Notes under the pieces: model-generated | Seen by the model: only the letters and a program-made list of their open reading frames with translations | What the model was told of the DNA's origin: nothing | Database searches by the model: none | From: Dipteris shenzhenensis | Taxonomy: Eukaryota | DNA length: 64,000 nucleotides | Assembly (NCBI GenBank): GCA_047967505.1 | Contig: CM106538.1 | Reading direction: 5' to 3' (one strand) | Part shown: one piece after another, positions 1 to 64,000 of the stretch | How the letters are laid out: the number at the start of each line of letters is the position of its first letter | How positions within the stretch are numbered: position 1 is the stretch's first letter | Position numbers and translations under genes: made by a program

Positions 1-1000
1 TGCCTAGCTCAGTTACACTCCCTCTAATTTGGGCCTAATTATTTCTCCCTATTTTTTGCCTAATTTTTCTTAATTAATTTTAAATTTTCTCCTAAATTTT
101 TTTGCTAACATTTTTTCCCTATTTTCCTTTTTCTAATTCTCCTAATCTTCCCTAATCTTTTCCTATTTCTTAACGTTTTTTCCTTAATTTGTTCTTATAT
201 TTTTTACATTTTCAATTGTTTATTTTCCTTATTTTTCTCCTATCTAGTTTTTTCCTTAAACTACCTCTCCCATCTCCCTCTCTCAAAATTTCCTTCTTTT
301 TTCCTTCTTTCCTTTACTTTTATTCCAATTTTCCTTCTCATTCCCATAAGTTATCATATTTTACCCCCTTCCCCCCTCTTTTTCAAAATTTTCATATTTT
401 AGCCTTCTCTTTTTTTTTTCCTTTATTAAAATTTTTTCCTTGTTTATTTTTTCATTTCTCCTTATTTTTCCATGAATTTTTTGCTCTCTTTTTGCTTATT
501 TATTACCTTCTAATGTCTTATTTTCCTTATTTTTATTGGCTCTACTTAATTAAGTCTTTTCATGTTATTTTCCTTTTAATTTCTTACCCCTTGCTTATAA
601 TTTTTCTTAATAAACCGCTTTTTTTTAATTACCACTTCTATCTCTATTGTTTACTAAACCTTTATTAATCTATTTACCCCCTTATTTTCTAAATTAACTT
701 TACCCCACTTAATGTCAACCGTTCCCTAACCCAACCCAAACTAACCCCCTGACTAATCTCTTCCCCTCCCTAACTCTAACGACTCGATTACTCCTCCCTC
801 GTCTTGTACACACCCCACACACGGCCCCAACATCTAACCTCCCTAGCTATCGTTGGCCCGACCCCCCAAACTGACCACACTCCTTAGCTATCTATTGGCC
901 CTACCCCTCGACTGACCACACTCCCTTCTATTTAAATGGCCCTGCTTCCCACCTCTTTACCATCGTCTCATTGTTAATGCCTTAGTCTACCTGTCAGTTT
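1..1000. repeat. Pyrimidine-rich low-complexity tract grading into CCCTAAC-like repeats
   Basis: Almost entirely T/C with TAA motifs; complementary in character to the purine-rich tract at 28100-29160. The ORF at 189-668 is a compositional artefact. Confidence 0.6.
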
Positions 1001-2499
1001 TCCCTCCCGCCCATGTGAACTAACTTCTATCTCCCTACCTAGTACCTACCTCTACTCTAAAGCCCATGCTGTGCTCATAGCAGCTCCTCACTGCGATGTT
1101 GTGAAGTTGTTCTCAAGCCATCCCACTACTCGCATACCTCTTATGGCTAATTCTGATGAAGCCGCCACAAGCTTTCGTGGGCAAGGGTTGCACCTATTAC
1201 CCTATGAGCCTATTATCTAGTACTCTGGTGCTTCTACAAGGCTGACTGCAAGTCTATACCACAATATGACTGCGTATGTGCACCAAACCTACGGTTACGC
1301 ACGATCCATACTTCTATATCGAGTTGTTTAAGTTTGTGGTTAAACTTCTAGTTTATTGTGACCCCGATAACAAGGGAGGGGAATTTATGACACCTATCTT
1401 CCCAACCAAAGTTAAGCTAGATCTTACCATGTTTTCTATGCAGATTCTCCTCTTTCGTAAATTAGATGCTTGTCAAGACTTCACCGGCTCTTACTTTCTT
1501 TTGCAAATATTTTTTTGCTTAAACATTATTAGCATTCCTTGCCAAATAAACTCTTACATACTTTTTACACATGCTCGTAATTGGACCCTGACCTCGGAGC
1601 TTGGACTACCTAACGGATTCAACACTTTTGAACCAACTTTTGCTTTATGGACACCCATATAATAAATAATTTTTATCCACCCTTATTTGAGCTTCGTGTG
1701 CCATGTTGTTAAAAGGTTTTATATTTAAAACACACACACACACACACACATTGAATACACTAAGGATATGAGGTCATAATAACATTGGGACCAAAGATTG
1801 CAAAATTGTGACCATGCAAACCGATCCACATTGAATACTGAGAATATGAGGTCATGACAACAATGGGACCAAATATTGCAAAACTTTGACCATACAAATC
1901 GACCCAAGGTCCATTTGAAAACTTGAAAAATCAGAGAAGAGTAAAATATGTAAGTGCTAAACTTTATTATCATCACCATGGAGATTCATTTCTTGCAGCC
2001 ATTGGCCAAAATTATGGGAGATTTCTGAAGAGCGTCATCGTCCATCAATTCGATCTCACTAGTATCTATAATGGTGGGATGTTATGTGCATTGCAAAGTG
2101 AGGAGAAGCATGCTAGTGACAAGAAGGGTGCTTAACAAGGGCAAGGTAGGAGTAGAATAGGTCCCCACGATGCTGGAAAAAAAGAATCAATATTAGTCGT
2201 CTCGCGAATAGAAAAAATTAACCCATTCATAAGTTGATTAATGGGGGCATAAGAGGTGATTAAGAAAATTAGTCGGTGCATTCGAGTTGATTTTGTCAAG
2301 AACATTCCTCGCATGGTTTAGTGGAGGGAGGTAGGGGATGTGTTTGATTTGTGGTGAGCAGGGAGAGAGAGACATAGAGGGAGAGGTGAAGGGAGGGAGA
2401 GGGGTGCGAAGGAGGGAGAGGCTAGAGAGAAAGCAAGAGGGGGAGACACATGCACTTGCACACACACATGCACACACACACACACACACATTTTTGTGT

Positions 2500-3170
2500 A
2501 AAAGAACCTTTCATTAAGAAGGATGTATATTCATAGCTATCCAAAAGTGGAACAAGTACTACTCATAAACTAGAAGAAGGTGGAAAAAAGCTTCTCCATT
2601 GAAGAGCAGCTTGTACTCCAAAACTACAAACAGTGGAACAATACTTCTAGCTAGGCCGGAGGAAAATCTCCCATGAAATGTGCATCATGGAGGGAGCGAT
2701 GCAAGGAGGGATGGAAGAAACGATAAATATCCATAGAGGAGTGTCCATACAACTGAGTGTTATAAACATGATATAAAGACCGTAGTGCCCAATAACAACA
2801 CCAACTAAAGAACTGAACATAGTTTGATGTAGAGGCATATCTCCCAAATAACTTGAACTACCACTAAAAGAGATACTAGGAAATCGATCATAAAGATAAG
2901 TTCCCAATTTGGGAAGAAAATCATGGGTGAATGAGCAAGTCCAAAGAAGATGTCGTATTGTCTCCCTAGGATGTAAAGAAGATGGGCAAGCTGAGGAAGC
3001 TATATGCCTAGAAGCTAAGAAAGAACCCACTAGTAGTATGCCCACTAAACAATGCTATAAGAAAAGCCTATGTCTGAGAGGGAGCTTATTGTTCCAAATA
3101 TAGCTAAGACAATCCTTCCACAAAGCAAGAGGTTTGTCAAGATGTTAAATAAAAGCCCACACTCATGAAT
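2500..3170 (-). mobile_element. Degenerate LINE (L1-like) ORF2 C-terminal fragment
   Basis: Minus-strand peptide ...ETIRHLLWTCSF... resembles the ExxxHLxxxC zinc motif downstream of plant LINE RT; flanked by CA microsatellites. Confidence 0.45.
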
Positions 3171-5553
3171 CCATGGCTAGGCGAGTAGAAGATGATAAGT
3201 TTTCTTGGCAGTATGCACACATGCGCGCACACACATGCACACACACACACATGTATGTGTATATGTATGTAGCATGCATCCACATGACACACTCATGCAT
3301 GCATGTGCACATGCACACACATAGACGCACATACATACAAAGTACGTTTGGTGTAAATTACGCATTTGTACAAAAGATAAGATGAGAGAGAGAGAGAGAG
3401 GCGGGTGCGAGGGGGGGGGTGCATAAGTATGACATGTCTTGTTTGTTATGCCTCCATTGGTTATCTTATGCTATTAAAGTAGATTGTTAAGTAATAAGGA
3501 ATGACAATTGCCAAGCCTTTTAAAAAGTGCAAATGGTACTACACTTTAAAGTCCCAAATTCCAAGATTACATGTCAATTAACACATCTGTGTTTAGATTT
3601 TGCATACATATGGGGTACCCACACTTAATCTCAAAGTAGACTCAGTTGAGATTTGTACATCAGTATGATTGGAGGATGTGGATCTTGGATAGGATTTGAA
3701 TGGGTAATGGAGACTTGGTAGCCTTAAAAAATGAATCGATTAGAGGCAAACTACAAGGCTTGAAAATCATGGACAAAGTATTATTGGTCTAATCTTTGAG
3801 CGTTTGTATAAAATATGATCATATCTTTTACTTGTGACAGTCACTATTCATAGTAAAAGTTCCCTCCACAAAGTATAAGTAAATTAGTGCATCACTTTGA
3901 ACAAAAAATGCTTAAACACTTGTTAATACATCTAATGAATGGCATAAAAAGTCAATTTAAAGTTGTTAAATACATAAAGCATGAAATAATCACTACAACA
4001 TATTCCCCTAATCACTTGAAAGGCTTTTCTATGATAAACCAATTTGAATGCAATTTTTCATATTCATAATTTCATATATAAATAACTGACAATGCAAGTA
4101 GTCAAGGATTTGGTACTAAGGTACTCTTGCTTTAGAATTGGTTGATTATTACACTCACATTTTCTTACCAATAGGTTAACTTGTCAAGCTCATCGATGGA
4201 ATGAGTGATGTGAGTTTTTACCAACAATGGCAACAAAAGGGCTTACTTGGTGGCAATGCAATGTCATGAGAAAGAGTTTGTATCAAAAAGCACGAGGCAA
4301 TGTGCTAAATATTGTGGTGTGCTCTCTATGTGGTGAACTTTCCTTTTCTTTTTTTTTAAATATAGAGAAGATAGACAACAAGTGCTCTCTCAAGGCGAAT
4401 TTGACATAAAGCATGACTGTGGTTACTAGGTAGGGAGGATGGCCATTGTCAATTGTCGGTGCGAGCGACCTTGGAACTTTACTTTCCAGGCTGAATTATA
4501 AGAGAGGTGACCCATTTTGAGACTATCGAGGGGCACCCTGCCCTGGCTCTAGTCTGGAAGCAGGAATCGAAGCAAGGTCGGTGGCCAAGTAGGCAGGAAG
4601 CCCTACCACTCGCGGCTTCCGGAGCTAAAACCTACAATTGATCTACTGTGCCCAAAGATAATGCTATTCCGTATTCTGACTGAAGTCTGTGTATTAACTA
4701 CAGATTCTGAACATACATCGTATACCGTATACGGTATTAATTATTGAGTTGGTGTTGGTGAAGAGAACCGGCTCCACACAGGGTGGAGCTTCCAAAGCTG
4801 GGCTATGGCTTCCATGGGCACCTTCTTCGTCTCTGGCAATAGCACATACACGAACAGGGCCGCCATCACTTGCCACGCTGCGAAGAAGACGAACAGTTCC
4901 GCCTTCATCTTGCATAGCATCGCCAAAAACAACTGCGCCCCCGCAAATATGAAGAAGAATATCACACAGACGTTGATGCTCTGCCCCGCAGATCTTATCT
5001 CTAGTGGGAAGATCTCGCTTGGCACCAGCACTCCCACCGGCCCCCACGACCACCCGAACGCTGCTACGTATATGGACACCGTTATCACCACCACGATCGC
5101 GTCCTGTTTCGGCAGTTCGTTGTGCGCTCCCAGCTTCAGGTGCAGTATCGCTGCGGTTATTATCTGAAAGCAAGCAGTCATGCTTATGTAAGCGTACGAT
5201 GGCTATGGCTGCAATGCATGCACGCTGAATTTTGTAGGCTAGTCTGATCAGATAGTGGGAGCCAATCTAATATCGGACAGCACTGATTTACCAGAGTTAT
5301 CACCATCACAAGACTTCCGTTGAACAAGAGCGCCCTGCGCCCCAACCTGTCCACCACCAAAGAGGCAGCCGTAGCAGCCCCTAGCGCAGCTCCCCCCAGG
5401 ATCACTGCAGAATACAGAGATGTACTTGCACCTAGCCCGAGTGTCTGGAAGAGCACAGGAGCATAGAACGTGATAATATTGATTCCTGTGAACTCTTGAA
5501 AGAAGGGGATGGCAAACGCCATGACCAGCTCGGGACGGTATCTGCGCTCGAAT

Positions 5554-5585
5554 CATTAGGAAAAAAGGGAGCTCATTTTGGGGCC
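5554..5585 (+). repeat. Left terminal inverted repeat CATTAGGAAAAAAGGGAGCTCATTTTGGGGCC
   Basis: Matches the reverse complement of 17759-17790 at 30 of 32 positions. Confidence 0.93.
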
Positions 5586-6044
5586 TTTTATGGTTTGGAA
5601 AAATAAGCTCTCAACCAATCAATAGAAGGCCAACGTAACGTTGAAAATTCACGAAAATAAGAGAAAATAGAAAAAAGAAACAATACTTTATGTAAGTACA
5701 AGCGTGCTACATTAATGAGGAGATTGGTTTTTTATTCGTAGAAGATCTTTGGACAAGAAGATAGAATCTAAACTGACATTTTATCTGACAAGATCCTTCC
5801 CGCTTCCACCTTCCTTTGAATTTTCAAATGTTGTGCCGCCTTTCGTGCGAAAGGTCTACCATTCTACACCATTGCCTCATTGTGCAACAGCCTTCCTTTT
5901 CCAAAACTGCTCCCTTGATCCTGTTTGGCGTAGAGTAAGATGTTTCTCGTCAACTGTCTGTTTGCCCACTTTCTCTTTCTTGAAACTTCAAATTGTTATC
6001 TTAGTTACATTACTTTGCTATTGTTACAGATTCAGAAAATCTCC

Positions 6045-7622
6045 ATGGTGAACCAAAACCACGGCCGTTCTTGTGCAAGACGCTCTGTGGATGATAATGT
6101 TATGAAGGCAGAATTATACCAAACATCCTTACCCCGTCGACCTGCTTCTTCTATTTCGTCGGTAGAGAATTCAAGTACAGTCAAAACAGAAGGAACTTGG
6201 GAAAGGTTTAGTGTTTCGAAAGGAGCATGGGTGCTCATGCAACCTAGCAAAAGAAAAAGACCCCAGACAAAAAACATTTTCTTGGCATCGTGGAAGGGAA
6301 GAGTACGAGATTTTAAAATCATCAAAGGGAAGATATCCGTGAAAGAAGTTTTGATTCAGCACGTGTACATGCATAAAGAACTTGTCTTGCGAGACTATCC
6401 AAAAAATCTTCCGCAACACAGGCCTAATTGTATATTTTTCTATTGTGGTTTTTTCCTTCATGAGGTGTATGGATTTTTAAGATGAAGCTTTCTCTCTTAA
6501 CTTATTGACATTCTTGTGTTGTTTTATTTCAGATTTATATCCTTCATCGTATGAGACATGGCAAAACATCGATTGTATTCTGGGATTTATAGATGTTCTG
6601 CATGGATCGATAGGAGAACAACAATACCAAGGTCGATGTGCAACAGAGCTAGCTCAATCGGGTATATTTTTTACTGATCATTTTTATCAGTTGCTAGACA
6701 AAGCTAACACACATGGTGTATTAATAAAACAAGACCTTCCGGCGTGGAATTCGGTGGATTGGCCTCACCCACATTCTAGTGTTACAGAGGCATATAGGGC
6801 GAAGCTTTTTACAGAAGTACAGAAAGCTCTGAGGCCCAATATTGCCACTAGGATAGTAAAAATTTCTTTGTGCATGCCTCTCACAGTTTTTGTAGACTTG
6901 TTTAATACCTTTCCAGTAAAGGTTTCAAAAACAATGTTCACAGTTAAAGCAATAAATTCGGCATGCATGCCACAATTTTTGGATAAAGGTTGGGATAAGA
7001 AGACATGTAGTTCAGTGTTTTGTGAGGTGGTCCAACCTTCTATGCAACTGAAGTACATGGTTGCATCACAAAATTTTATTTTCTCTTTTTATTACAAGCG
7101 CAGTCGAATGCTAGGCTCAAAGCTTGTCCCAATGGACCAAGATGAAGAGTCGTTTGGTGCACAAAATAAACTTATTGATATTGATGTTCTTGAGAATGGT
7201 GATGTGGTAGCCAATATCTCGTTAAGAGAATGTTGCTCCCTAGCTCAATTACGCAGTGACATTCTGTTTGAGACTGAAGGTTCTATCTCAAACGACTTTT
7301 TATTTATCTACAAGAACAGAAAGGTACACCATCTGATTTATCCTAGTCTCTATAAGCATTGCTATTAGTTTAATTTACCAGCTCAATTACGCAGTGACAT
7401 TCTGTTTGAGACTGAAGGTTCTATCTCAAACGACTTTTTATTTATCTACAAGAACAGAAAGGTACACCATCTGATTTATCCTAGTCTCTATAAGCATTGC
7501 TATTAGTTTAATTTACCACTCTAATTCATATTGCTTTTTTGCAGTTACTCAGAAGAAGAGAGAGCTCAGTTAAATGCAAAGACATAGAAAATTTTAAAAT
7601 TGAGATCACACATACTCCATAA
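6045..7622 (+). CDS. Transposon cargo gene A: putative BAH-like domain plus C-terminal ubiquitin-like-fold protein, about 417 aa (exons 6045-6429, 6533-7323, 7545-7622)
   Basis: Open spliced frame with GT-AG introns. The pattern WKGRVRDF..VLIQHVYMHKEL..YLYPSSYETWQNIDCILGFIDV resembles BAH, and SLAQLRSDI..FLFIYKNRK resembles a Ubl fold. A diverged homolog at 56.7-57.8 kb supports it being coding. Confidence 0.7.
7243..7518 (+). repeat. Exact 138-bp tandem duplication spanning the exon 2/intron 2 junction of gene A
   Basis: GCTCAATTACGCAG...ATTTACCA occurs at 7243-7380 and 7381-7518. Confidence 0.9.
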
Positions 7623-7706
7623 AGAAAGGTTTTGTATTCAATCAAGTAAGATTTTGTACAGAATTGTTTAGCTGAATCTGTAGAACATATTTCTAACATC
7701 CATTTT

Positions 7707-9807
7707 CTATTTATGTACAGTTTCATCCAGAGGCTGCTCTACATTTTCTGGAGGATCTTCTCTCTGCTGCTCCATCCTGTCCGTGCTCCATCCTGTCTCC
7801 TCCACTGCCCCAGAAGCCTCTCTTTGCTGCTTCTCCACCTTCTCCTCAACATCAGCAGCAGGTCTTTGCTCCTGTGTCTGCTCCTCCTCAGCACTCTGTG
7901 ATTGCTCCTGTGGCTTCTGGTCCTCAACATTAGGTGCTTCATATGTGGGATCAAGGTGTATGACACCTTCTTGTACTTTAGAGCTTTCACCCAGCTCCAC
8001 AGTAGCTGCTACAATAGGTTTGGGGGAGGCATAGCTCAAAAACCTCCAAATTGTATGAGCTCTAAAATTATGTACATAGTTGGGGCTGAAGCTATCCTCT
8101 TTCATCTGCAATGGCAGAGGATAATTTAGAACACTTTGTATCATTATGAATTATCTTCAAGCTAAATGAAAAGTATTTTTCCTTACCAGATCTGGCTGTT
8201 CCTTTTCAAAGTAGCTTGAAAGTATATATTTTGCATTGATCAGCACCCTCCATCCACAACTACTTGAATCATTTTGTTGTGGTGTCTGTACAGTTAGAAA
8301 AAAATGTTAGAAACTGTGAGCATCAGCACAAAACAAAATTATTCAATAAGTTCAAAGACATAGCATTTAATAGACTTTTTACCTCTAGACTTAATGGCTC
8401 TATTGAATCCAACAGAGAGACATTTGGAGGACAATGATCCAATGCATCTAATAGCCTTCTAATACAACTACAATATGTATAATTTAGTTAGTATGGTATC
8501 AAACTAATGAAGTTTTGAGTTCAAAAAGCACACACAGTACTTACAATTTCAGCTCTCTGTGTGTGTTTTTTAGAGAGTTGAATAGAAAGCATTGCTTCTG
8601 CTGGATGTCAATAGACACAAAACTCCAGTGGTCACTGCATAAGGAAAAAAATATAAGAAAATGAAAGGCTACAAGAGCTCCCAATATTAAAGAAGAATCT
8701 TAAAAGAAGTAGTCACCCACATACCTGCTATGATATGGAAGTAGCAAAATGTCAATTACTTCAAAATTGCAGTGTTTGAACCAGCTAGAAATACTCATGG
8801 GAGTCTCCTTTGCATCTCTTAATCTAGAAGAAATGGCTGGATCAACAATATGGACTGTATGTTGTACAGAGGGATGAAGCCAGCTTCTCATCATGCTGCA
8901 TAGGATCAGAACATAATTAGGGTAGGTTATAAAAGAGTTACAAGGAGGATTGATTTGCAAAAAATGTAAAATTTAAAGACACTTACTAGAGCATTGCAAG
9001 AATGATAGTATCTGAGCAATACTCATTCTTGTTAGCCAATGCTGCTAAGCATTGTTTTATCAAATCAAAATCATTGACTGAAACTTCATTTTCAATATGT
9101 ACAACTACATCAGGGCCCAGCTCCTTCAACCTTCTATGTATGTGTAGCTCCTTCTTTCCAGTCTCCACATCTATAACAGATTTTGTTTCTTTTATTTGCT
9201 GCTTCAGTGAGTCCTCATAAGCAGCCTTCCCTCTGGTGTTCTTTGAGTGTGTTACCTCAACAACCTTTACCTCATCAACCTTGACCTTCCTTGTAGGTGG
9301 AATTAGCAATATATCTCTCATTTTGATGTCCTGCCATTCCACAGGATGAACCAGCTTGTCATATCTCCATCTCACTCTGGACAAAGTGTTGAAATCTTTG
9401 GCCATCAAAGTCACCCTGTGAGCATGGGCTGCTACAAGCATTGCATCCTCAAAATATTTCTCCAGGTAATCCTCTACCATTTCCTGCAAGGAAAGAATGG
9501 CAGTTCTATTCCACCTGAACCCAAGGTTCCAACTGTCACAAATTTCTCTCACCAGTCTTTGAAAGGGTGCTTTGGGTATTGCAAAACCTATGGCTTTCTG
9601 TTGCCTCCTTATTTCCCTAAGCACACCTGCACCCTTATTCAATCTTTTGGCCTTTTGCTTGAGCAAGCTCATTGGCTTACCCTTCCTGCCATGTGAAGCT
9701 CTTCCCTTTGGAGGCACATTAAACTTCTTGGAACCTGTCCCAGCTGCTATTGCTGCAAGACTTGGTCCTTTGCCAACTTGCCTTGCAGTTGATTTGGTTC
9801 TTGCCAT
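7707..9807 (-). CDS. Transposon cargo gene B: histone H3-like fold fused to an Ulp1/SENP-type (C48) cysteine protease, 554 aa (exons 9807-8987, 8895-8725, 8634-8545, 8467-8383, 8285-8187, 8105-7707)
   Basis: MARTKSTARQ tail and histone fold LREIRRQQK..IPKAPFQRLVREI..LQEMVEDYL..FED..HAHRVTLMAKD. Then SDTIIL, LLPYHSSDHWSFVSID, FNSL and PQQNDSSSCG (His/Asn/Gln/Cys catalytic pattern). Five GT-AG introns with matching phases and no internal stops (1665 nt). Confidence 0.88.
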
Positions 9808-9859
9808 CACTCTGAAAAACTGCATACAAAGGATTGGAAAGAGATCACAGACATGAAGA

Positions 9860-11150
9860 ACATGTTCTAACAAAGAAAAGGCAATCACAGGGGTGGAAGA
9901 AGCCAAATAGAGAAATTTGCAATAAAATGCGATATGAGCAGTTTGGAATTTCAAACAGGTCCACATCGCATTTTGCTGCAAATTTTTTAAATGAAATGCT
10001 GGTGCACTCCTACAGTGATTTCTATGTTTCTCCAACCAAATACAGTATGAATGGAGGTCATGCAAGAAGATCACATGCAAATATCACACTTGAAGATCTG
10101 CATTCCTTCAGTGATTTCTCTGTCTTGGTTTGAGCCTATGCATTTCCATACAGGATGTAATTTTTCTATTTTAGGCAAGAAGATTGCAGAGACTAAGGGG
10201 AGTCACAAAACCAGACATGTTCTCACAAAGAAGGCAATCACAGAGGTGGAAGAAGCCAAATAGAGAAATTTGCAATAAAATGCGATATGAGCAGTTTGGA
10301 ATTTCAAACAGGTCAACATCGCATTTTGCTGCAAATTTTTTAAATGAAATGCTGTTGCACTCCTACAGTGATTTCTATGTTTCTCCAACCAAATACAGTA
10401 TGAATGGAGGTCATGCAAGAAGATCACATGCAAATATCACACTTGAAGATCTGCATTCCTTCAGTGATTTCTCTGTCTTGGTTTGAGCCTATGCATTTCC
10501 ATACAGGATGTAATTTTTCTATTTTAGGCAAGAAGATGGCAGAGACTAAGGGGAGTCACAAAACCAGACATGTTCTCACAAAGAAAAGGTAATCACAGAG
10601 GTGGAAGAAGCCAAATAGAGAAATTTGCAATAAAATGCGATATGAGCAGTTTGGAATTTCAAACAGGTCCACATCGCATTTTGCTGCAAATTTCTGAAAT
10701 GACATGCTGGTGAACTTCTACAGTGATTTCTTTGTCTCTCTAGCCAAATACAGTATGAATGGAGTTTATGCAAGAAGATTACAGCTATGGAAGTCAAAAA
10801 ACCAGAACATGTTCTCACAAAGAGAAGGCAATCACAGGGGTGGAAGAAGCCAAATAGAGAAATTTGCAATAAAATGCGATATGAGCAGTTTGGAATTTCA
10901 AACAGGTCCACATCGCATTTTGCTGCAAATTTTTTAAATGGCATGCTGGTGCACTCCTACAGTGATTTCTATGTTTCTCCAACCAAATACAGTATGAATG
11001 GAGGTTATGCAAGAAGATCACATGCAAATATCACACTTGAAGATCTGCTTTCCTACAGTGATTTCTCTGTCTTGGTTTGAGTCTATGCATTTCCATACAG
11101 TATGTATTTTTTCTATTTTAGGCAAAAAGATTGCAGAGACTAAGGGGAGA
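9860..11150. repeat. Tandem array 1 (four units, spacings about 353/355/239 bp), each with a ~73-bp imperfect palindrome
   Basis: AAATTTGCAATAAAATGCGAT...ATCGCATTTTGCTGCAAATTT starts at 9913, 10266, 10621 and 10860. Confidence 0.9.
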
Positions 11151-11358
11151 ACCCATTGTTACTGACCTGGAATCTATCTGTGGATGTTCTGTGCTGCTGA
11201 GGAGTAATCTGTGCTGAGGATGATTCTGTGCTGCTGGACAAGATGCTGATGCTGTAGAGTATGGAGGTAGGGAGGCAAGAGAGCAGAGACTGGAGGGCAA
11301 GAGTTCTAAAATAGGATACCACAAAGAAGTGCAAATAGAATTAAAGAATCACTAAATC

Positions 11359-11436
11359 CCACACGTGTGGAATCTAGTCGTTTTTCACACGTGTGGATGG
11401 GACCCAGATCTCTTGGAGTTTGAAATCTGGCACGTG
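11359..11436. promoter_or_regulatory. Putative bidirectional promoter core with three G-box (CACGTG) palindromes
   Basis: CCACACGTGTGG at 11359-11370, CACACGTGTG at 11386-11395 and CACGTG at 11431-11436, midway between divergent genes B and C. Confidence 0.45.
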
Positions 11437-11874
11437 TGAAAGTACACTTTATTCCTTGGAACTTGTGCCATTCATGATTTCATCATCAATACCACAACCA
11501 CTTTTCCCTCCCCTGGATTCCAATCTCTCATCCCTGCCACGACTCTCTCCTGATCCTTTCTCTCTAATCCTTTCCTACCCAGCACACTCCATCCAGACTG
11601 CAACCTGCCTGAAGACAGTACTGCCAGATCTCCAGGTTACCTAGAGTGCAAAGTTCAAGCTAGAGAAAGAGCAGGAGATTTACCAGTGCAACTCAATCAG
11701 CATGGAAAAGGAAAAAAAAGATCAGAGTTCTAGTTTGGTTTCAATGTTTTTCAACATTTATTTCTTCCATCCATTGGATTTTTGATGTCCCAATGTCTTC
11801 ACTCAGCTCCATCCTTCTTCCACAATGTGGTAAATCACCCAGAAATTAGATTGTAGGTTGATATGAATAGAAAC

Positions 11875-12365
11875 AAGAAATTTGCAACAAAATGCGAGGA
11901 GAGTGGTTTAGAATTCTCTAAACAGCCCATATCGCATTTTGCTGCAAATTCCTGTTGTGGACTCCTTGCTCATGAAAAGTTTCACTCATTCCATTTTTTC
12001 TCTTGCATATGAGATCATAGTGTCCAGGAATCACTGAAATGAACCAAGTGCTTGATTTGACATGCACATGAACAGAACTTGAGAATTTGCAACAAAATGC
12101 GAGGAGAGTGGTTTATAGTTCTCTAAACAGCCCATATCGCATTTTGCTGCAAATTCCTGTTGTTGACACATTCCTCATGAATAGTTTCACTCATTCCATT
12201 ATTTCTCTTGCATATGAGATCATAGTGTCCAGGAATCACTGAGATGAACCAAGTTCTTGATTTGACATGCACATGAACAGAATTTGAGAATTTGCAACAA
12301 AATGCGAGGAGAGTGGTTTACAATTCTCTAAACAGCCCATATTGCATTTTGCTGCAAATTCCTGT
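11875..12365. repeat. Tandem array 2 (about 2.4 x 205 bp) carrying a related palindrome in inverted orientation to array 1
   Basis: AATTTGCAACAAAATGCGAG...AT(C/T)GCATTTTGCTGCAAATT at about 11878, 12083 and 12288. Confidence 0.88.
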
Positions 12366-12690
12366 GTATTATTTGTTTCTCACTTCTACCTCATTAATTT
12401 GCTATCTTTAGCCCTGTGGAAATCTTCCTTGATGATGAGAAATGTTTTTGTTTTGGAACAGCTGGCTCCCAGGCCCCACCTTTCAAGAGGAAGCTGGACT
12501 TTTCTGCTGCTATAATTAGACCACAGCAATCACCAGGTGAGTGATGAGATGTCATGAAGGAATTATCTGGTGATATACAATGCATTCACTGATTGCATAT
12601 GTCAGCATATAGAATTCATAGTATATAAGTTTTTGAACAGGCAAAAAGAAGAGGCTGGAGCAGAGTGCTGATTCTTCCATCAAAAAACAA

Positions 12691-14332
12691 ATGGAACCAG
12701 AAGAGGACAGTTCTCCAGATTTGCTCCTATTTGAGTTTCTTCACAAATGCAAGGCTCAGAGTAACTTCCATTTATACCACAGTATTTTCAACATGGAGTT
12801 CTCAATGAGCTCTGTACTGGAGCAACACAAAGATTTTCTTTCAGACTATTGGGATGCCTTCAAAGAACTGACAGAGGCAGGAAGAATTGTGGGAGGTGAA
12901 AAGGTTTTTGTGCACCTTAATCATATTGTCTCCAATGACAGGCTGAGGTACCATGTGAGCAGAAGATTTGACAGCCTGCCTGCCTCCTATAAATTCAACT
13001 GTACTTTGCACACCAGAAAGTGCAGAGTGCTGGAGGAGAGCATGGCATTTCTTATGTACATTGTCTTCAGTCAGGAGTCTTTGGATGAACAAGGGCAGGA
13101 AACAGAAGAAGAAGACACATCTGAAGCTTCTGAAAAGGAGGATGTTTCTTTGGGCTCTGAAATGGCAGAGCAAGAAGAAGATATCAACCTTCAGGATGAG
13201 GGGCTGCAAGTGGCTGCTCTTGACCTTGTTCAACTGAGGAAAAAAACTCTGAGGGGAGCAGAGCCAGTTGAAGATTTTGATGTTCAGAGCAGCAACTATG
13301 CAGTGCCCATGCTTCCAGGTGTGTTGATTGGTGGAAAGGATTATGTTTTCCTCCATGATATAGAGTGTATGTTTGATTTGAGGGAGGACTATGCCATTTC
13401 CCTTATTGCCCAGGCTTCAAGGCTTGACAAGGAGGTTGGCATAGAGGATGACCATTCACTTCTGGCTTTGGAAACAATGTTTGATCCTGTAGAGGCCCTT
13501 TCATTTTGTTTCAAAGAGGCTGAAAAGTTCCAAGAGCCAGATGAAGCTGCCTTCCAACTCACATGTCAGGAAGCTATGAATCTCTCAGCTCTATACACAG
13601 AAAAGACTAGAGAAGAGGCTGTACAAGAAGGGAGAGGGATAAATCTTTGGAAAGATGAACTGCTTGTTGCTGATGAAAATGAGAAGGTACTTCAAATCAT
13701 ATACTTTGACTTCTGCTTAACTTTAGTTTTGTAGGTTGTGTATTGTCTCACTCCAATCCTTTGATATGTTGCAGCTACAAATTGAGGATGACACATTCCT
13801 CCAGAGATCAAGTGGAAGCAGGCAGGTTGGGTTTCGCGAAATGTCAGGCCTAGCTCATTATATTCATGATCTAGGCAGTGCCAAGATCTTGATTTACCAT
13901 AGGCAGTTGAGCAACAATGGAGAAGCCATTGTTTACTTCCTAAAATGTTTGTCCAGGGCTTTAGGTGGACATGCTCTTTCATGGCAAAAGGAAAAGATCA
14001 TTTTGATAGAGAGGTTGTCTGCCATAGATATATTTGGAGATTATGTGAATAAGCAGGCCTCTAGGGCCGCTTACTTTTTGTCTTACACTTCTTATGCATT
14101 AGCATGTGGTGTTAAGGACCCCAAATATCTGGAGGGCTATGGAAAACACCAGCTCGTAAGGTTTCGAGAGCCACCCATGATTGCATCAGGCCACACAGTC
14201 CAAGAAGAGGAACAGGTGGAGAGAGCTGAAGAAAAGGATAAAGAGACAGTCGACATCAAGCCAATAAAGAAGAAAAAGACTCCAATCAAGATCAAAAAGA
14301 GAGTTCCGATGAACAGGCCCTGGGAGAAATAG
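12691..14332 (+). CDS. Transposon cargo gene C: acidic protein of unknown function, at least 517 aa (exons 12691-13686, 13775-14332; probable extra 5' exons at about 12462-12536 and from 12641)
   Basis: Two long ORFs joined by a phase-0 GT-AG intron (13687-13774); Glu-rich segment and basic NLS-like C-terminus KKKKTPIKIKKR. Confidence 0.65.
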
Positions 14333-14656
14333 GATTTAGTCATCGAAATATAGCACAAACATTATATTAAATTTGAACTGATTTGTATAAAGTCTTTGAT
14401 ATCTGGTATGATCTTGTATAAATGATTAATAAGTTGATGATGAAATGATTTGTACATTTACATAGAGTGGTGTCGTTAAATATTAAATGAACAATATATT
14501 GAAATTGTAAACAAATTGTATTAAGTTCAGATCATATGTTTCACATTGAAATTTTTTTCATGCATAACACCAAGAGTCACTTATTCCACTAAAAAAATTT
14601 CTATTGAATGAGTTTGAAAACATGTGGACATAACACCAATAAGTTACAAATGAGTC

Positions 14657-17389
14657 CTATTCATGTTTACTTGTCCATTTATGGTTTCTAAATATCTTCG
14701 ATTCCCTCCACTGTCTATGTCTCTCTGCTGCAATTGAATTGTCTAGAGCTTGTCTTCGTCTTTGCTTTTGGGCTAGAAGAAAAGCAAGCTTGATTTTGGA
14801 GCTAGCAACTTTTCTTTTAGCATGCAGCCTTTGTAGTATGCCTCGGTAAAACCATTGGAAGACTTCCTTCAGACTATTCGCCTTCTGACTCCCTCCATAG
14901 TGTTGTGTGTGTCTAAAAAATGCATTACGTGCCATGTAGTGAGACTTCTCCATGCCTTGGGTAGACCAAATAGCTGGGCATCCATACTTTTTGACAAAAT
15001 AGGGAAGGTGGTTGTATATGATATGCTGTAAGACATAAGAATGCATAGTAAGTAATTAAAAAAAAGAAGATCACACTTAAGTAAAAGAAAAAGACATAAC
15101 CTTAGCATGTAGTGAGTTATATTGCAGGTTGTCCACGCGTCTTTCATTGACTTTCCAAAATGTTTAATTGCCTCCTCAAAGTTCTTGTAATCACTCTTTG
15201 TCCATGTTACTTTGTCACAGAACATGAAGAGTTGATCAAGAGACCTCCACACCTCTGCCTTCCTATTTCGTGCTTCCCCATCTGCCTCATGATCTTTCAC
15301 AGCATTATGGACTTGCTTCCACAATCCATAATTAATCTTTGAAACTGCTCTACCTTGCCTTACTTGCTTACTGTGTTTGGGTCAAGACAAGAATCTTCTT
15401 GCCTTAACACCACCAATAGAGGGCTTGATTGGTACCTCCTTGCCATTGGTAGACTTTTTAAAATCCTTTGTGATTTGAACATCTCCTCCATGCAGACCTA
15501 TATCGGATAACACTTTTTCCAATGCTTGAAGAGCATCCTTTCTTTTTCGGGACGGAGTTTCCAAGCAAATCCAATATATAAAAATACCAATTTCTCAATA
15601 ATTCGACATAGACCATGCAATGTGCAGATGTGAACATTACATAGTGGAATGTCCAGAATGGCCTTGAAGTCAGGGTCAACTTTATCTCTATTAGGTGCTC
15701 TCTTCCACCATTTTGAATCCATTACTTGAGCTGATTCTTTGCAGTAAAGACAAGGAGACTTTGAGTTGCCTCCTTTACTAATGTTATACATGCACTTAAG
15801 TGTTTTAAGATCCCCGGCCATGTGTCACTCTACTTGAAAATCACCTTTTCCTGCAACATGGAGATTCTCGCCTTGCACTTGTCTTTTGATTATTGTTGGT
15901 ATTTCCGTGTGATGAAACACCCAATCTAGTGTTTCATGGTCTTCGGTCTTCACCTGTGAGATTATAGAAAACAAAAGTATTACTATATCAGATTTGAAAA
16001 CAATGACCAAAATCAAGTATAAAACAACCCATGATCATACCTGGAACGACGAGCCTAACCACCATATGTGTTTCTCTGACTGCACACTAAAATACTTCGA
16101 ACTCGCTTCAGTCAATGATGTATCAATTGCTCCATTCATCAATGTAATAGTAACTCTTTCCATTTTCTTTTCCTTTACAACCTCACACTCATCCAGTTTG
16201 ATAACAAATTTCAAAATGCCTTTGCACTCCTCAAATGTTATTCCATAAAACTCGACCATTCTTTTTTGAAGTTGTTGCAGATCTAAAAATATATTGTTCC
16301 AAGGATCATACACAGTGGTTCCTTTAACACCATGAAATATTTCTTCAATATGGATATATTGCCCAATAAATTCATCTATACTTTCATTCAAATGACCTCT
16401 TATCCTCCACACGGTTGCTGGATTTGGCAGTAAAACTCGTTTAATCCTTTGATCTTTCAAAGTTGAGGATATCGCATGGAAAATCGAACTATATCCCTTC
16501 CTGCTAACTCCACTAACATCAAGAGCCTCTTGGATTATAGTGCCATCAACTTGATTATTGGATACAAAGTCCTCTACAACATTGCGTTTGACTGTTTGTA
16601 TTTTTTTTCCTCAATCAAACCTTTTGCTACACCGCAAGAAAGCAATCCTTTCATTTGTTTAACAGGAAGAAGGTTCGGGTCCATATTTTCTTTTGCAGGC
16701 TCCAATAATTTCCTGTAATAACAACACAATATGACTATATTATTCAGCACCTCCATTCTTGTTTTGCGACAATCAACGAAATAGATATAGTCTGGAAGAG
16801 AGCCTTTTTGAGTATACAAAATGATAAATTTCAATCTAACCTTGCTTCCTGAATTCGTCGCTTGCATCCACCAGTCCCAGCCTTCAAATTTGCAATGTTT
16901 TTAATCTTCCTGCTACGTTGTCTGTCTCCAAGCACGGTTCTCTTCTTTCTTGCTCTTGTCAATTCTTTTTTACTCTTTGAATGCTCCTCGATTTCATTCT
17001 GCAACTGCTGCTCCAATTTTGCACGAATGGCTATCTCCTCCATCTTGGCCCCCTTTTCTTGTAGGTACATCATTTTATACGTTTCCGCAAATGCACTGCG
17101 CTGAAATATAACCAAGAAGTCCATTTTGTCCATCGCCGGCAAACCTCAGTAATGTGGTGGGATTGACAAATGGAGGTGTAGAGTTTTTTACATGACATTT
17201 TGGATATATGCTTCCATCGCACCATAAGTCAATATGTTGAAGCCCTTCTCTTCTCATATTTTCCCGCTGTTGAGCATTCAGCACCGTATCCTTTCGTCTT
17301 TTTTGTGCTGGAGCATATTGTTCTTCCAAGTCGATGTGAAGATGGTGTAATCGCTTCTTCTCAGATAGTGACTCACTAGTATCGGCCAT
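14657..17389 (-). pseudogene. RAG1-core/Transib/Chapaev-like DDE transposase, inactivated
   Basis: Ordered motifs LGDRQRSRKI, VSRKGYSSI..LLPNP, FVIKLDE (D), AGDLK..SPCLYC (D + CxxC), CTLH, ITHYM|HIIYNHLP..KKYG..WSTQGMEKSH (H..H, E). In-frame TGA at 15825-15827 and 15382-15384; frameshifts near 16601-16608 and about 15545. Confidence 0.78.
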
Positions 17390-17758
17390 TTTTTGTGCTC
17401 CTCAGGTTGCGAAGTTTGTTTTTCAATCTCATAGTCGTTTTGTAACATGAATCGTGGAAGTGTGGCGGTATCCATGTGAATATTTTGAAAACTTGCAATC
17501 ACTAAGTTCAGTGATGGACTCTTAATGAAAGACCTGCACACGTCGGCCAAAGAGATGCGGAATCTTTCGTAAACAAAAAAAAATCTAAGAGGATATTTAA
17601 TACAAAATCGTGTTAGTCAGACAAAAGATTATCTTATTCCTTTTTGAATTGACAGTTCTGTAGTACTTACTGACAAATCTGAGCCACGTTTCCGTATTTT
17701 ACTATTTTTGAGGTCTTTTAGGAGAGAAATAAATCAAAAAATAGTGAATTTCTTACAG

Positions 17759-17790
17759 GGCCCCAAAATGAGTTCCCTTTTTCCCTAATG
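17759..17790 (-). repeat. Right terminal inverted repeat (reads CATTAGGGAAAAAGGGAACTCATTTTGGGGCC on minus)
   Basis: Partner of 5554-5585. Confidence 0.93.
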
Positions 17791-20094
17791 ATGTTACGCC
17801 ATGGATGCTTCACTTGTTTGCAAATCTCGCTAGCCTCTACCAGATCTTCAAATTCCTCTTGCACATCTAATGTTCCCCGCATCTTCTCCAAAATGGCACG
17901 GCCCTTGTCAAGATAGCCTCGTTGGATAAGACTGCTGGGTGAATCAGGCAAGAAAAGGGCTCCTATCACGATGACAGTTGAAGGAATGATGGTCGAACCG
18001 AGGGAAATCCTCCAGCCCCAGGGAACAATATTGGAAGTCCCGTAATTCACAAGGAAAGCCGTGAAAACGCCAAAACTTAGAGCCACTTGGTTCATTCCAT
18101 TGAGTCCACCTCGTAACCTGTGGGGAGCAACTTCCGACAGGTACAAAGGCACAGACTGCAGGGCACGATTCAATCTAAGCTTCGTTTCTCTTTCTTACGT
18201 TTTCTCTCAAAAGGAAGCAGCAAGCAATCCATACTTATAAATTTCATAGGGAAGTTAAAGCTCAAGATGCCGAACTTGATTTGTAAAGCCGAGGCGGATT
18301 CCCAGTAAGATACGTCCCAACAGTAGCATTGCCAGGTCCTGAGCAGCACCGTTGAGGACGGACCCAACAACGAAACAAATCCCTTCCGTCATGATAGAAG
18401 CTCTCCTTCCATACTTGCTCGTAAAGGTCGCTGCAAATAACGAGGTAACTAATCCCGCTAGATAGAGCGAGGACGTGAATGCCGTGAGGACTTGACTGTT
18501 AAACTTGCAATAGTTGTCGGTCTTGGCTGAGTGTCGCTGGCGATAAACCTTGGGAAAGAATTTGAGAAGGAAGTCATCCATGGCGGTAACGCCCCCTGGA
18601 AGCGTCAAATGGTTAAATACAATCCGCGCAAAACTTGTATATTTCGATTATTGGAAGTCGGAAGCGGACCTGAGATTCCGAGATCGAAGCCAAAGATGAG
18701 TCCACCGGTGGCGGCTGTGATGCAAGCGAGAATTACGTAAAGGGTAGCATGGCGAGTGTAATGGTAGTCGCGCTTGGAGGAAGGAAGGAAGAAGGCGCCC
18801 CCCGCCATGGCTTCTATGGGCAGGAGCTTCTTGTCCAAAGAGAATTATAGAGGTTGCGTGCTGGTTTGCATTTCTAGTCTCTAAAAGTCACTCACAAGGT
18901 TCACACCTTCCAATTAGATTCACACATCCCTTCCACTTTTTGCTTGCCCCGGTTGCTCCCTAGTTCACTTCAAGGAGGTGGGTCCCTAGTTCACTTCATG
19001 GAGGTGGGTCCCAACGCCACCCTCAAATGGCCAAGCACCTACATCTACCTCAAATAGAGAGAGACGACTCCTATTGAACATCCATGACTTGGGTTCTCAT
19101 ATCTCGAATGTGACTCCCAAAATCATTAAGCCAAGATGCTTCATAAGAGTCCAAGCTATCCGATCTCCCTTTTTGACTCTTGAGGCCTCTAGGTTCCCTT
19201 TGTCACTTTCTCTTGTACAGCACTAAGTAACTAGTAATGTATACGACAACTTTTCCAACAATTAGGGAGACTTGAACGTGTGCATGGTAATGCTATTAGA
19301 ATCATAAATTTTAAGTGAGCGAATATGCATTCTTCATGTATATTGCATTCATTTATGAATTTTATGAACGCACACATCTATTCACCACACACTACAAAGG
19401 GCCCACAAATCTTAATATCATTGGGACCATGAGAACTAAGGATTTGATATGCTCCTTTTAACCAGGTGTGATCATGTTTAACTTTCTATTTCGTTTTGGC
19501 AGTACCTTCTCTATAGGCACTATGCCCTTGGCACATTTAACCTTTGATAATTTCCTCATAATGAAGTACATGCACATAGCAAAAAATGAGAGAACATGCT
19601 ACTTATGACATTGTACAAATGAATATATATCTAAATTGAAACAATTTACATAAAAATCTCAACCATGTAAGTATAATTTCAAATATGAATATAAATAAAC
19701 ATACATATCATATATATATCCATTTATATATAAAGTATTGTTAAATAATATAACCACACACCTTATGGAGGGAGAGCTCGACACACTTCCACTTGCCCTC
19801 CTCTCATAAATAAGAAAGAATAATTATTTATGGTATCATGAGAGTTCTCAACTATTGTGTCAATGGTCAAAATGGGCTAGAACCTCCTTTTATTGAAAGC
19901 TTATGATCGTCAAACCCAATGTTATTTCTGGTTGACATCTTGGTATTATATTTGAAAGCCTCGATCAACATACATATTTATTATCTACAAAAGTGTCTTA
20001 TTCAAAGAGATTCGATCAAAACCAATCAACATGAGGAAATGTATTGATGTGTGAATGGTCCACAATACCTTAGAGACAACCTTGGATACTTACC

Positions 20095-20141
<47 letters not shown>

Positions 20142-20178
20142 TCTCTCTCTCTCTCTCCCCCTCTGTGTGTGTGCGTGC

Positions 20179-20233
<55 letters not shown>

Positions 20234-21039
20234 CATGCGTGTGTGTGTGTGTGTTGCCACTATTCCTCTCATTTCCAAGTTTTAAGGGTGTTGGTCGTCT
20301 ACAGTCATGTCATTGCTCATTGTAGCATAGGAGTTCACAAATGTAGCATAGGTTCTAGGGTCATATTTTGGTGAGAGGTGTAGTGTCAAAAGCAATTCAA
20401 GTTCATGGTCAAATGAGAAAGAAGTAATGATCACAAGGATTGAGGGAATTCTCACCTCCAAAGTAGTCAAAGGGTTTAGCAAAGGGTTCCAGAGTTTAGA
20501 AGGATGGTAGGGTTAAGAAAGCTAACTAGGGTCCTAGGCTTTAGAAAGACCTCATGAGAAAGCATACTAGGGTTGAGGAGTGGAGAGCTAGTCTCCTTCA
20601 CATACTATGAATGGGGTTTAGGGTTGAGGAGGGGTGAACAACAGTGAGAAGGAGGAGGGGGCTCAATGCACAATTGGGTGTAGGGACAAGTTTGGGGCCA
20701 CAATGCAATGCACTGGTGGGCGATAGTTTGAATTTCAGGTGGACTCGCTCTCTCACCATAAAATTTTCCAATGTAATGATTGCCTTACTGGAATAATAAT
20801 GAGACGCAATCTATTAAAACTTATTGTTCTGAACACCACAGAGATGAACACATGTCACTACATGAGATGTCCTACCTTCCTTCGTATAGTCTCTATGCTA
20901 TATCTTTGTACATTAGACTATCCACAATTTGTCATGTCATCTACCCGCAACTTGCCACCTGTCATCTATATGCAGCTCTCTAGCATTGATCTAGATTTGC
21001 AACCACTACGCTGACATTGGCTTGGTGCGACCACTACGC

Positions 21040-21720
21040 TAGTTCTTGGAGGTGGTTGTAGCTATTTCTAATTAAACCAAAGAAAATGTGTTTACGTTAA
21101 TTGGTTGGGTCACGTGAGACCCAATTTGGAGTCCCACAATTATTCATATATTTCGGATCGATTTTAAAACAAGTGGTTAGAAGTTAATCCTAAATGAAGA
21201 AAAAAACATTTCCTTGTGCAACAAGCGCGCTGGTTCTATTTTAGTGTTCATTGCAATTAATTCTAAACCAAGAAAAATATATTTCCTTGCAACAAATACG
21301 CTAGTTCTATTTTAATGCAGTGGTTGCACGAAGTTAAACATCTTCTTTTGTTCAAAATTGAATCCTTTTCCTTCGTTTTAAAGTTAATTCTAAACAAAGG
21401 AAAATGTATTTCCTTGTGCAACCACTGTGTTGGTTCTATCTAAGTGGGGGTTGCAATTGATCATTAACCAAGGAAAATGTATTTCCTTCCAACCACCACA
21501 CTAGTTCTTGGAACTATTTAGTGCTACTTGTAGTGAATCCTAAAACCAAGGGAAATGTATTTCCCAGTGTAGCCACCACACTGGTTCTATTTTACTGCAA
21601 GTTGCAGTTAATCCTAAACCAAGAAAAATGTATTTCCTTGCAACCACCATGCTGGTTCTTGGAACTATTTTAGTGATGCCTGCATTTATACCTAAAACTA
21701 AGGAAAATGTGTTTCCTTGT
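21040..21720. repeat. Degenerate ~60-80-bp tandem repeat (AACCAAG(G/A)AAAATGTATTTCCTTG)
   Basis: Motif recurs about seven times. Confidence 0.7.
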
Positions 21721-21768
21721 GCATCAATTGCTTGTGACAACGACTGCAATAGTAGTATTATTTATATT

Positions 21769-22127
21769 AATGTGGTCGGTGGCCTATTTCGGGACTGACC
21801 CCCAGTCAACCGTTTTGGGCGGACTGGGTCGGTCACCGAATTGGGTCTAACCGACTACGACTAGTGGCTATATAAGAGCGAGCTCGTGAAGCCCATTTCA
21901 TCACTGGCTATGGCAACCCTGATTCCTTAGCATCCAGCCTCTGTCCTCTACTGTTTCCAGCTTGCCATCAAAGCTTCTTTCACAGGAGCGCACGGTTGGG
22001 AGGCAGCGCCATCTATTGTATCAGATCCACAGTAATCAAATTTTTGATTCTCCATACTATCTGTTTTCTCTCTTGCGTACGAGATCTTGTTATCTGTTGA
22101 GCAGAGACGTTGTATTTTTTTCTTACA
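21769..22127 (+). mobile_element. 5'-truncated solo LTR of the Copia family found at 57955-64000
   Basis: Highly similar to 58288-58628 and to the reverse complement of 60682-61020; ends ...TTCTTACA. Confidence 0.8.
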
Positions 22128-23226
22128 GGAAGCACCATCCAACCACACCCAATATTTTCTTGTACATGGGGATCATCATTTTTTAGCCATTCCTAATGCA
22201 ATAGAAAACCATGCTGCACAAATAAGGTGTCTTGTTCCCTATCATCCAAAATGTAGAAAGGGTATGTGCATTGCACAGTGCACTGACTTGGACTCCGAGT
22301 TAATAAAGCATATTGGCATCAGCTGTACAAGAAACAAGCAAATGATTGTACATGATATGCACTAGATTGATATCTGGTTGTTGTACTAGTGAGCACTTTG
22401 TATCTCATCTTGTTCTTAAAATGAGTAATTTTCTGCAAAATCTATGACAGAGACAATAGTGTCATGGAGAAATTTGGCAAGGCACTTCCTAAATTGGTTA
22501 TCTTGCTAAGTGGCTGTGAAATTTTCATTAGGGGAGATTTGGGATCAAAAAGGGCCTCATAAGGAATGGATTAGGAAATGGATTAAGGGCTAAGCAAGCA
22601 AAGGATGGGTGCCAAAGATCTTACAAATTGCACTTCCCTAGGCATGGGGGTGAGCCATTGTCCCCCAAAAAGTACAACTTCCCATTTCCCAAAACATGCT
22701 CCTCTTAGCTCTCTCTTGGAGGGTCCCTATCCCAAGAAAGTGTCTCACGTATGCCACCTCACCCAAAAATTTAAATTTTTGAAAAAAGTCTAAATAGCTT
22801 GGAAATCCTCCCAAACTTTTGACCAAAACCATTTTTCGACCCGCAACCATTTTCCTCTAACCTTTAAGCTTGGATACCATCCAAAAATCTATACCTATTG
22901 ACCTAAACCAATGCTCATCCCCCACATTGAGTAGAAACCATTCTCTAACCCATATCCATTGACCCAAACCAATCTTCATATCCAAATCCATTTTCCTCTC
23001 ATCTTGTTAGTATTTTGTAAATTTCATATCCTATCAGTCTCCATTGCAAGATATCACCAACATGAAGCACAAATACATCCTACACATTGAGATGACACCC
23101 AAGTATGCCACAACTTGTCAGTGCAATGTCATGAGGCTAGTATATCAAGAAATGTACCCTTAGACAAATAATCCATCAACTCGGCATATTCATGCTCACA
23201 ATAGTCAACTACAAAGAGTTCAACTT

Positions 23227-23645
23227 CTAGAAGTTTAGTAGTAGCTCCCTAGCAGGTGTAGGAAGTCTTAATAAGAAGTTAGCTCCTACATGGGTTTTCC
23301 CAGGTTTATGAATAATTTTAAAGTTCAACTCTTCAAGAAGAAGCACCCAATGCACAAGGAGTCCTTGAATAATAGTCTTATTGATTAGATAAAGTAATGC
23401 CTGATGGTCCACATAAAACACTAAAGGATTGCTGAGTAAATAATTTCTTAATCTTTGCACACTGAATATCATACCCAAAGCTTCTCTCTTGGTGGTACTA
23501 TAGTTGGACTCAGTAGGTATCTATAGCAGACTAGCATAATATAGTGGGGATAATCTAGTCGACCATTTGGCTGAGCCAAAATAATGCATAAAGCATACCT
23601 AGAAGCATTTACAGGCAAATGGAAAATAACATCCCACCTGGTTGC
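23227..23645 (-). mobile_element. Ty3/Gypsy RNase H fragment
   Basis: VNAS..ILAQ, RLRNYLL..VFYVDHQAL, WVLLLEELNFKIIHKPGKTHVGANFL. Confidence 0.75.
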
Positions 23646-23881
23646 CTTAAAATGGCATCTACCCTTGGGTGCTGCAGTCCACCCCTTTTTTTTTCCTCTA
23701 TCAAGATAAAGTTTTTTTTGGTGATGGAATTTCACCACACATTACAAGGGTATGCTAGTGGCCATTTGCATCTTCATTTTAAATAAATTTTCTTGGGAGG
23801 AAAATTGTACTATAAAACATTTCATAGAAACAAAAAGAATTGCTTTACACGCCTTTAACAAAAAAGATTTCCTTGAACTTT

Positions 23882-23934
<53 letters not shown>

Positions 23935-24899
23935 ATTAATGTCCATAGAAGAGCAACAGGTCTATGGGATAGCAAAAAAACCATCTAGTACATCTGCTTT
24001 AGGGAGGGAACATGGCAGCTCCCAGGGAGTGCAAAAGCAACCCAATTATTTAGAGCACTTACATAATAGTTTGAAAGAGTAATCAACCATACATTAGTTT
24101 TAGATGGAGAGTCTTTTGGTTTTGGATTTAAACTCTTTGATTAGTGCTATGCCTTCACGAAAAACTACCCATTTTCCATCCTTCCTAGTAGCCCTGACTT
24201 TAGCTAATTCCATTGCCTTATTCTTCAATTGAGCTCATGTAAGTTCCTCAGATATCCATACCTTGGTCCCTTTCAATTTGCAAGATTGTCAAAGGAGCTT
24301 GATCTATAAATCTCGTGACTTAAGTGTAAGGATAGCATGTCCTCTGGAGTGCTGGATATTAGTTGCTCCCTCATCATCATCATCATCATCATCATCATCA
24401 ACCTTCCATTCAATATTAGGCATGGCTACTTTGACATGTGCTAAAGTCTCACTCAAAGAGTCATCATTTTTGAACCATGCTTCAAGGAGGCCCCCCACCC
24501 TAATCTTCAATGCACTATCACGTTTGGCTTTGTGTTCTTTGATCTCTTCTTGGATATCAATCTTGTTTGCCTTTGTGTCAAAATCGTCAATAACTTCTTT
24601 CTTGATTGATTGTACTTTAGTATGAACCATATTGGATCGCCCAAGGGCCAGATGGCAATCCACTCCTTTTTTAAAATTTGTCAAGATAATTTTTTTTGGG
24701 GTAATGCACTTGCACTATAGATTACAAGAGTATGCTAGTGGCCGTTTACATCAAGAAAATATCGTGAGAGAGAAAAATTGTATAAAATAATACATAGAAA
24801 CACAAACAACTGCTTCAGACATGCCTTTAACAAGAATGATTATCATTGCTTCCAAAAATTTGGTAACATCATGTAAAATAGATAGTGTATATATAGCTC

Positions 24900-25420
24900 G
24901 GGATGTTTTCAATGATGGATCACTTTTGATTCGACCATCAAGAGCTATATCCTTGTCTATAATGGTCACCCTCTTTGCATATATACAGCAAAAATTTTCA
25001 TCTTCCAAAAATATAGTGACCAGTTGCACTTTTGCAGCCTCTTGCAATGTTGCCAAGGCAACACTTTGTATTCTTGCATTATACATGTATTCTTGCAAAA
25101 TCTCTTTCACCAAAAAGGAAAAAGGAGCTTTAGGCATAAGCGATTCGACACTCTTCTCACACCTCTTGATTTCTAAGAGTGCTCTCCTCCACGGTTTCAT
25201 TCAATATTTGCTTCTACTACTACCACCTCCACCATTGCCACCGCTATTGCCACCACGACCGTCGCCGCCACTGCTAGGGTGACCACCTCCTAATTTCTTT
25301 TCTCATTCTTTCTTTCTCTTTGACTTTCTTGTGTGGGATGTTTTCTTGGAAATTTGTGGGCTACTAGCTTGGACTTGCTTGTGGGTAATCGAAAGTCTCT
25401 TTCTTCCTTGGGCCCATTTC
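24900..25420 (-). pseudogene. Second, decayed histone H3-like gene
   Basis: KPWRRALLEIKRCEKS..LMPKAPFSFLVKEI..RIQSVALATLQEAA..LEDENFCCIYAKRVTIIDKDIAL; Gly-rich upstream tail interrupted by stops. Confidence 0.75.
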
Positions 25421-26439
25421 ATTGAGCCATTCCAAACTCATGATGTGTGTTTTAAAATGTGCACCTTGTGCTCTATGATACAAAATATCCATAGCTTGCG
25501 TACTCCAAACATTCAATGAACATACTTTTAATAAACCATGAATGATGGGTGTAAAGAATGTGTTGCACCCAACATAAAAACAAGCGCCAAATATGCTTTT
25601 TTCAATGCACACTAAAATTTGTAATAACTTTTCCATCTTGCACATGTTTCAAGCCCTTATTCATATGTGTAATGCTGACTCACTCTATCTTTTGTCTGTT
25701 CACTACTTCACACTTATCTAACTTGATATAACAAACACTAGTTTTCCATTGCAATTTGCAAAAGCACAATAGCAAAGCTGTCAAGCCTATGCACAATTTC
25801 TTGTTGAAATGATGCCTCTAGGAAAACATGAGATCAATACCCAAATTATTATACTCATCTCCTACCTTCATGTTGTAGAAATGGAAACTTGCAACTCGCA
25901 CCTTATGTACATCCCAAGAGCACATTGTTGTTCTCAGTGTACTCAAATGCAGGTAAATTTTTGGAGTACCACCATGGTGTCCAAAATGTCCAAAAAAGAA
26001 CCCAACATATCTTGCACAATAGAATTAGACCTTTTTCTTGCTTTCATAGCATGCTTAGGTCTCAGCAACATTGGATTCTTTAGACCATGGCAATGAAGTG
26101 CATTATAACAGATATTATAAATGGTCGACTATGTTGCCTAGATCATGGACCACCTCTTACAATATTGCAAGGGACAATGCACATCATCTGGGACCTTGAA
26201 GAATAGAAATGAATTCCTTTGTTTTTATGGCACTTTTCATAGCATAAAGTTTTTTGCAAGTGTTCTTTCCAACATCACTAATAAAATTCATGAAAAATAC
26301 TTTATGAACACAAATTCAACTTAATGGAACAAATTAATGTAAAAAACAAAAAGTACATTGAAAAGTACAATGAAAAAAATGGTTTATAATATAAACTGTG
26401 TGGCTTGCACTATCCATCCATGCTCTAACGCTTGGAAAT

Positions 26440-27520
26440 ACACTTTAATTGGTGGACACCTTTATCATTAGTGTGTAGATGGAGTTCTTGTAGATGGGTT
26501 ATACCACACAATCAATTTGCATGAAGCTCACTCAAGTCCATCAGGAGGACATTTCCAAGGAGAGTTAACTACCAAAAAAGTGTTGTAGGCAGGATGATGG
26601 TGGGAAACCTTGTTTAAGGATGCTCAAGCTAAGTGTAGTCATTGTGATGTTTGTCAGCACACCGGATGTTATTGCCCAATCATTCTATGCCATTGCAACC
26701 TACTCGACCTTGGGAAGCTTTTCAAAGATGGGATTTGGACTTTGTTGGCCCTTTTAAACCTACCAAGCTTACACAAAATAGATACATCATTCTAGCTACT
26801 GACTATGCTATTAAGTGGGCGAAAGATAAGGCACTCCAAGATAACTCAGCTTAGAACACTACCAAGTTTATTTTTGAAAACATCATCTACAGATATGGAT
26901 GCTCTTTATAGCTTGTTAGTGATCAAGGTTAACATTTCCTTAATGACATTGTACAATTCCTCAAGACTGATTTCAAAATCATGCATGCAATTTCCACTAC
27001 TTATTATCCTCATAGCAATGGTGAAGCTGAGTCCACAAACAAAACACTCAAGCTTATTGTCAATAAAATAGTGCAATCATCCATGAGTGAATGGCATACT
27101 AAACTTCATTCTGCTTTATGGGCATATAGGACTTCTTATAAGGTCCTTTACAAATCTTACTCTTTTTCGTATGGCGTTTGGCTTAGAAGTAGTAGTCCCC
27201 TTAGAATCTATTGTTCCTAGTCTTCATATTGCCACCGAGCATCACTTGGATGAGTCAGAAACAATCAAGAGGAGATTGCATCAGCTAAGCCACCTAGATG
27301 AGTTAAACCTTTGAGCAACCTGGTCATAGTAGGTGACACAGTGTAAAAGAAAGGCATGACATGATAGGCATATTGTGCCTAGGCATTTGAAGAAGGGTAC
27401 GCTTGTATTATTATACAGTGCCAAGCTGGGACCTCTTTAAAAAAATTTTAATCTAGGATGGAATGGCCCTACTAGTTAACTGAAGTTTTTTTCAATGGGA
27501 CAGTTCAACTTGAAGATTTG
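26440..27520 (+). mobile_element. Ty3/Gypsy integrase fragment (decayed)
   Basis: HHCC remnant (EAH..GGHF..CDVCQ), FQRWDLDFVGP, ATDY..KW, YYPHSNGEAESTNK, LWAYRT. Confidence 0.85.
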
Positions 27521-28099
27521 TAACGAAATGTATTCTGCGAGTTGTACCAAGCAACAAATTCCTCGGTCATGAAAGACTCAAATCTAGACCACTCAGTCGA
27601 TAATGCCTTGGTGGATATTATGCCAACAAGAGTGCTAGTTAGCTGTTTGGTGACAAGGGAAGAGAAGCATTGCATGCCAACATGTGGCTATTTTAAACAT
27701 TGTGGGGACATTAATACAAGAAATCATGTCCAAGAAAGGGGTACTCTACTTTATCTATAGCCATTCATCTGACAAGATGTCCAATTTTAGATCCCTTTTG
27801 GATAGATAGGGTTGTGGATTTTTGGCATCGCCTTCATTTGATTTTGCAATCTCTTACAGTCCTCGTATCTCTACCGCTCACAACAGCCCTCATACCTCTA
27901 TCGCTCACAACAGCCCTCTTGTTTCCATCATGCCCAAAAGTCTACTGTGTTTGCCACTCTTCTTCATTGTCCTCACCTCTAATCAGCTTCTACACAATCT
28001 TTTTAGCCATGAAGAGCGTAGGGAGTGGAGAGGAGGAGGAGGATATATACATATGTGCGCGCGCGCGTGTGTGTGTGTGTGCGCATAAATTAGAGAAAA

Positions 28100-28776
28100 T
28101 AAAGGAAGAAATTAGGTGATGAAATAAAGAAATAAATATAAGGAAAAATTAAGGTCCAAATTAGAGGAAATAAAGGAATAAATTAGGTGATGAAATTAGA
28201 TTAAATAAAGGAATAAATATGAGAGAGGTAAAGAGGGGTTAAAAAGAAAAGAGAGGGGGTAAGTAGAGAGGGAGTGAGTCGTGAAGAAAGAGGGGGGTTC
28301 GGTAGATAAAGAGGGGAATTTTTTGAGAAAGATGGAGACAGAAAGGTTACAGTTAGGAAGTGTAAAGAGAAAGGGGGTAAAGATACCTGTGTGTGTGTGT
28401 GTGTACATAATAATAATCGATTGAAAAATAGTAAATGCAAGGAGGGAAAGGTTAAAATAGGGAAGTTTGGAAGTAGAGGCAAGGAGGGGGAGGTTAAAAT
28501 AGGGAAGTTTGGAAGTTGGGGAGGGAAGGGAGTTCAATTGCACGTTGGGGGGGAGGGAAGGTCGAGGGGCCAGCGATTGGACGTCGAGGTGGCAGACGAG
28601 TGGGCAATTAGAAAGAAAGGGGTCAGGGAGAGTAGTTAGGGGTTAGGGAGAGCGGTTAAGGGTTAGGGAGAAAGGGATTAGGTAGACAAAGTAGTTAGGT
28701 TAAGAGAGAGTAACTAGGGAGAGTAGTTAGGGGTTAGGTGGAGAGAGAGAGAGAGAGGATAAAGAAGTCTAGAAAG

Positions 28777-28826
<50 letters not shown>

Positions 28827-28966
28827 AAAGAAGTCTAGAGAGAAAAATATGGTGAGAGGGGGGGGAAGAGAGGGGATAAAAAGGAGAGTGGAGAGAAAAG
28901 GAGGGAAAAGATAGAGTAGAGAGAGAATAGAAAGGGGGACGAGGGTGAAATGGAGAGATATGGGAT

Positions 28967-29006
<40 letters not shown>

Positions 29007-29160
29007 GGGGGGCGGGTGGGGGAGAGGATAAAAGGTGTGAGTAAATGAAGGGAGGGGAAGGATATGGAGAGGGGTGGGATTAGCAAGGGTAGAGGTAGGG
29101 TGTGAAATCAAAATTAAGGAGTAATAGGGAAGGGGAGTAAGAGTCATCAATAAAAACACT
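28100..29160. repeat. Purine-rich low-complexity tract with GA microsatellites and TTAGGG-like motifs
   Basis: Direct inspection. Confidence 0.65.
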
Positions 29161-30462
29161 GGGATTTTTTTTAATGGTCCTCACTAATGAGATATCTATA
29201 ATTGTATAGGAGAAAGACATTTCCACCCCCAAGATGCTAGTCCCATCCACCCCCAAGATGCTAGGGACTGCATCATCCCATTTGACCCTTGTTTGCACCC
29301 CTATTGACATTTTGGAGGGCTTCCCATTGACCTTTTCAGGCTATGCAAAATGGACGAGAAAGGATCGACTTTGCAAAACAAACTAAGAACGGATTGAAAT
29401 ATGCACCTTGTTGGATGTGACAGGAAGCCTAAATCTTGTTTGAAGTAAATGAGAAGTGAACTAACGGGATTGTCATCTATATGAGGCACGTCTTCCAACA
29501 GGAGGCTTTTACTAGAGTCGACACAGCAACAGTCACAGTCTCCAACATATGGCTTTCCACAGCTCTAATATAGATTCTCACGAGCAGTAGCTTAATAAAA
29601 GCTCTTGCAATTGAGCAACATAACCAATGCACTTGTACACAAAAATGGAGGTGGCAAAAAGAATGGTGCCACAATTGATGTGAACTACTTAATATGTCAA
29701 TCGCTATAACAAATAGAAATGAAGTGGCATCACTATTTGTATATCTATGGTCTAAGGTCATGCTCTTACACTTGTTTACACTTTAAAAGTCCTATATACT
29801 AATGGGATCTATCAACACAATGCCTAGATTCTCCTTAAGATCTTCAAATCATTGTTGTTGAATTCCTAACCTGTTTGAGACTCGGCTTTCTTATATCCTT
29901 GGGATTTCATAGTTTAAATCTCAATAGTGATTCCACATTTTTTAGATGCAATGCAATATTTGCAATACTGAAATTTTTCGGACATGCATGTTCAAATACA
30001 TGGAATAAAATAAAAGGCTAGTTTAAAAATTAAGTTAACAATTAAACTACCCAGTCATCATCAAGTTAGAAACTAGAAGATATAGAGCCTAGGCAAACAT
30101 GGTGAAGAGATCCTGATGGAACACGAAATGTCTGATTACATGTTTCTCATCAGCTTATGTATCTATAGCAGCCGGGTGCATGAACCGACAACAATGTTAG
30201 AAGGCAAGCCATTTGTGTCAGAAAAGCTTCCAAATTGTTCCACCTCACACATCAAGAGGTTTCAGAGGGAAAGGCAATCATATGTGAACAATTCTTGTAA
30301 ACGGTCACATAAAAAGAATAGCCAATGCATCTAACACAAAGTCCTGGGACACAAGCTAAAGTGGTACTCAATGACAAGAGTCAAAGCTACGCACAGCACG
30401 AGAAATCAGCAAAACTTCGATACCTCTCACAGTGGGAGGAATTTCCAAGATAAGCAACACAA

Positions 30463-30642
30463 GAAGAAATAGTATTTAGCTCGGCTGCTTCTAGAATCTC
30501 CTCACTAAAGGCTAGAGTCTGTAGCCCTTTAACCCATTCCAATTGTCCTATCGAAGAAATAGTATTTAGCTCGGCTGCTTCTAGAATCTCCTCACTAAAG
30601 GCTAGAGTCTGTAGCCCTTTAACCCATTCCAATTGTCCTATC
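30463..30642. repeat. Exact 90-bp tandem duplication
   Basis: GAAGAAATAGTATTTAGC...AATTGTCCTATC twice. Confidence 0.9.
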
Positions 30643-31459
30643 TTACACAATCATGCTTACAAAGAAACCAATCCCCACCTTTCAAACATAATCTCTCTCA
30701 AGTCCCACCATACATTTAAAGATCTCAATTGTGAGTTCCACCGATTGTCACCACTCACCAGAAATGATGATTGTACATGGGCCTGCTACACCAGCAATCA
30801 ATCCAAATGCACAGCCAAAGCACGTCTTGGAAGAAGTTTGTCTCACTTATATCTGCTGAATCGTCAAGAGGTGAGATCTTATTGTGCAAGTTGTGTCCTT
30901 GCCTTCATGTTCCTCTTAGTACAGGATGACATTGTAGCCTGTGCCAATTAAGCCCACAACGCCTGCATAACGTTGACCAATATCTTGCCAAAAACTAAGC
31001 CATGCTGCACTTCTTTGGGCAATGCATTAAAGAGCAGGAAGAGAAAACAAAAGGTGCAAGCAATAAAGGATGACACGAGAGAAGAAAACACAAGTAGGGG
31101 CAATGTGCATGGGTTTTCTTTCCCTTTTGTCTTTTGCAAGACAATGGCACAGGGGAGTGGTGTTGCGTGTTGCTCAAGCATTCCTCAAAATGGACCAAGA
31201 AAGGAAATTTTGTTTGTAGGGTGGGGATACATGTAATTAATCAACAGGTATGCATGTCTGTATAATGGCTATTATGGATCTCCAATTTTGCTTTGGGTAT
31301 CCCAATCACAGTTTCAAAAATAGCTGCTTTTGAATCCACTCTCTATGTGTACTAAGAAAGGAACCATTATTTGTAGGGTGGAGGTACAATTATTTATCTA
31401 ATTCTACATTGATCGTATGGTTGTCTGGCCTTGTTGAAGACGCCTACTACATGCTTCTT

Positions 31460-31635
31460 GAAGCTGGAAGCTAAGTCGGCGAAGTATTGCTCGTGAGATG
31501 TTGAAGACCATAATCTTGGTCTTTCCCAGGTTGATTGTCAGGTCTCTCTCTATACATAACACCTCTAAGGCCTCCAGATGTCTTTGCAACCCCTTCGCTG
31601 AAGATTATAAAAGGGCTATATCGTCAACGTACGGC
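31460..31635 (-). mobile_element. LINE reverse transcriptase fragment
   Basis: YVDDIALL..GLQRHLEALEVLC..LTINLGKTKIMVF. Confidence 0.75.
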
Positions 31636-33780
31636 CATGGGGTCAAGGGAGGAGGTGAGTACAAAAGCTGCACAAATCTAGGTTTTCCAAATAGGCAATT
31701 AAATTTGGGCCACTGATCTTTGCATGTTGATCTCCACCATCCAAAATGCACTTGCATCCTAGCTCTCCAAATAGGCACTTCCATCCGAGCTATTGATCTT
31801 AGATTTAAATCAAGGTTGCACAAGAGAGAATTTCTTTGCATTTGTGGACACTTTCAACATAAGGCTAGTTCTCCTATGCCATTAATCCCCAGTTCTTGTA
31901 GCTTATGTATATGCAGATTTGCAAGAAATTTGCCAATACAGGAGGAAGCCAATCTTTTGAATAGAACCAAAGAAATCACGAAGACAATCCATGTTGTGTA
32001 ACTCGTGATTGTCAGTTCTCCACAGGAATTCGTGAGCAACCTTAAGGCAGTAGGCCTAGCCATAATTGCATCAAAGACTTATTAGGAACATTACGGTACA
32101 AGAGGGCATGTGATAAAGGAACAAATCAGCCTTAATACCCCCAAAACAAAGCAAGCAAAAAATCACATTTTTAGTCTAGGAAACGTAAGGCTGTCACCAA
32201 ATCATTCATACAGACTTTTGACCAGTCCCAACAAAAGCTAAAACACCTTACTTAGTAATCCCTCAGAATAACCTAGAAAATACTTCAAAGTGCCCTTTCA
32301 AGTCATAGAGTCTATTAAGCCATACAATGCCTAAGCATTAACAATAACAAAACGAAACAAGTCGCATGCAAAGATGATTCCTTTTGTTTAGTCTGGTAAG
32401 TGTGTATCTCATGCAGTGTTCCAAAAAACTCCATCAACTTTACAGCCAATCTCCATTAACTGTGCCACAACACTCACAGTGCTGTTACACTTAACAATTC
32501 TGCCCTTGCTCAAGAGCATGTTCATATGGAAAAGGATCTCTATAAAAGAGAGAAATCAAAATATCTTTGTAGATGTTGAAATGCACCTCAACCTTATGTC
32601 CTAATTTTAAAACATGCCCTTGAAGGAATTGGAGTAAAACTTCCGTTGATCCTTTCCAACATATTGCATCATATAGGATTATGGCCTAGAATTGCGTAAA
32701 AGCATGCATAGTGCACACACTGTTTGAGAAGTGTGCACGTGCCATTTTTTGGTAAACTGCATTATACTGGTCATTGTTCCATCTAAATTAGTTAATCGTG
32801 TTCATTGAGAACCTTGAAAGTTGCTGTGGGATGGATGAGATGACTGGCCCATACCTCTGCATATACAAGCCACAGGTTTTATCAATACATGCCATTGTAT
32901 GGAAAAGAATTGCCAAGTCGAAAATCATACGAGTGACCAGAACAAGAACCAAAAACTGGCAGAACATTCAGACTCAAATAAAAATCTACAAGAACAGGAA
33001 ACTGTGCATCCAAAAAGAGTCAGGTTATTTACCTCTGCAACTAACCTAAGAGCTAAACGAAGGTCAGAAAAGAACAAAGGTTAGGATCCTTATTACTGAT
33101 TAGCATAATGAGATAATAATGTTCATAATAGAACACCGCCCTCAAGTCCAGACACTTGCAGGCTGTGTAAATAGGGCTTCGCCTCATGTGGCTATGTCAA
33201 GAGACAATGGAACTGTCCTAGAGTGAATATACTTTCAGGTGTAAAAATTGGGTTTGAACTAGAAGGGAGAGCCCACTTTATGCAAGATATGTCCCAAGAG
33301 TAAGGCGTCCCACGTCCTAAATCCCTCCGCAGGATTACAATCAAGCCTTCCAGCAGGCAATGCGCCCATTTTCCTCATTGGGGACTTCAATGCACATACA
33401 GCTAAGTGAGTCCATCTCACTAATTTACATGCTATTGTCCTACCAAACCGCAACCCACATAGATAAGGAGAATGCGCTCTAGTTTGACATTACAGAGGCT
33501 CCGAAAATGAAGCAGACAAAGTCATGACAACTAAACATGAAGGCTGATCAAAAGCTAGCCTCATATGCCTCTTATTTTTTCAGAGAAATTAGAGGCATTC
33601 AATTCATTTTTGTTTGCAAGAATTACCCATACACGAAAAGAAATACAAAAAGTCTTCAGTCTTGAACTCAAACATCAATTCTACCTTGTGACATTGAAAC
33701 GATGAAAGCTAACATAACCAAGTCTATAGCATATCAAGATTTAAACTTGGAAGAATCAAATTTGATAAATCAAGTGACAG

Positions 33781-34292
33781 TGTTGATAAAAGCAATGAGC
33801 AATGGAGTTAGTTCCTAAAATTTCCCTTGGGGATAAGAATTAATTAAAGGTAAAAAGAGTGGTACGTGGACCTTCGGTCCTAGAATAAGACAGAGAGTTT
33901 TAGGGACCACATGATGCGGAAAGCCCCTACATACATCCATCATAGATGAAGGGTATGGCTGCCATATGGCACCAATCCGCTGGCCTATATCATGTGGCCT
34001 TGCCATGTGTCACAGGCATGGATTCACCATGTCACCCACCACTCTAGGGCAGCCCGATCAAGATGCAAATATTGTAGCTATGGATGTGTTTGATGCATTT
34101 CGATTGGGCACACTGTGTTTGTATGCCACATAGGATGGGGCTGAAGCCTTGGCTCTTGTGAGAAGCCACTAGCAAGATTCTCCCTCTCACCTCCTTAGCT
34201 ATGGTTTGTTATATGCAAGGTTCATTGTGTGTTTGGCATAAGTTGCTGCATTTTTAGTTTGGTGCTGTCACAAGTCGTAAACAGAGTTTCCA
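33781..34292 (+). mobile_element. Copia-type LTR, related to 40677-41130
   Basis: TG...CA termini; shares blocks such as TGGAGTTAGxTCCTAAA and GGTTCATTGTGTGTTT with 40677-41130. Confidence 0.6.
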
Positions 34293-35189
34293 TTGACCAT
34301 TTATTTGACCATATTTAAAGAGTCTTATTTATGTAATTATGTTCAAAAAGTTATATTTAATTGCTCAAAGTATTGACTTCAGTAAAAGATAGTTAATCTC
34401 GGTCACATAATCCTAACCCTGGTTAGGAAGACTTGGCGTAAGCCAAGAGAGTTAACTGCAGTGAGCCAAAGAACCTCTACTGACTCCGGTCATAAACAGT
34501 TAACTTCGGTCAACACGACTTAGCTTCGGCCAAAGCAGGCTGACTTTGGTCGAAGAATTCTAGCATTAATTAAGGCACCTTGACCCTTGGTCAAAGCTTA
34601 ATTATGGCTAGAAAGGTTTGGCTTCGGTCAACCATAGAGTTAGTTATTTTATGTGCACATGTTTGCTTGGTGGGGATGCCCACACAGAGTAGGATTAGTC
34701 TAGAATTTATTTGCATGCAAAAGCGCTAACAATTAATGGGTGCCATGGCTATGTGCGCTTTATTTCATGTTGCAGATTCTAAGAGGGGTTGATTGGCCAA
34801 GCGCTATGGAGCCCAGTGGGTAGCCAGGAGATGTCCATGTGACCGAGGGCTACGAGAACCTAGAGTTTTGCCCTTTGTGGCATGTAACTAAATCTTAGTT
34901 AGTTATTTTGACACTTGGCATGTTGCCAAAAGAAATGAGCTCATAGATCTTTTGGAAGGATGATTTCTTCTATGTTTTTCAACTAAGCAGCCCGTGAGCT
35001 GAATTGTAAGCTGTACTCAGAATTTTTCTGCATGAATAAAAGCCTTCGGCTGTGTATGAGAGAGAGGGAGAGAGAGAGAGAGAGTGATTTTCTCAGCAAG
35101 GGTTCCATCAGCCAGCAAGTAAAAAGATTTTCGGTGATGCTGAAAGTGACGCTGTCTTTACAAAGGTCTAGTTGGTTCGTGGTTTACAT

Positions 35190-38100
35190 TGGTATCAGAG
35201 CATAGGTTCATAATCTTTCCAGGCTATGACGATCCAGTAAGAAAGAAGGAACGGGCGTTGATTCACGAAGGGATAATTTTGATGGCGGCCTGGCTCATCT
35301 TCTTTCTGAAGAAGTGACAATTAAGGAGTCTACACAGATATGCAGCCTAGGGATATTGTTCGACGTGTTCACGTCATGTGCAGAGAATTCACGCAGAGAA
35401 GGCCTAAACCTGCTGATAGATTCGTCGCTAACGCGTGAACGTTTGACAAAAGGTTATCGTGCGAGAATCAAGGCGGAGCTCACCCCGAACCAGTGACGAA
35501 ATTCCCTAGTTTTTTCAAGTGCTCATAAAAGGGACTAGGGTTCCGAGAGTCAATAGTGGTGATTCTTGTGCGTAAACCAAATTCCCGTGGGCACAGGTCT
35601 GATATGGGCACAAGCTCTTGCAGATGCTATGCAAAAAATTAGGATGCCAAGGCTTGGGCATCTCCACGACTGACGATCAGCGACGCCTCCATGCGCAGCA
35701 ACATTTGCCCCAAGTGCTGATGTGGCGCACACGTGCGGTTTGACATGGCAGTACAATGTACAATGCTGATGTGGCAAACACATGTGCTGATGTGACCTGA
35801 CAATGACACGTGGCAATTTTGCAAGCTGACATGGCAGTCACTTAAGCTGCTGAGGTGGTAAACCTCTGGTTACCCTGGTTGGTTAAGCCTGGTTATAGCT
35901 TGTGAGTATTACAGCTGACCAGACCAGATTCATCGAGTTAACCAAACTGTACTTTGATTTAGTTACTCCAGTTAGCCAGCCAGTTACGAGAAAAAAAATG
36001 GCTTTTACCTGTCAATTTTTCACCTGTCATAGTACAGTTTAATTGTCAGTATCTGTCAGAAAATAGCAGAAAAACAGAGATTTGCAAAAATAAAGAGAAT
36101 TCAGATGCATACTCAATGCTTTTTGCAGTAATCTGAAAAAGGGCACACAGCTTTGAGGTTATTCTTTGACCCTGACAGCCAGTCTTTGGCATGAATTTGG
36201 GCTAAGTTGTGAGTGCATTACACCTCTTGCTCATGTATTTTATATTCTAAAAAAGATAGACTGAGTGCATCAGTTGCATATACTCTGTGAGAGAGTTTGC
36301 AGAACTCAAGGAAAGTTGCAGAGAATGGCTACAGCAGAATGCTATACCGTCTCATGAGGAGAGTGCCAAGAATGATCAAGCTATGCAAGAGCAGAGTGTG
36401 CAGTCCAAGACTGAGGCAACTTACAGACATTCACTGGCACAGCACATGGAAGCCAGAAGGGATCCATTGTTTCGCAGACTCGTAAATCCTCATGCAGAGG
36501 AAGAGCAGCAGAGAGTTTCTTTTGGGGCAACGCAGAAGGTGACAGCCAAAAAGAGATCCCTGGACACAATCCATGTTCTTCATGTCGATGATGTTTCCAG
36601 GAAGAGCAAGAAACCTCTAAAAGAGGAGAGAAAAAAGAGGAAAGCAGGTAGTCAGGAAGGGAGTACGCCTTCCAAGAAGAAAAAGGCTAAGCATCATCAT
36701 AGTTCTTCAAGTTCCTCTTCCTACCTCTTCATCCTCATCATTGTCGTCTTCTTTTGGATCATCGAAGCCAAAGCATAAGAAGAAGAAGAAGTCGGGTAAG
36801 AAGGCAAAGACCAAGGAGTTTAAAGAGGGTGGGAAGTCTGTCAGGTTTGGTACATTCAATGGCCAGTATGGCCAAACAGAAAAAGCCATGCAATTCATTA
36901 GACAGTTTGATGCAGCTTTTGACACGGAGAAATTTTCTGAGTCCTCCAAGCTGCAAATGGTTAGTTTGCACCTGACAGCAACGGCTAGTGCATGGTGGAG
37001 CCCACAGACTACAGCTAGCACTACTCCAAGGAAGTGGAAGGGCTTCAAGAAAGCTTTCTACAAACAGTTTATGCCCAAGCAGTTCAGGGACCATGTCCTT
37101 GTTGCCTGGGACAGTTTGCTTATGGATGTAGGAGATAAGTAGAGGCCTACAACCAGAAATTTTGGGATGCATACTTGCATATTACTCCCTTCAAGAAGGT
37201 CTCAAAGAAGACCCAGGTAAGACAGTACAGGTCTGGTCTCACTCCAAAGATACAGGGTATGGTTAATACCCAACAACATAAGGGCATACAAGATATCATG
37301 CACGCAGCCATTGTGGCGAGCTTAATGTATATGCAGGATCCCACCACAGTGCCTTCTATTTTTGTTGGGCCAACAGCTAAGAAAAAGCCAGCCACACCTC
37401 AGCTAAAGAAAAGGAGTTTCTGAAGGCTTAAAAGAGGGAATTTCAGCCTCAAAACCCGAGGGGAAGCCAAGCACCAAAAGCCTTTAAGGGTAAATCACAG
37501 TTTTCCCCTGAGCAAATAGCCTGGGACAGTTTGCTTATGGATGTAGGAGATAAGTAGAGGCCTACAACCAGAAATTTTGGGATGCATACTTGCATATTAC
37601 TCCCTTCAAGAAGGTCTCAAAGAAGACCCAGGTAAGAAAGTACAGGTCTGGTCTCACTCCAAAGATACAGGGTATGGTTAATACCCAACAACAAAAGGGC
37701 ATACAAGATATCATGCACGCAGCCACTGTGGCGAGCTTAATGTATATGCAAGATCCCACCACAGTGCCTTCTATTTTTGTTGGGCCAACAGCTAAGAAAA
37801 AGCCAGCCACACCTCAGCTGAAGAAAAGGAGTTTCTGAAGGCTTAAAAGAGGGAATTTCGGCCTCAAAACCCGAGGGGAAGCCAAGCACCAAAAGCCTTT
37901 AAGGGTAAATCACAGTTTTCCCCTGAGCAAATAGCCATTTTTTGCAAAGAGGAGAAATGTTTCAGGTGTGGGAAAGAAGGGCATGTGGCTGCCCAGTGCC
38001 CTGAGAAACCTTTGGGTTCTAGGGAGCAGAGAAAGCCACCAAGATAGCAAAGACCAATGGCAAGAGGAATTCCGAACATTTTGGGCAGAGTGACAAATCC

Positions 38101-38450
38101 ATAGGAAAGAGAGTTACTGCTTTCTTGGGGCAAGATAAGAGACTAGCAGGCGCTAATATTGTTTGATCCTGGGGCTACATATAACTTCATCATAGAGGAT
38201 TTAGCCCTGAGGCTGGGGATAAAGACGAAGGAGTTGGACAGGGCTCTAGATGCTAACGAGATGTTTTGTAGGAACTCTGTGCCTGTTACTCCCCTGATAG
38301 GGAAACTCCGTATCCATCTGTTGAAAGTAGCCGAGGCATTTGTCAACCCAAAAGGCATCACCAGATAATCATACAACCCAAAAGTAGTGTGAAACGTTGT
38401 CTTGTGCACATCCTGTGGCTGTATCCTCACTTGGTGATAACTGAGCAAAA
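35190..38450 (+). mobile_element. Ty3/Gypsy internal region: PBS, gag, protease, then an inverted RT fragment
   Basis: PBS TGGTATCAGAGC at 35190-35201 after ...TTTACA; gag ORFs 36287-37142; zinc knuckle CFRCGKEGHVAAQC at about 37958-38000; protease [11 protein letters not shown]; minus-strand [21 protein letters not shown] at about 38320-38445. Confidence 0.82.
37104..37933 (+). repeat. 415-bp tandem duplication within Gypsy gag
   Basis: Near-identical ORFs at 37175 and 37590, offset 415 bp. Confidence 0.9.
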
Positions 38451-39019
38451 GACAACAAAGAATGCAAGCAAGCATCAATAGCAAACTTGTAGTGCCACTG
38501 GTCGTCAATGATCCAGAGCAGATACAATTGGCGACAACCTACACAATACAAACAAATAAAAGGGGCAAACGATAAGCGGCATTTCACAAGTGGGGTAGCA
38601 CTAAAACTACTGCAAGCCAGGATGACATAACCTAGAAACAATCCACTAACAAATGATGAATGAAAAGAACAATGACAAGCCCATGTTGTGTTGCAGCCCG
38701 CAGATCTTATCCGAAGCAGTTGACGTGATTAAGGTAAGAGACATTAACGGCACCTACAAAATTATAGAAAGACACCTACAACCATAATAGCGCCAGAAGC
38801 AAGGTTGACAACCTGCACAAACAAGACCAACGAGACTGAAGGCTACGCAAAGCACAAGAGAAACATATTAGCACAGGCGAAATCAAAGATCGCCATAAGG
38901 AAGAGGAAACCAATGGAAAGAAGTGTTCTATCCTATCACTAAGCAAGTAGTACAAAGAGAAAGAAAGAAAGAAAGGTTATAATAGAGAGACAGAGAGAGG
39001 GAGAGAACCACCATTTTTG

Positions 39020-41130
39020 AAGAACCTTCATCAGATACTATTGAGGTTAAACCAAGGACCATACCTAGATGATTCCATAGAAGAAGGTCAAGTTATTGAT
39101 GAACCCTCAACTAGTCAAGAAGGACTCAAAAGATATACAAGGGTCCGAAGGGCACCTAATAGGTTCATTATGAGTCATGCATTAATGACCGCCATGAAAG
39201 ACGTAGTCGAGCTTGAAAGATATGAGGATACCGAGGACAATCCCAAGAGGTATAAAGCCATGAAAGAGGAGTATGAAAAGATTCATACAAAATATAACTT
39301 TGGGGTTAAACGATTTACTACCAAGAAAGACTTCCATCATTAACAAATGGGTCAACCTAATTAAGATGAAGAGTGATTACAGTCTCGAAAAGTATAAAGC
39401 CAGGCTGGTTGCAAGGGATAACGCCAAAGACATGCCAAAGACGAAGGCATTGGCTATCATGAGACCTTTGTGCCGGTAGCCAAACATAACACTATCAAAT
39501 TGACAGTAGCCATTACCACTCATTTAGACTGACCTCTTTATCAAATGGACTGATCTAAAAGAGGAGGTCTATAGCCACATGGGTTTTGAGGTTAAAGGGA
39601 AGGAGAAAAAGGTATGAAAACTATGAAAAGATTTTTATGGTTAGAAACAAGCACTTGTGCTCAAAATTTGATGAACATTTTCATGAAAAGGGTTTCAATA
39701 AAAGTTCATCATATTATAATCTATATACAAAGCATGATGACAAAGGCAATATAGTTCTCACTATCTTATATATTGACAGCATTGTCATCACTAATAATAA
39801 TGAGGAACTAATGAAACAGGCCAAATAGGACCTGAACAAAGCCTTTGACATGAAAGACCTTGACTTTATGCATTACTATTTGGGAATTGAGGTCTAGAGA
39901 GACCAAGATGAAACGTTCATATCCCAAACCAAGTATGCAAATGACAACCTAAAATAATTCACAATGGAGGATTACAAGCTGATTAAAACACCAATGAATC
40001 CAAGTGAGAAATTTGTCGGGAGATCAACATAGTCCTAGAGTAGATGGCACCTTTTACAAGTAACTTGTAGGTAGCTTGATATATTTGACTACCACTAGAC
40101 TGGACATAGCTTATCCAATCAGTATCCCAATACATGGTTGATCCGAAAGAAAGCCGTTGGAAGACAACCAAGAGAATTCTTAGATATGGCAACGGAACCC
40201 TGACTATGGGATTAATGATTATCTATAACTGTCACAATTTATTGATAGTGATTGTGCATGGTGCTCAGATGAAAAAAGGGATATTGCTTCAACATGGAAT
40301 TGGGCCTTGTATTGTGGAGCAGTAAGAAGCAAAATAGTATTTTTTAAACCTCCATGGAAGCCGAATATAGAGTATCCACTAACACAAGCCTGTGAGCTAT
40401 TCGGTTGAACAAGATATTGAATATTAGACTTGTTTAAAAGGATCGAAGTCCATTATTGACCAATAATCAATGCTCTATTAAATTGGCCTAAGATCCTATA
40501 TTTCATGCTCGGACAAAGCACATTGAGGTGCAATCACTTTATATATGAAAAGGTACTGAGCAATGAAATTGAGCTAATCTATTGTCTAACAAAGGATCAA
40601 GTGGCTGAGATTCTAACCAAACCTCTTGCCAAGGCTAAACAAGAAAAGTGTCTCAACCTAATTCATCAAGGGGAAGTGTTTAAAAAAGTGATGAACTAGT
40701 GGAGTTAGCTCCTAAATTTTCCTTGGAATAATTTTGGTTAGGATTAATTACACGTCAAAAAGAGTGCTAGATAGACCTTAGATGAGTTAGAGACTATTAA
40801 GGAGCCACATGGTGTGACCCCCCACATAGATACATCATGGATGAAGAGAATAGTTGCCACATGGAACCGATCCACTAGTCTATCTCACCAATCCACTAGT
40901 CTATCTCAAGTATTGCATATATGGCATGTGTTTGGTGCATTTTGATTGGGCACACTAGTCCATGTGGCTCATTGGATGGAGTTGAAGCCTTGGTTTCTGT
41001 GGAAGAAGCGTCTTAGGATGCTTCTCCCTCTCAACTCCTCAGCTAGGGTTTGCTATATCGAGGTTCATTGTGTGTTTACTACCGCATTTCCAGTTTGGTG
41101 CATCCATTGTAGCCAATGATTAGTATTCCA
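39020..41130 (+). mobile_element. Decayed Ty1/Copia RT-RNase H, PPT and 3' LTR (40677-41130)
   Basis: KYKARLVAR, LYIDSIVI, QVAEILTKPL; purine tract CAAGGGGAAG directly before TGTT. Confidence 0.82.
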
Positions 41131-41507
41131 TTTGCAGCACTACATTGCATATGCATTCTGCCTATGTGTTTGTGGAAGGGCATCCTGGTCTAGTGAGCCT
41201 CCCTTGTTTTCTTTCAGAAACGTCTGCACACAAAAGGAGGTGAATACAAAATGGACTTAACTATACTCTTGTTGAACATGCTCCCGCGAAATTACTTTGG
41301 GTACTCCACATAAATCTTCTCTAATACCCATCGAGCTTGTGCCAAGTTGTCTTTCATTTCTTGTCTGAAGACTTGACTTTACCCTTAATGTCGTTGCTCC
41401 ACCCTTTTTCCTGTGGGGCAGTGAAGGCTTCTCCTCCTCATCCTTGTAGGGGATTGTCAAACTGAGGAATATGAAGGATTGAACTCCGGCATTGACACGA
41501 TCTCACA

Positions 41508-42410
41508 CTTGTGCCAAGATTTCCTTTTCCTCTCGCTGAAGGATTCCAAGGTTCTCCCCACTCAGATCTGGCCTAATAACTCCAACAAGAACGAAATCAG
41601 CCAAGTCATATGGCTGCAACACTAAAGTTGTTTCCGTCCAACAGAACGGGGATCTTCACTGGCTTCTCAGCCATCTCAAGTAGACTTTCCCTTGCTTAGG
41701 AAAAGCTTGCTCTTGTGATCGAGAGGGGTGGGTGGGAAAGAAGAGAGATAGGAGAGGTTGCTCCAGCGACGCCTCCTTCAAAAGATCTCCTTCTCCCAAG
41801 CTGTCCATGCCTGCAACATGTCTCCTTCAAAGGCTCGCCTTCTTCCCAAACATAGTTCCCAGGAGTTTCGGAAGCGGGGAACGGAAACGGGAAGAAACAG
41901 TGGAAACAGAGTTTCGGTTTTAAGGTTAATTATATTTATATATATATATATATTTATTTATATAGTTATACTTATACTTGTGCCAAGATTTCCTTTTCCT
42001 CTCGCTGAAGGATTCCAAGGTTCTCCCCACTCAGATCTGACCTAATAACTCCAACAAGAACGAAATCAGCCAAGTCATATGGCTACAACACTAATTCCAT
42101 CACACACCAAAGTTGTTTCCGTCCAATAGAACGAGGATCTTCACTGGCTTCTCAGCCATCTCAAGTAGACTTTCCCTTGCTTAGGAAAAGCTTGCTCTTG
42201 TGATCGAGAGGGGTGGGTGGGAAAGAAGAGAGATAGGAGAGGCTGCTCCAGCGACGCCTCCTTCAAAAGATCTCCTTCTCCCAAGCTGTCCACGCTTGCA
42301 ACATGCCTCCTTCAAAGGCTCGCCTTCTTCCCAAACATAGTTCCCAGGAGTTTCGGAAGTGGGGAACGAAAACGGGAAGAAACAGTGGAAACAGAGTTTC
42401 GGTTTTAGGG

Positions 42411-42420
<10 letters not shown>
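41508..42420. repeat. ~485-bp-offset tandem duplication including the putative hAT terminus
   Basis: Near-identical ORFs at 41732 and 42217; each copy ends at an AT microsatellite. Confidence 0.85.
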
Positions 42421-42453
<33 letters not shown>

Positions 42454-45170
42454 TATAGTTATACTTATACTTATTATTATTACATATGTCATACATTACA
42501 AAGTTGAAAGATAGTACATACGTCTTCAAATTTCACAATAACTTATAACTTCAAAGAATTCAAAGTTCGGCAAAGCCGCACACGCTACATCAATTACCAT
42601 AGACGATAGATCATAAATGACAAGTAGTTTGGGGCCCAGGCTGAAGCCTCATAAAAGTGTGTACATGTCACATGTGACATGACAAAATCCTAAAAATAAG
42701 TACTATAGTCTATGCTGTAGCCAATACAAAACATGATCCATATGATATATCGGATCCAAAAATTTGACAAGCATCATGCATGCTCCAGCCTCCAAGAATC
42801 ACTCCTCAACATCATCAGCATTCATGCTATCATCTGTCTCCTCTGACTCCTAAGTGTCAAAGCCTCACATGAAGAATCACAGAGAGGATCCTGCTCCTCT
42901 GGTCCTGCTGAAGTGGAAGCGATGGATACAGCCCTCGATCTCTACCTCTGAGAGTGGGTGGAAGAGCGAGTGGTACAGGTCGATGATGTCAACTCCTCAT
43001 ATAGTAAGGAGTACTTATCGTGCTCTTCCTGTGGGATCTCTGAAATGAACTTCACCTTCTCAATGTCGATCTTGTCCACATTCACCTAAGAAGGCTCCGG
43101 ATTCTTGGCATTCCTTTCAAGGAGCTGGAGGTTGCAATGACAAAATACCAACCTCTGAAGCTGAGGGGTACTCAACCTACTTCTCTTCTTTGTATGGAAA
43201 GGTGACTAAGTGCTACAATTCCTCTCACGTGAACCGGAACTGCAATCCTGAGAGAGCACTCAAATGGCAATGCATTTCTACACACATGATTAGAATTTAG
43301 GATTTAGAAATTAGAATTAAGCAGAATGTAAGTTGTAACTCACACTTTACAACTATACTATGTTGCATGATGCATCATGCATGTAGCTGAAACTTGAGTG
43401 TATGAGTAGTTACTAGTAAATTACCACTGTGGGAGCACAATTCCCATACTTCTCCCACCATGACACAGAGTCTCTCGAAGCTTTGTCATCTCTCGACCAA
43501 AGCTCCCCCCATATGGTTGCAGAAAGCCAAGAGATCATCCTCTATACGGCCCTGCATGTATACATCACCATGGGTCACCACCCTAATGTATGTCATGAAG
43601 CCATCATTAAGCTCTGTGTTCTCATATTGCTCCTCATTTCGCCATAGAGGAAGCAATACATGTGCTGCTGCATGAATTGGTTTGTGAAACCAATCCCATC
43701 GCTTATTCCATATAGCCTTGATCTGCTCAATCCTTTAGAGAACAAACCATGGACAAAAAACAAGAGTCAAGAGTCAAGACCAATGTACAGTATGAAGACT
43801 CAAGAGTCAAGACTGCAGTGAAATAGAAATTTACATATAAGGAAAAAGTTTAAACATATGGAGACTTACTGCTCTGCTCTCAAGTATTGTTGCTTGTTGA
43901 GAGACTCTCCAATCTTGTCCATGTACTCATATAAAAGATCAAGAGTGCTCCCCTCCATGTCTGTAATGCACAAGACTGTGTAGATTGGATTGAGAGTTTT
44001 GATCAAACCCTCAACCTCTACCCACCAGTCCTCTCTCATGACAGCACGCATAAAAGCTCTTGCCTTAGGGCATCCCACTGCATCCACTGATCTGAGTACA
44101 CAGTGCATAACAACTCCCTACAAACTCTCTCAAGCACAATAGACATATAAATCTGGTGGTTGCAGGCTGCAGCAGTAGCTCAAGATTGGTATACGCCCGA
44201 AACATGCTCAAAACTTTTGGCCTCTTCTTCACAAATTTTACCATGTTTCATGCAATGCAAAAGATGGGATCAACCCATTGTATTTCACCTATGTTCTTGA
44301 TCAATACGTCCAGGCAATGTGATGCACAAGGGGTCCACACAATACCTGGAAACTCGTCCTCTAGCATAGAGCCCATAGACTTGCAAGTGCTCCCATTGTC
44401 TGCTGTCACTACCTGCACAACATTCTCAGGCCCTATTTGCATGATTGCCTCCCGTATATGACCCCAAATAAATAAACCGGTAACTGTGAGACCTAGGAGG
44501 GAGGCATCAATGGCTTTCAAAAACATAGTGCCTTTGCACCAAGACACTAAAATATTGTACACATTAAGTCTGCGTACATCTGACCATCCATCACACAATA
44601 TAGTGCAGCCATAATTCTTCCGTGTTTCCTTCCAAGGGATGTAGCTGCACTTCTATGCATGCTCTTTCTCGCTTGAGCTCACGTACTCGCAGAGCTTCAA
44701 ATGAAGGGCCTTCCCACTCGCATCAAATGCGGCTGATGGTTCTCATGGTCTTCCTCCATTGGTTCGTCTTGGCCACATGAAAGGGAATGGCACACCGTAT
44801 GAACAATCGGGTGAGCTCCCTAGTTGCCTCTGCCATTGCCTGCTTTTGAAACCCCGATTGGATGTTGGCCCTTCGTACAGAATTTCTAGGTAGTGGAGGA
44901 GTGGCTCGTGATACATCCTCTGGCAAAGGAGTCCTCTTTGCATGCATAGCCGACATAAAGGAATAGCCACTCTATGACTCAGTATCTCTGCTCCTCTTTG
45001 TTGCCTCCGGTGCTTGACTTGAACTACCTTCCTCCTCGTCAGCTGGCTCCATAGAACTTGAATCTTTGGGAACACCCAAACGCTTTCGCCTCCATTCTTC
45101 AAGGCTCTCCTTAACATTGTTACGCTCTCGTCGAGGTAACATGACCTCAGAAGGGTCAATCGACATTTTC
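42336..45170 (-). mobile_element. hAT-family DNA transposon relic (DUF659-type transposase pseudogene), 5'-truncated
   Basis: IPFHVA, CDGWSD..NILV..GTMFLKAID, ENVVQVVT.DN, WTPCASHCLD, plus dimerization-domain remnants near 43150-43270; candidate end CATAGTTCCCAGGAGTTTCGG at 42336. Confidence 0.8.
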
Positions 45171-45184
45171 CTTTAAAGGATCAA

Positions 45185-48100
45185 TATTTGTATTATATTT
45201 GTTTGGGCTTCATGTAAATTATCAAAAAGGAATAAAGGTCAAGGTCCTTGGTGTGGGTGACATGGCACTAGACTAGGTGGATCTAAGGCTAAGGGACTTT
45301 AATGCATTAAATGTGCCTAGGGGCAAATGTTTTAAAGATATCCCAAGAGAGGGGTAAATAATGCATTAAGGAAGGACCCTACATTTATGACATGTGGCAT
45401 AATAGATTCATCTAGGGAGTTTTGGGGCTCATTGGGAATAAGCAAGCATGAGCTTTTACGTAATCAGACCATCTGGAAGCTCGCAACCAACGAGGTTGGT
45501 TGGGAGGAGAAACCAAGTGCCCGTTCCCGTGATTTGACGACAAGCAGGAAGAAATCAGATTAGACTGTAAAATTTGGTATCAGAGCGCAAAATATCTGGG
45601 TAGCGTGGATGAACGAGTTGCATACGAAGGGGTAACAAGTGGAATTGCTAGGAGTTGGAAATCTAGCCCTTCAGATTTGCGTTACGTATTAGGAGCAGTG
45701 CAACTACCGTAGGTGATGGCACAGCCGTTGGGTCACGGACGTCATCGCAGCTATCGGGTGATGGCGCAGCTGTTGGGTCACGGACATCATCGCAGGTCCA
45801 TACTTGGTATCACGCAAAGGAATTCGGGACCAGGACTCCGGGATATCGCAGGACAGGACTAGCTGTCGCAGGAGTGTATGGTTCACGTAGGAATCTCGGA
45901 AGGCAGGCGTGAAGCAGTTTTGGACACCCGCTGGTCTACAGCTAGCTTAGGGCCAGGGAATTTTGGCCCGTGATACTTGTGTCGTCCACTATTTGTTCCA
46001 ACATCGGGAAGCCCACTTTCATCGTGAAAAAAAAGAGCTGGCGATAGACGAGATTTTACAGAGGATTGTGAAGCTCCGACTGCGAACAACCACAGGTTTC
46101 CTTTTGAGCGTGGAGGTTATAGATCGTTGAGCTGTCAAGACGAAACTACAGGAGCCTAGGAGTATAGGCTGGTTTGAGGCGATCCTTTAACGTTTTCGAT
46201 GCTGGTACTTTGCAAGGGTCTAACATTATGACCATACAGCATGTTCGTGATTATAAGGCAGGTCATAAATGCATGTGGGAGTGGCTTACGGGAACTAGTT
46301 GACCTCTTCATGCAGCAAAGATATACCAGGGGGCTTTCGACTCTTTATTCCCTCTATTTTATTTGGTTAAAATTCTAAAGTTTTGAGGTGTGTGAGTTGG
46401 ATTGGGAACAAATTTATGCCTTTGGATTTAAGGGCTTGAGGTTCTTAGATTGCAGGAGTTTCCCTAGTATAGGGAAAAGCGGGTTTGGTTACAGTGTGAT
46501 ATATGTTTTGTCAGCTGTAAAGTTGGAAGTTGGACTTTCAATTTGTAATTACAGTTTCAAGCGGTTTTTTTTTTTTTTTTAATAAACACCCATTGACATG
46601 AATGGAAATAAAAGAAGAAGCTTCCAGAATGGATCCCGTAGAGTCGGGAGTCCGGCCGACCCCGCAGGTGTCGCGCCGAGCAGGCCATACATTGTCTGAC
46701 AGAATTGCAATGTTAGAGGATGCCTTGCAACAGATTTTAGCGCAGCAGTTACAAACAAATGTGGGGCAGTCTGAACTCAGAAAAATGGTGCATAGTATGT
46801 CTGCCAGACCATCTCGTGAGGAGAAAGGTAAATCTCCGATGCAACAGAAGTGTTAACGATGATCTCAGAGTTTGCGGGTGTATCACCAGTGTCTTCTACC
46901 AGGTTCAATTTTTGGTCGCAATCTATGCATATCTAGCTGCAGTTTTGTTTGCATTTGCTCATGCAGATAGCTTCACAAATTGGTACGGGGGGAGAATCTA
47001 CTAGAGTGACCAGTCTAGAGGCAGAAGTCACGCAGTTGCGCATGGAAAATGAGTCTCTGTGAGGTCAGCAAGAGCGAGTGCGGCAACTAGAGGACCGGAT
47101 GTCAATCCTTGAAGCCAGAGTTTAAGTGGCGGGGAGGCACATTCGGAGGCCATGTAGCATCGAGTGTTGAGCAAGAGTTGCTACATCGACGTACTACTGA
47201 TGCACTAGCAGAGTATTTGTGGGATTTTTTGAGGAACATGAGTGTTAACATGGAGTAGATGGGCTCACTCCTAGAAGCTCTTTAGGGTGATGTGAGGGTG
47301 GAATGGGATAGGCAGGTGGCCAGATGGAGTGTGGCTATTGTTCCACAAACCTATCGAGAGCTGGTTCTGCATGAATGACAAACCAGGACAGATGGAGATG
47401 CAGGCACTGGTGCGGGTTCTAGTCAGCAACAAGGTCTGTAGCTATCGACTAGTTCTAGACCAAAAGAGTCTAGCACTTCTTTGGGTGGTGGTGGTATGGA
47501 TAAGGGAAAAGGAGTGGTTGCGGAGACAGTGCAAATTGAAGAGGATTGGCAAGCCAAATATGAAGAGCTAGCATAAGGCATTGTGGAAGTCGTTCTCTAT
47601 AATAGCAAAAGAATTGATGTGTTGAAGCAACAGAGGCGTTCACTTTGTTTGTGGTTGGAATTGTGCACTCATTCTTTCAGTCTGTCATTGCCTCCTCGTC
47701 CTCCTTGGTGGAAAGAGGCAGATAAGTTTCTGGGGAAGTATTTTAGTAAGCACACACCTTTTCCAAGGTTACCAGATCCCCCTTCCTATGAGCCAATGGT
47801 GATTCAAAGACGTGCGATGGCACAGGAACGATGGCAATAGCAATTACCATTGGGTGCATGGATAGATGAAGTATTACCCACAAAGCAGTGGCATGAACAA
47901 CAGGTAGTGAATAGATCCAAGCCTCATCGATTGCAATGGCTGATGGATCTGGAGCAGGATCAAAGATTGAAGATGTTCATGTGGAAGCGATAGTTAGAGA
48001 CGACTGCAGATGCTGGTTCGAGTGGAGTAGCGACAGTTGTCAACAGAGTTACCTAAGAGTAGTGATGCGGGACTGAGCAAAAGGGGTGGCATTATTGCGC

Positions 48101-48900
48101 CTGTTCAGTACATGTCTAGTTCAAATGAAGAGTAGAACTATGACGATGGCTGCAGAAGGGCCTTGCAAAATAAAGTGTCGTTGTGTAGCAAAGCACATAC
48201 GTCACTATAGTGGTTGCTTTTGGATAGGCAACGTCGAAGATGTCCGAAATGCAGGGATGCTTTTGGATAGGGAGGAGAAATAAAAAAAGGACCTTCAGAT
48301 AGGCATTGCGACTACAGAGAGTGGATGTTATTCTGATTGTTTTTCGGAATGAGATACTTGGTAATTCTTGTGTACTAAGTGAAGAGAGAGATTTAACTTA
48401 CCACACCTAGTTCTCTGTCGAGGCTATGCCTAAAATGATTGTTGCACACACACTTTGCACTGTGTAAGGCATTTGACTTTAATCCGGGGATGTGCATGTG
48501 TGGTTCGCACAGTACACCATGAGTGCCATGTTTTATTGCATAACCATGTGGGTTAGCAGTAATGACCTGGGGTGTGCGAGGGTAGGTTAGTTGTAAGGAT
48601 TGAGGTTCAGATCTCCAAGCGGTTGTAGTCTTCAACGGCTATTTCTCTAACCGTCAGACAGTTCTGTATGCGTGTTATTACTAGCATTCCGAGATCATTG
48701 TGTACATAGACGTTGTGTAAGCTATTGCTCCGAAATACAGTATTCTTAAGTGTTCTATCTCTTGCATATAATTTGTATTCCGTTCTCGTGGATATTGCGC
48801 GTATCATTTGTTTATTGCTTTCCATAGCGTCTGCGTGCATTCATTGATGTCAATCTCAGGTAACTCTATTGGCAACTATGTCACCGCTCCACTCGATGCC
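45185..48900 (+). mobile_element. Degenerate LTR retroelement (probably non-autonomous); boundaries approximate
   Basis: tRNA-Met PBS TGGTATCAGAGC at 45575-45586 followed by fragmented coiled-coil/gag-like ORFs; it truncates the hAT relic. Confidence 0.5.
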
Positions 48901-50574
48901 GTGGGCATTATGAGCAGGTGCATACTAATGATTTAATTAATCCAATGCTTTTGTTTTTTAAGATCAATTGGTACATGTTTGTATCTACTTTTTTATCTGA
49001 TCAAAAACTTCATCATTATGGAAAAGCATACTTGTGTAGTCTTGATACTTGTCCCTTACTATCTTAAAACTTATCATCACCTCTGACCTTTCTTGCTTTC
49101 CCCTTGGTACAATTGCAATCAAGAATTTGTAAACGTCAAAAAGATTCTCCGCTTTCGCTTTAGTAGTAGTTTATTTGAGAGTGGTACAGGAGCATTAAAA
49201 GTTTTCCATATGGTCCTAAGCTTTGACTAACATCTCTAAACTTGAAAGCGATCTTTCGAAGTGCATGAATGTCATGATTAAGTATTTCTGACTTAATCAA
49301 ATATTTTTTCTTGTTTTTAAAGATACAAATGCTTGCAGAATAGTAGTGGATATAATTGATGGCATTTGGCACCCATCTTCAATATAGGTGGTTTTTCATC
49401 TAGATCGTTCTCATCCAAGATGGTGGTATGTGATCTAAGTTACACCACAAAGTAAACAGAATTTTTAAGATAGAGATGTGGATATGGATATGCCATATCC
49501 AATTGATCCAGATGGATCTAGCGAAGAAGATGAAGATCACAATATGAGCCAAGAAGAAGATGCACATAATGACATCGTACGGGAGGAAGATGGAGATCAC
49601 GATATTGAGGAAGAAGATGACGATCAAGAATCACTCGACTTTATTGAAGAACGGGAATTACAAGATCAAGTCTTAGGTGAACATACAATGCCAAAGTACG
49701 ATGATGATATAGGAGATCAACTGGTTATAGAGTTGGAGATAGACTTGTTTGGCGCATAGGACCTGGCTCAGGATGAAGCCATTGATGTAAATTCTCTTGA
49801 TTGATTTTTTTCATCTCAAACTTGGACATGAATATATGAGCTTCAAACTTGATGTACATGCTCTTGTATTTTTATTCTTTCAAAGGATCAAACATATATG
49901 AAAAGAATTTTTTTTGTCATTGGGAAACACTCTCTATTAAATATTGGTATAGGAAAGCTTCACAGAGTCGGTACATACTGACCATTACAAGTGCTTCTGT
50001 TATTAGTTGCTATATACCAACCTTATTAATCTCGTCATACGTACCGACGATTAGCGCACTGCACATGCTAAACACCGACGCTTAATCATCGGAACAAGGC
50101 CCATGTGTAGTAGTGTCATTTAATTGTGATCATCAGGATTTAGTTTTGATTGAAGAGATACTACCCTTCTCTCTTCATCTAGATGTAGCTAAAAATGTGA
50201 ATGGGGTGATAAACTTTAATGCATATGGTCAACAACCACTGGAATTTGGTATCCCCATTATATGAATGTAATTCTTGAATGGAATACAATCAAGATTCAA
50301 GGAGAGAAGGGCACTTCTTCAACCAAGTCTAACATCAGAGGTGATGAGCATGAAAAGGCTGTGATTAGAGACTAAACACTTCTTCTACAATAGTATTTTT
50401 TCTTATGTTTAGTCTCTAGAATTTTGATTACATCTTGTATTTGTGATTTTTACTAGATACAAGACAAGAAAAGGTGAACTGTGTGTGATTAGAAGACAAG
50501 AAAGGGAGAAGTATGTGTGCTATGCAAATATACTATTTATCACAATGACTTCAAACCCTGCACTTTGCCACTCT

Positions 50575-51009
50575 ACGTTTGGGATTTTCTTTATGATCGA
50601 TGATTCAATGATTAATGGAGTTGGCCTTGGCTTATTTGCACTAAAAACCATAGAAAAAAAAAACTATTATAACATACGAAGGACTAAAGTATAAATATTC
50701 GAACAGAAGGACTCCTAGCTCATTAAACCACTGAGCACTAAAGGACACTATTGTTGAGGATCCAAGAGTTGATCTTGAAAAGAATAAAGTATACATTGTT
50801 GGTGATGTACATGATGGTAATGTGGGGGGCTACATAAACAGTTCTAAGAAGTGCATGGAATAGGAGAATGTATGCTATGCATAATCACAACCCTAGAACC
50901 ATGGTATTCTTATGAGTTTGATAATGATACTTCATATGGAAAGATAACTATACAAATAACTCGTGATATTAATGCAACCAAGGAACTACTTGCAAATTAT
51001 GAGATCTAA
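50575..51009 (+). pseudogene. SET-domain protein remnant
   Basis: Ordered motifs SMINGVGLGLFALKTI, GNVGGYINSS, ITRDINATKELLANY, interrupted by stops and frameshifts. Confidence 0.6.
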
Positions 51010-52253
51010 TTGATTTTTTCATGTTTTAATGAGAGGAATCATTTCTTAAACGCTTTTTTATTGGGCATAAATTGTAAGATTTTAATTGTTTCTAGATACT
51101 AGTTTTAATGATGCACTCCATCTATTTTTTAAGTGTTTTGAAATTAAGTAAATTCTTCATATTACTAACATGATCCTTATCATAGTGACACTTGTCTAGT
51201 ACAGCGTGGTGCATGAAGTTTAACCATGTAAGATTTGATTTGGCCATGTGGTGTAATCAACTATATTTCCACAATATGTGCACAATTTCGAAGTACATTG
51301 GGTGACTCTATTGATTAATTTACTACTTTAATTTATGGTTTGTATAGTGCCATGGTAAAAAAATATCTTGGGAAATTCAGGAATTAAAAATAAGCATTGG
51401 GAGATTTTCAAATTTCCCAATAGAGTGTTTTGAAAGGATTGCATCAGTGATTATGTCATCGCAAGACCACAAAGTAAGATCCTCATCAATAAAAATATGT
51501 TACAAAGTTGTGTGGGGATTTGCATTCTGTGGGACTTGCATGGGATTTGTTTTTTAATTTGGTAAGATGCTTAAATGTTTGTTTCCCTTTGAATGGAGAA
51601 GACAAACCCATTAAAAAACTTAAAATTTTGGCAACTTCTCTAGGTGCATAACGATGTACTCATCAACCTAATGAAAAGGGAAACAAAGAACAATATTGTT
51701 CCACCACTTATTCATTCACTCCTTTCATGTGCTAGTGAGGAAGTTCCCTATAAAACTCATTTTCTTGCAAGTGGACCAATCTTGGTCTAGCAAGAATGAA
51801 TCATGAATGCGTTGAATACTAAAGAGGAATTTGGAAGCATTTCCAACCTTGGTCTAGCAAGAATGAATACATTGAATACTAAAGAGGAATTTGGAATCAA
51901 ATGATGCATTCATGGCCATCTAAAAAATCACTTTTAGGAAGAAGAAATTAAAGCAAAAAGCACTATATCCCATGCCAGCCTAGAAGAAATCAAAGCAATG
52001 GAGGGGAGTCACTTGAGTTAAGCGAGGGGGAAGGTAATGAAGAAAGGGGAACTTAGTAGGGTCAAAAGCTTCTTGAAAGAGAAAACTTTAAGTCAAAGAG
52101 ATCCTAGTAAGGCAATGGAAGGGAGTCACGTGAACTAAGGGAGAGGGGAGGAAACTCGAGGGAAGGGGAGCCAAGTTGGGTCAAATGGTATAAAATGTTT
52201 CTTGGAAGAGAAAAATCTAAGACACCCTTGCCATTTGAGAGGGTCCAACATGC

Positions 52254-52838
52254 TTCTTGGAAGAGAAAAGTCTAAGAGGCTCTTCCCCTAATCTACACGT
52301 GTGCAAACCCTCTAGAAATTCTATTCAAGCCCATCTCTCATGTAGAACACAAATCCCAAGGCTTCAAGTGCAAATGCATTGTCCTAGAAAGTGGTGTACT
52401 CATAGAATACATGTTGCTTGGAGATAAAGTATGACTAGATGAATGTGATTCTTGGAAGAGAAAAGTCTAAGAGGCTCTTCCCCTAATCTACACGTGTGCA
52501 AACCCTCTAGAAATTCTATTCAAGCCCATCTCTCATGTAGAACACAAATCCCAAGGCTTCAAGTGCAAATGCATTGTCCTAGAAAGTGGTGTACTCATAG
52601 AATACATGTTGCTTGGAGATAAAGTATGACTAGATGAATGTGATTCTTGGAAGAGAAAAGTCTAAGAGGCTCTTCCCCTAATCTACACGTGTTCAAACCC
52701 TCTAGAAATTCTATTCAAGCCCATCTCTCATGTAGAACACAAATCCCAAGGCTTCAAGTGCAAATGCATTGTCCTAGAAAGTGGTGTACTCATAGAATAC
52801 ATGTTGCTTGGAGATAAAGTATGACTAGATGAATGTGA
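52254..52838. repeat. Three near-identical 195-bp tandem units
   Basis: TTCTTGGAAGAGAAAAGTCTAAG at 52254, 52449 and 52644. Confidence 0.92.
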
Positions 52839-53658
52839 TCGATTGAATGCTACTTGTAATGGTGTATATGGAAAAAAAGCTTTATCAAAAATCTTGGAGC
52901 AATATTTCTAATTTGAGATGATACATTGTTTGGGAGGAGCCTTGACTTTAGACAAACTTTGTGGAGTCTACTTTTATTTTGGGAAAAAAAAACTGGATGA
53001 AGGTATGCAAAAAACCTACAAATAAGATTGTTTACAAACTATGACCACGTGAACATGCCCATTGATCATGGACAAGCAAGATTACCCACTCATGCCTATT
53101 CGATGGCCCAAATGCATCTAATGCAAGGGGGATAAACATGAAGACAAGTTACAACTTGAAGCTTTTGTGAAATTCCATATAACAAAGAACATCTAAGCGA
53201 AATGCATCCAATGCACCCAAATTCATCCAATGGAAGGGGGATAAACATGAAGACAAGTTACAACTTGAGGCTTTTGTGAAATTCCATATAAGAAAGAACA
53301 TCCAACGTGGCCAAATGCATCCAATGAACGGGCTAAACATGAAGTCAACTTGAATTTCCATAAAACAAAGACCATCCAATGTGGTGGGCGCTTACTATAA
53401 AACTGTTGACTATTCATGGTTGGACCGCGTTCTACTTTAGGGGGCAAAATGGTTGATTTACGATGGTGAATTTGGTCTCCTCCTCTATTTAAGAAGAGCC
53501 TCTTCCTCTCAAATTTCAACGCTCTCACAAGTCGCCCTTCATCAACACTAGCCTCTTCAGTCTCACGTTCCTCACACGCTACAGCATTCCTTAGCTCCTC
53601 TCCAAACTAGCTCAGCCCTCCTCCTCACCCCTCCTTTTCCCGCCACCCTCACCTTAGA

Positions 53659-55308
<1,650 letters not shown>

Positions 55309-56713
55309 GGGTAATCTGTTCCGTCAAAGTCTGCGGGGGCCAATCTATGGACCTTTGCATACGATCCGTGCTCTTGCAGAAAACGTCCCCCGTGACATAA
55401 TGGTGTAATGTCCATTTTTGGCCTCGCACTTTTAAAGTGGAAGCCTAAGTAACGATGCGTTACCTGTGAAAGCGAAAATGATTGTTTTGTTTATTTGATG
55501 GAAATGTTGTTGAAATGTCCCGATGCAAAACTTGGGTACATACATGGTCATGGGAATTGACGCGGCTTGGAAATGGTAGGAAAATTCGCTCGAGCATCCA
55601 TTGTTTCAAAGTAATTGTCGATAACCATTGTACTTGTTTGGACACAATGGATTTTAGGTGGGTAGATTCTTTTATAGTTAAAGTGTGATGCGATCATGTC
55701 AAGTTCATGTCCTCAAGCATGGAATTATAAGGTGATGTGACTAATGGCAGGCATGCTAGAAATCGATATGCAGTGTAAAAAAGACTATGACCAATCTAAT
55801 ATGCTTGAGTTGTTCCAATGTAACTGTTGGTAATCAATGCATTTGTACAGATATGACCAATTTGAGATCTATAGATTATTGTCGAGCCTTTGTTTACTAA
55901 GCACAAATGATGTTGTTCCATGAGATTTGCTAGTTATATTTGCTTTTAAGAACATTCAACCATGTTGATGTTGAAATCTCCTAAAGGAAAAGTTGGGTTA
56001 CTAGATGGTTTCTAAGCAGTACTTGTGCTTGGTGCTCTACGAAAGTGTGAAGGAGACATGCCTTGATCCGCTATTTTGAAATAATTGACTAACACCAAAG
56101 CCCGATAGAAATAGTAATAAAAAATGGCACCAAATTTCCATCTTTGCCATTTTTTACGTATGAAATGGCAAGCATTTCTCAAAGAGCCATATATTTGATA
56201 GAAATGGAAGTTGGAAATGGCAACGAGATTTTTGCCCCAAAAAAAAAGGCAATGAGATCCTCAACCTACAATTTCTTCTACAAAGAAATGGCAATAGGAA
56301 AGGGCAACATTTTCTTGTCTACCATTTCTTAGGATTAAATGGTAGCACAAAATGGCAAATATTCCTTCATTGCCATTCTTATGAAGAAATGGGAGAAAGA
56401 GACAACTTTACGGATGTACAACTATATAAACTTGACAAGGACTCATTTTTGAAAAACATCACGGACTCAAATATGATTTCCCTCCTAAACAAGTGTTCCC
56501 GCTTGTACGAATCAAAGATTCAAATGTGCTTTCTTGAGTGTAGGATTAGGCCTATTTCCCCCCCCAGTTCTCCTGCTCGCACTTTCCATCCATGGAAATA
56601 GGCACCCTAGGGCATCTTTTTTGCCTAAACGGGCTTTGTTGCTACTTTTCCTCCTAGTTCTCTCACTTGCATTTCACCCATTTGCAAGTTTGGTTCTCTT
56701 TCATGAATCATCC

Positions 56714-57770
56714 ATGGCAACAAGTAACCTAAGGCATCCCAATGTGAAGCAGTGTGTAACTCAGAATGCAGAAGACCAAGACATAGAGGTGAGAGTTGTT
56801 TCTCGGTGACCTACAACATGCATATCATCTATAGAGTTTGCCACCAATAGGGTGTATGCAGATGGTCACTGGCAAAAGATGGTTGTGTCGAAAGGAAGTT
56901 GGGTGCCAATGGAAAAAACCACAGTCGAATAACATATTTCTGGCCTCTTGGAAAGGCAGGGGCAAAGATTTCAAAACAATAGATGTTAAGAAAAGTATTA
57001 AGGAAATACTAAGTCGAGCATGTATATATGCGCAATGAACTTGTGTTGCTTGATTATCTAGATTATCTTTCACGAAATAGGACCAATTGTGAGCTTTTAA
57101 TCCTTTCAGTTTCAGAATGAAGAATGCTAGCCAGTGGAGTGCATTTTGGGATTCTTGGATGTCTTGCATGGAGCAATAGGAGAATTACAATATCAAGGTA
57201 GAGCTACAACTCAATTGGCACATATAGGTATCTTCTTCTATGACCATTTTCATGAATTGTTGAACAAAAAAAACACTCATGATGTCTTGAGGAAACAAGA
57301 TCTTCTGCCATGGAATACGATAGACTGGCGAGTGCCCCCTAGTAGTGTGACAGAGACATACATGACTAAGCTATTTGCAAAAGTTCAGTGATCTTTATGG
57401 CCAGGCATTTCTACAAGAATTGTGAAAATCAATGTATGCATGCCAATCACTGCCTTTGTTGATCTCTTTAACAAGTATCCAATCAAGGTGTGCAAAACAA
57501 TGCTCACCTATAAAGCAACTGGAAATGAAGAGAACCTTAACTTCTTGGATCATGGTTGGGATAAATCAATATCAAACAAGGTCTACTATGAGGTGGTGCC
57601 AAGTACGGTTACCATTAAGTATATGATTGCAATCCATAATTTTATAATTTCTTTTTACTACAAACATAGTAGGTTCATAGCGGATAAATTAGTTCTTATG
57701 GACCAAGACCTTAACTTGTTTGGCCCTAAAAACAAAATATTGGACATCAAGGTCTATGAAGATGGAATAT
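56714..57770 (+). pseudogene. Decayed paralog of cargo gene A (BAH-like)
   Basis: NIFLASWKGR, CILGFLDVLHGAIGELQYQGR, FLDHGWDK and NFIISFYYK are colinear with 6045-7323; stops, frameshifts and a 3' truncation. Confidence 0.85.
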
Positions 57771-57954
57771 TGGGTAATCTCAATAGGATAGTGTTGTACA
57801 CATTAGGGAAGATTTGGCGTCTCAAAAGGGCCTCTAATTAGTGTTTCATAATTTCAAGGGATTAGAGAGGGATTTGAGGTGTTCCAATGTTTGTGTGGGG
57901 CAATGGTACATTGAGGTGTACAAAAGGACATGTTGTGCATTTATAGGTGGGGAG

Positions 57955-60681
57955 TGTTAGATATCAATGCTCCACTCTCATGTAACTATGCGGGAACTAG
58001 CTAACTCTACTTGTAAGCCCCCCATATGAGGAGAAGGCATTTGAGTAGCTCAGTTATTCGGTAGGTCCTAGTTTGGACACCAGATGGGGGTCATGTGTGG
58101 CCTGATGGCTAGACAGCTTCAGATAGAGTTGGCACACTGCCAACTAGGCTAGATGCAAGTGCGAGAGGCATCCCTTGACGGACCACATTGAGGGTAGATG
58201 GATAATTTCTCGGGGCAGCCCACTCTCAAGCCACAAGGCCCGTTTGGAGCCCCAGATGATCCCAGATGTATTCTACACCACGGTTCTAATGTGTGGTTAG
58301 TGGCCTATTTTCAGTTGGCTGACTGGGTCGGTCTCCCAATTGGGTCTCACCGACTACGACTGGTGGCTATATAAGAGCAAGCCTGTGAAGCCCATCATCG
58401 TCACTGCCTATAGCAACCCTGATTCCTTAGCATCTAGCCTCCGTCCTCTACTGTTTCCAGCATGCCATCAAAGCTTCTCACACAGGAGCACATGGTTGGG
58501 AGGCAGCGCCCTCTATTGTATCAGTTTTACAGTAATCAAATCTTTGATTCTCCATACTATCTGCTTTTCTCTCTTGCATACGAGATCGTGTTATCTATTG
58601 AGCACAGACGTTGTATTGTTTTCTTGCATGGTATAAGAGCTTGGGCTCTAGCAAGAAGATTTGGTAGTGTGTTTTTGTTTGCAAGCAGATTGTCAGAGAT
58701 GGTCTAGCCTGCAAGACTATGAATCCCACCATTCAGTGAAAGCGGAAAGTTGAACGGCACTAACTATCCACTCTGGAAGTTTAAGATGAAGACCATCCTA
58801 AGCGCATACGAGCTTTGGGATACTACTACTGGGGTGGAGGTGAAGTCGGTTGCGAGACCAAATCCAGCCAATGCAAGAGAACAGATAGTACCAACTGCGG
58901 ATCATATTCTCGCATGGACAAGAAGAAATGCAGATGCGTTGTATTCTATTATCTGCAGTGTAAGTGATTCTGTCATGGTGTTAATTCAACATGTCACCAC
59001 AGCGAAGGAGGCATGGACGGTCTTGACAAATCAGTATGAGACCATGAATTAGATGCAGATTCAGAATCTGGAGACTCAACTGACGAAAGAGAAACTTTCT
59101 GAGTCTGAAACGGCAGAGAAGTTCATCACCAGGGTGAAGAATCTGTGCGATCAGATGACTGCGATTGGCATCACCATCACCAGCAAGAATCTAGCACGAA
59201 GGTGCATACGGATTCTCCCACCAAAGTATGACAGTCTTGTTATGACCCTGAATACGTAGAACAAAAATCCGGCCCTTAACTTTGAGAATTTCAGCGCGAT
59301 GCTTCTGGAGGAGGAGATGCGTCAAAAGACAAGGACTGGAGGAGATGCGTTAAAAGATGAGGACTAAAGAAGATTCAGTTTTCTCGACTGGATCAAAGAA
59401 AGGTAAGGGTAAGGAATCTGGTAACCCATCTTCTTCTAATGATAGAAAGAGAAAGAAGAAGATCAAGTGCTTCTATTGCAACAAGGTAGGGCACAAGCAG
59501 AATGAGTGCCAGAAGAAGATTGCAGATGCAAAGAACAAAGTAAAGAAAGAGTCCAACAATAGTGCACAGGCAGTACCAGTAGAGCTGTTTGTAGCAATTG
59601 AGGAGATTTGCACGGAGGCAGTTCATGTACCTGTGGATGAACCTTGGATTATTGACAGTGGTGCATCGCGCCACATGACCAGTCAGAAGGATTGGTATAT
59701 CTCTCTACATCCAGTAGGGAATGACATCCTGGTACGAGTTGGCAACGATGCAAAATGTCCAGCAAAAGGAAAAGGTACGATTGATCTCAAGTCAGATGGA
59801 GTTGTAAAACAGTTGTCCAATGTTCTTTATGTGCCAGATATTAAGAGGAACTTATTGTCTGTTTTTGCGATCATGGATTGGGACCTCAAAGTTCACTTCG
59901 ATAAGAATGGCACACAGATTTTGGATCTTCAAGGGAAGGTCATTGGTAAAGGTACACGGCGCAATAACATCTACAAACTCTCAGCTTTCAGTGCTCAAGC
60001 CGATGTGAGAAACACTAAGCTATGGCATGAGAGGTTTGGTCATCTAAACCTTAGTTCTTTAAAGGAGATGCATAAAAGTGGAATGATTGTAGACCTACCA
60101 GAAATTACAAATCTGCCCGATGTATGTGAAGCTTGCATGATGGGCAAGCAACATCGGCAGCCCTTTCCTAAAGAGGCCAGCAGGGCAAAGGCTCCTCCAG
60201 AGCTCGTTCACACGGACCTTTGCGGAATGATGGAGATGGAAGCTTTGGGTGGTTCCTACTACTTCATGATGCTGATCGACGACTACAGTAGAAGGATATG
60301 GATATACTTCATGAAGACTAAAGATGAGGCTTTTGGTAGGTTCAAAGAATGGCATGTAATGGTCGAGAAAGAAACGGGGAGGAAGGTGAAGAAGTTGAGA
60401 TCAGACAGAGGTGGTGAGTTCACATCAATTGAATTCAAAAATTACTGCAAAAGTCAAGGGATTAAGAGGCAGAAACCATGCCACATACATCACAGCAAAA
60501 TGGAGTAGTAGAGCGCAAGATGCACATCATCTGCGAAATGGGTAGGAGTATGATGAAACAAAAGATTTGCCAAAGACTTTCTGGCTGAAGCATGTAACAC
60601 AACAGTTTACATTCTAAATCATAGCTACACGAAGGCTATGAATGGGATGACTCCACTGCAAGCCTTTTCTGGTAAGAAACC
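57955..60681 (+). mobile_element. Ty1/Copia element A: LTR 57955-58628, PBS 58629-58640, gag-protease-integrase (with stops), cut at 60681
   Basis: TG..CA LTR; TGGTATAAGAGC PBS; LNGTNYPLW, CFYCNKVGH..EC, WIIDSGAS, LWHERFGH..CEAC, LRSDRGGEF. Confidence 0.9.
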
Positions 60682-63600
60682 TGTAAGAAAATAATACAAC
60701 GTCTGTGCTCAACAGATAACAGGATCTTGTACGCAAGAGAGAAAACAAGATAGTATGGAGAATCAAAAATTTGATTACTGTAGAACTGATACAATAGATG
60801 GCTCCCAATCGTGCGCTCTGTGAAAGAGCATGCTAGAAATAGCAGAAGACGAAGAATGGATGCTAAGGAATCAGGGTTGTTATAGCCAATGATGAAATGG
60901 GCTTCATGAGCTTGCCCTTATATAGCCACCAGTCATAGTCGATTAGGCTCAATTGGGTGACCGACCTAGTCCACCCAAAACGGTCAACTGGGGGTCGGTC
61001 CCGAAATAGGCCACCAACCATACGATAGAACCGGTGCGCAAAACAGAGCAACTAACCTACGGTAACCATTTGGCCCAGAGCCATCTGGGATCATTTGAGG
61101 CTCCAAACGGGCCCCGCAACCTGAGAGTGGGCTACCTCAGGAAATGCTTCGTCTACCCTCAGTGCAGTCAGTCAAGGGATACCTTCCCACACTTGCATGT
61201 AGCCTAGTTGGCGGTGTGCCAACTCTATCTGAAGCCGTCCAGCCATTAGGCCACACATGGCCCCTATCTGGTGTCCAAACTAGGACCTACCAAATAACCA
61301 AGCTACTCAAATGCCTTCTCCTCATATGGGGGGCTTACAAGTAGAGTTAGCTGGTTCCTGCGTAGTTACACGAGAGTGGAATCTAACAACCCCCTCAATG
61401 TCCACCCGCAAGTGAACTTACTTTTTCGGGCCAATGCCAAGTCGATGAAGATGCCTCTCCAGCAAATCTCTTCCAAGAGCCTTCGTGAAGATGTTCGCAA
61501 CATTCTCTGTAGTCGAACAGTACTCCAAGTCGACCTCTCCATCCATGATGAGCTCACGTACAAAGTGATATTGAATCTCAATGTGTTTTATGCGAGCGTG
61601 GAACATCGGGTTCTTTGCAATCGCCATGCAACTCTGATTGTCACATGATAATTGTGTAGGCTTGTTCTGCAAACTGCACCCATGTCCCCCGAAATCCTCC
61701 TCAACCACACTGCCTCGCAAGAAGCAAAGCATGCAGACTTGTACTCGGCCTCGGTAGAAGAAAGAGCAACTGTGGGTTGATTCTTGCTGACCCATGACAT
61801 AACTCCAGATCCAAGTGAGAAATAGTACCCTGTCACTGATCTCCTACTGTCCACGTCTCCTGCCCAATCTGAGTCATAGAATCCAGTCAAGATGTTGCCC
61901 TTGGTATAGGTGATGCCATAATCAAGTGTGCCTTTGATGTATTTTAGCACCCACATCCTTGCCCTCTAATGGTTCTCCCAGGGCTTATTGGAAAACCTGC
62001 TTAGTACACCAGTCGCAAAACTGATGTCCGGTCGTTTGTTGCAAAGGTACAAGCCTTCTGTACTTTGCTTCATCCATCAATGGTGATGAATCCTCGTTTG
62101 AGAGCTTCGCGTCAACCTCCATAGGGGTACTAACTGTCTTGCACTCAGCCATGCCAAATGCCTTTAGTATCTCTCCAGAGCATACTTCAACTGTGAAATG
62201 AAGATCTATTTCGGCTCCTACCAAACTTCAATCCCCAAACAGAAATGCATCAGTCCGAGGTCTATCATTTCAAACTCTCTTCCTAGCAAATGCTTTGTCT
62301 GCGAGATCTTCTCTTCCCGATTCCTTGTTATGACAAGGTTGTCCACATAAAGGACCACGATCATACACCTGCCTCCTCTAAAGATATACAAGTTTGCATC
62401 TGATGGGCTCCTCCTGAACCATTTTGCAGAAAGTAGGCATCAATTTGCTGGTACCACGCTCGTGGGGCTTGTTTTAGCCCGTAAAGTGCCTTCTTCAGTT
62501 GCAAACTTTACCTTCTAAACCGGGAATCTCAAAACCTGGTGGTTGTTCCACGTATACCTCCTCCTTGAGATCTCCATTCAGAAAGGCAGATTTCACATCC
62601 ATCTGAAACACGGGCCAACTTCCCTGGGTAGCTAAAGCCAAAACACTGTGAATTGTGGTTAGTTGAGCTGTGGGAGCAAAAGTATCTTGATAATCAAAAC
62701 CATGTGCCTGTGCAAATCCTTTTGCCATGAGCCAAGACTTGTACTTATCCAACGTGCTGTCGAACTTGTACTTGGTCTTGTACACCCACTTGCTTCCAAT
62801 TACCTTGCGTTTTGGTGGTCGATCCACAAGGTCCCAAGTGTTGTTCTTCATTATGGAGCCATACTCTGACTGCATAGCCTCCATCCACCTATCATCGCCC
62901 TGTGCCTCTTCAAGACACTTGGGTTCATCAGCACGGATCACTTCTGTCATTAAAGCATAGTTGACCAAGTGTTCCTGCACCCTTCTTTACTCCTCTAATC
63001 TCTTGGACCAACGGTGTTCGGATGGTTTCTCCTCAATGGCTGGAGGTTCTGTGCCATCTAAAAGCTACTTTACCCACTTCGGGAATAGCCGTTGCTGTTG
63101 TGGTTCTACAGGCACTTCTTCATCTTCTTTGTCTTGAATCCTCCCAAGCACCGTTGGGAGAGTTCGGTTTGCTGTTGGTGGCGGTAGTGGATGGATATCC
63201 TACTGGTCTTGGTTGTCTTGGAAGGAAGCATCCTCCTCCAATTGATGCGGTTGTTTTGAGAAGACCACATCACGACTTACAATTACCTTCTTGGTAACAG
63301 GGTTATAGAGACGGTAACCCTTCGCCTCTTCACTGTAGCCCAAGAAAATATAGTTCCGGCTCTTTGGTTCCCATTTGGTCTTGGTAGCATCAGGGACGTA
63401 CAAAACAGTCACGTCCAAAAACTCTGAAATGTGCAACTGAAAGTTTCTTACCAGAAAAGGTCTGCAGTGGAGTCGTCCCATTCATAGCCTTCATGTAGCT
63501 ATGATTAAGAATGTAAACTACAGTGTTACATGCTTCAGCCCAAAAAGTCTTTGGCAAATCTTTCCCTTTCATCATACTCTAGCCCATTTCGCAGATGACA

Positions 63601-64000
63601 CGCATCTTGCGTTCTGCTACTCCATTTTGCTGTGATGTATGTGGCAGGGGTTTCTGCCTCTTGATTTCGTGACTTTTGCAGTAACTTTTGAATTCAGTTG
63701 ATGTGAACTCTCCACCTCTGTCTGATCTTAACTTCTTCACCTTCCTCCCCGTTTCTTTCTCGACCATTACATGCCATTCCTTGAACCTACTAAAAGCCTC
63801 GTCTTTAGTCTTTAGGAAGTATATCCATATCCTTTTACTGTAGTCGTTGATCAGCGTCATGAAGTAGTAGGAACCACCCAAAGCTTCCATCTCCATATTT
63901 CTATAGAGGTCTGTGTGAACGAGCTCTAGAGGAGCCTTTGCCCTGTTGGCCTCTTTAGGAAAGGACTACCGATGCTGCTTGCCCATCATGCAAGCTTCAC
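60682..64000 (-). mobile_element. Ty1/Copia element B (same family) inserted in opposite orientation: 3' LTR 60682-61388, PPT, RNase H, RT, integrase; runs off the window
   Basis: LTR is the reverse complement of the 57955-58628 family; minus-strand [40 protein letters not shown]. Confidence 0.92.

Follow-up and report, generated by a model that had tools for sequence, protein, structure and literature searches.

The fern Dipteris shenzhenensis carries, in a 64,000-nucleotide stretch of contig CM106538.1 (NCBI GenBank assembly GCA_047967505.1; hereafter, the window), a minus-strand open frame that resembles histone H3 and lies within a transposon. Is the encoded protein a stand-alone histone variant that escapes silencing marks through its altered tail, as had been proposed in a sequence-only reading of this locus, or is it a part of something else?

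An H3-type histone within a predicted six-exon gene

The minus-strand translation from position 9807 reads MARTKSTARQVGKGPS..., later ...REICDSWNLGFRWNRT... and ...AAHAHRVTLMAKD..., identical to the sequences quoted in that reading. The region 9807-9380 encodes an H3-type histone with the tail ARTKSTARQVGKG. Residues 40-141 match the Pfam Histone profile (PF00125) with an E value of 8.5e-27 and a score of 94.3 bits (cut-off, 26.4), so the resemblance is not a matter of chance. In a BLASTP comparison with P0122, an ordinary H3 from a metagenome contig, residues 1-146 were 43% identical (E 1e-30), and the fold residues 59-146 were aligned without any gap. Loop 1 is therefore of ordinary length, as had been stated. 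The tail retains K4 and has Gln at position 9 (codon CAA, 9778-9780) and Val at position 10, and ARKS does not occur in the entire 273-residue first exon. The observations that K4 is kept, K9 replaced by Gln, S10 lost and no later ARKS present are thus all borne out by the translation, and the window copy, having Gln at position 9, is indeed unable to carry K9 methylation.

The interval previously assigned to the histone, 9380..9807, covers a genuine H3-like part, but the open frame runs on to 8987 and there meets splice signals. The histone had also been treated as a stand-alone protein, whereas exon 1 contains 127 more codons and is followed by five further exons. The predicted gene (9807-7707, minus strand) consists of six exons with GT-AG at all borders and comprises 1665 nt and 554 codons with a single terminal stop (Table 1). 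Its spliced model is collinear with P0114 of Adiantum capillus-veneris over residues 1-422 (E 3.5e-65), the relatives that span the exon junctions all being gene models or unspliced ORFs. A search for RNA runs covering 7600-9900 found none, and the three runs compared with this region were DNA contigs that show no joints and so carry no information on splicing. Judged from the sequence, the gene is an intact H3-Ulp1-like fusion, and the H3-like stretch belongs to the first of its six exons. The order of parts in the predicted protein is the H3 tail and fold, a conserved extension of ~50 residues, a long helix, a Ulp1/SENP (C48)-like domain and an acidic tail. The extension has the consensus RWRYDKLLHP..F.D.KMRDIL.IPP.RK....EVTH..TR., and the stretch of residues 198-273 is predicted to contain the long helix (192-230), followed by two strands and helices that open the Ulp1-like domain (..SDTIIL..). 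In exon 4, an alternative acceptor at 8458 preserves the frame.

Table 1. Features of the H3-Ulp1-like gene, the element that carries it and the interrupted host gene (window coordinates)
Feature	Position	Strand	Evidence or remark
Host sugar-transporter CDS downstream of insertion	4741..5549	-	Sugar_tr profile positions 250-452
Terminal inverted repeat, low-coordinate end	5552..5590	.	39 nt, 90% complementary to 17754-17792
Exon 6, Ulp1-like domain end, acidic Glu/Gln-rich tail, stop codon	7707..8105	-	Splice model
Exon 5, Gln and catalytic Cys (..PQQN....CGW..)	8187..8285	-	tblastn with P0114, P0142
Exon 4, variable middle of Ulp1-like domain	8383..8467	-	Splice model
Exon 3, catalytic His (HW pair); Asn in the catalytic Asp position, 17 residues on	8545..8634	-	Peptidase_C48 match
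Exon 2, N-terminal half of Ulp1/C48-like domain	8725..8895	-	GT-AG; tblastn with P0114, P0142
Exon 1 end, residues 198-273 and 2 bases	8987..9216	-	GTAAGT donor; collinear with P0114, P0142
Family-specific conserved extension directly after alpha3, exon 1 residues 147-197	9217..9369	-	Alignments, HMM
Complete H3 fold (alphaN, alpha1, loop 1, alpha2, alpha3), exon 1 residues 47-146	9370..9669	-	Pfam, gap-free alignment, AF2 helices
H3-type N-terminal tail, exon 1 residues 1-46	9670..9807	-	Begins ARTKSTARQVGKGP; no ARKS; family-conserved RKGKP(M/I)H-type stretch
Repeat arrays between H3-Ulp1 gene and plus-strand ORF	9871..12446	.	Four ~353-bp units (9871-11117), three 205-bp units (11832-12446)
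Pair of adjacent open frames (stop-to-stop lengths, 365 and 201 codons)	12637..14332	+	Converge on transposase gene
Transposase-like gene, broken	14657..17401	-	In-frame stop 15825-15827, second stop beyond, frame change near 15540
Terminal inverted repeat, high-coordinate end	17754..17792	.	Complements 5552-5590
Host sugar-transporter CDS upstream of insertion	17793..18581	-	Sugar_tr profile positions 32-234

The Ulp1/SENP-like domain

Exon 3 of the window gene, one catalytic exon rather than the whole spliced protein, was matched to Pfam Peptidase_C48 (PF02902) with E values of 7.5e-4 and 1.1e-3, the scores of 19.8 and 19.3 bits being under the cut-off of 20.7. When plus-strand ORFs and 32 frames of the element were searched against Pfam, this exon was the only match. 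The relative P0142 matched both Histone (E 2.6e-23) and Peptidase_C48 (E 1.3e-5; 25.6 bits against the cut-off of 20.7), the latter over profile positions 2-182 of 217, and the best PDB sequences for its C-terminal part were SENP2, SENP8, SENP1 and Ulp1 (E 1.4e-3 to 1e-2). In P0142, His, Gln and Cys are aligned with their counterparts in SENP2 and SENP8; in the window model, the corresponding residues are His 333 (HW pair), a Gln of the QQN triplet that starts at 392, and Cys 399 (CGW). The catalytic Asp, 17 residues past the His, is replaced by Asn in both members for which that exon is available, the window model and P0142. The His-to-Asn spacing is the same in the two proteins, and the alignment of P0142 to SENP2 sets the Asn under the Asp. 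Because of this replacement, the Ulp1-like domain may be weak or inactive as a protease.

Structure predictions and the relationship to CENH3

In a single-chain AF2 model (mean pLDDT 65.9), the helices of the histone part were at residues 48-76, 81-92, 99-129 and 136-153. A Foldseek search of this model against the PDB yielded nothing at E ≤0.001, the best hits being H3 and CENP-A chains with E values of 0.25-0.5; this result is uninformative, because a histone chain modelled on its own does not take the shape that it has in the nucleosome. When residues 44-160 were predicted in complex with an H4 stand-in (P0265, also from a metagenome contig), the score was 0.79 against 0.01 for the best control, a value that may reflect only likeness to solved nucleosomes, since H3-H4 is a solved textbook pair. 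Among solved complexes, 51 of 78 attained this level, as did 2 of 108 mismatched pairs; the runs shared at least 80% of contacts, and the partner pLDDT was at least 71.

The protein shares with CENH3 the RW after loop 1, the IPK before alpha1 and HA.RVTLM, as seen in the Urochloa CENH3 row P0074, and the earlier description of mixed H3/CENH3 features is true residue by residue. As a classification, however, it is not supported: the gene family to which the protein belongs (described below) forms a group of its own, and loop 1 shows no lengthening. A 2-residue gap was required at loop 1 to align the protein with P0074, whereas ordinary H3 needs none; the start of the tail is conserved and H3-like, unlike that of CENH3; and the window protein scored 98.6 bits with ordinary H3 versus 77.4 bits with P0074. 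In a tree of the fold, 42 family folds were separated from 90 other H3-type rows with an SH-aLRT value of 100. The sole named CENH3 row, in an uncurated reference set, falls among the 90 other rows, outside the family group. The phylogeny that the sequence-only reading had suggested as a check thus does not place the family with CENH3, and kinship with CENH3 is not supported by the sequences compared.

A fern gene family with a conserved tail start and fold

Relatives with the same extension accounted for 60 of the 264 proteins compared when an HMM of the extension was used, and for 33 when a stricter regular expression was applied. All named relatives with the extension are from Adiantum ferns, and Adiantum nelumboides has at least 10 separate family gene models on different contigs. 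The E values of the 25 close relatives ranged from 7e-88 to 1.5e-29, whereas those of ordinary H3 were only 7e-21 or weaker. In a metagenome scan with the family alignment, the extension was absent from the 80 loci kept of 450 confirmed, all of which were ordinary H3, with matches (39-45%) extending from residue 1 to residues 146-172. The Adiantum family gene models are labelled only 'hypothetical protein', and several of them are truncated or chimeric.

Family members are about 35-55% identical (about 40-45% overall), yet the tail start, fold, extension and protease motifs are kept. Residues 1-8 of the tail are nearly invariant: A1, R2 and K4 were found in all 31 family tails, T3 and T6 in 29 and A7 and R8 in 27. 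The tail alignment thereby upholds the expected conservation of K4, and the expectation that the tail does not evolve neutrally is borne out for these eight residues, given the overall divergence of the family. The residues aligned to H3 R116, T118, H113 and D123 are invariant or at least 90% conserved across 23 family sequences.

The fold is under purifying selection. Of the 101 differences to near-identical contigs, 40 were listed, including 31 coding differences, and in this subset, to which the following ratios are confined, the fold contained 9 synonymous versus 1 non-synonymous change and exon 2 contained 4 versus 1, whereas tail residues 10-38, which vary freely, contained 2 versus 8. 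Three of the four indels among close copies are in introns or upstream. One contig of another data set has a 2-nt deletion where the tail is encoded, which shows that broken copies exist; several sequence variants of the gene are present in other data sets.

Of the 31 family tails, 17 have K at position 9, 8 have R, 3 have V, 2 have Q and 1 has W, and a contig of another data set that is ~94% identical to the window has AAA (Lys) in place of CAA. The loss of K9 had been regarded as a feature of the transposon histone; since K9 is present in the near-identical copy and in 17 tails, its loss is, as far as these sequences indicate, copy-specific and not a property of the family. The sequence-only reading had itself named K9 in other copies as a finding that would contradict it. 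A softer version of the idea, that the family lacks ARKS contexts, survives this comparison of sequences: the full ARKS context is intact in none of the 31 tails, and ARKS was found in 0 of 60 family proteins versus 126 of 201 other H3-type proteins compared. Position 10 is acidic in 13 of the 31 tails.

The transposon and its transposase

The H3-Ulp1 gene sits inside a 12.2-kb insertion with 39-nt inverted ends, whose 24-nt core is present only at the two element ends. The insertion splits a sugar-transporter CDS between Sugar_tr profile positions 234 and 250. The inverted ends and the split coding sequence confirm that the histone is transposon-borne, as had been proposed. On the minus strand, the element ends are ..AACAT/CATTAGGG... 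and ...CCTAATG/ATTCG.. (slashes mark the boundaries). No convincing direct repeat that could represent a target-site duplication was found by eye at the ends (2, 3, 5, 8 and 9 bp), and the flanks joined as AACAT+ATTCGAG appear, again by eye, to restore the transporter frame (..NIFERRYRPELVMA..) without duplication.

The motif TTTGCARYAAAATGCGA is present in 14 copies (7 inverted pairs; 0.01 expected), all within 9871-12446, and the repeats of this interval are likely a regulatory or protein-binding array. The frames at 12637-14332 gave no Pfam match, and ORF 12691-13734 gave no PDB sequence match. In the transposase gene, the stop codon at 15825-15827 falls in the conserved FQVE-W-HMAGD motif. 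Because the transposase of this copy is dead, the H3-Ulp1 gene cannot alone help this copy to move. The same transposase type adjoins an H3 fold in two more places, P0157 and window positions 25756-24946. The second H3-like frame of the window, at 24751-25200, resembles a decayed captured remnant.

The transposase is possibly RAG1/Transib-like. In a language-model atlas, RAG1-type clusters were the best named matches, the homologue P0121 having a value of 0.96 (190 of 256 features) and the window ORF one of 0.90, with both recognition values below the 2300 mark. Neither Pfam nor PDB sequence searches gave a match for the transposase. Pfam searches of the element frames and P0121 detected no RAG1 family at E up to 1 or 10, PDB sequence searches detected no RAG1 or Transib chains at E up to 10, and no Pfam match to MULE/MuDR was obtained with 32 element frames or P0121. 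An AF2 model of the transposase homologue, based on a 3-row alignment, was unusable (mean pLDDT 35.7). Transib elements generate a 5-bp target-site duplication and their ends start with CAC (CACAATG heptamer) (PMC1131882), whereas the window element has neither a 5-bp direct repeat nor a CAC start. The spacing from the second Asp to the Glu is 206-214 aa in Transib and 253 in RAG1 (PMC1131882); in the window, ~287 codons of DNA, with a probable short intron among them, separate the candidate Asp (HMAGD, 15812-15810) from the candidate Glu (GMEKSH, near 14950-14948), both residues having been identified by eye.

Comparison with known systems

The window protein has in common with ordinary H3 (H3.1/H3.3) the ARTK.TAR start and a collinear complete fold, and it keeps the residues aligned to H3 K56, K64, R116, T118, K122, H113 and D123. 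It differs in that no ARKS is present at K9 or K27, RYRPGT before alphaN is replaced, RF after loop 1 is changed to RW and IRK to IPK, ~400 extra residues follow alpha3, and the gene is transposon-borne. To our knowledge, very few histone variants have an enzyme-like domain appended to them. In macroH2A, a globular non-histone domain is attached to the C-terminus of a core histone; the window gene also has a C-terminal extra domain, but it encodes an H3, is borne by a transposon and carries a protease-like domain instead of the macro domain of an H2A host gene.

Among mobile elements, at least 97 MULEs of Arabidopsis carry a peptidase C48 domain (available part of PMC6117577), and rice ULPs are fused to transposase-type domains (available part of PMC12903978). 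The ULP genes of plant Mutator-like and En/Spm-type transposons are C48 cargo, as in the window element; in the latter, however, the C48-like domain is fused to H3, its catalytic Asp is Asn, and the transposase has no MULE or En/Spm Pfam match. In Dothideomycete fungi, the H3 coding sequence is present inside hAT transposons and has been amplified along with them; as far as the available part of that report goes, these copies are plain transduplicates that are mostly inactivated by RIP (PMC6710886), whereas the window H3 is a diverged, conserved and selected module that is fused to another domain. VANDAL transposons of Arabidopsis encode VANC proteins, which, according to the accessible portions of two reports, counter epigenetic silencing and have repeated non-coding motifs of the element as their sites of action (PMC5735166, PMC10398659). 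The window element also has a motif array, located beside its gene, but an anti-silencing role is here only inferred. Literature searches of full main texts found no paper on a fusion of H3 with Ulp1 or on a histone carried by a fern transposon. Ferns and histones are not mentioned in a bioRxiv survey of DDE transposons, and ULP, SUMO and histone H3 do not occur in a 2026 atlas of Arabidopsis transposon products.

Possible role and alternative explanations

We consider it highly probable that the locus is jointly a five-part H3-Ulp1-like gene, the cargo of a 12.2-kb transposon that interrupts a sugar transporter, and a copy whose own transposase is broken. As for function, we infer an anti-silencing role of the H3-Ulp1-like protein. 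The histone module would pair with H4 and set the protein in or on nucleosomes, and a domain that might be deSUMOylating, or at least SUMO-binding, would thereby be carried to chromatin. The tail A1-R8 with its retained K4 would be a target of active-mark readers and writers, the ARKS contexts for K9/K27 methylation being missing, and the combined features would help the element family to resist heterochromatic silencing. This is our best explanation overall, although for the identity and the mechanism taken together our judgment is evenly divided.

The protein could instead work outside nucleosomes as a soluble histone mimic or decoy, whose free ARTK...R8 tail and H3 fold would occupy chaperones, tail readers and methyltransferases; in a variant of this idea, they would guide the Ulp1-like domain to H3-binding factors in the nucleoplasm. 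Conservation that is strongest in the first eight tail residues, ~400 residues added to the H3 C-terminus and an isolated-chain model of only moderate confidence (mean pLDDT 65.9) are consistent with such a role. However, purifying selection acts on the whole fold and not on the tail alone (9 synonymous to 1), the residues aligned to the H3 contacts R116, T118, H113 and D123 are retained, and the predicted H4 handshake is above controls, with likeness to solved structures as a caveat; we regard the two forms of this idea jointly as unlikely. That the gene has been domesticated by the host, for example as a chromatin regulator within the remains of a dead transposon, appears rather improbable. 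Its six exons are intact while the adjoining transposase has stops and a frame change, and the fold is under purifying selection, but the gene is part of an insertion, bounded by inverted ends, that breaks up another gene. Moreover, the family is multi-copy and diverse in one fern genome, where 10 or more gene models lie on separate contigs; an H3 fold is found again next to this type of transposase; and several variants exist in other data sets.

The earlier model, a stand-alone mixed H3/CENH3 transposon histone in which loss of K9 would preclude H3K9me2 and permit escape from CMT-type silencing, is in our view quite improbable. It accounts for the Q9, V10 and missing ARKS of the window copy and is in line with the lack of ARKS in all 60 family members and the acidic position 10 in 13 of 31 tails. 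It is opposed by the near-identical copy and 17 of the 31 family tails, all of which have K9, by the further domains of the protein, and by the absence of CENH3 grouping and of loop-1 lengthening. We judge it very improbable that the gene is a functionless captured fragment, i.e. a transduplicated housekeeping H3 decaying in a transposon as in the Dothideomycete hAT elements. Capture of H3 by transposons is documented in the available part of the fungal study (PMC6710886), and the H3-like frame at window positions 24751-25200 looks like such a remnant, but the gene discussed here has 554 open codons in six exons with consensus splice sites, synonymous changes predominate in its fold, and it belongs to a deep family with 35-55% identity that keeps the tail start, fold, extension and protease motifs.

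Conclusions

As a bolder proposal, which we consider improbable, a fern transposon family (possibly the first RAG1/Transib-like one of plants) would build its own silencing-resistant nucleosomes by means of a K4-keeping, ARKS-less H3 that bears a SUMO-protease-like domain. Since RAG2 reads H3K4me3 to license RAG1, the transposase of the element might even make use of the invariant ARTK4 tail. For annotation, our results advise caution: genes of this family should not be named histones or CENH3. The family represents a natural H3-tail experiment, in which residues 1-8 with K4 are fixed and the K9/K27 contexts have been dismantled differently by lineage. It would also tie SUMO, whose importance for heterochromatin is known, directly to a histone, an idea that is testable in vitro or in a transformable fern. 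By providing H3 of its own, a transposon would open a new route by which mobile DNA may act on silencing chromatin.

An H3–Ulp1 fusion gene

The frame of the histone-like sequence that the sequence-only reading had placed at 9380-9807 is open to 8987 and, in our gene model, spliced to further exons; we are confident that it belongs to a gene fusing an H3 fold to an Ulp1-like domain, carried as cargo by a DNA transposon. The minus-strand translation from 9807 begins MARTKSTARQVGKGPS, with REICDSWNLGFRW and AAHAHRVTLMAKD further downstream, and the open frame comprises 273 codons. The part of the frame beyond the histone fold is conserved in relatives, and the last residues of exon 1 (..SDTIIL..) resemble the beginning of a protease domain of Ulp1 type. 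The remainder of this domain lies in short downstream minus-strand exons, one of which by itself matches Pfam Peptidase_C48 (E 7.5e-4 and 1.1e-3; 19.8 and 19.3 bits, slightly below the cut-off of 20.7). All introns begin with GT in GTAAGT-like donors and end with AG in (T/C)GCAG-like acceptors, and the six exons total 1665 nt, or 554 codons and a single terminal stop. Over residues 1-422, the encoded protein is collinear with P0114 of Adiantum capillus-veneris (E 3.5e-65). For exon 1, AF2 modelling (23-row alignment, mean pLDDT 65.9) yields histone helices at 48-76, 81-92, 99-129 and 136-153, a 40-residue helix at 192-230 and a confidently folded strand-strand-helix (pLDDT about 80) that begins the next domain.

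In P0142, a 403-aa annotated protein of Adiantum nelumboides, both domains are present in a single chain (Pfam Histone 2.6e-23, Peptidase_C48 1.3e-5), and the C48 match (25.6 bits, above the cut-off) covers profile positions 2-182 of 217. The best PDB sequences for its C-terminal 161 residues are SENP2, SENP8, SENP1 and yeast Ulp1 (E 1.4e-3 to 1e-2). Aligned to SENP-type PDB sequences, P0142 has HW at the catalytic His, Q....C at the Gln and Cys, and Asn at the catalytic Asp. Because the window model has the same pattern and spacing (His 333, Asn 350, a QQN triplet from 392 and Cys 399), the domain appears to be a C48 fold with His-Asn-Cys in place of His-Asp-Cys in both of the two members with a readable exon.

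The histone part matches Pfam Histone over residues 40-141 (E 8.5e-27) and shares 43% identity in residues 1-146 (E 1e-30) with P0122, an ordinary H3 taken from a metagenome contig as reference. Residues 59-146 align with P0122 gap-free, and loop 1 is therefore of ordinary length. P0074, a CENH3 from a grass that was also among the hits, scored 77.4 bits against 98.6 bits for P0122, and its alignment requires a two-residue gap at loop 1. In the tail, K4 is present, position 9 is Gln (codon CAA, 9778-9780), position 10 is Val, and ARKS occurs nowhere in the window protein. The sequence-only reading, every quoted string of which is present in the sequence, was thus accurate for this copy in its account of the tail and of loop 1.

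H4-facing and DNA-facing residues are kept, those aligned with H3 R116, T118, H113 and D123 being invariant or at least 90% conserved. The H3 module is predicted to pair with H4 in a handshake, with a score of 0.79 against 0.01 for the best control. Of solved pairs, 51 of 78 attain that mark, and of mismatched pairs 2 of 108; no fewer than 80% of contacts agree between runs, and the pLDDT of the partner is 71 or more. Since H3-H4 is already a solved pair, this prediction, which passes its controls, indicates likeness rather than binding.

Features of the H3–Ulp1 element and its surroundings
Feature	Coordinates	Strand	Remarks
H3–Ulp1 exon 1	9807-8987	minus
H3–Ulp1 exon 2	8895-8725	minus
H3–Ulp1 exon 3	8634-8545	minus
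H3–Ulp1 exon 4	8467-8383	minus
H3–Ulp1 exon 5	8285-8187	minus
H3–Ulp1 exon 6	8105-7707	minus
Tandem duplication	7242-7517		perfect, 138 bp; downstream of the H3–Ulp1 stop codon
Inverted repeats	5552-5590; 17754-17792		39 nt, 90% complementary
Sugar transporter halves	4741-5549; 17793-18581	minus	Pfam Sugar_tr profile
Adjoining ORFs	12637-14332	plus	365 and 201 codons; convergent with transposase
TTTGCARYAAAATGCGA array	9871-12446		14 copies (7 inverted pairs)
Second, decayed locus	24751-25756	minus	gene order as in the element
Transposase remnant of second locus	25756-25533	minus	in-frame stops
H3-like frame of second locus	25200-24751	minus	Pfam Histone 3.3e-16; no tail or extension
Related frames	6874-7368; 57440-57841	plus	both start MP.T.FVDLFN..P.KV.KTM...; no Pfam hit
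Ty1/copia-type frames	57971-64000		gag-integrase and reverse transcriptase, by eye from translations
Inverted copia arms	60126-60477; 63649-64000		about 92% similar
LTR-like pieces	21773-22129		related to the copia frames
(CT)n/(GA)n microsatellites	20076-20262; 23874-23959; 28710-29042		long; inverted orientation

A family with its own tail

Of 1516 candidates in a word-indexed search, 110 were hits. The top 25 (E 7e-88 to 1.5e-29) include only three named entries, each a 'hypothetical protein' of A. nelumboides, and the remaining hits, starting at 7e-21, are ordinary or odd H3s. Two further A. nelumboides proteins and one of A. capillus-veneris came from a search of longer proteins. When 1.84 billion representatives were searched with a profile, 16,629 H3-type hits resulted, among which members were recognized by a match extending past profile position about 140. 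An HMM built solely from the extension, residues 142-197, matched 60 of the 264 collected proteins, 23 of which were in its seed alignment. So far, the family has been named from ferns only. Public Adiantum gene models (P0157, P0114, P0123 and P0148), all labelled merely 'hypothetical protein', are truncated or chimeric; one omits the catalytic-His exon, and one fuses a transposase piece to the H3 fold.

The mixed H3/CENH3 features proposed earlier are not reflected in the tree built here. In this fold-region tree of 42 family and 90 other H3-type rows, from which rows without the anchor motif, rows shorter than 85 residues and the second window ORF were left out, a single branch (SH-aLRT 100) separates the family rows from the rest, and the CENH3 row lies among the 90 others, the outgroup being sequences returned by the searches rather than curated H3.1/H3.3/CENH3.

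Tails were compared in the 31 of 60 proteins with a MARTK-type N-terminus, the other 29 (fragments or a different start) being left out. Positions 1, 2 and 4 are A, R and K in all 31, position 3 is T in 29 and P in 2, position 5 is variable (Q in 15), and T6 (29), A7 (27), R8 (27) and G11 (19) are common. Position 9 is K in 17, R in 8, V in 3, Q in 2 and W in 1; position 10 is E in 10, V in 5, D, L and S in 3 each, and other residues in 7. As the tail start is near-invariant in a family only about 40-45% identical to the window protein overall, it is better conserved than the fold, and the tail is not evolving neutrally.

When contigs of three other sequencing runs were placed on the gene, one (9637-9815) showed 11 differences in 179 nt, including T for G at 9780, which changes CAA (Gln) to AAA (Lys). 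Retention of K4 extends to the family; loss of K9 holds for the window copy and, judged from these sequences, is not family-wide. Copies with K9 were what the sequence-only reading had named as refuting its proposal, and the K9-loss idea is thus refuted on those terms. The three tails with Ser10 carry V9 or K8 instead, so that A-R-K-S is kept in no tail, and ARKS occurs in 0 of 60 family proteins versus 126 of 201 other H3-type proteins collected. The residue after position 9 is acidic in 13 of the 31 tails. Phosphorylation of S10 blocks K9me readers, and an acidic position 10 could thus serve as a permanent 'phospho' mimic.

The element and its transposase

The gene is transposon-borne, as had been supposed: it lies between inverted repeats whose 24-nt core has two matches in the whole window (0.00 expected) and occurs nowhere else in it. 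Outside the repeats, the sugar transporter profile is matched at positions 32-121 and 122-234 on one side and 250-335 and 327-452 on the other; this split between 234 and 250 indicates that a 12,241-bp piece interrupts the coding sequence, and this transporter copy is probably disabled. No target-site duplication was found at the element ends. By our reading, joining the flanks as AACAT+ATTCGAG restores the transporter frame, with no such duplication involved.

Upstream of the histone gene, the same strand carries transposase-like frames within the element. Their sole relative found, P0121 (599 aa, E 2.4e-27), aligns in two stretches, 16529-15732 (36%) and 15698-15106. In the window copy the transposase is no longer intact: the Trp of FQVE-W-HMAGD has become a stop (15825-15827), another stop occurs in ..RRFLS*PKH.., and near 15540 the reading frame changes within an A-rich run, possibly through sequencing error. 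It matched no Pfam family or PDB sequence. Among named clusters of a language-model atlas, RAG1 ranked first (P0121, 0.96 with 190 of 256 features; window ORF, 0.90), and because the recognition values (2143 and 1972) are under the tool's 2300 mark, the RAG1 link is a lead only. Motifs found by eye (an Asp, C..C about 20 residues on, and W-S-T-Q-G-M-E near the end) presumably fit the RAG1 layout. The Transib hallmarks, a 5-bp duplication and ends starting CAC (PMC1131882), are both absent from the element.

The plus-strand ORFs have no Pfam or PDB match. Between them and the H3–Ulp1 gene, the TTTGCARYAAAATGCGA array (0.01 copies expected) occupies 2.6 kb, its pair arms about 33 nt apart within 353-bp and 205-bp tandem units; it may serve as a binding array or as a region of bidirectional control. 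It resembles the motif arrays bound by VANC proteins, as described in PMC5735166 and PMC10398659.

Association of histone and transposase recurs. P0157, a gene model from A. nelumboides, combines a family H3 fold with a fragment of this type of transposase, and the second window locus repeats the arrangement. The H3-like frame of the latter is nearer to ordinary H3 (50.5% identity and 87.8 bits to P0122) than to members of the fusion family (mean 44 against 77 bits). The microsatellites flank the 20-29 kb region containing this locus. Of the two related plus-strand frames, one lies in the low-coordinate part of the element and the other adjoins the copia-like region.

Selection, possible function and significance

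Less likely readings of the fusion gene are a dead capture, a domesticated host gene and the source of a soluble decoy. Bearing on these rivals is the comparison of close copies, in which 40 of 101 differences were listed, 31 of them inside modelled exons. Listed differences number 9 synonymous and 1 non-synonymous in the histone fold (codons 60-145), 4 and 1 in exon 2, 2 and 8 in the tail (codons 10-38), and 2 and 4 in the extension and linker; none falls in codons 1-9. By our own arithmetic on this listed subset, the chance of 9 in 10 being synonymous is about 3 in 100,000, assuming that about a quarter of random changes are synonymous. Within the 91 nt of intron 1 there are six substitutions and one deletion of 1 nt, and intron 4 has an 18-nt insertion. 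This pattern indicates that selection maintains the fold and the first Ulp1 exon, and it bears out the exon-intron model. The single coding indel, a deletion of 2 nt at 9739 seen in one contig of low depth, implies that some copies are broken.

We give an even chance to a mechanism in which the histone part would anchor the protein in or on nucleosomes and the protease-like part would remove or bind SUMO on nearby chromatin proteins. The tail could carry K4-type marks and not canonical K9 or K27 ones. Together these properties would bias the element family towards an open state, with the TTTGCARYAAAATGCGA array as a possible site of action.

A globular domain appended to a histone is also present in macroH2A. 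Passages of PMC6117577 and PMC12903978 describe C48 domains as transposon cargo in plants, and PMC6710886 describes H3 capture by hAT transposons in fungi. Searches of the main text of open-access papers returned no report of H3 fused to an Ulp1-like domain or of a fern transposon histone. The fusion gene is of interest to both chromatin and transposon biology.

Follow-up and report, generated by a model that had tools for sequence, protein, structure and literature searches.

In the 64,000-nucleotide stretch of Dipteris shenzhenensis DNA analysed here (the window), the locus under study is very probably a defective, non-autonomous copy of a large cut-and-paste DNA transposon with terminal inverted repeats (TIRs), the transposase of which falls, among DDE enzymes, into the RAG1/Transib-like branch within the CMCT clade. 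RAG1, the enzyme of vertebrate antibody-gene rearrangement, has a Transib-like transposase as its ancestor, and discussion of its relatives usually centres on elements of animals. The kinship of the window family to RAG1 is real, yet it lies within a group of transposons already known for RAG1 motifs, and the family fits a divergent plant lineage of the CMCT type.

The element and its empty site

The coordinates of the element, its genes and its motifs are given in Table 1. The element divides the Pfam Sugar_tr profile of its host gene: one flank matches profile positions 122-250, the other flank 250-335. In the spliced transcript contigs of all three sequencing runs (which were treated as RNA-like on the basis that their contigs lack the introns of the host gene), position 5553 is joined directly to 17791, with no ambiguity and no shared bases. 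This joint represents the empty site, and it follows that the target, AAT|ATG, was not duplicated at this one insertion. Duplication models of 2 bp (AT or TA), 3 bp and 5 bp were rejected, as none of them reproduces the filled and the empty sequences together. Splicing of the element out of the host mRNA was also rejected because the skipped segment ends in CA..TG rather than GT..AG. The insertion is missing from the sugar-transporter transcripts in three other samples, which indicates that it is recent or polymorphic.

The earlier note had described TIRs beginning with CATTAGG. The termini are indeed CAT..ATG, but they fall outside 14657-17389, the span that it had singled out, and the heptamer by itself occurs at chance level (9 matches vs. 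8.84 expected); it is the 23-base core of the inverted ends that is specific, with two matches, each at a terminus, and none in 100 shuffles. Contigs from other copies lose similarity exactly at 5554 and 17790. A reading of the locus as a domesticated gene of the host or as motifs brought together by chance, and not as a mobile element, is suggested solely by the lack of any curated family match; against it stand the inverted ends, the exact empty site, other copies that stop at identical bases, the presence of another relic within the window and the decay of the reading frame. The empty site in the contigs and the shared copy ends refute this reading, to which we assign practically no likelihood.

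Table 1. Features of the transposon copy and of its insertion site (positions in the window)
Feature	Position	Strand	Details
Whole transposon copy	5554..17790	.	12,237 bp; ends 5'-CATTAGG...CCTAATG-3'; interrupts sugar-transporter exon
Left TIR	5554..5585	+	30/32 bases identical to reverse complement of 17759-17790
Right TIR	17759..17790	-	32 bp; partner of 5554..5585
Host sugar-transporter exon, upstream half	17791..18155	-	ends ...VKHPWRNI; Pfam Sugar_tr E 7.3e-30; spliced contigs
Host sugar-transporter exon, downstream half	5292..5553	-	starts FERRYRPEL...; Pfam Sugar_tr E 1.4e-18; spliced contigs
Left-arm gene, reads inward	5934..8034	+	frameshifted in window copy; open reading frames 5934-6485, 6481-7368, 7684-8034
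Histone H3-like gene	8986..9807	-	273 aa; N-terminus MARTKSTARQ, histone fold, 127-aa C-terminal extension
Tandem repeats, about 355 bp	9860..11149	.	just upstream of H3-like gene; self-BLAST 91-97% identity
Second tandem array, unit about 205 bp	11863-12365		self-BLAST
Two adjoining open frames	12637..14332	+	365 + 201 aa; no Pfam match
Transposase pseudogene	14657..17389	-	tblastn with intact homologues, splice sites and frames, joints in related expressed contigs
VIKLDE	16188..16205	-	predicted first catalytic Asp (D411 of P0018), within beta strand 403-416 of model
Premature TGA	15825..15827	-	in frame; replaces conserved Trp of (V/I)EWH(L/M)AGDLK
AGDLK	15804..15818	-	predicted second catalytic Asp (D508 of P0018), just behind beta strand 497-507
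CLYC	15741..15752	-	C-x2-C, predicted zinc ligands (C528, C531 of P0018)
VHICTLH	15615..15635	-	contains the xLH motif quoted in the earlier note
THYM	15106..15117	-	end of exon 3; joins HIIYNH only once the 80-nt intron is removed
HIIYNH	15008..15025	-	H-x4-H, predicted zinc ligands (H761, H766 of P0018); opening codons of exon 4
STQGME	14948..14965	-	predicted third catalytic residue, Glu (E785 of P0018), in helix 783-798 of model

The transposase gene and its predicted fold

The span in which a transposase had been claimed corresponds exactly, from start to stop, to a gene on the minus strand (start codon 17389-17387, MADTSE...; stop 14659-14657) with exons 17389-16841, 16712-16041, 15953-15106 and 15025-14660 plus the stop. 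The gene contains introns, as had been proposed; splice sites, reading frames and the joints in related expressed contigs agree on three of them. Introns 16713-16840 and 15954-16040 have GT..AG borders, and intron 15026-15105 (80 nt) reads CT..AG in the window copy, i.e., its splice donor is mutated. Related expressed copies skip 128 nt between 16711 and 16840 (contigs of all three runs), 92 nt between 15956 and 16049 (with two other letters in between) and 80 nt between 15024 and 15105 (the last two in contigs of run X3). Many members share the position of the intron after THYM, across which they read HYMV.... The frame does need the repair that had been called for: the damage comprises three frameshifts, one TGA and the mutated splice donor, of which two frameshifts show in expressed relatives as two added letters, AG, behind 17094 (all three runs) and a single added base behind 16594, and the third lies between 15540 and 15585.

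All of the motifs quoted in the earlier note, from VIKLDE to STQGME, were found in the window copy, which has retained the D, D and E codons. The first Asp is kept in 41 of the 42 members that cover the column and, as had been stated, lies in a beta strand of the model; the second is kept in 40/44 members, and the Glu in all 10 sequences with a true C-terminus. The two cysteines of C-x2-C are conserved in 37/41 and 36/41 members, respectively, and among the five sequences that cover both C-x2-C and H-x4-H, the zinc ligands occur together in two and are jointly lost in three.

The fold was modelled with AF2 for P0018, an intact 898-aa homologue sharing 36-40% identity with the window copy, and not for the window protein itself. 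The core of the model (pLDDT about 90) has the predicted architecture of a RAG1-type core, with a DNA-binding/dimerisation domain, pre-RNase H, RNase H with zinc-binding inserts and a C-terminal domain, preceded by an N-terminal part of helices and a coiled coil. Foldseek returned 49 matches at E <= 0.001, and all 37 of those listed down to rank 49 are RAG1, BbRAGL or HzTransib; the best structural matches (RAG1, amphioxus RAGL and Transib) have E values of 7e-12 to 8e-5, and rank 50 is the P element with E 0.012. With VIA-align, the family matches RAG1/RAGL/Transib at Z 13-20 over 367-470 residues, and P0018 reaches Z 20.4 with RAG1 (rmsd 4.6-4.7 A over 446-449 residues; model 259-847 on RAG1 475-1008), up to 18.8 with HzTransib, 18.8 with BbRAGL and 10.3 with the P element. 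A scan of 48,161 chains with P0018, independent of Foldseek, gave nine chains at Z >= 8, six of them of the RAG1 family (Z 14.2-20.0), the others being the P element (10.4), Hermes (8.5) and ISCth4 (8.0). The best structural matches are thus RAG1, RAGL and Transib, not plant CACTA, Mutator or hAT; since the PDB is without CACTA, Mirage and Chapaev transposases, this ranking cannot place the family nearer to Transib/RAG1 or to those. Identity in the structural alignments with RAG1, RAGL and Transib is 11-16%. The basic NBD-like helix of the earlier note is unproven, one of the 50 listed structural alignments extending into the NBD of RAG1.

Sequence searches yielded weaker signals. In phmmer searches of the PDB, all 15 matches of P0147 and all 15 of P0076 were RAG1 (E 0.0024-0.019), with gapless alignments over RAG1 928-965 that reproduce the C-terminal motif alignment proposed from the sequence and that put the H-x4-H and E of P0147 on RAG1 H937, H942 and E962 (numbering of chain 9jpu_A); at H-x4-H, the alignment between P0147 and the window piece is likewise gapless. 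No RAG1 was found in the PDB by phmmer with P0001 or with the last window exon alone, or by profile searches with alignments A2, A3 and A4. Pfam RAG1 (PF12940) is the family matched by most members (2 of 52), its best score being 16.1 bits vs. a gathering cut-off of 25, and no sequence profile reaches the curated threshold for a transposase family; Pfam matches of nine window pieces, of P0001 and of eight homologues were at chance level. In the 52 members, Pfam gave no match to the families of CACTA, Mutator, hAT, Mirage or Chapaev, and HMMER none to DUF1280 at E <= 5; Transposase_21, DUF4218 and the other CACTA families were absent at E <= 5 from these members and likewise from the nine pieces and eight homologues. 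The neighbours of the transposase core in a protein language model are RAG1 clusters (0.96) and DUF1280 clusters (0.95), the nearest ones of the whole protein include DUF1280-bearing clusters (0.95), and among the neighbours listed there are RAG1, Transib-like and DUF1280 clusters but no Transposase_21 set. The identification as a RAG1-core-like transposase is supported by the predicted fold of P0018, the gapless phmmer alignment and the conserved residues.

Relationship to known transposons

The family comprises 836 representative proteins at E <= 0.001; the members of alignment A3 are 25-64% identical to one another, and intact members measure about 800-900 aa (the P0018 cluster includes several full-length copies). 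With the C-terminal region of P0018 as query, three proteins were returned, P0018 included. Organism names, obtained from 20 looked-up proteins, were Adiantum nelumboides only, plus Prorocentrum and Pyramimonas on two short fragments; the family is widespread in plant-like sources, with two Adiantum proteins and one green-alga-labelled fragment.

With its big size, several genes and internal tandem repeats, the element is CACTA-like, and it might be a plant CACTA/EnSpm element of the ordinary sort, with a transposase that has diverged beyond the reach of Pfam, the match to RAG1 then reflecting no more than a fold common to all CMC transposases; the PDB holds no CACTA structure that could compete with RAG1. 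Passages of Kojima 2025 (PMC12730594) list EnSpm/CACTA, Mirage, Chapaev and Transib, along with Plavaka, ESTA and Lanisha, as the CMCT clade, link the ESTA transposases to RAG1 by HHpred and describe the order D..D..C(2)C..H(3-4)H..E as common to the whole clade, so that EnSpm and RAG1 share it. The RAG1 motif order to which the earlier note had drawn attention is therefore present and conserved, but less special than it seemed, being found in plant CACTA as well. The CATTAGG termini, which are not CACTA, the absence of a 3-bp duplication, the lack of any CACTA-family match (Transposase_21 included) and the listed language-model neighbours all argue against a CACTA element, and we consider it unlikely.

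The likeness to RAG1, BbRAGL and Transib consists in a predicted fold that matches (Z 14-20) over the whole length between the dimerisation/DNA-binding domain of RAG1 and its C-terminal domain and, for RAG1, in the position of D, D and E on a strand, a strand end and a helix, with C-x2-C between the second D and H-x4-H/E. The genes of the window element are convergent, as are those of ProtoRAG. In contrast to RAG1 and Transib, the element ends in CAT..ATG rather than CAC..GTG, and its transposase gene has introns and a plant host. No kelch/RAG2-like partner was detected by Pfam in eight other frames (six inside the element and two host-gene exons). The N-terminus of the window family is a coiled coil, without the RING or zinc-finger domain of RAG1, and no base is duplicated at the window insertion, whereas Transib duplicates 5 bp of its target.

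Published passages describe Chapaev from animals only, and those of PMC4079192 give it CAC..GTG ends and 3-4 bp duplications, neither of which was found in the window element. DUF1280, the clusters of which are among the nearest language-model neighbours, is treated as Chapaev and grouped with RAG1 in passages of Majorek 2014 (PMC3985635), and passages of Kapitonov and Koonin 2015 (PMC4411706) place Chapaev in the Transib superfamily. As a weak test for the Chapa domain, the first 260 residues of five members (3-8 Cys each) showed no conserved Cys/His cluster, and in the model this part is made of helices and a coiled coil. The nearest folds and language-model neighbours come from animals, among which the excerpts of PMC4079192 document horizontal transfer of Chapaev, and both would suit the idea that a Transib or Chapaev element of an animal arrived recently by horizontal transfer. 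The low identity to RAG1, RAGL and Transib, the intron after THYM at one position in many members, the diversity and size of the family, and the ends and missing duplication, which resemble neither Transib nor Chapaev, speak against such an arrival and make it very improbable.

Lanisha was reportedly proposed from the moss Ceratodon purpureus (GenBank MT647524) by Maumus, McDaniel and Carey in Repbase Reports in 2020. Of the existing names it is the likeliest for the window family, and that the two are one superfamily, already named, is a serious possibility that falls somewhat short of probable. Excerpts of PMC8245031 present Lanisha as a previously undescribed cut-and-paste superfamily of a land plant, and passages of Kojima 2025 (PMC12730594) count it among the CMCT lineages, ascribe to it the C(2)C and H(3-4)H motifs that are also present here and say that it resembles EnSpm; the plant-like sources of the window family agree with this. 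The window element also has the 5'-CA..TG-3' termini and the motif order of the clade according to these passages (PMC12730594). In the same text (PMC12730594), however, CMCT lineages make target duplications of 2-5 bp, vs. 0 bp at the window insertion, and no match to the EnSpm family Transposase_21 was obtained in 52 members. Spy elements (PHIS group) are reportedly likewise eukaryotic DDE transposons without target-site duplication, but their transposase belongs to the unrelated Harbinger/ISL2EU-like family. The suggestion of a distinct plant lineage within the Transib/Chapaev/RAG group thus holds as far as a divergent plant lineage is concerned, but the lineage is of a known kind and may already be Lanisha. 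Literature searches, which do not cover Repbase Reports, returned no paper on a RAG1-like transposase in land plants besides the mentions of Lanisha.

Accompanying genes, possible mechanism and significance

The product of the H3-like gene matches Pfam Histone (E 2.3e-26) and gave 176 matches with phmmer in the PDB (top 1.6e-22), the best 60 of which are all H3. Three times such a gene adjoins remnants of the transposase, with no more than 35-48% identity, which suggests a long-kept accessory function; literature searches found no report of a DNA transposon with a histone gene as cargo. The left-arm gene has no Pfam match, and its fold, predicted from a three-row alignment, reached pLDDT 34.8 and pTM 0.23. 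Its region (5588-8057) is expressed, with a contig depth of 15-206 in run X3, and contigs join 7626 to 7719 (X3, GT..AG) and 7465 to 7559 (X1, with eight other letters between). A paralogue, 56% identical, lies at 57134-57814. The contigs do not cover the frames at 12637..14332, nor the middle of the element (8058-13985), which has no bearing on expression there. A second relic of this type of element is present elsewhere in the window.

Intact members are predicted to begin with helices and a coiled coil, behind which comes a core with the RAG1 layout, from the dimerisation/DNA-binding domain through to the C-terminal domain, the putative catalytic residues D411, D508 and E785 (P0018) being set in an RNase-H-like fold that the candidate C-x2-C/H-x4-H zinc site would interrupt. 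If the family works as RAG1 and Transib do, a dimer of the transposase would pair the two CATTAGG ends and might nick at the border between flank and CA; the freed 3'-OH of the flank could then attack the opposite strand, so that the flank would be closed by a hairpin and the transposon left with a blunt end, and the 3'-OH ends of the transposon would join the target. The lack of duplication at AAT|ATG implies, for this one insertion, joining without stagger. Because the window copy is unable to make transposase, its movement must be the work of intact relatives; these are expressed as spliced transcripts in the same organism or in a sister one.

A more far-reaching interpretation, which we regard as doubtful, is that the family forms a plant- and alga-wide branch of the RAG1 fold at superfamily level, with a zero-base stagger, and hence no target duplication, that sets it apart from all described members of the RAG1/Transib/CACTA group and with its own variant of histone H3; on the same doubtful reading, a second conserved gene travels with it, and the cargo may act on chromatin at the element or its targets. 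As Pfam does not see the family, annotation of fern and moss genomes would overlook it or give it a wrong label. A family common in plant-like sources that is predicted to keep the whole RAG1 core, yet differs in its ends and target stagger and apparently in its partner protein, could show where in the RAG1 fold the 5-bp stagger and the need for CAC are determined, and since intact, expressed members exist (e.g., the P0018 cluster), it may be used to dissect both.

Decayed transposase gene and the element that carries it

Open-frame pieces on the minus strand of 14657-17389 are jointly alike to one protein family in public data, and a gene model of four exons was drawn from tblastn of homologues on the window, splice sites and contigs of expressed relatives. 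Compared with the expressed copies, two bases are missing behind 17094 and one behind 16594 (contigs); a further frameshift lies between 15540 and 15585 (tblastn), a TGA at 15825-15827 stands where the relatives have Trp, and intron 3 has a mutated donor. This copy of the transposase is dead; its closest database relatives show 43-52% identity (tblastn). The frame does require the repair proposed by an earlier note on this DNA, with three frameshifts, the TGA and the lost donor located, and all RAG1-core-like motifs that it had quoted were found in the window sequence.

The motif CATTAGG alone is at chance level in the window (9 matches, 8.84 expected). When five flanks were aligned, likeness was found only between 5554(+) and 17790(-), the inverted ends being identical in 30 of 32 bases, and a 23-base core has no match in the window other than at the two termini (0 of 100 shuffles). 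Because this pair is unique to the two positions, the element spans 5554-17790, far longer than the transposase gene. The inverted repeats begin with CATTAGG and not with CAC, as stated in the earlier note. The termini are confirmed by contigs of other copies, whose similarity to the window ends at precisely these two bases, 5554 and 17790.

The element lies within an exon of a sugar-transporter gene and splits the match to the Pfam Sugar_tr profile: one flank covers profile positions 122-250, the other 250-335. Contigs from three runs of three studies (two runs of one organism, one of another) were compared with the locus; they probably derive from RNA, since the introns of the sugar-transporter gene are absent from them. 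In all three runs 5553 is joined straight to 17791, skipping 12,237 bases (ends CA..TG) with zero bases assignable to either side, and the empty site (...GAAT/ATGT..., the slash marking the joint) restores the reading frame ...RNI/FERRYRP. Duplications of 2 bp (AT or TA), 3 bp or 5 bp were considered, and no such model accounts for the filled and the empty sequence at once; the insertion therefore has no target-site duplication. It is absent from all three samples, which suggests that the insertion is recent or polymorphic and that a defective copy was mobilised by intact relatives. The sugar-transporter transcripts without it in these other samples are 99% identical to the window.

Features of the element, its host gene and related sequences in the window
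Feature	Coordinates	Strand	Remarks
Exon 1	17389-16841	-	begins with ATG
Intron 1	16713-16840	-	GT..AG
Exon 2	16712-16041	-
Intron 2	15954-16040	-	GT..AG
Exon 3	15953-15106	-
Intron 3	15026-15105	-	CT..AG in window copy
Exon 4	15025-14660	-	stop codon 14659-14657
H3-like gene	8986-9807	-	273 aa
Left-arm gene	5934-8034	+	reads inward
Unexplained open frames	12637-14332	+
Tandem duplication, left-arm gene region	7242-7380 = 7380-7518		139 bp, 100% identity
Tandem array	9860-11149		repeats of ~355 bp
Tandem array	11863-12365		repeats of ~205 bp
Host sugar-transporter gene	4600-5553, 17791-18787	-	introns 5164-5291, 18156-18275, 18595-18668, confirmed by RNA-like contigs
Second relic	24751-26122	-	transposase N-terminal half ~25479-26122; H3-like frame 24751-25200
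Retrotransposon pieces	23227-23741, 26517-27220
Left-arm gene paralogue	56669-57841	+
Copia-like gag-integrase frame	58723-60508
Match to P0171	39685-40011	+	31% identity

Likeness of the transposase family to RAG1

With the largest window piece as query a single relative was found (P0001, E 2.4e-27), and with P0001 as query 32 proteins. When 1.84 billion representatives were scanned with a profile, 836 proteins, largely fragments, matched at E <= 0.001, and 119 at E <= 1e-30; intact members about 900 aa long fall in two clusters, P0018 and P0025, each containing several of full length. With HMMER, no curated family was assigned to nine window pieces, P0001, eight homologues or the 52 members of alignment A3 (scanned singly); the family matched by most A3 members was Pfam RAG1 (2 of 52, E 0.003-0.004, 16 bits, the cut-off being 25), both matches falling on profile positions 553-593.

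In phmmer searches of the PDB, two single homologues matched RAG1 chains only (15 of 15 each, E 0.0024-0.019); RAG1 was not found there by the profiles of the family alignments A2, A3 and A4, nor by the last exon of the window copy alone. The alignment runs without gaps across RAG1 928-965 (9jpu_A numbering) and sets H-x4-H of the family on 937 and 942, and the family's Glu on 962; in RAG1 these are zinc ligands and the catalytic Glu. D, D and E are conserved in 41/42, 40/44 and 10/10 sequences. C-x2-C and H-x4-H occur together in P0018 and P0025, whereas P0092, P0104 and P0121 have lost the two motifs, as expected from one shared, predicted zinc site. The latter three, from outside the window, form a subgroup that keeps D, D, E and would represent a naturally occurring RAG1-like core free of zinc.

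The fold was modelled (AlphaFold2, 52-row alignment) on the homologue P0018, 36-40% identical to the window copy, and not on the window protein itself; mean pLDDT was 76.9, and about 90 over residues 370-780. Foldseek against the PDB gave 49 matches at E <= 0.001; among those listed, all 37 to rank 49 are RAG1, BbRAGL or HzTransib (7e-12 to 8e-5), followed by the P element (E 0.012). VIA-align on the Foldseek top 1000 gave Z 20.4 for RAG1 (rmsd 4.6-4.7 A, 446-449 residues, model 259-847 on RAG1 475-1008), 13.2-18.8 for HzTransib, 18.8 for BbRAGL, and then 10.3 (P element), 8.7 (ISCth4) and 8.2 (Hermes). Run independently of Foldseek on 48,161 chains, it gave nine with Z >= 8, the top six from the RAG1 family (14.2-20.0), followed by the P element (10.4), Hermes (8.5) and ISCth4 (8.0). 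The structure search suggested by the earlier note thus ranks RAG1, RAGL and Transib above the P element, Hermes and ISCth4; RAG1 and Transib are not rankable by fold against CACTA, Mirage and Chapaev, because the PDB holds no structures of those three. As in DDE enzymes with an RNase-H-like fold, the model has its first Asp within a strand and its second just past one, while the Glu is part of a helix. The claimed NBD-like N-terminal helix was not established (one of the 50 listed alignments extends to RAG1 421).

Language-model neighbours of the core were RAG1 clusters (0.96, 203/256 features) and DUF1280-bearing clusters (0.95), and those of the whole protein were headed by a nematode DUF1280 cluster (0.95); we treat these results as leads, and as one source, not two.

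Other genes of the element and related copies

The H3-like gene encodes a protein that starts MARTKSTARQ and combines a histone fold with a tail of 127 aa (Pfam Histone E 2.3e-26; the 60 PDB matches listed are all H3). The longer tandem array lies directly upstream of its start codon, and both arrays hold 74-base palindromic units. The left-arm gene, convergent with the transposase, has no Pfam match; its contig depth is 15-206 in run X3 (bins 5588-8057), with contig joints 7626 to 7719 (X3, GT..AG) and 7465 to 7559 (X1). Within the window, no transposase match lies near its paralogue (56% aa identity over 57134-57814), which is truncated by a Copia-like frame.

The same family has left a second, degenerate relic, which is interrupted by retrotransposon pieces; an H3-like frame lies directly downstream of its transposase half, and P0032 of Adiantum nelumboides is annotated with the same combination. 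Identity among the three H3-like sequences is just 35-48%, so the association of transposase and H3 is old. Elsewhere in the window, what is probably another repeat is matched by the N-terminal part of P0171, a chimeric predicted protein that includes a transposase fragment as well.

Relation to known superfamilies

The plant DNA of the window carries a real copy, now dead, of a cut-and-paste transposon with the RAG1 fold; the observation of the earlier note is confirmed and its RAG1 interpretation supported. The transposon is of a kind already known: the family has the motifs and termini of the CMCT clade (Kojima 2025, PMC12730594), lacks the features that specifically mark Transib, Chapaev and EnSpm, and, unlike the clade as a whole, has no duplication at this one site. 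In passages of Majorek 2014 (PMC3985635) DUF1280 is equated with Chapaev transposases and grouped with RAG1; passages of Kapitonov and Koonin 2015 (PMC4411706) place both Chapaev and Chapaev3 within the Transib superfamily and give a definition of the Chapa zinc-finger domain, and those of Zhang et al. 2014 (PMC4079192) describe Chapaev as having CAC..GTG ends and making duplications of 3-4 bp. Within the clade, the family may well be Lanisha, described as a 'previously undescribed superfamily' of the moss Ceratodon purpureus (PMC8245031 and its preprint). Three features of the element are notable: insertion with no target duplication, as read directly from the empty site, the full-length RAG1-like architecture (in the model of the homologue P0018) and the conserved histone H3-like cargo.
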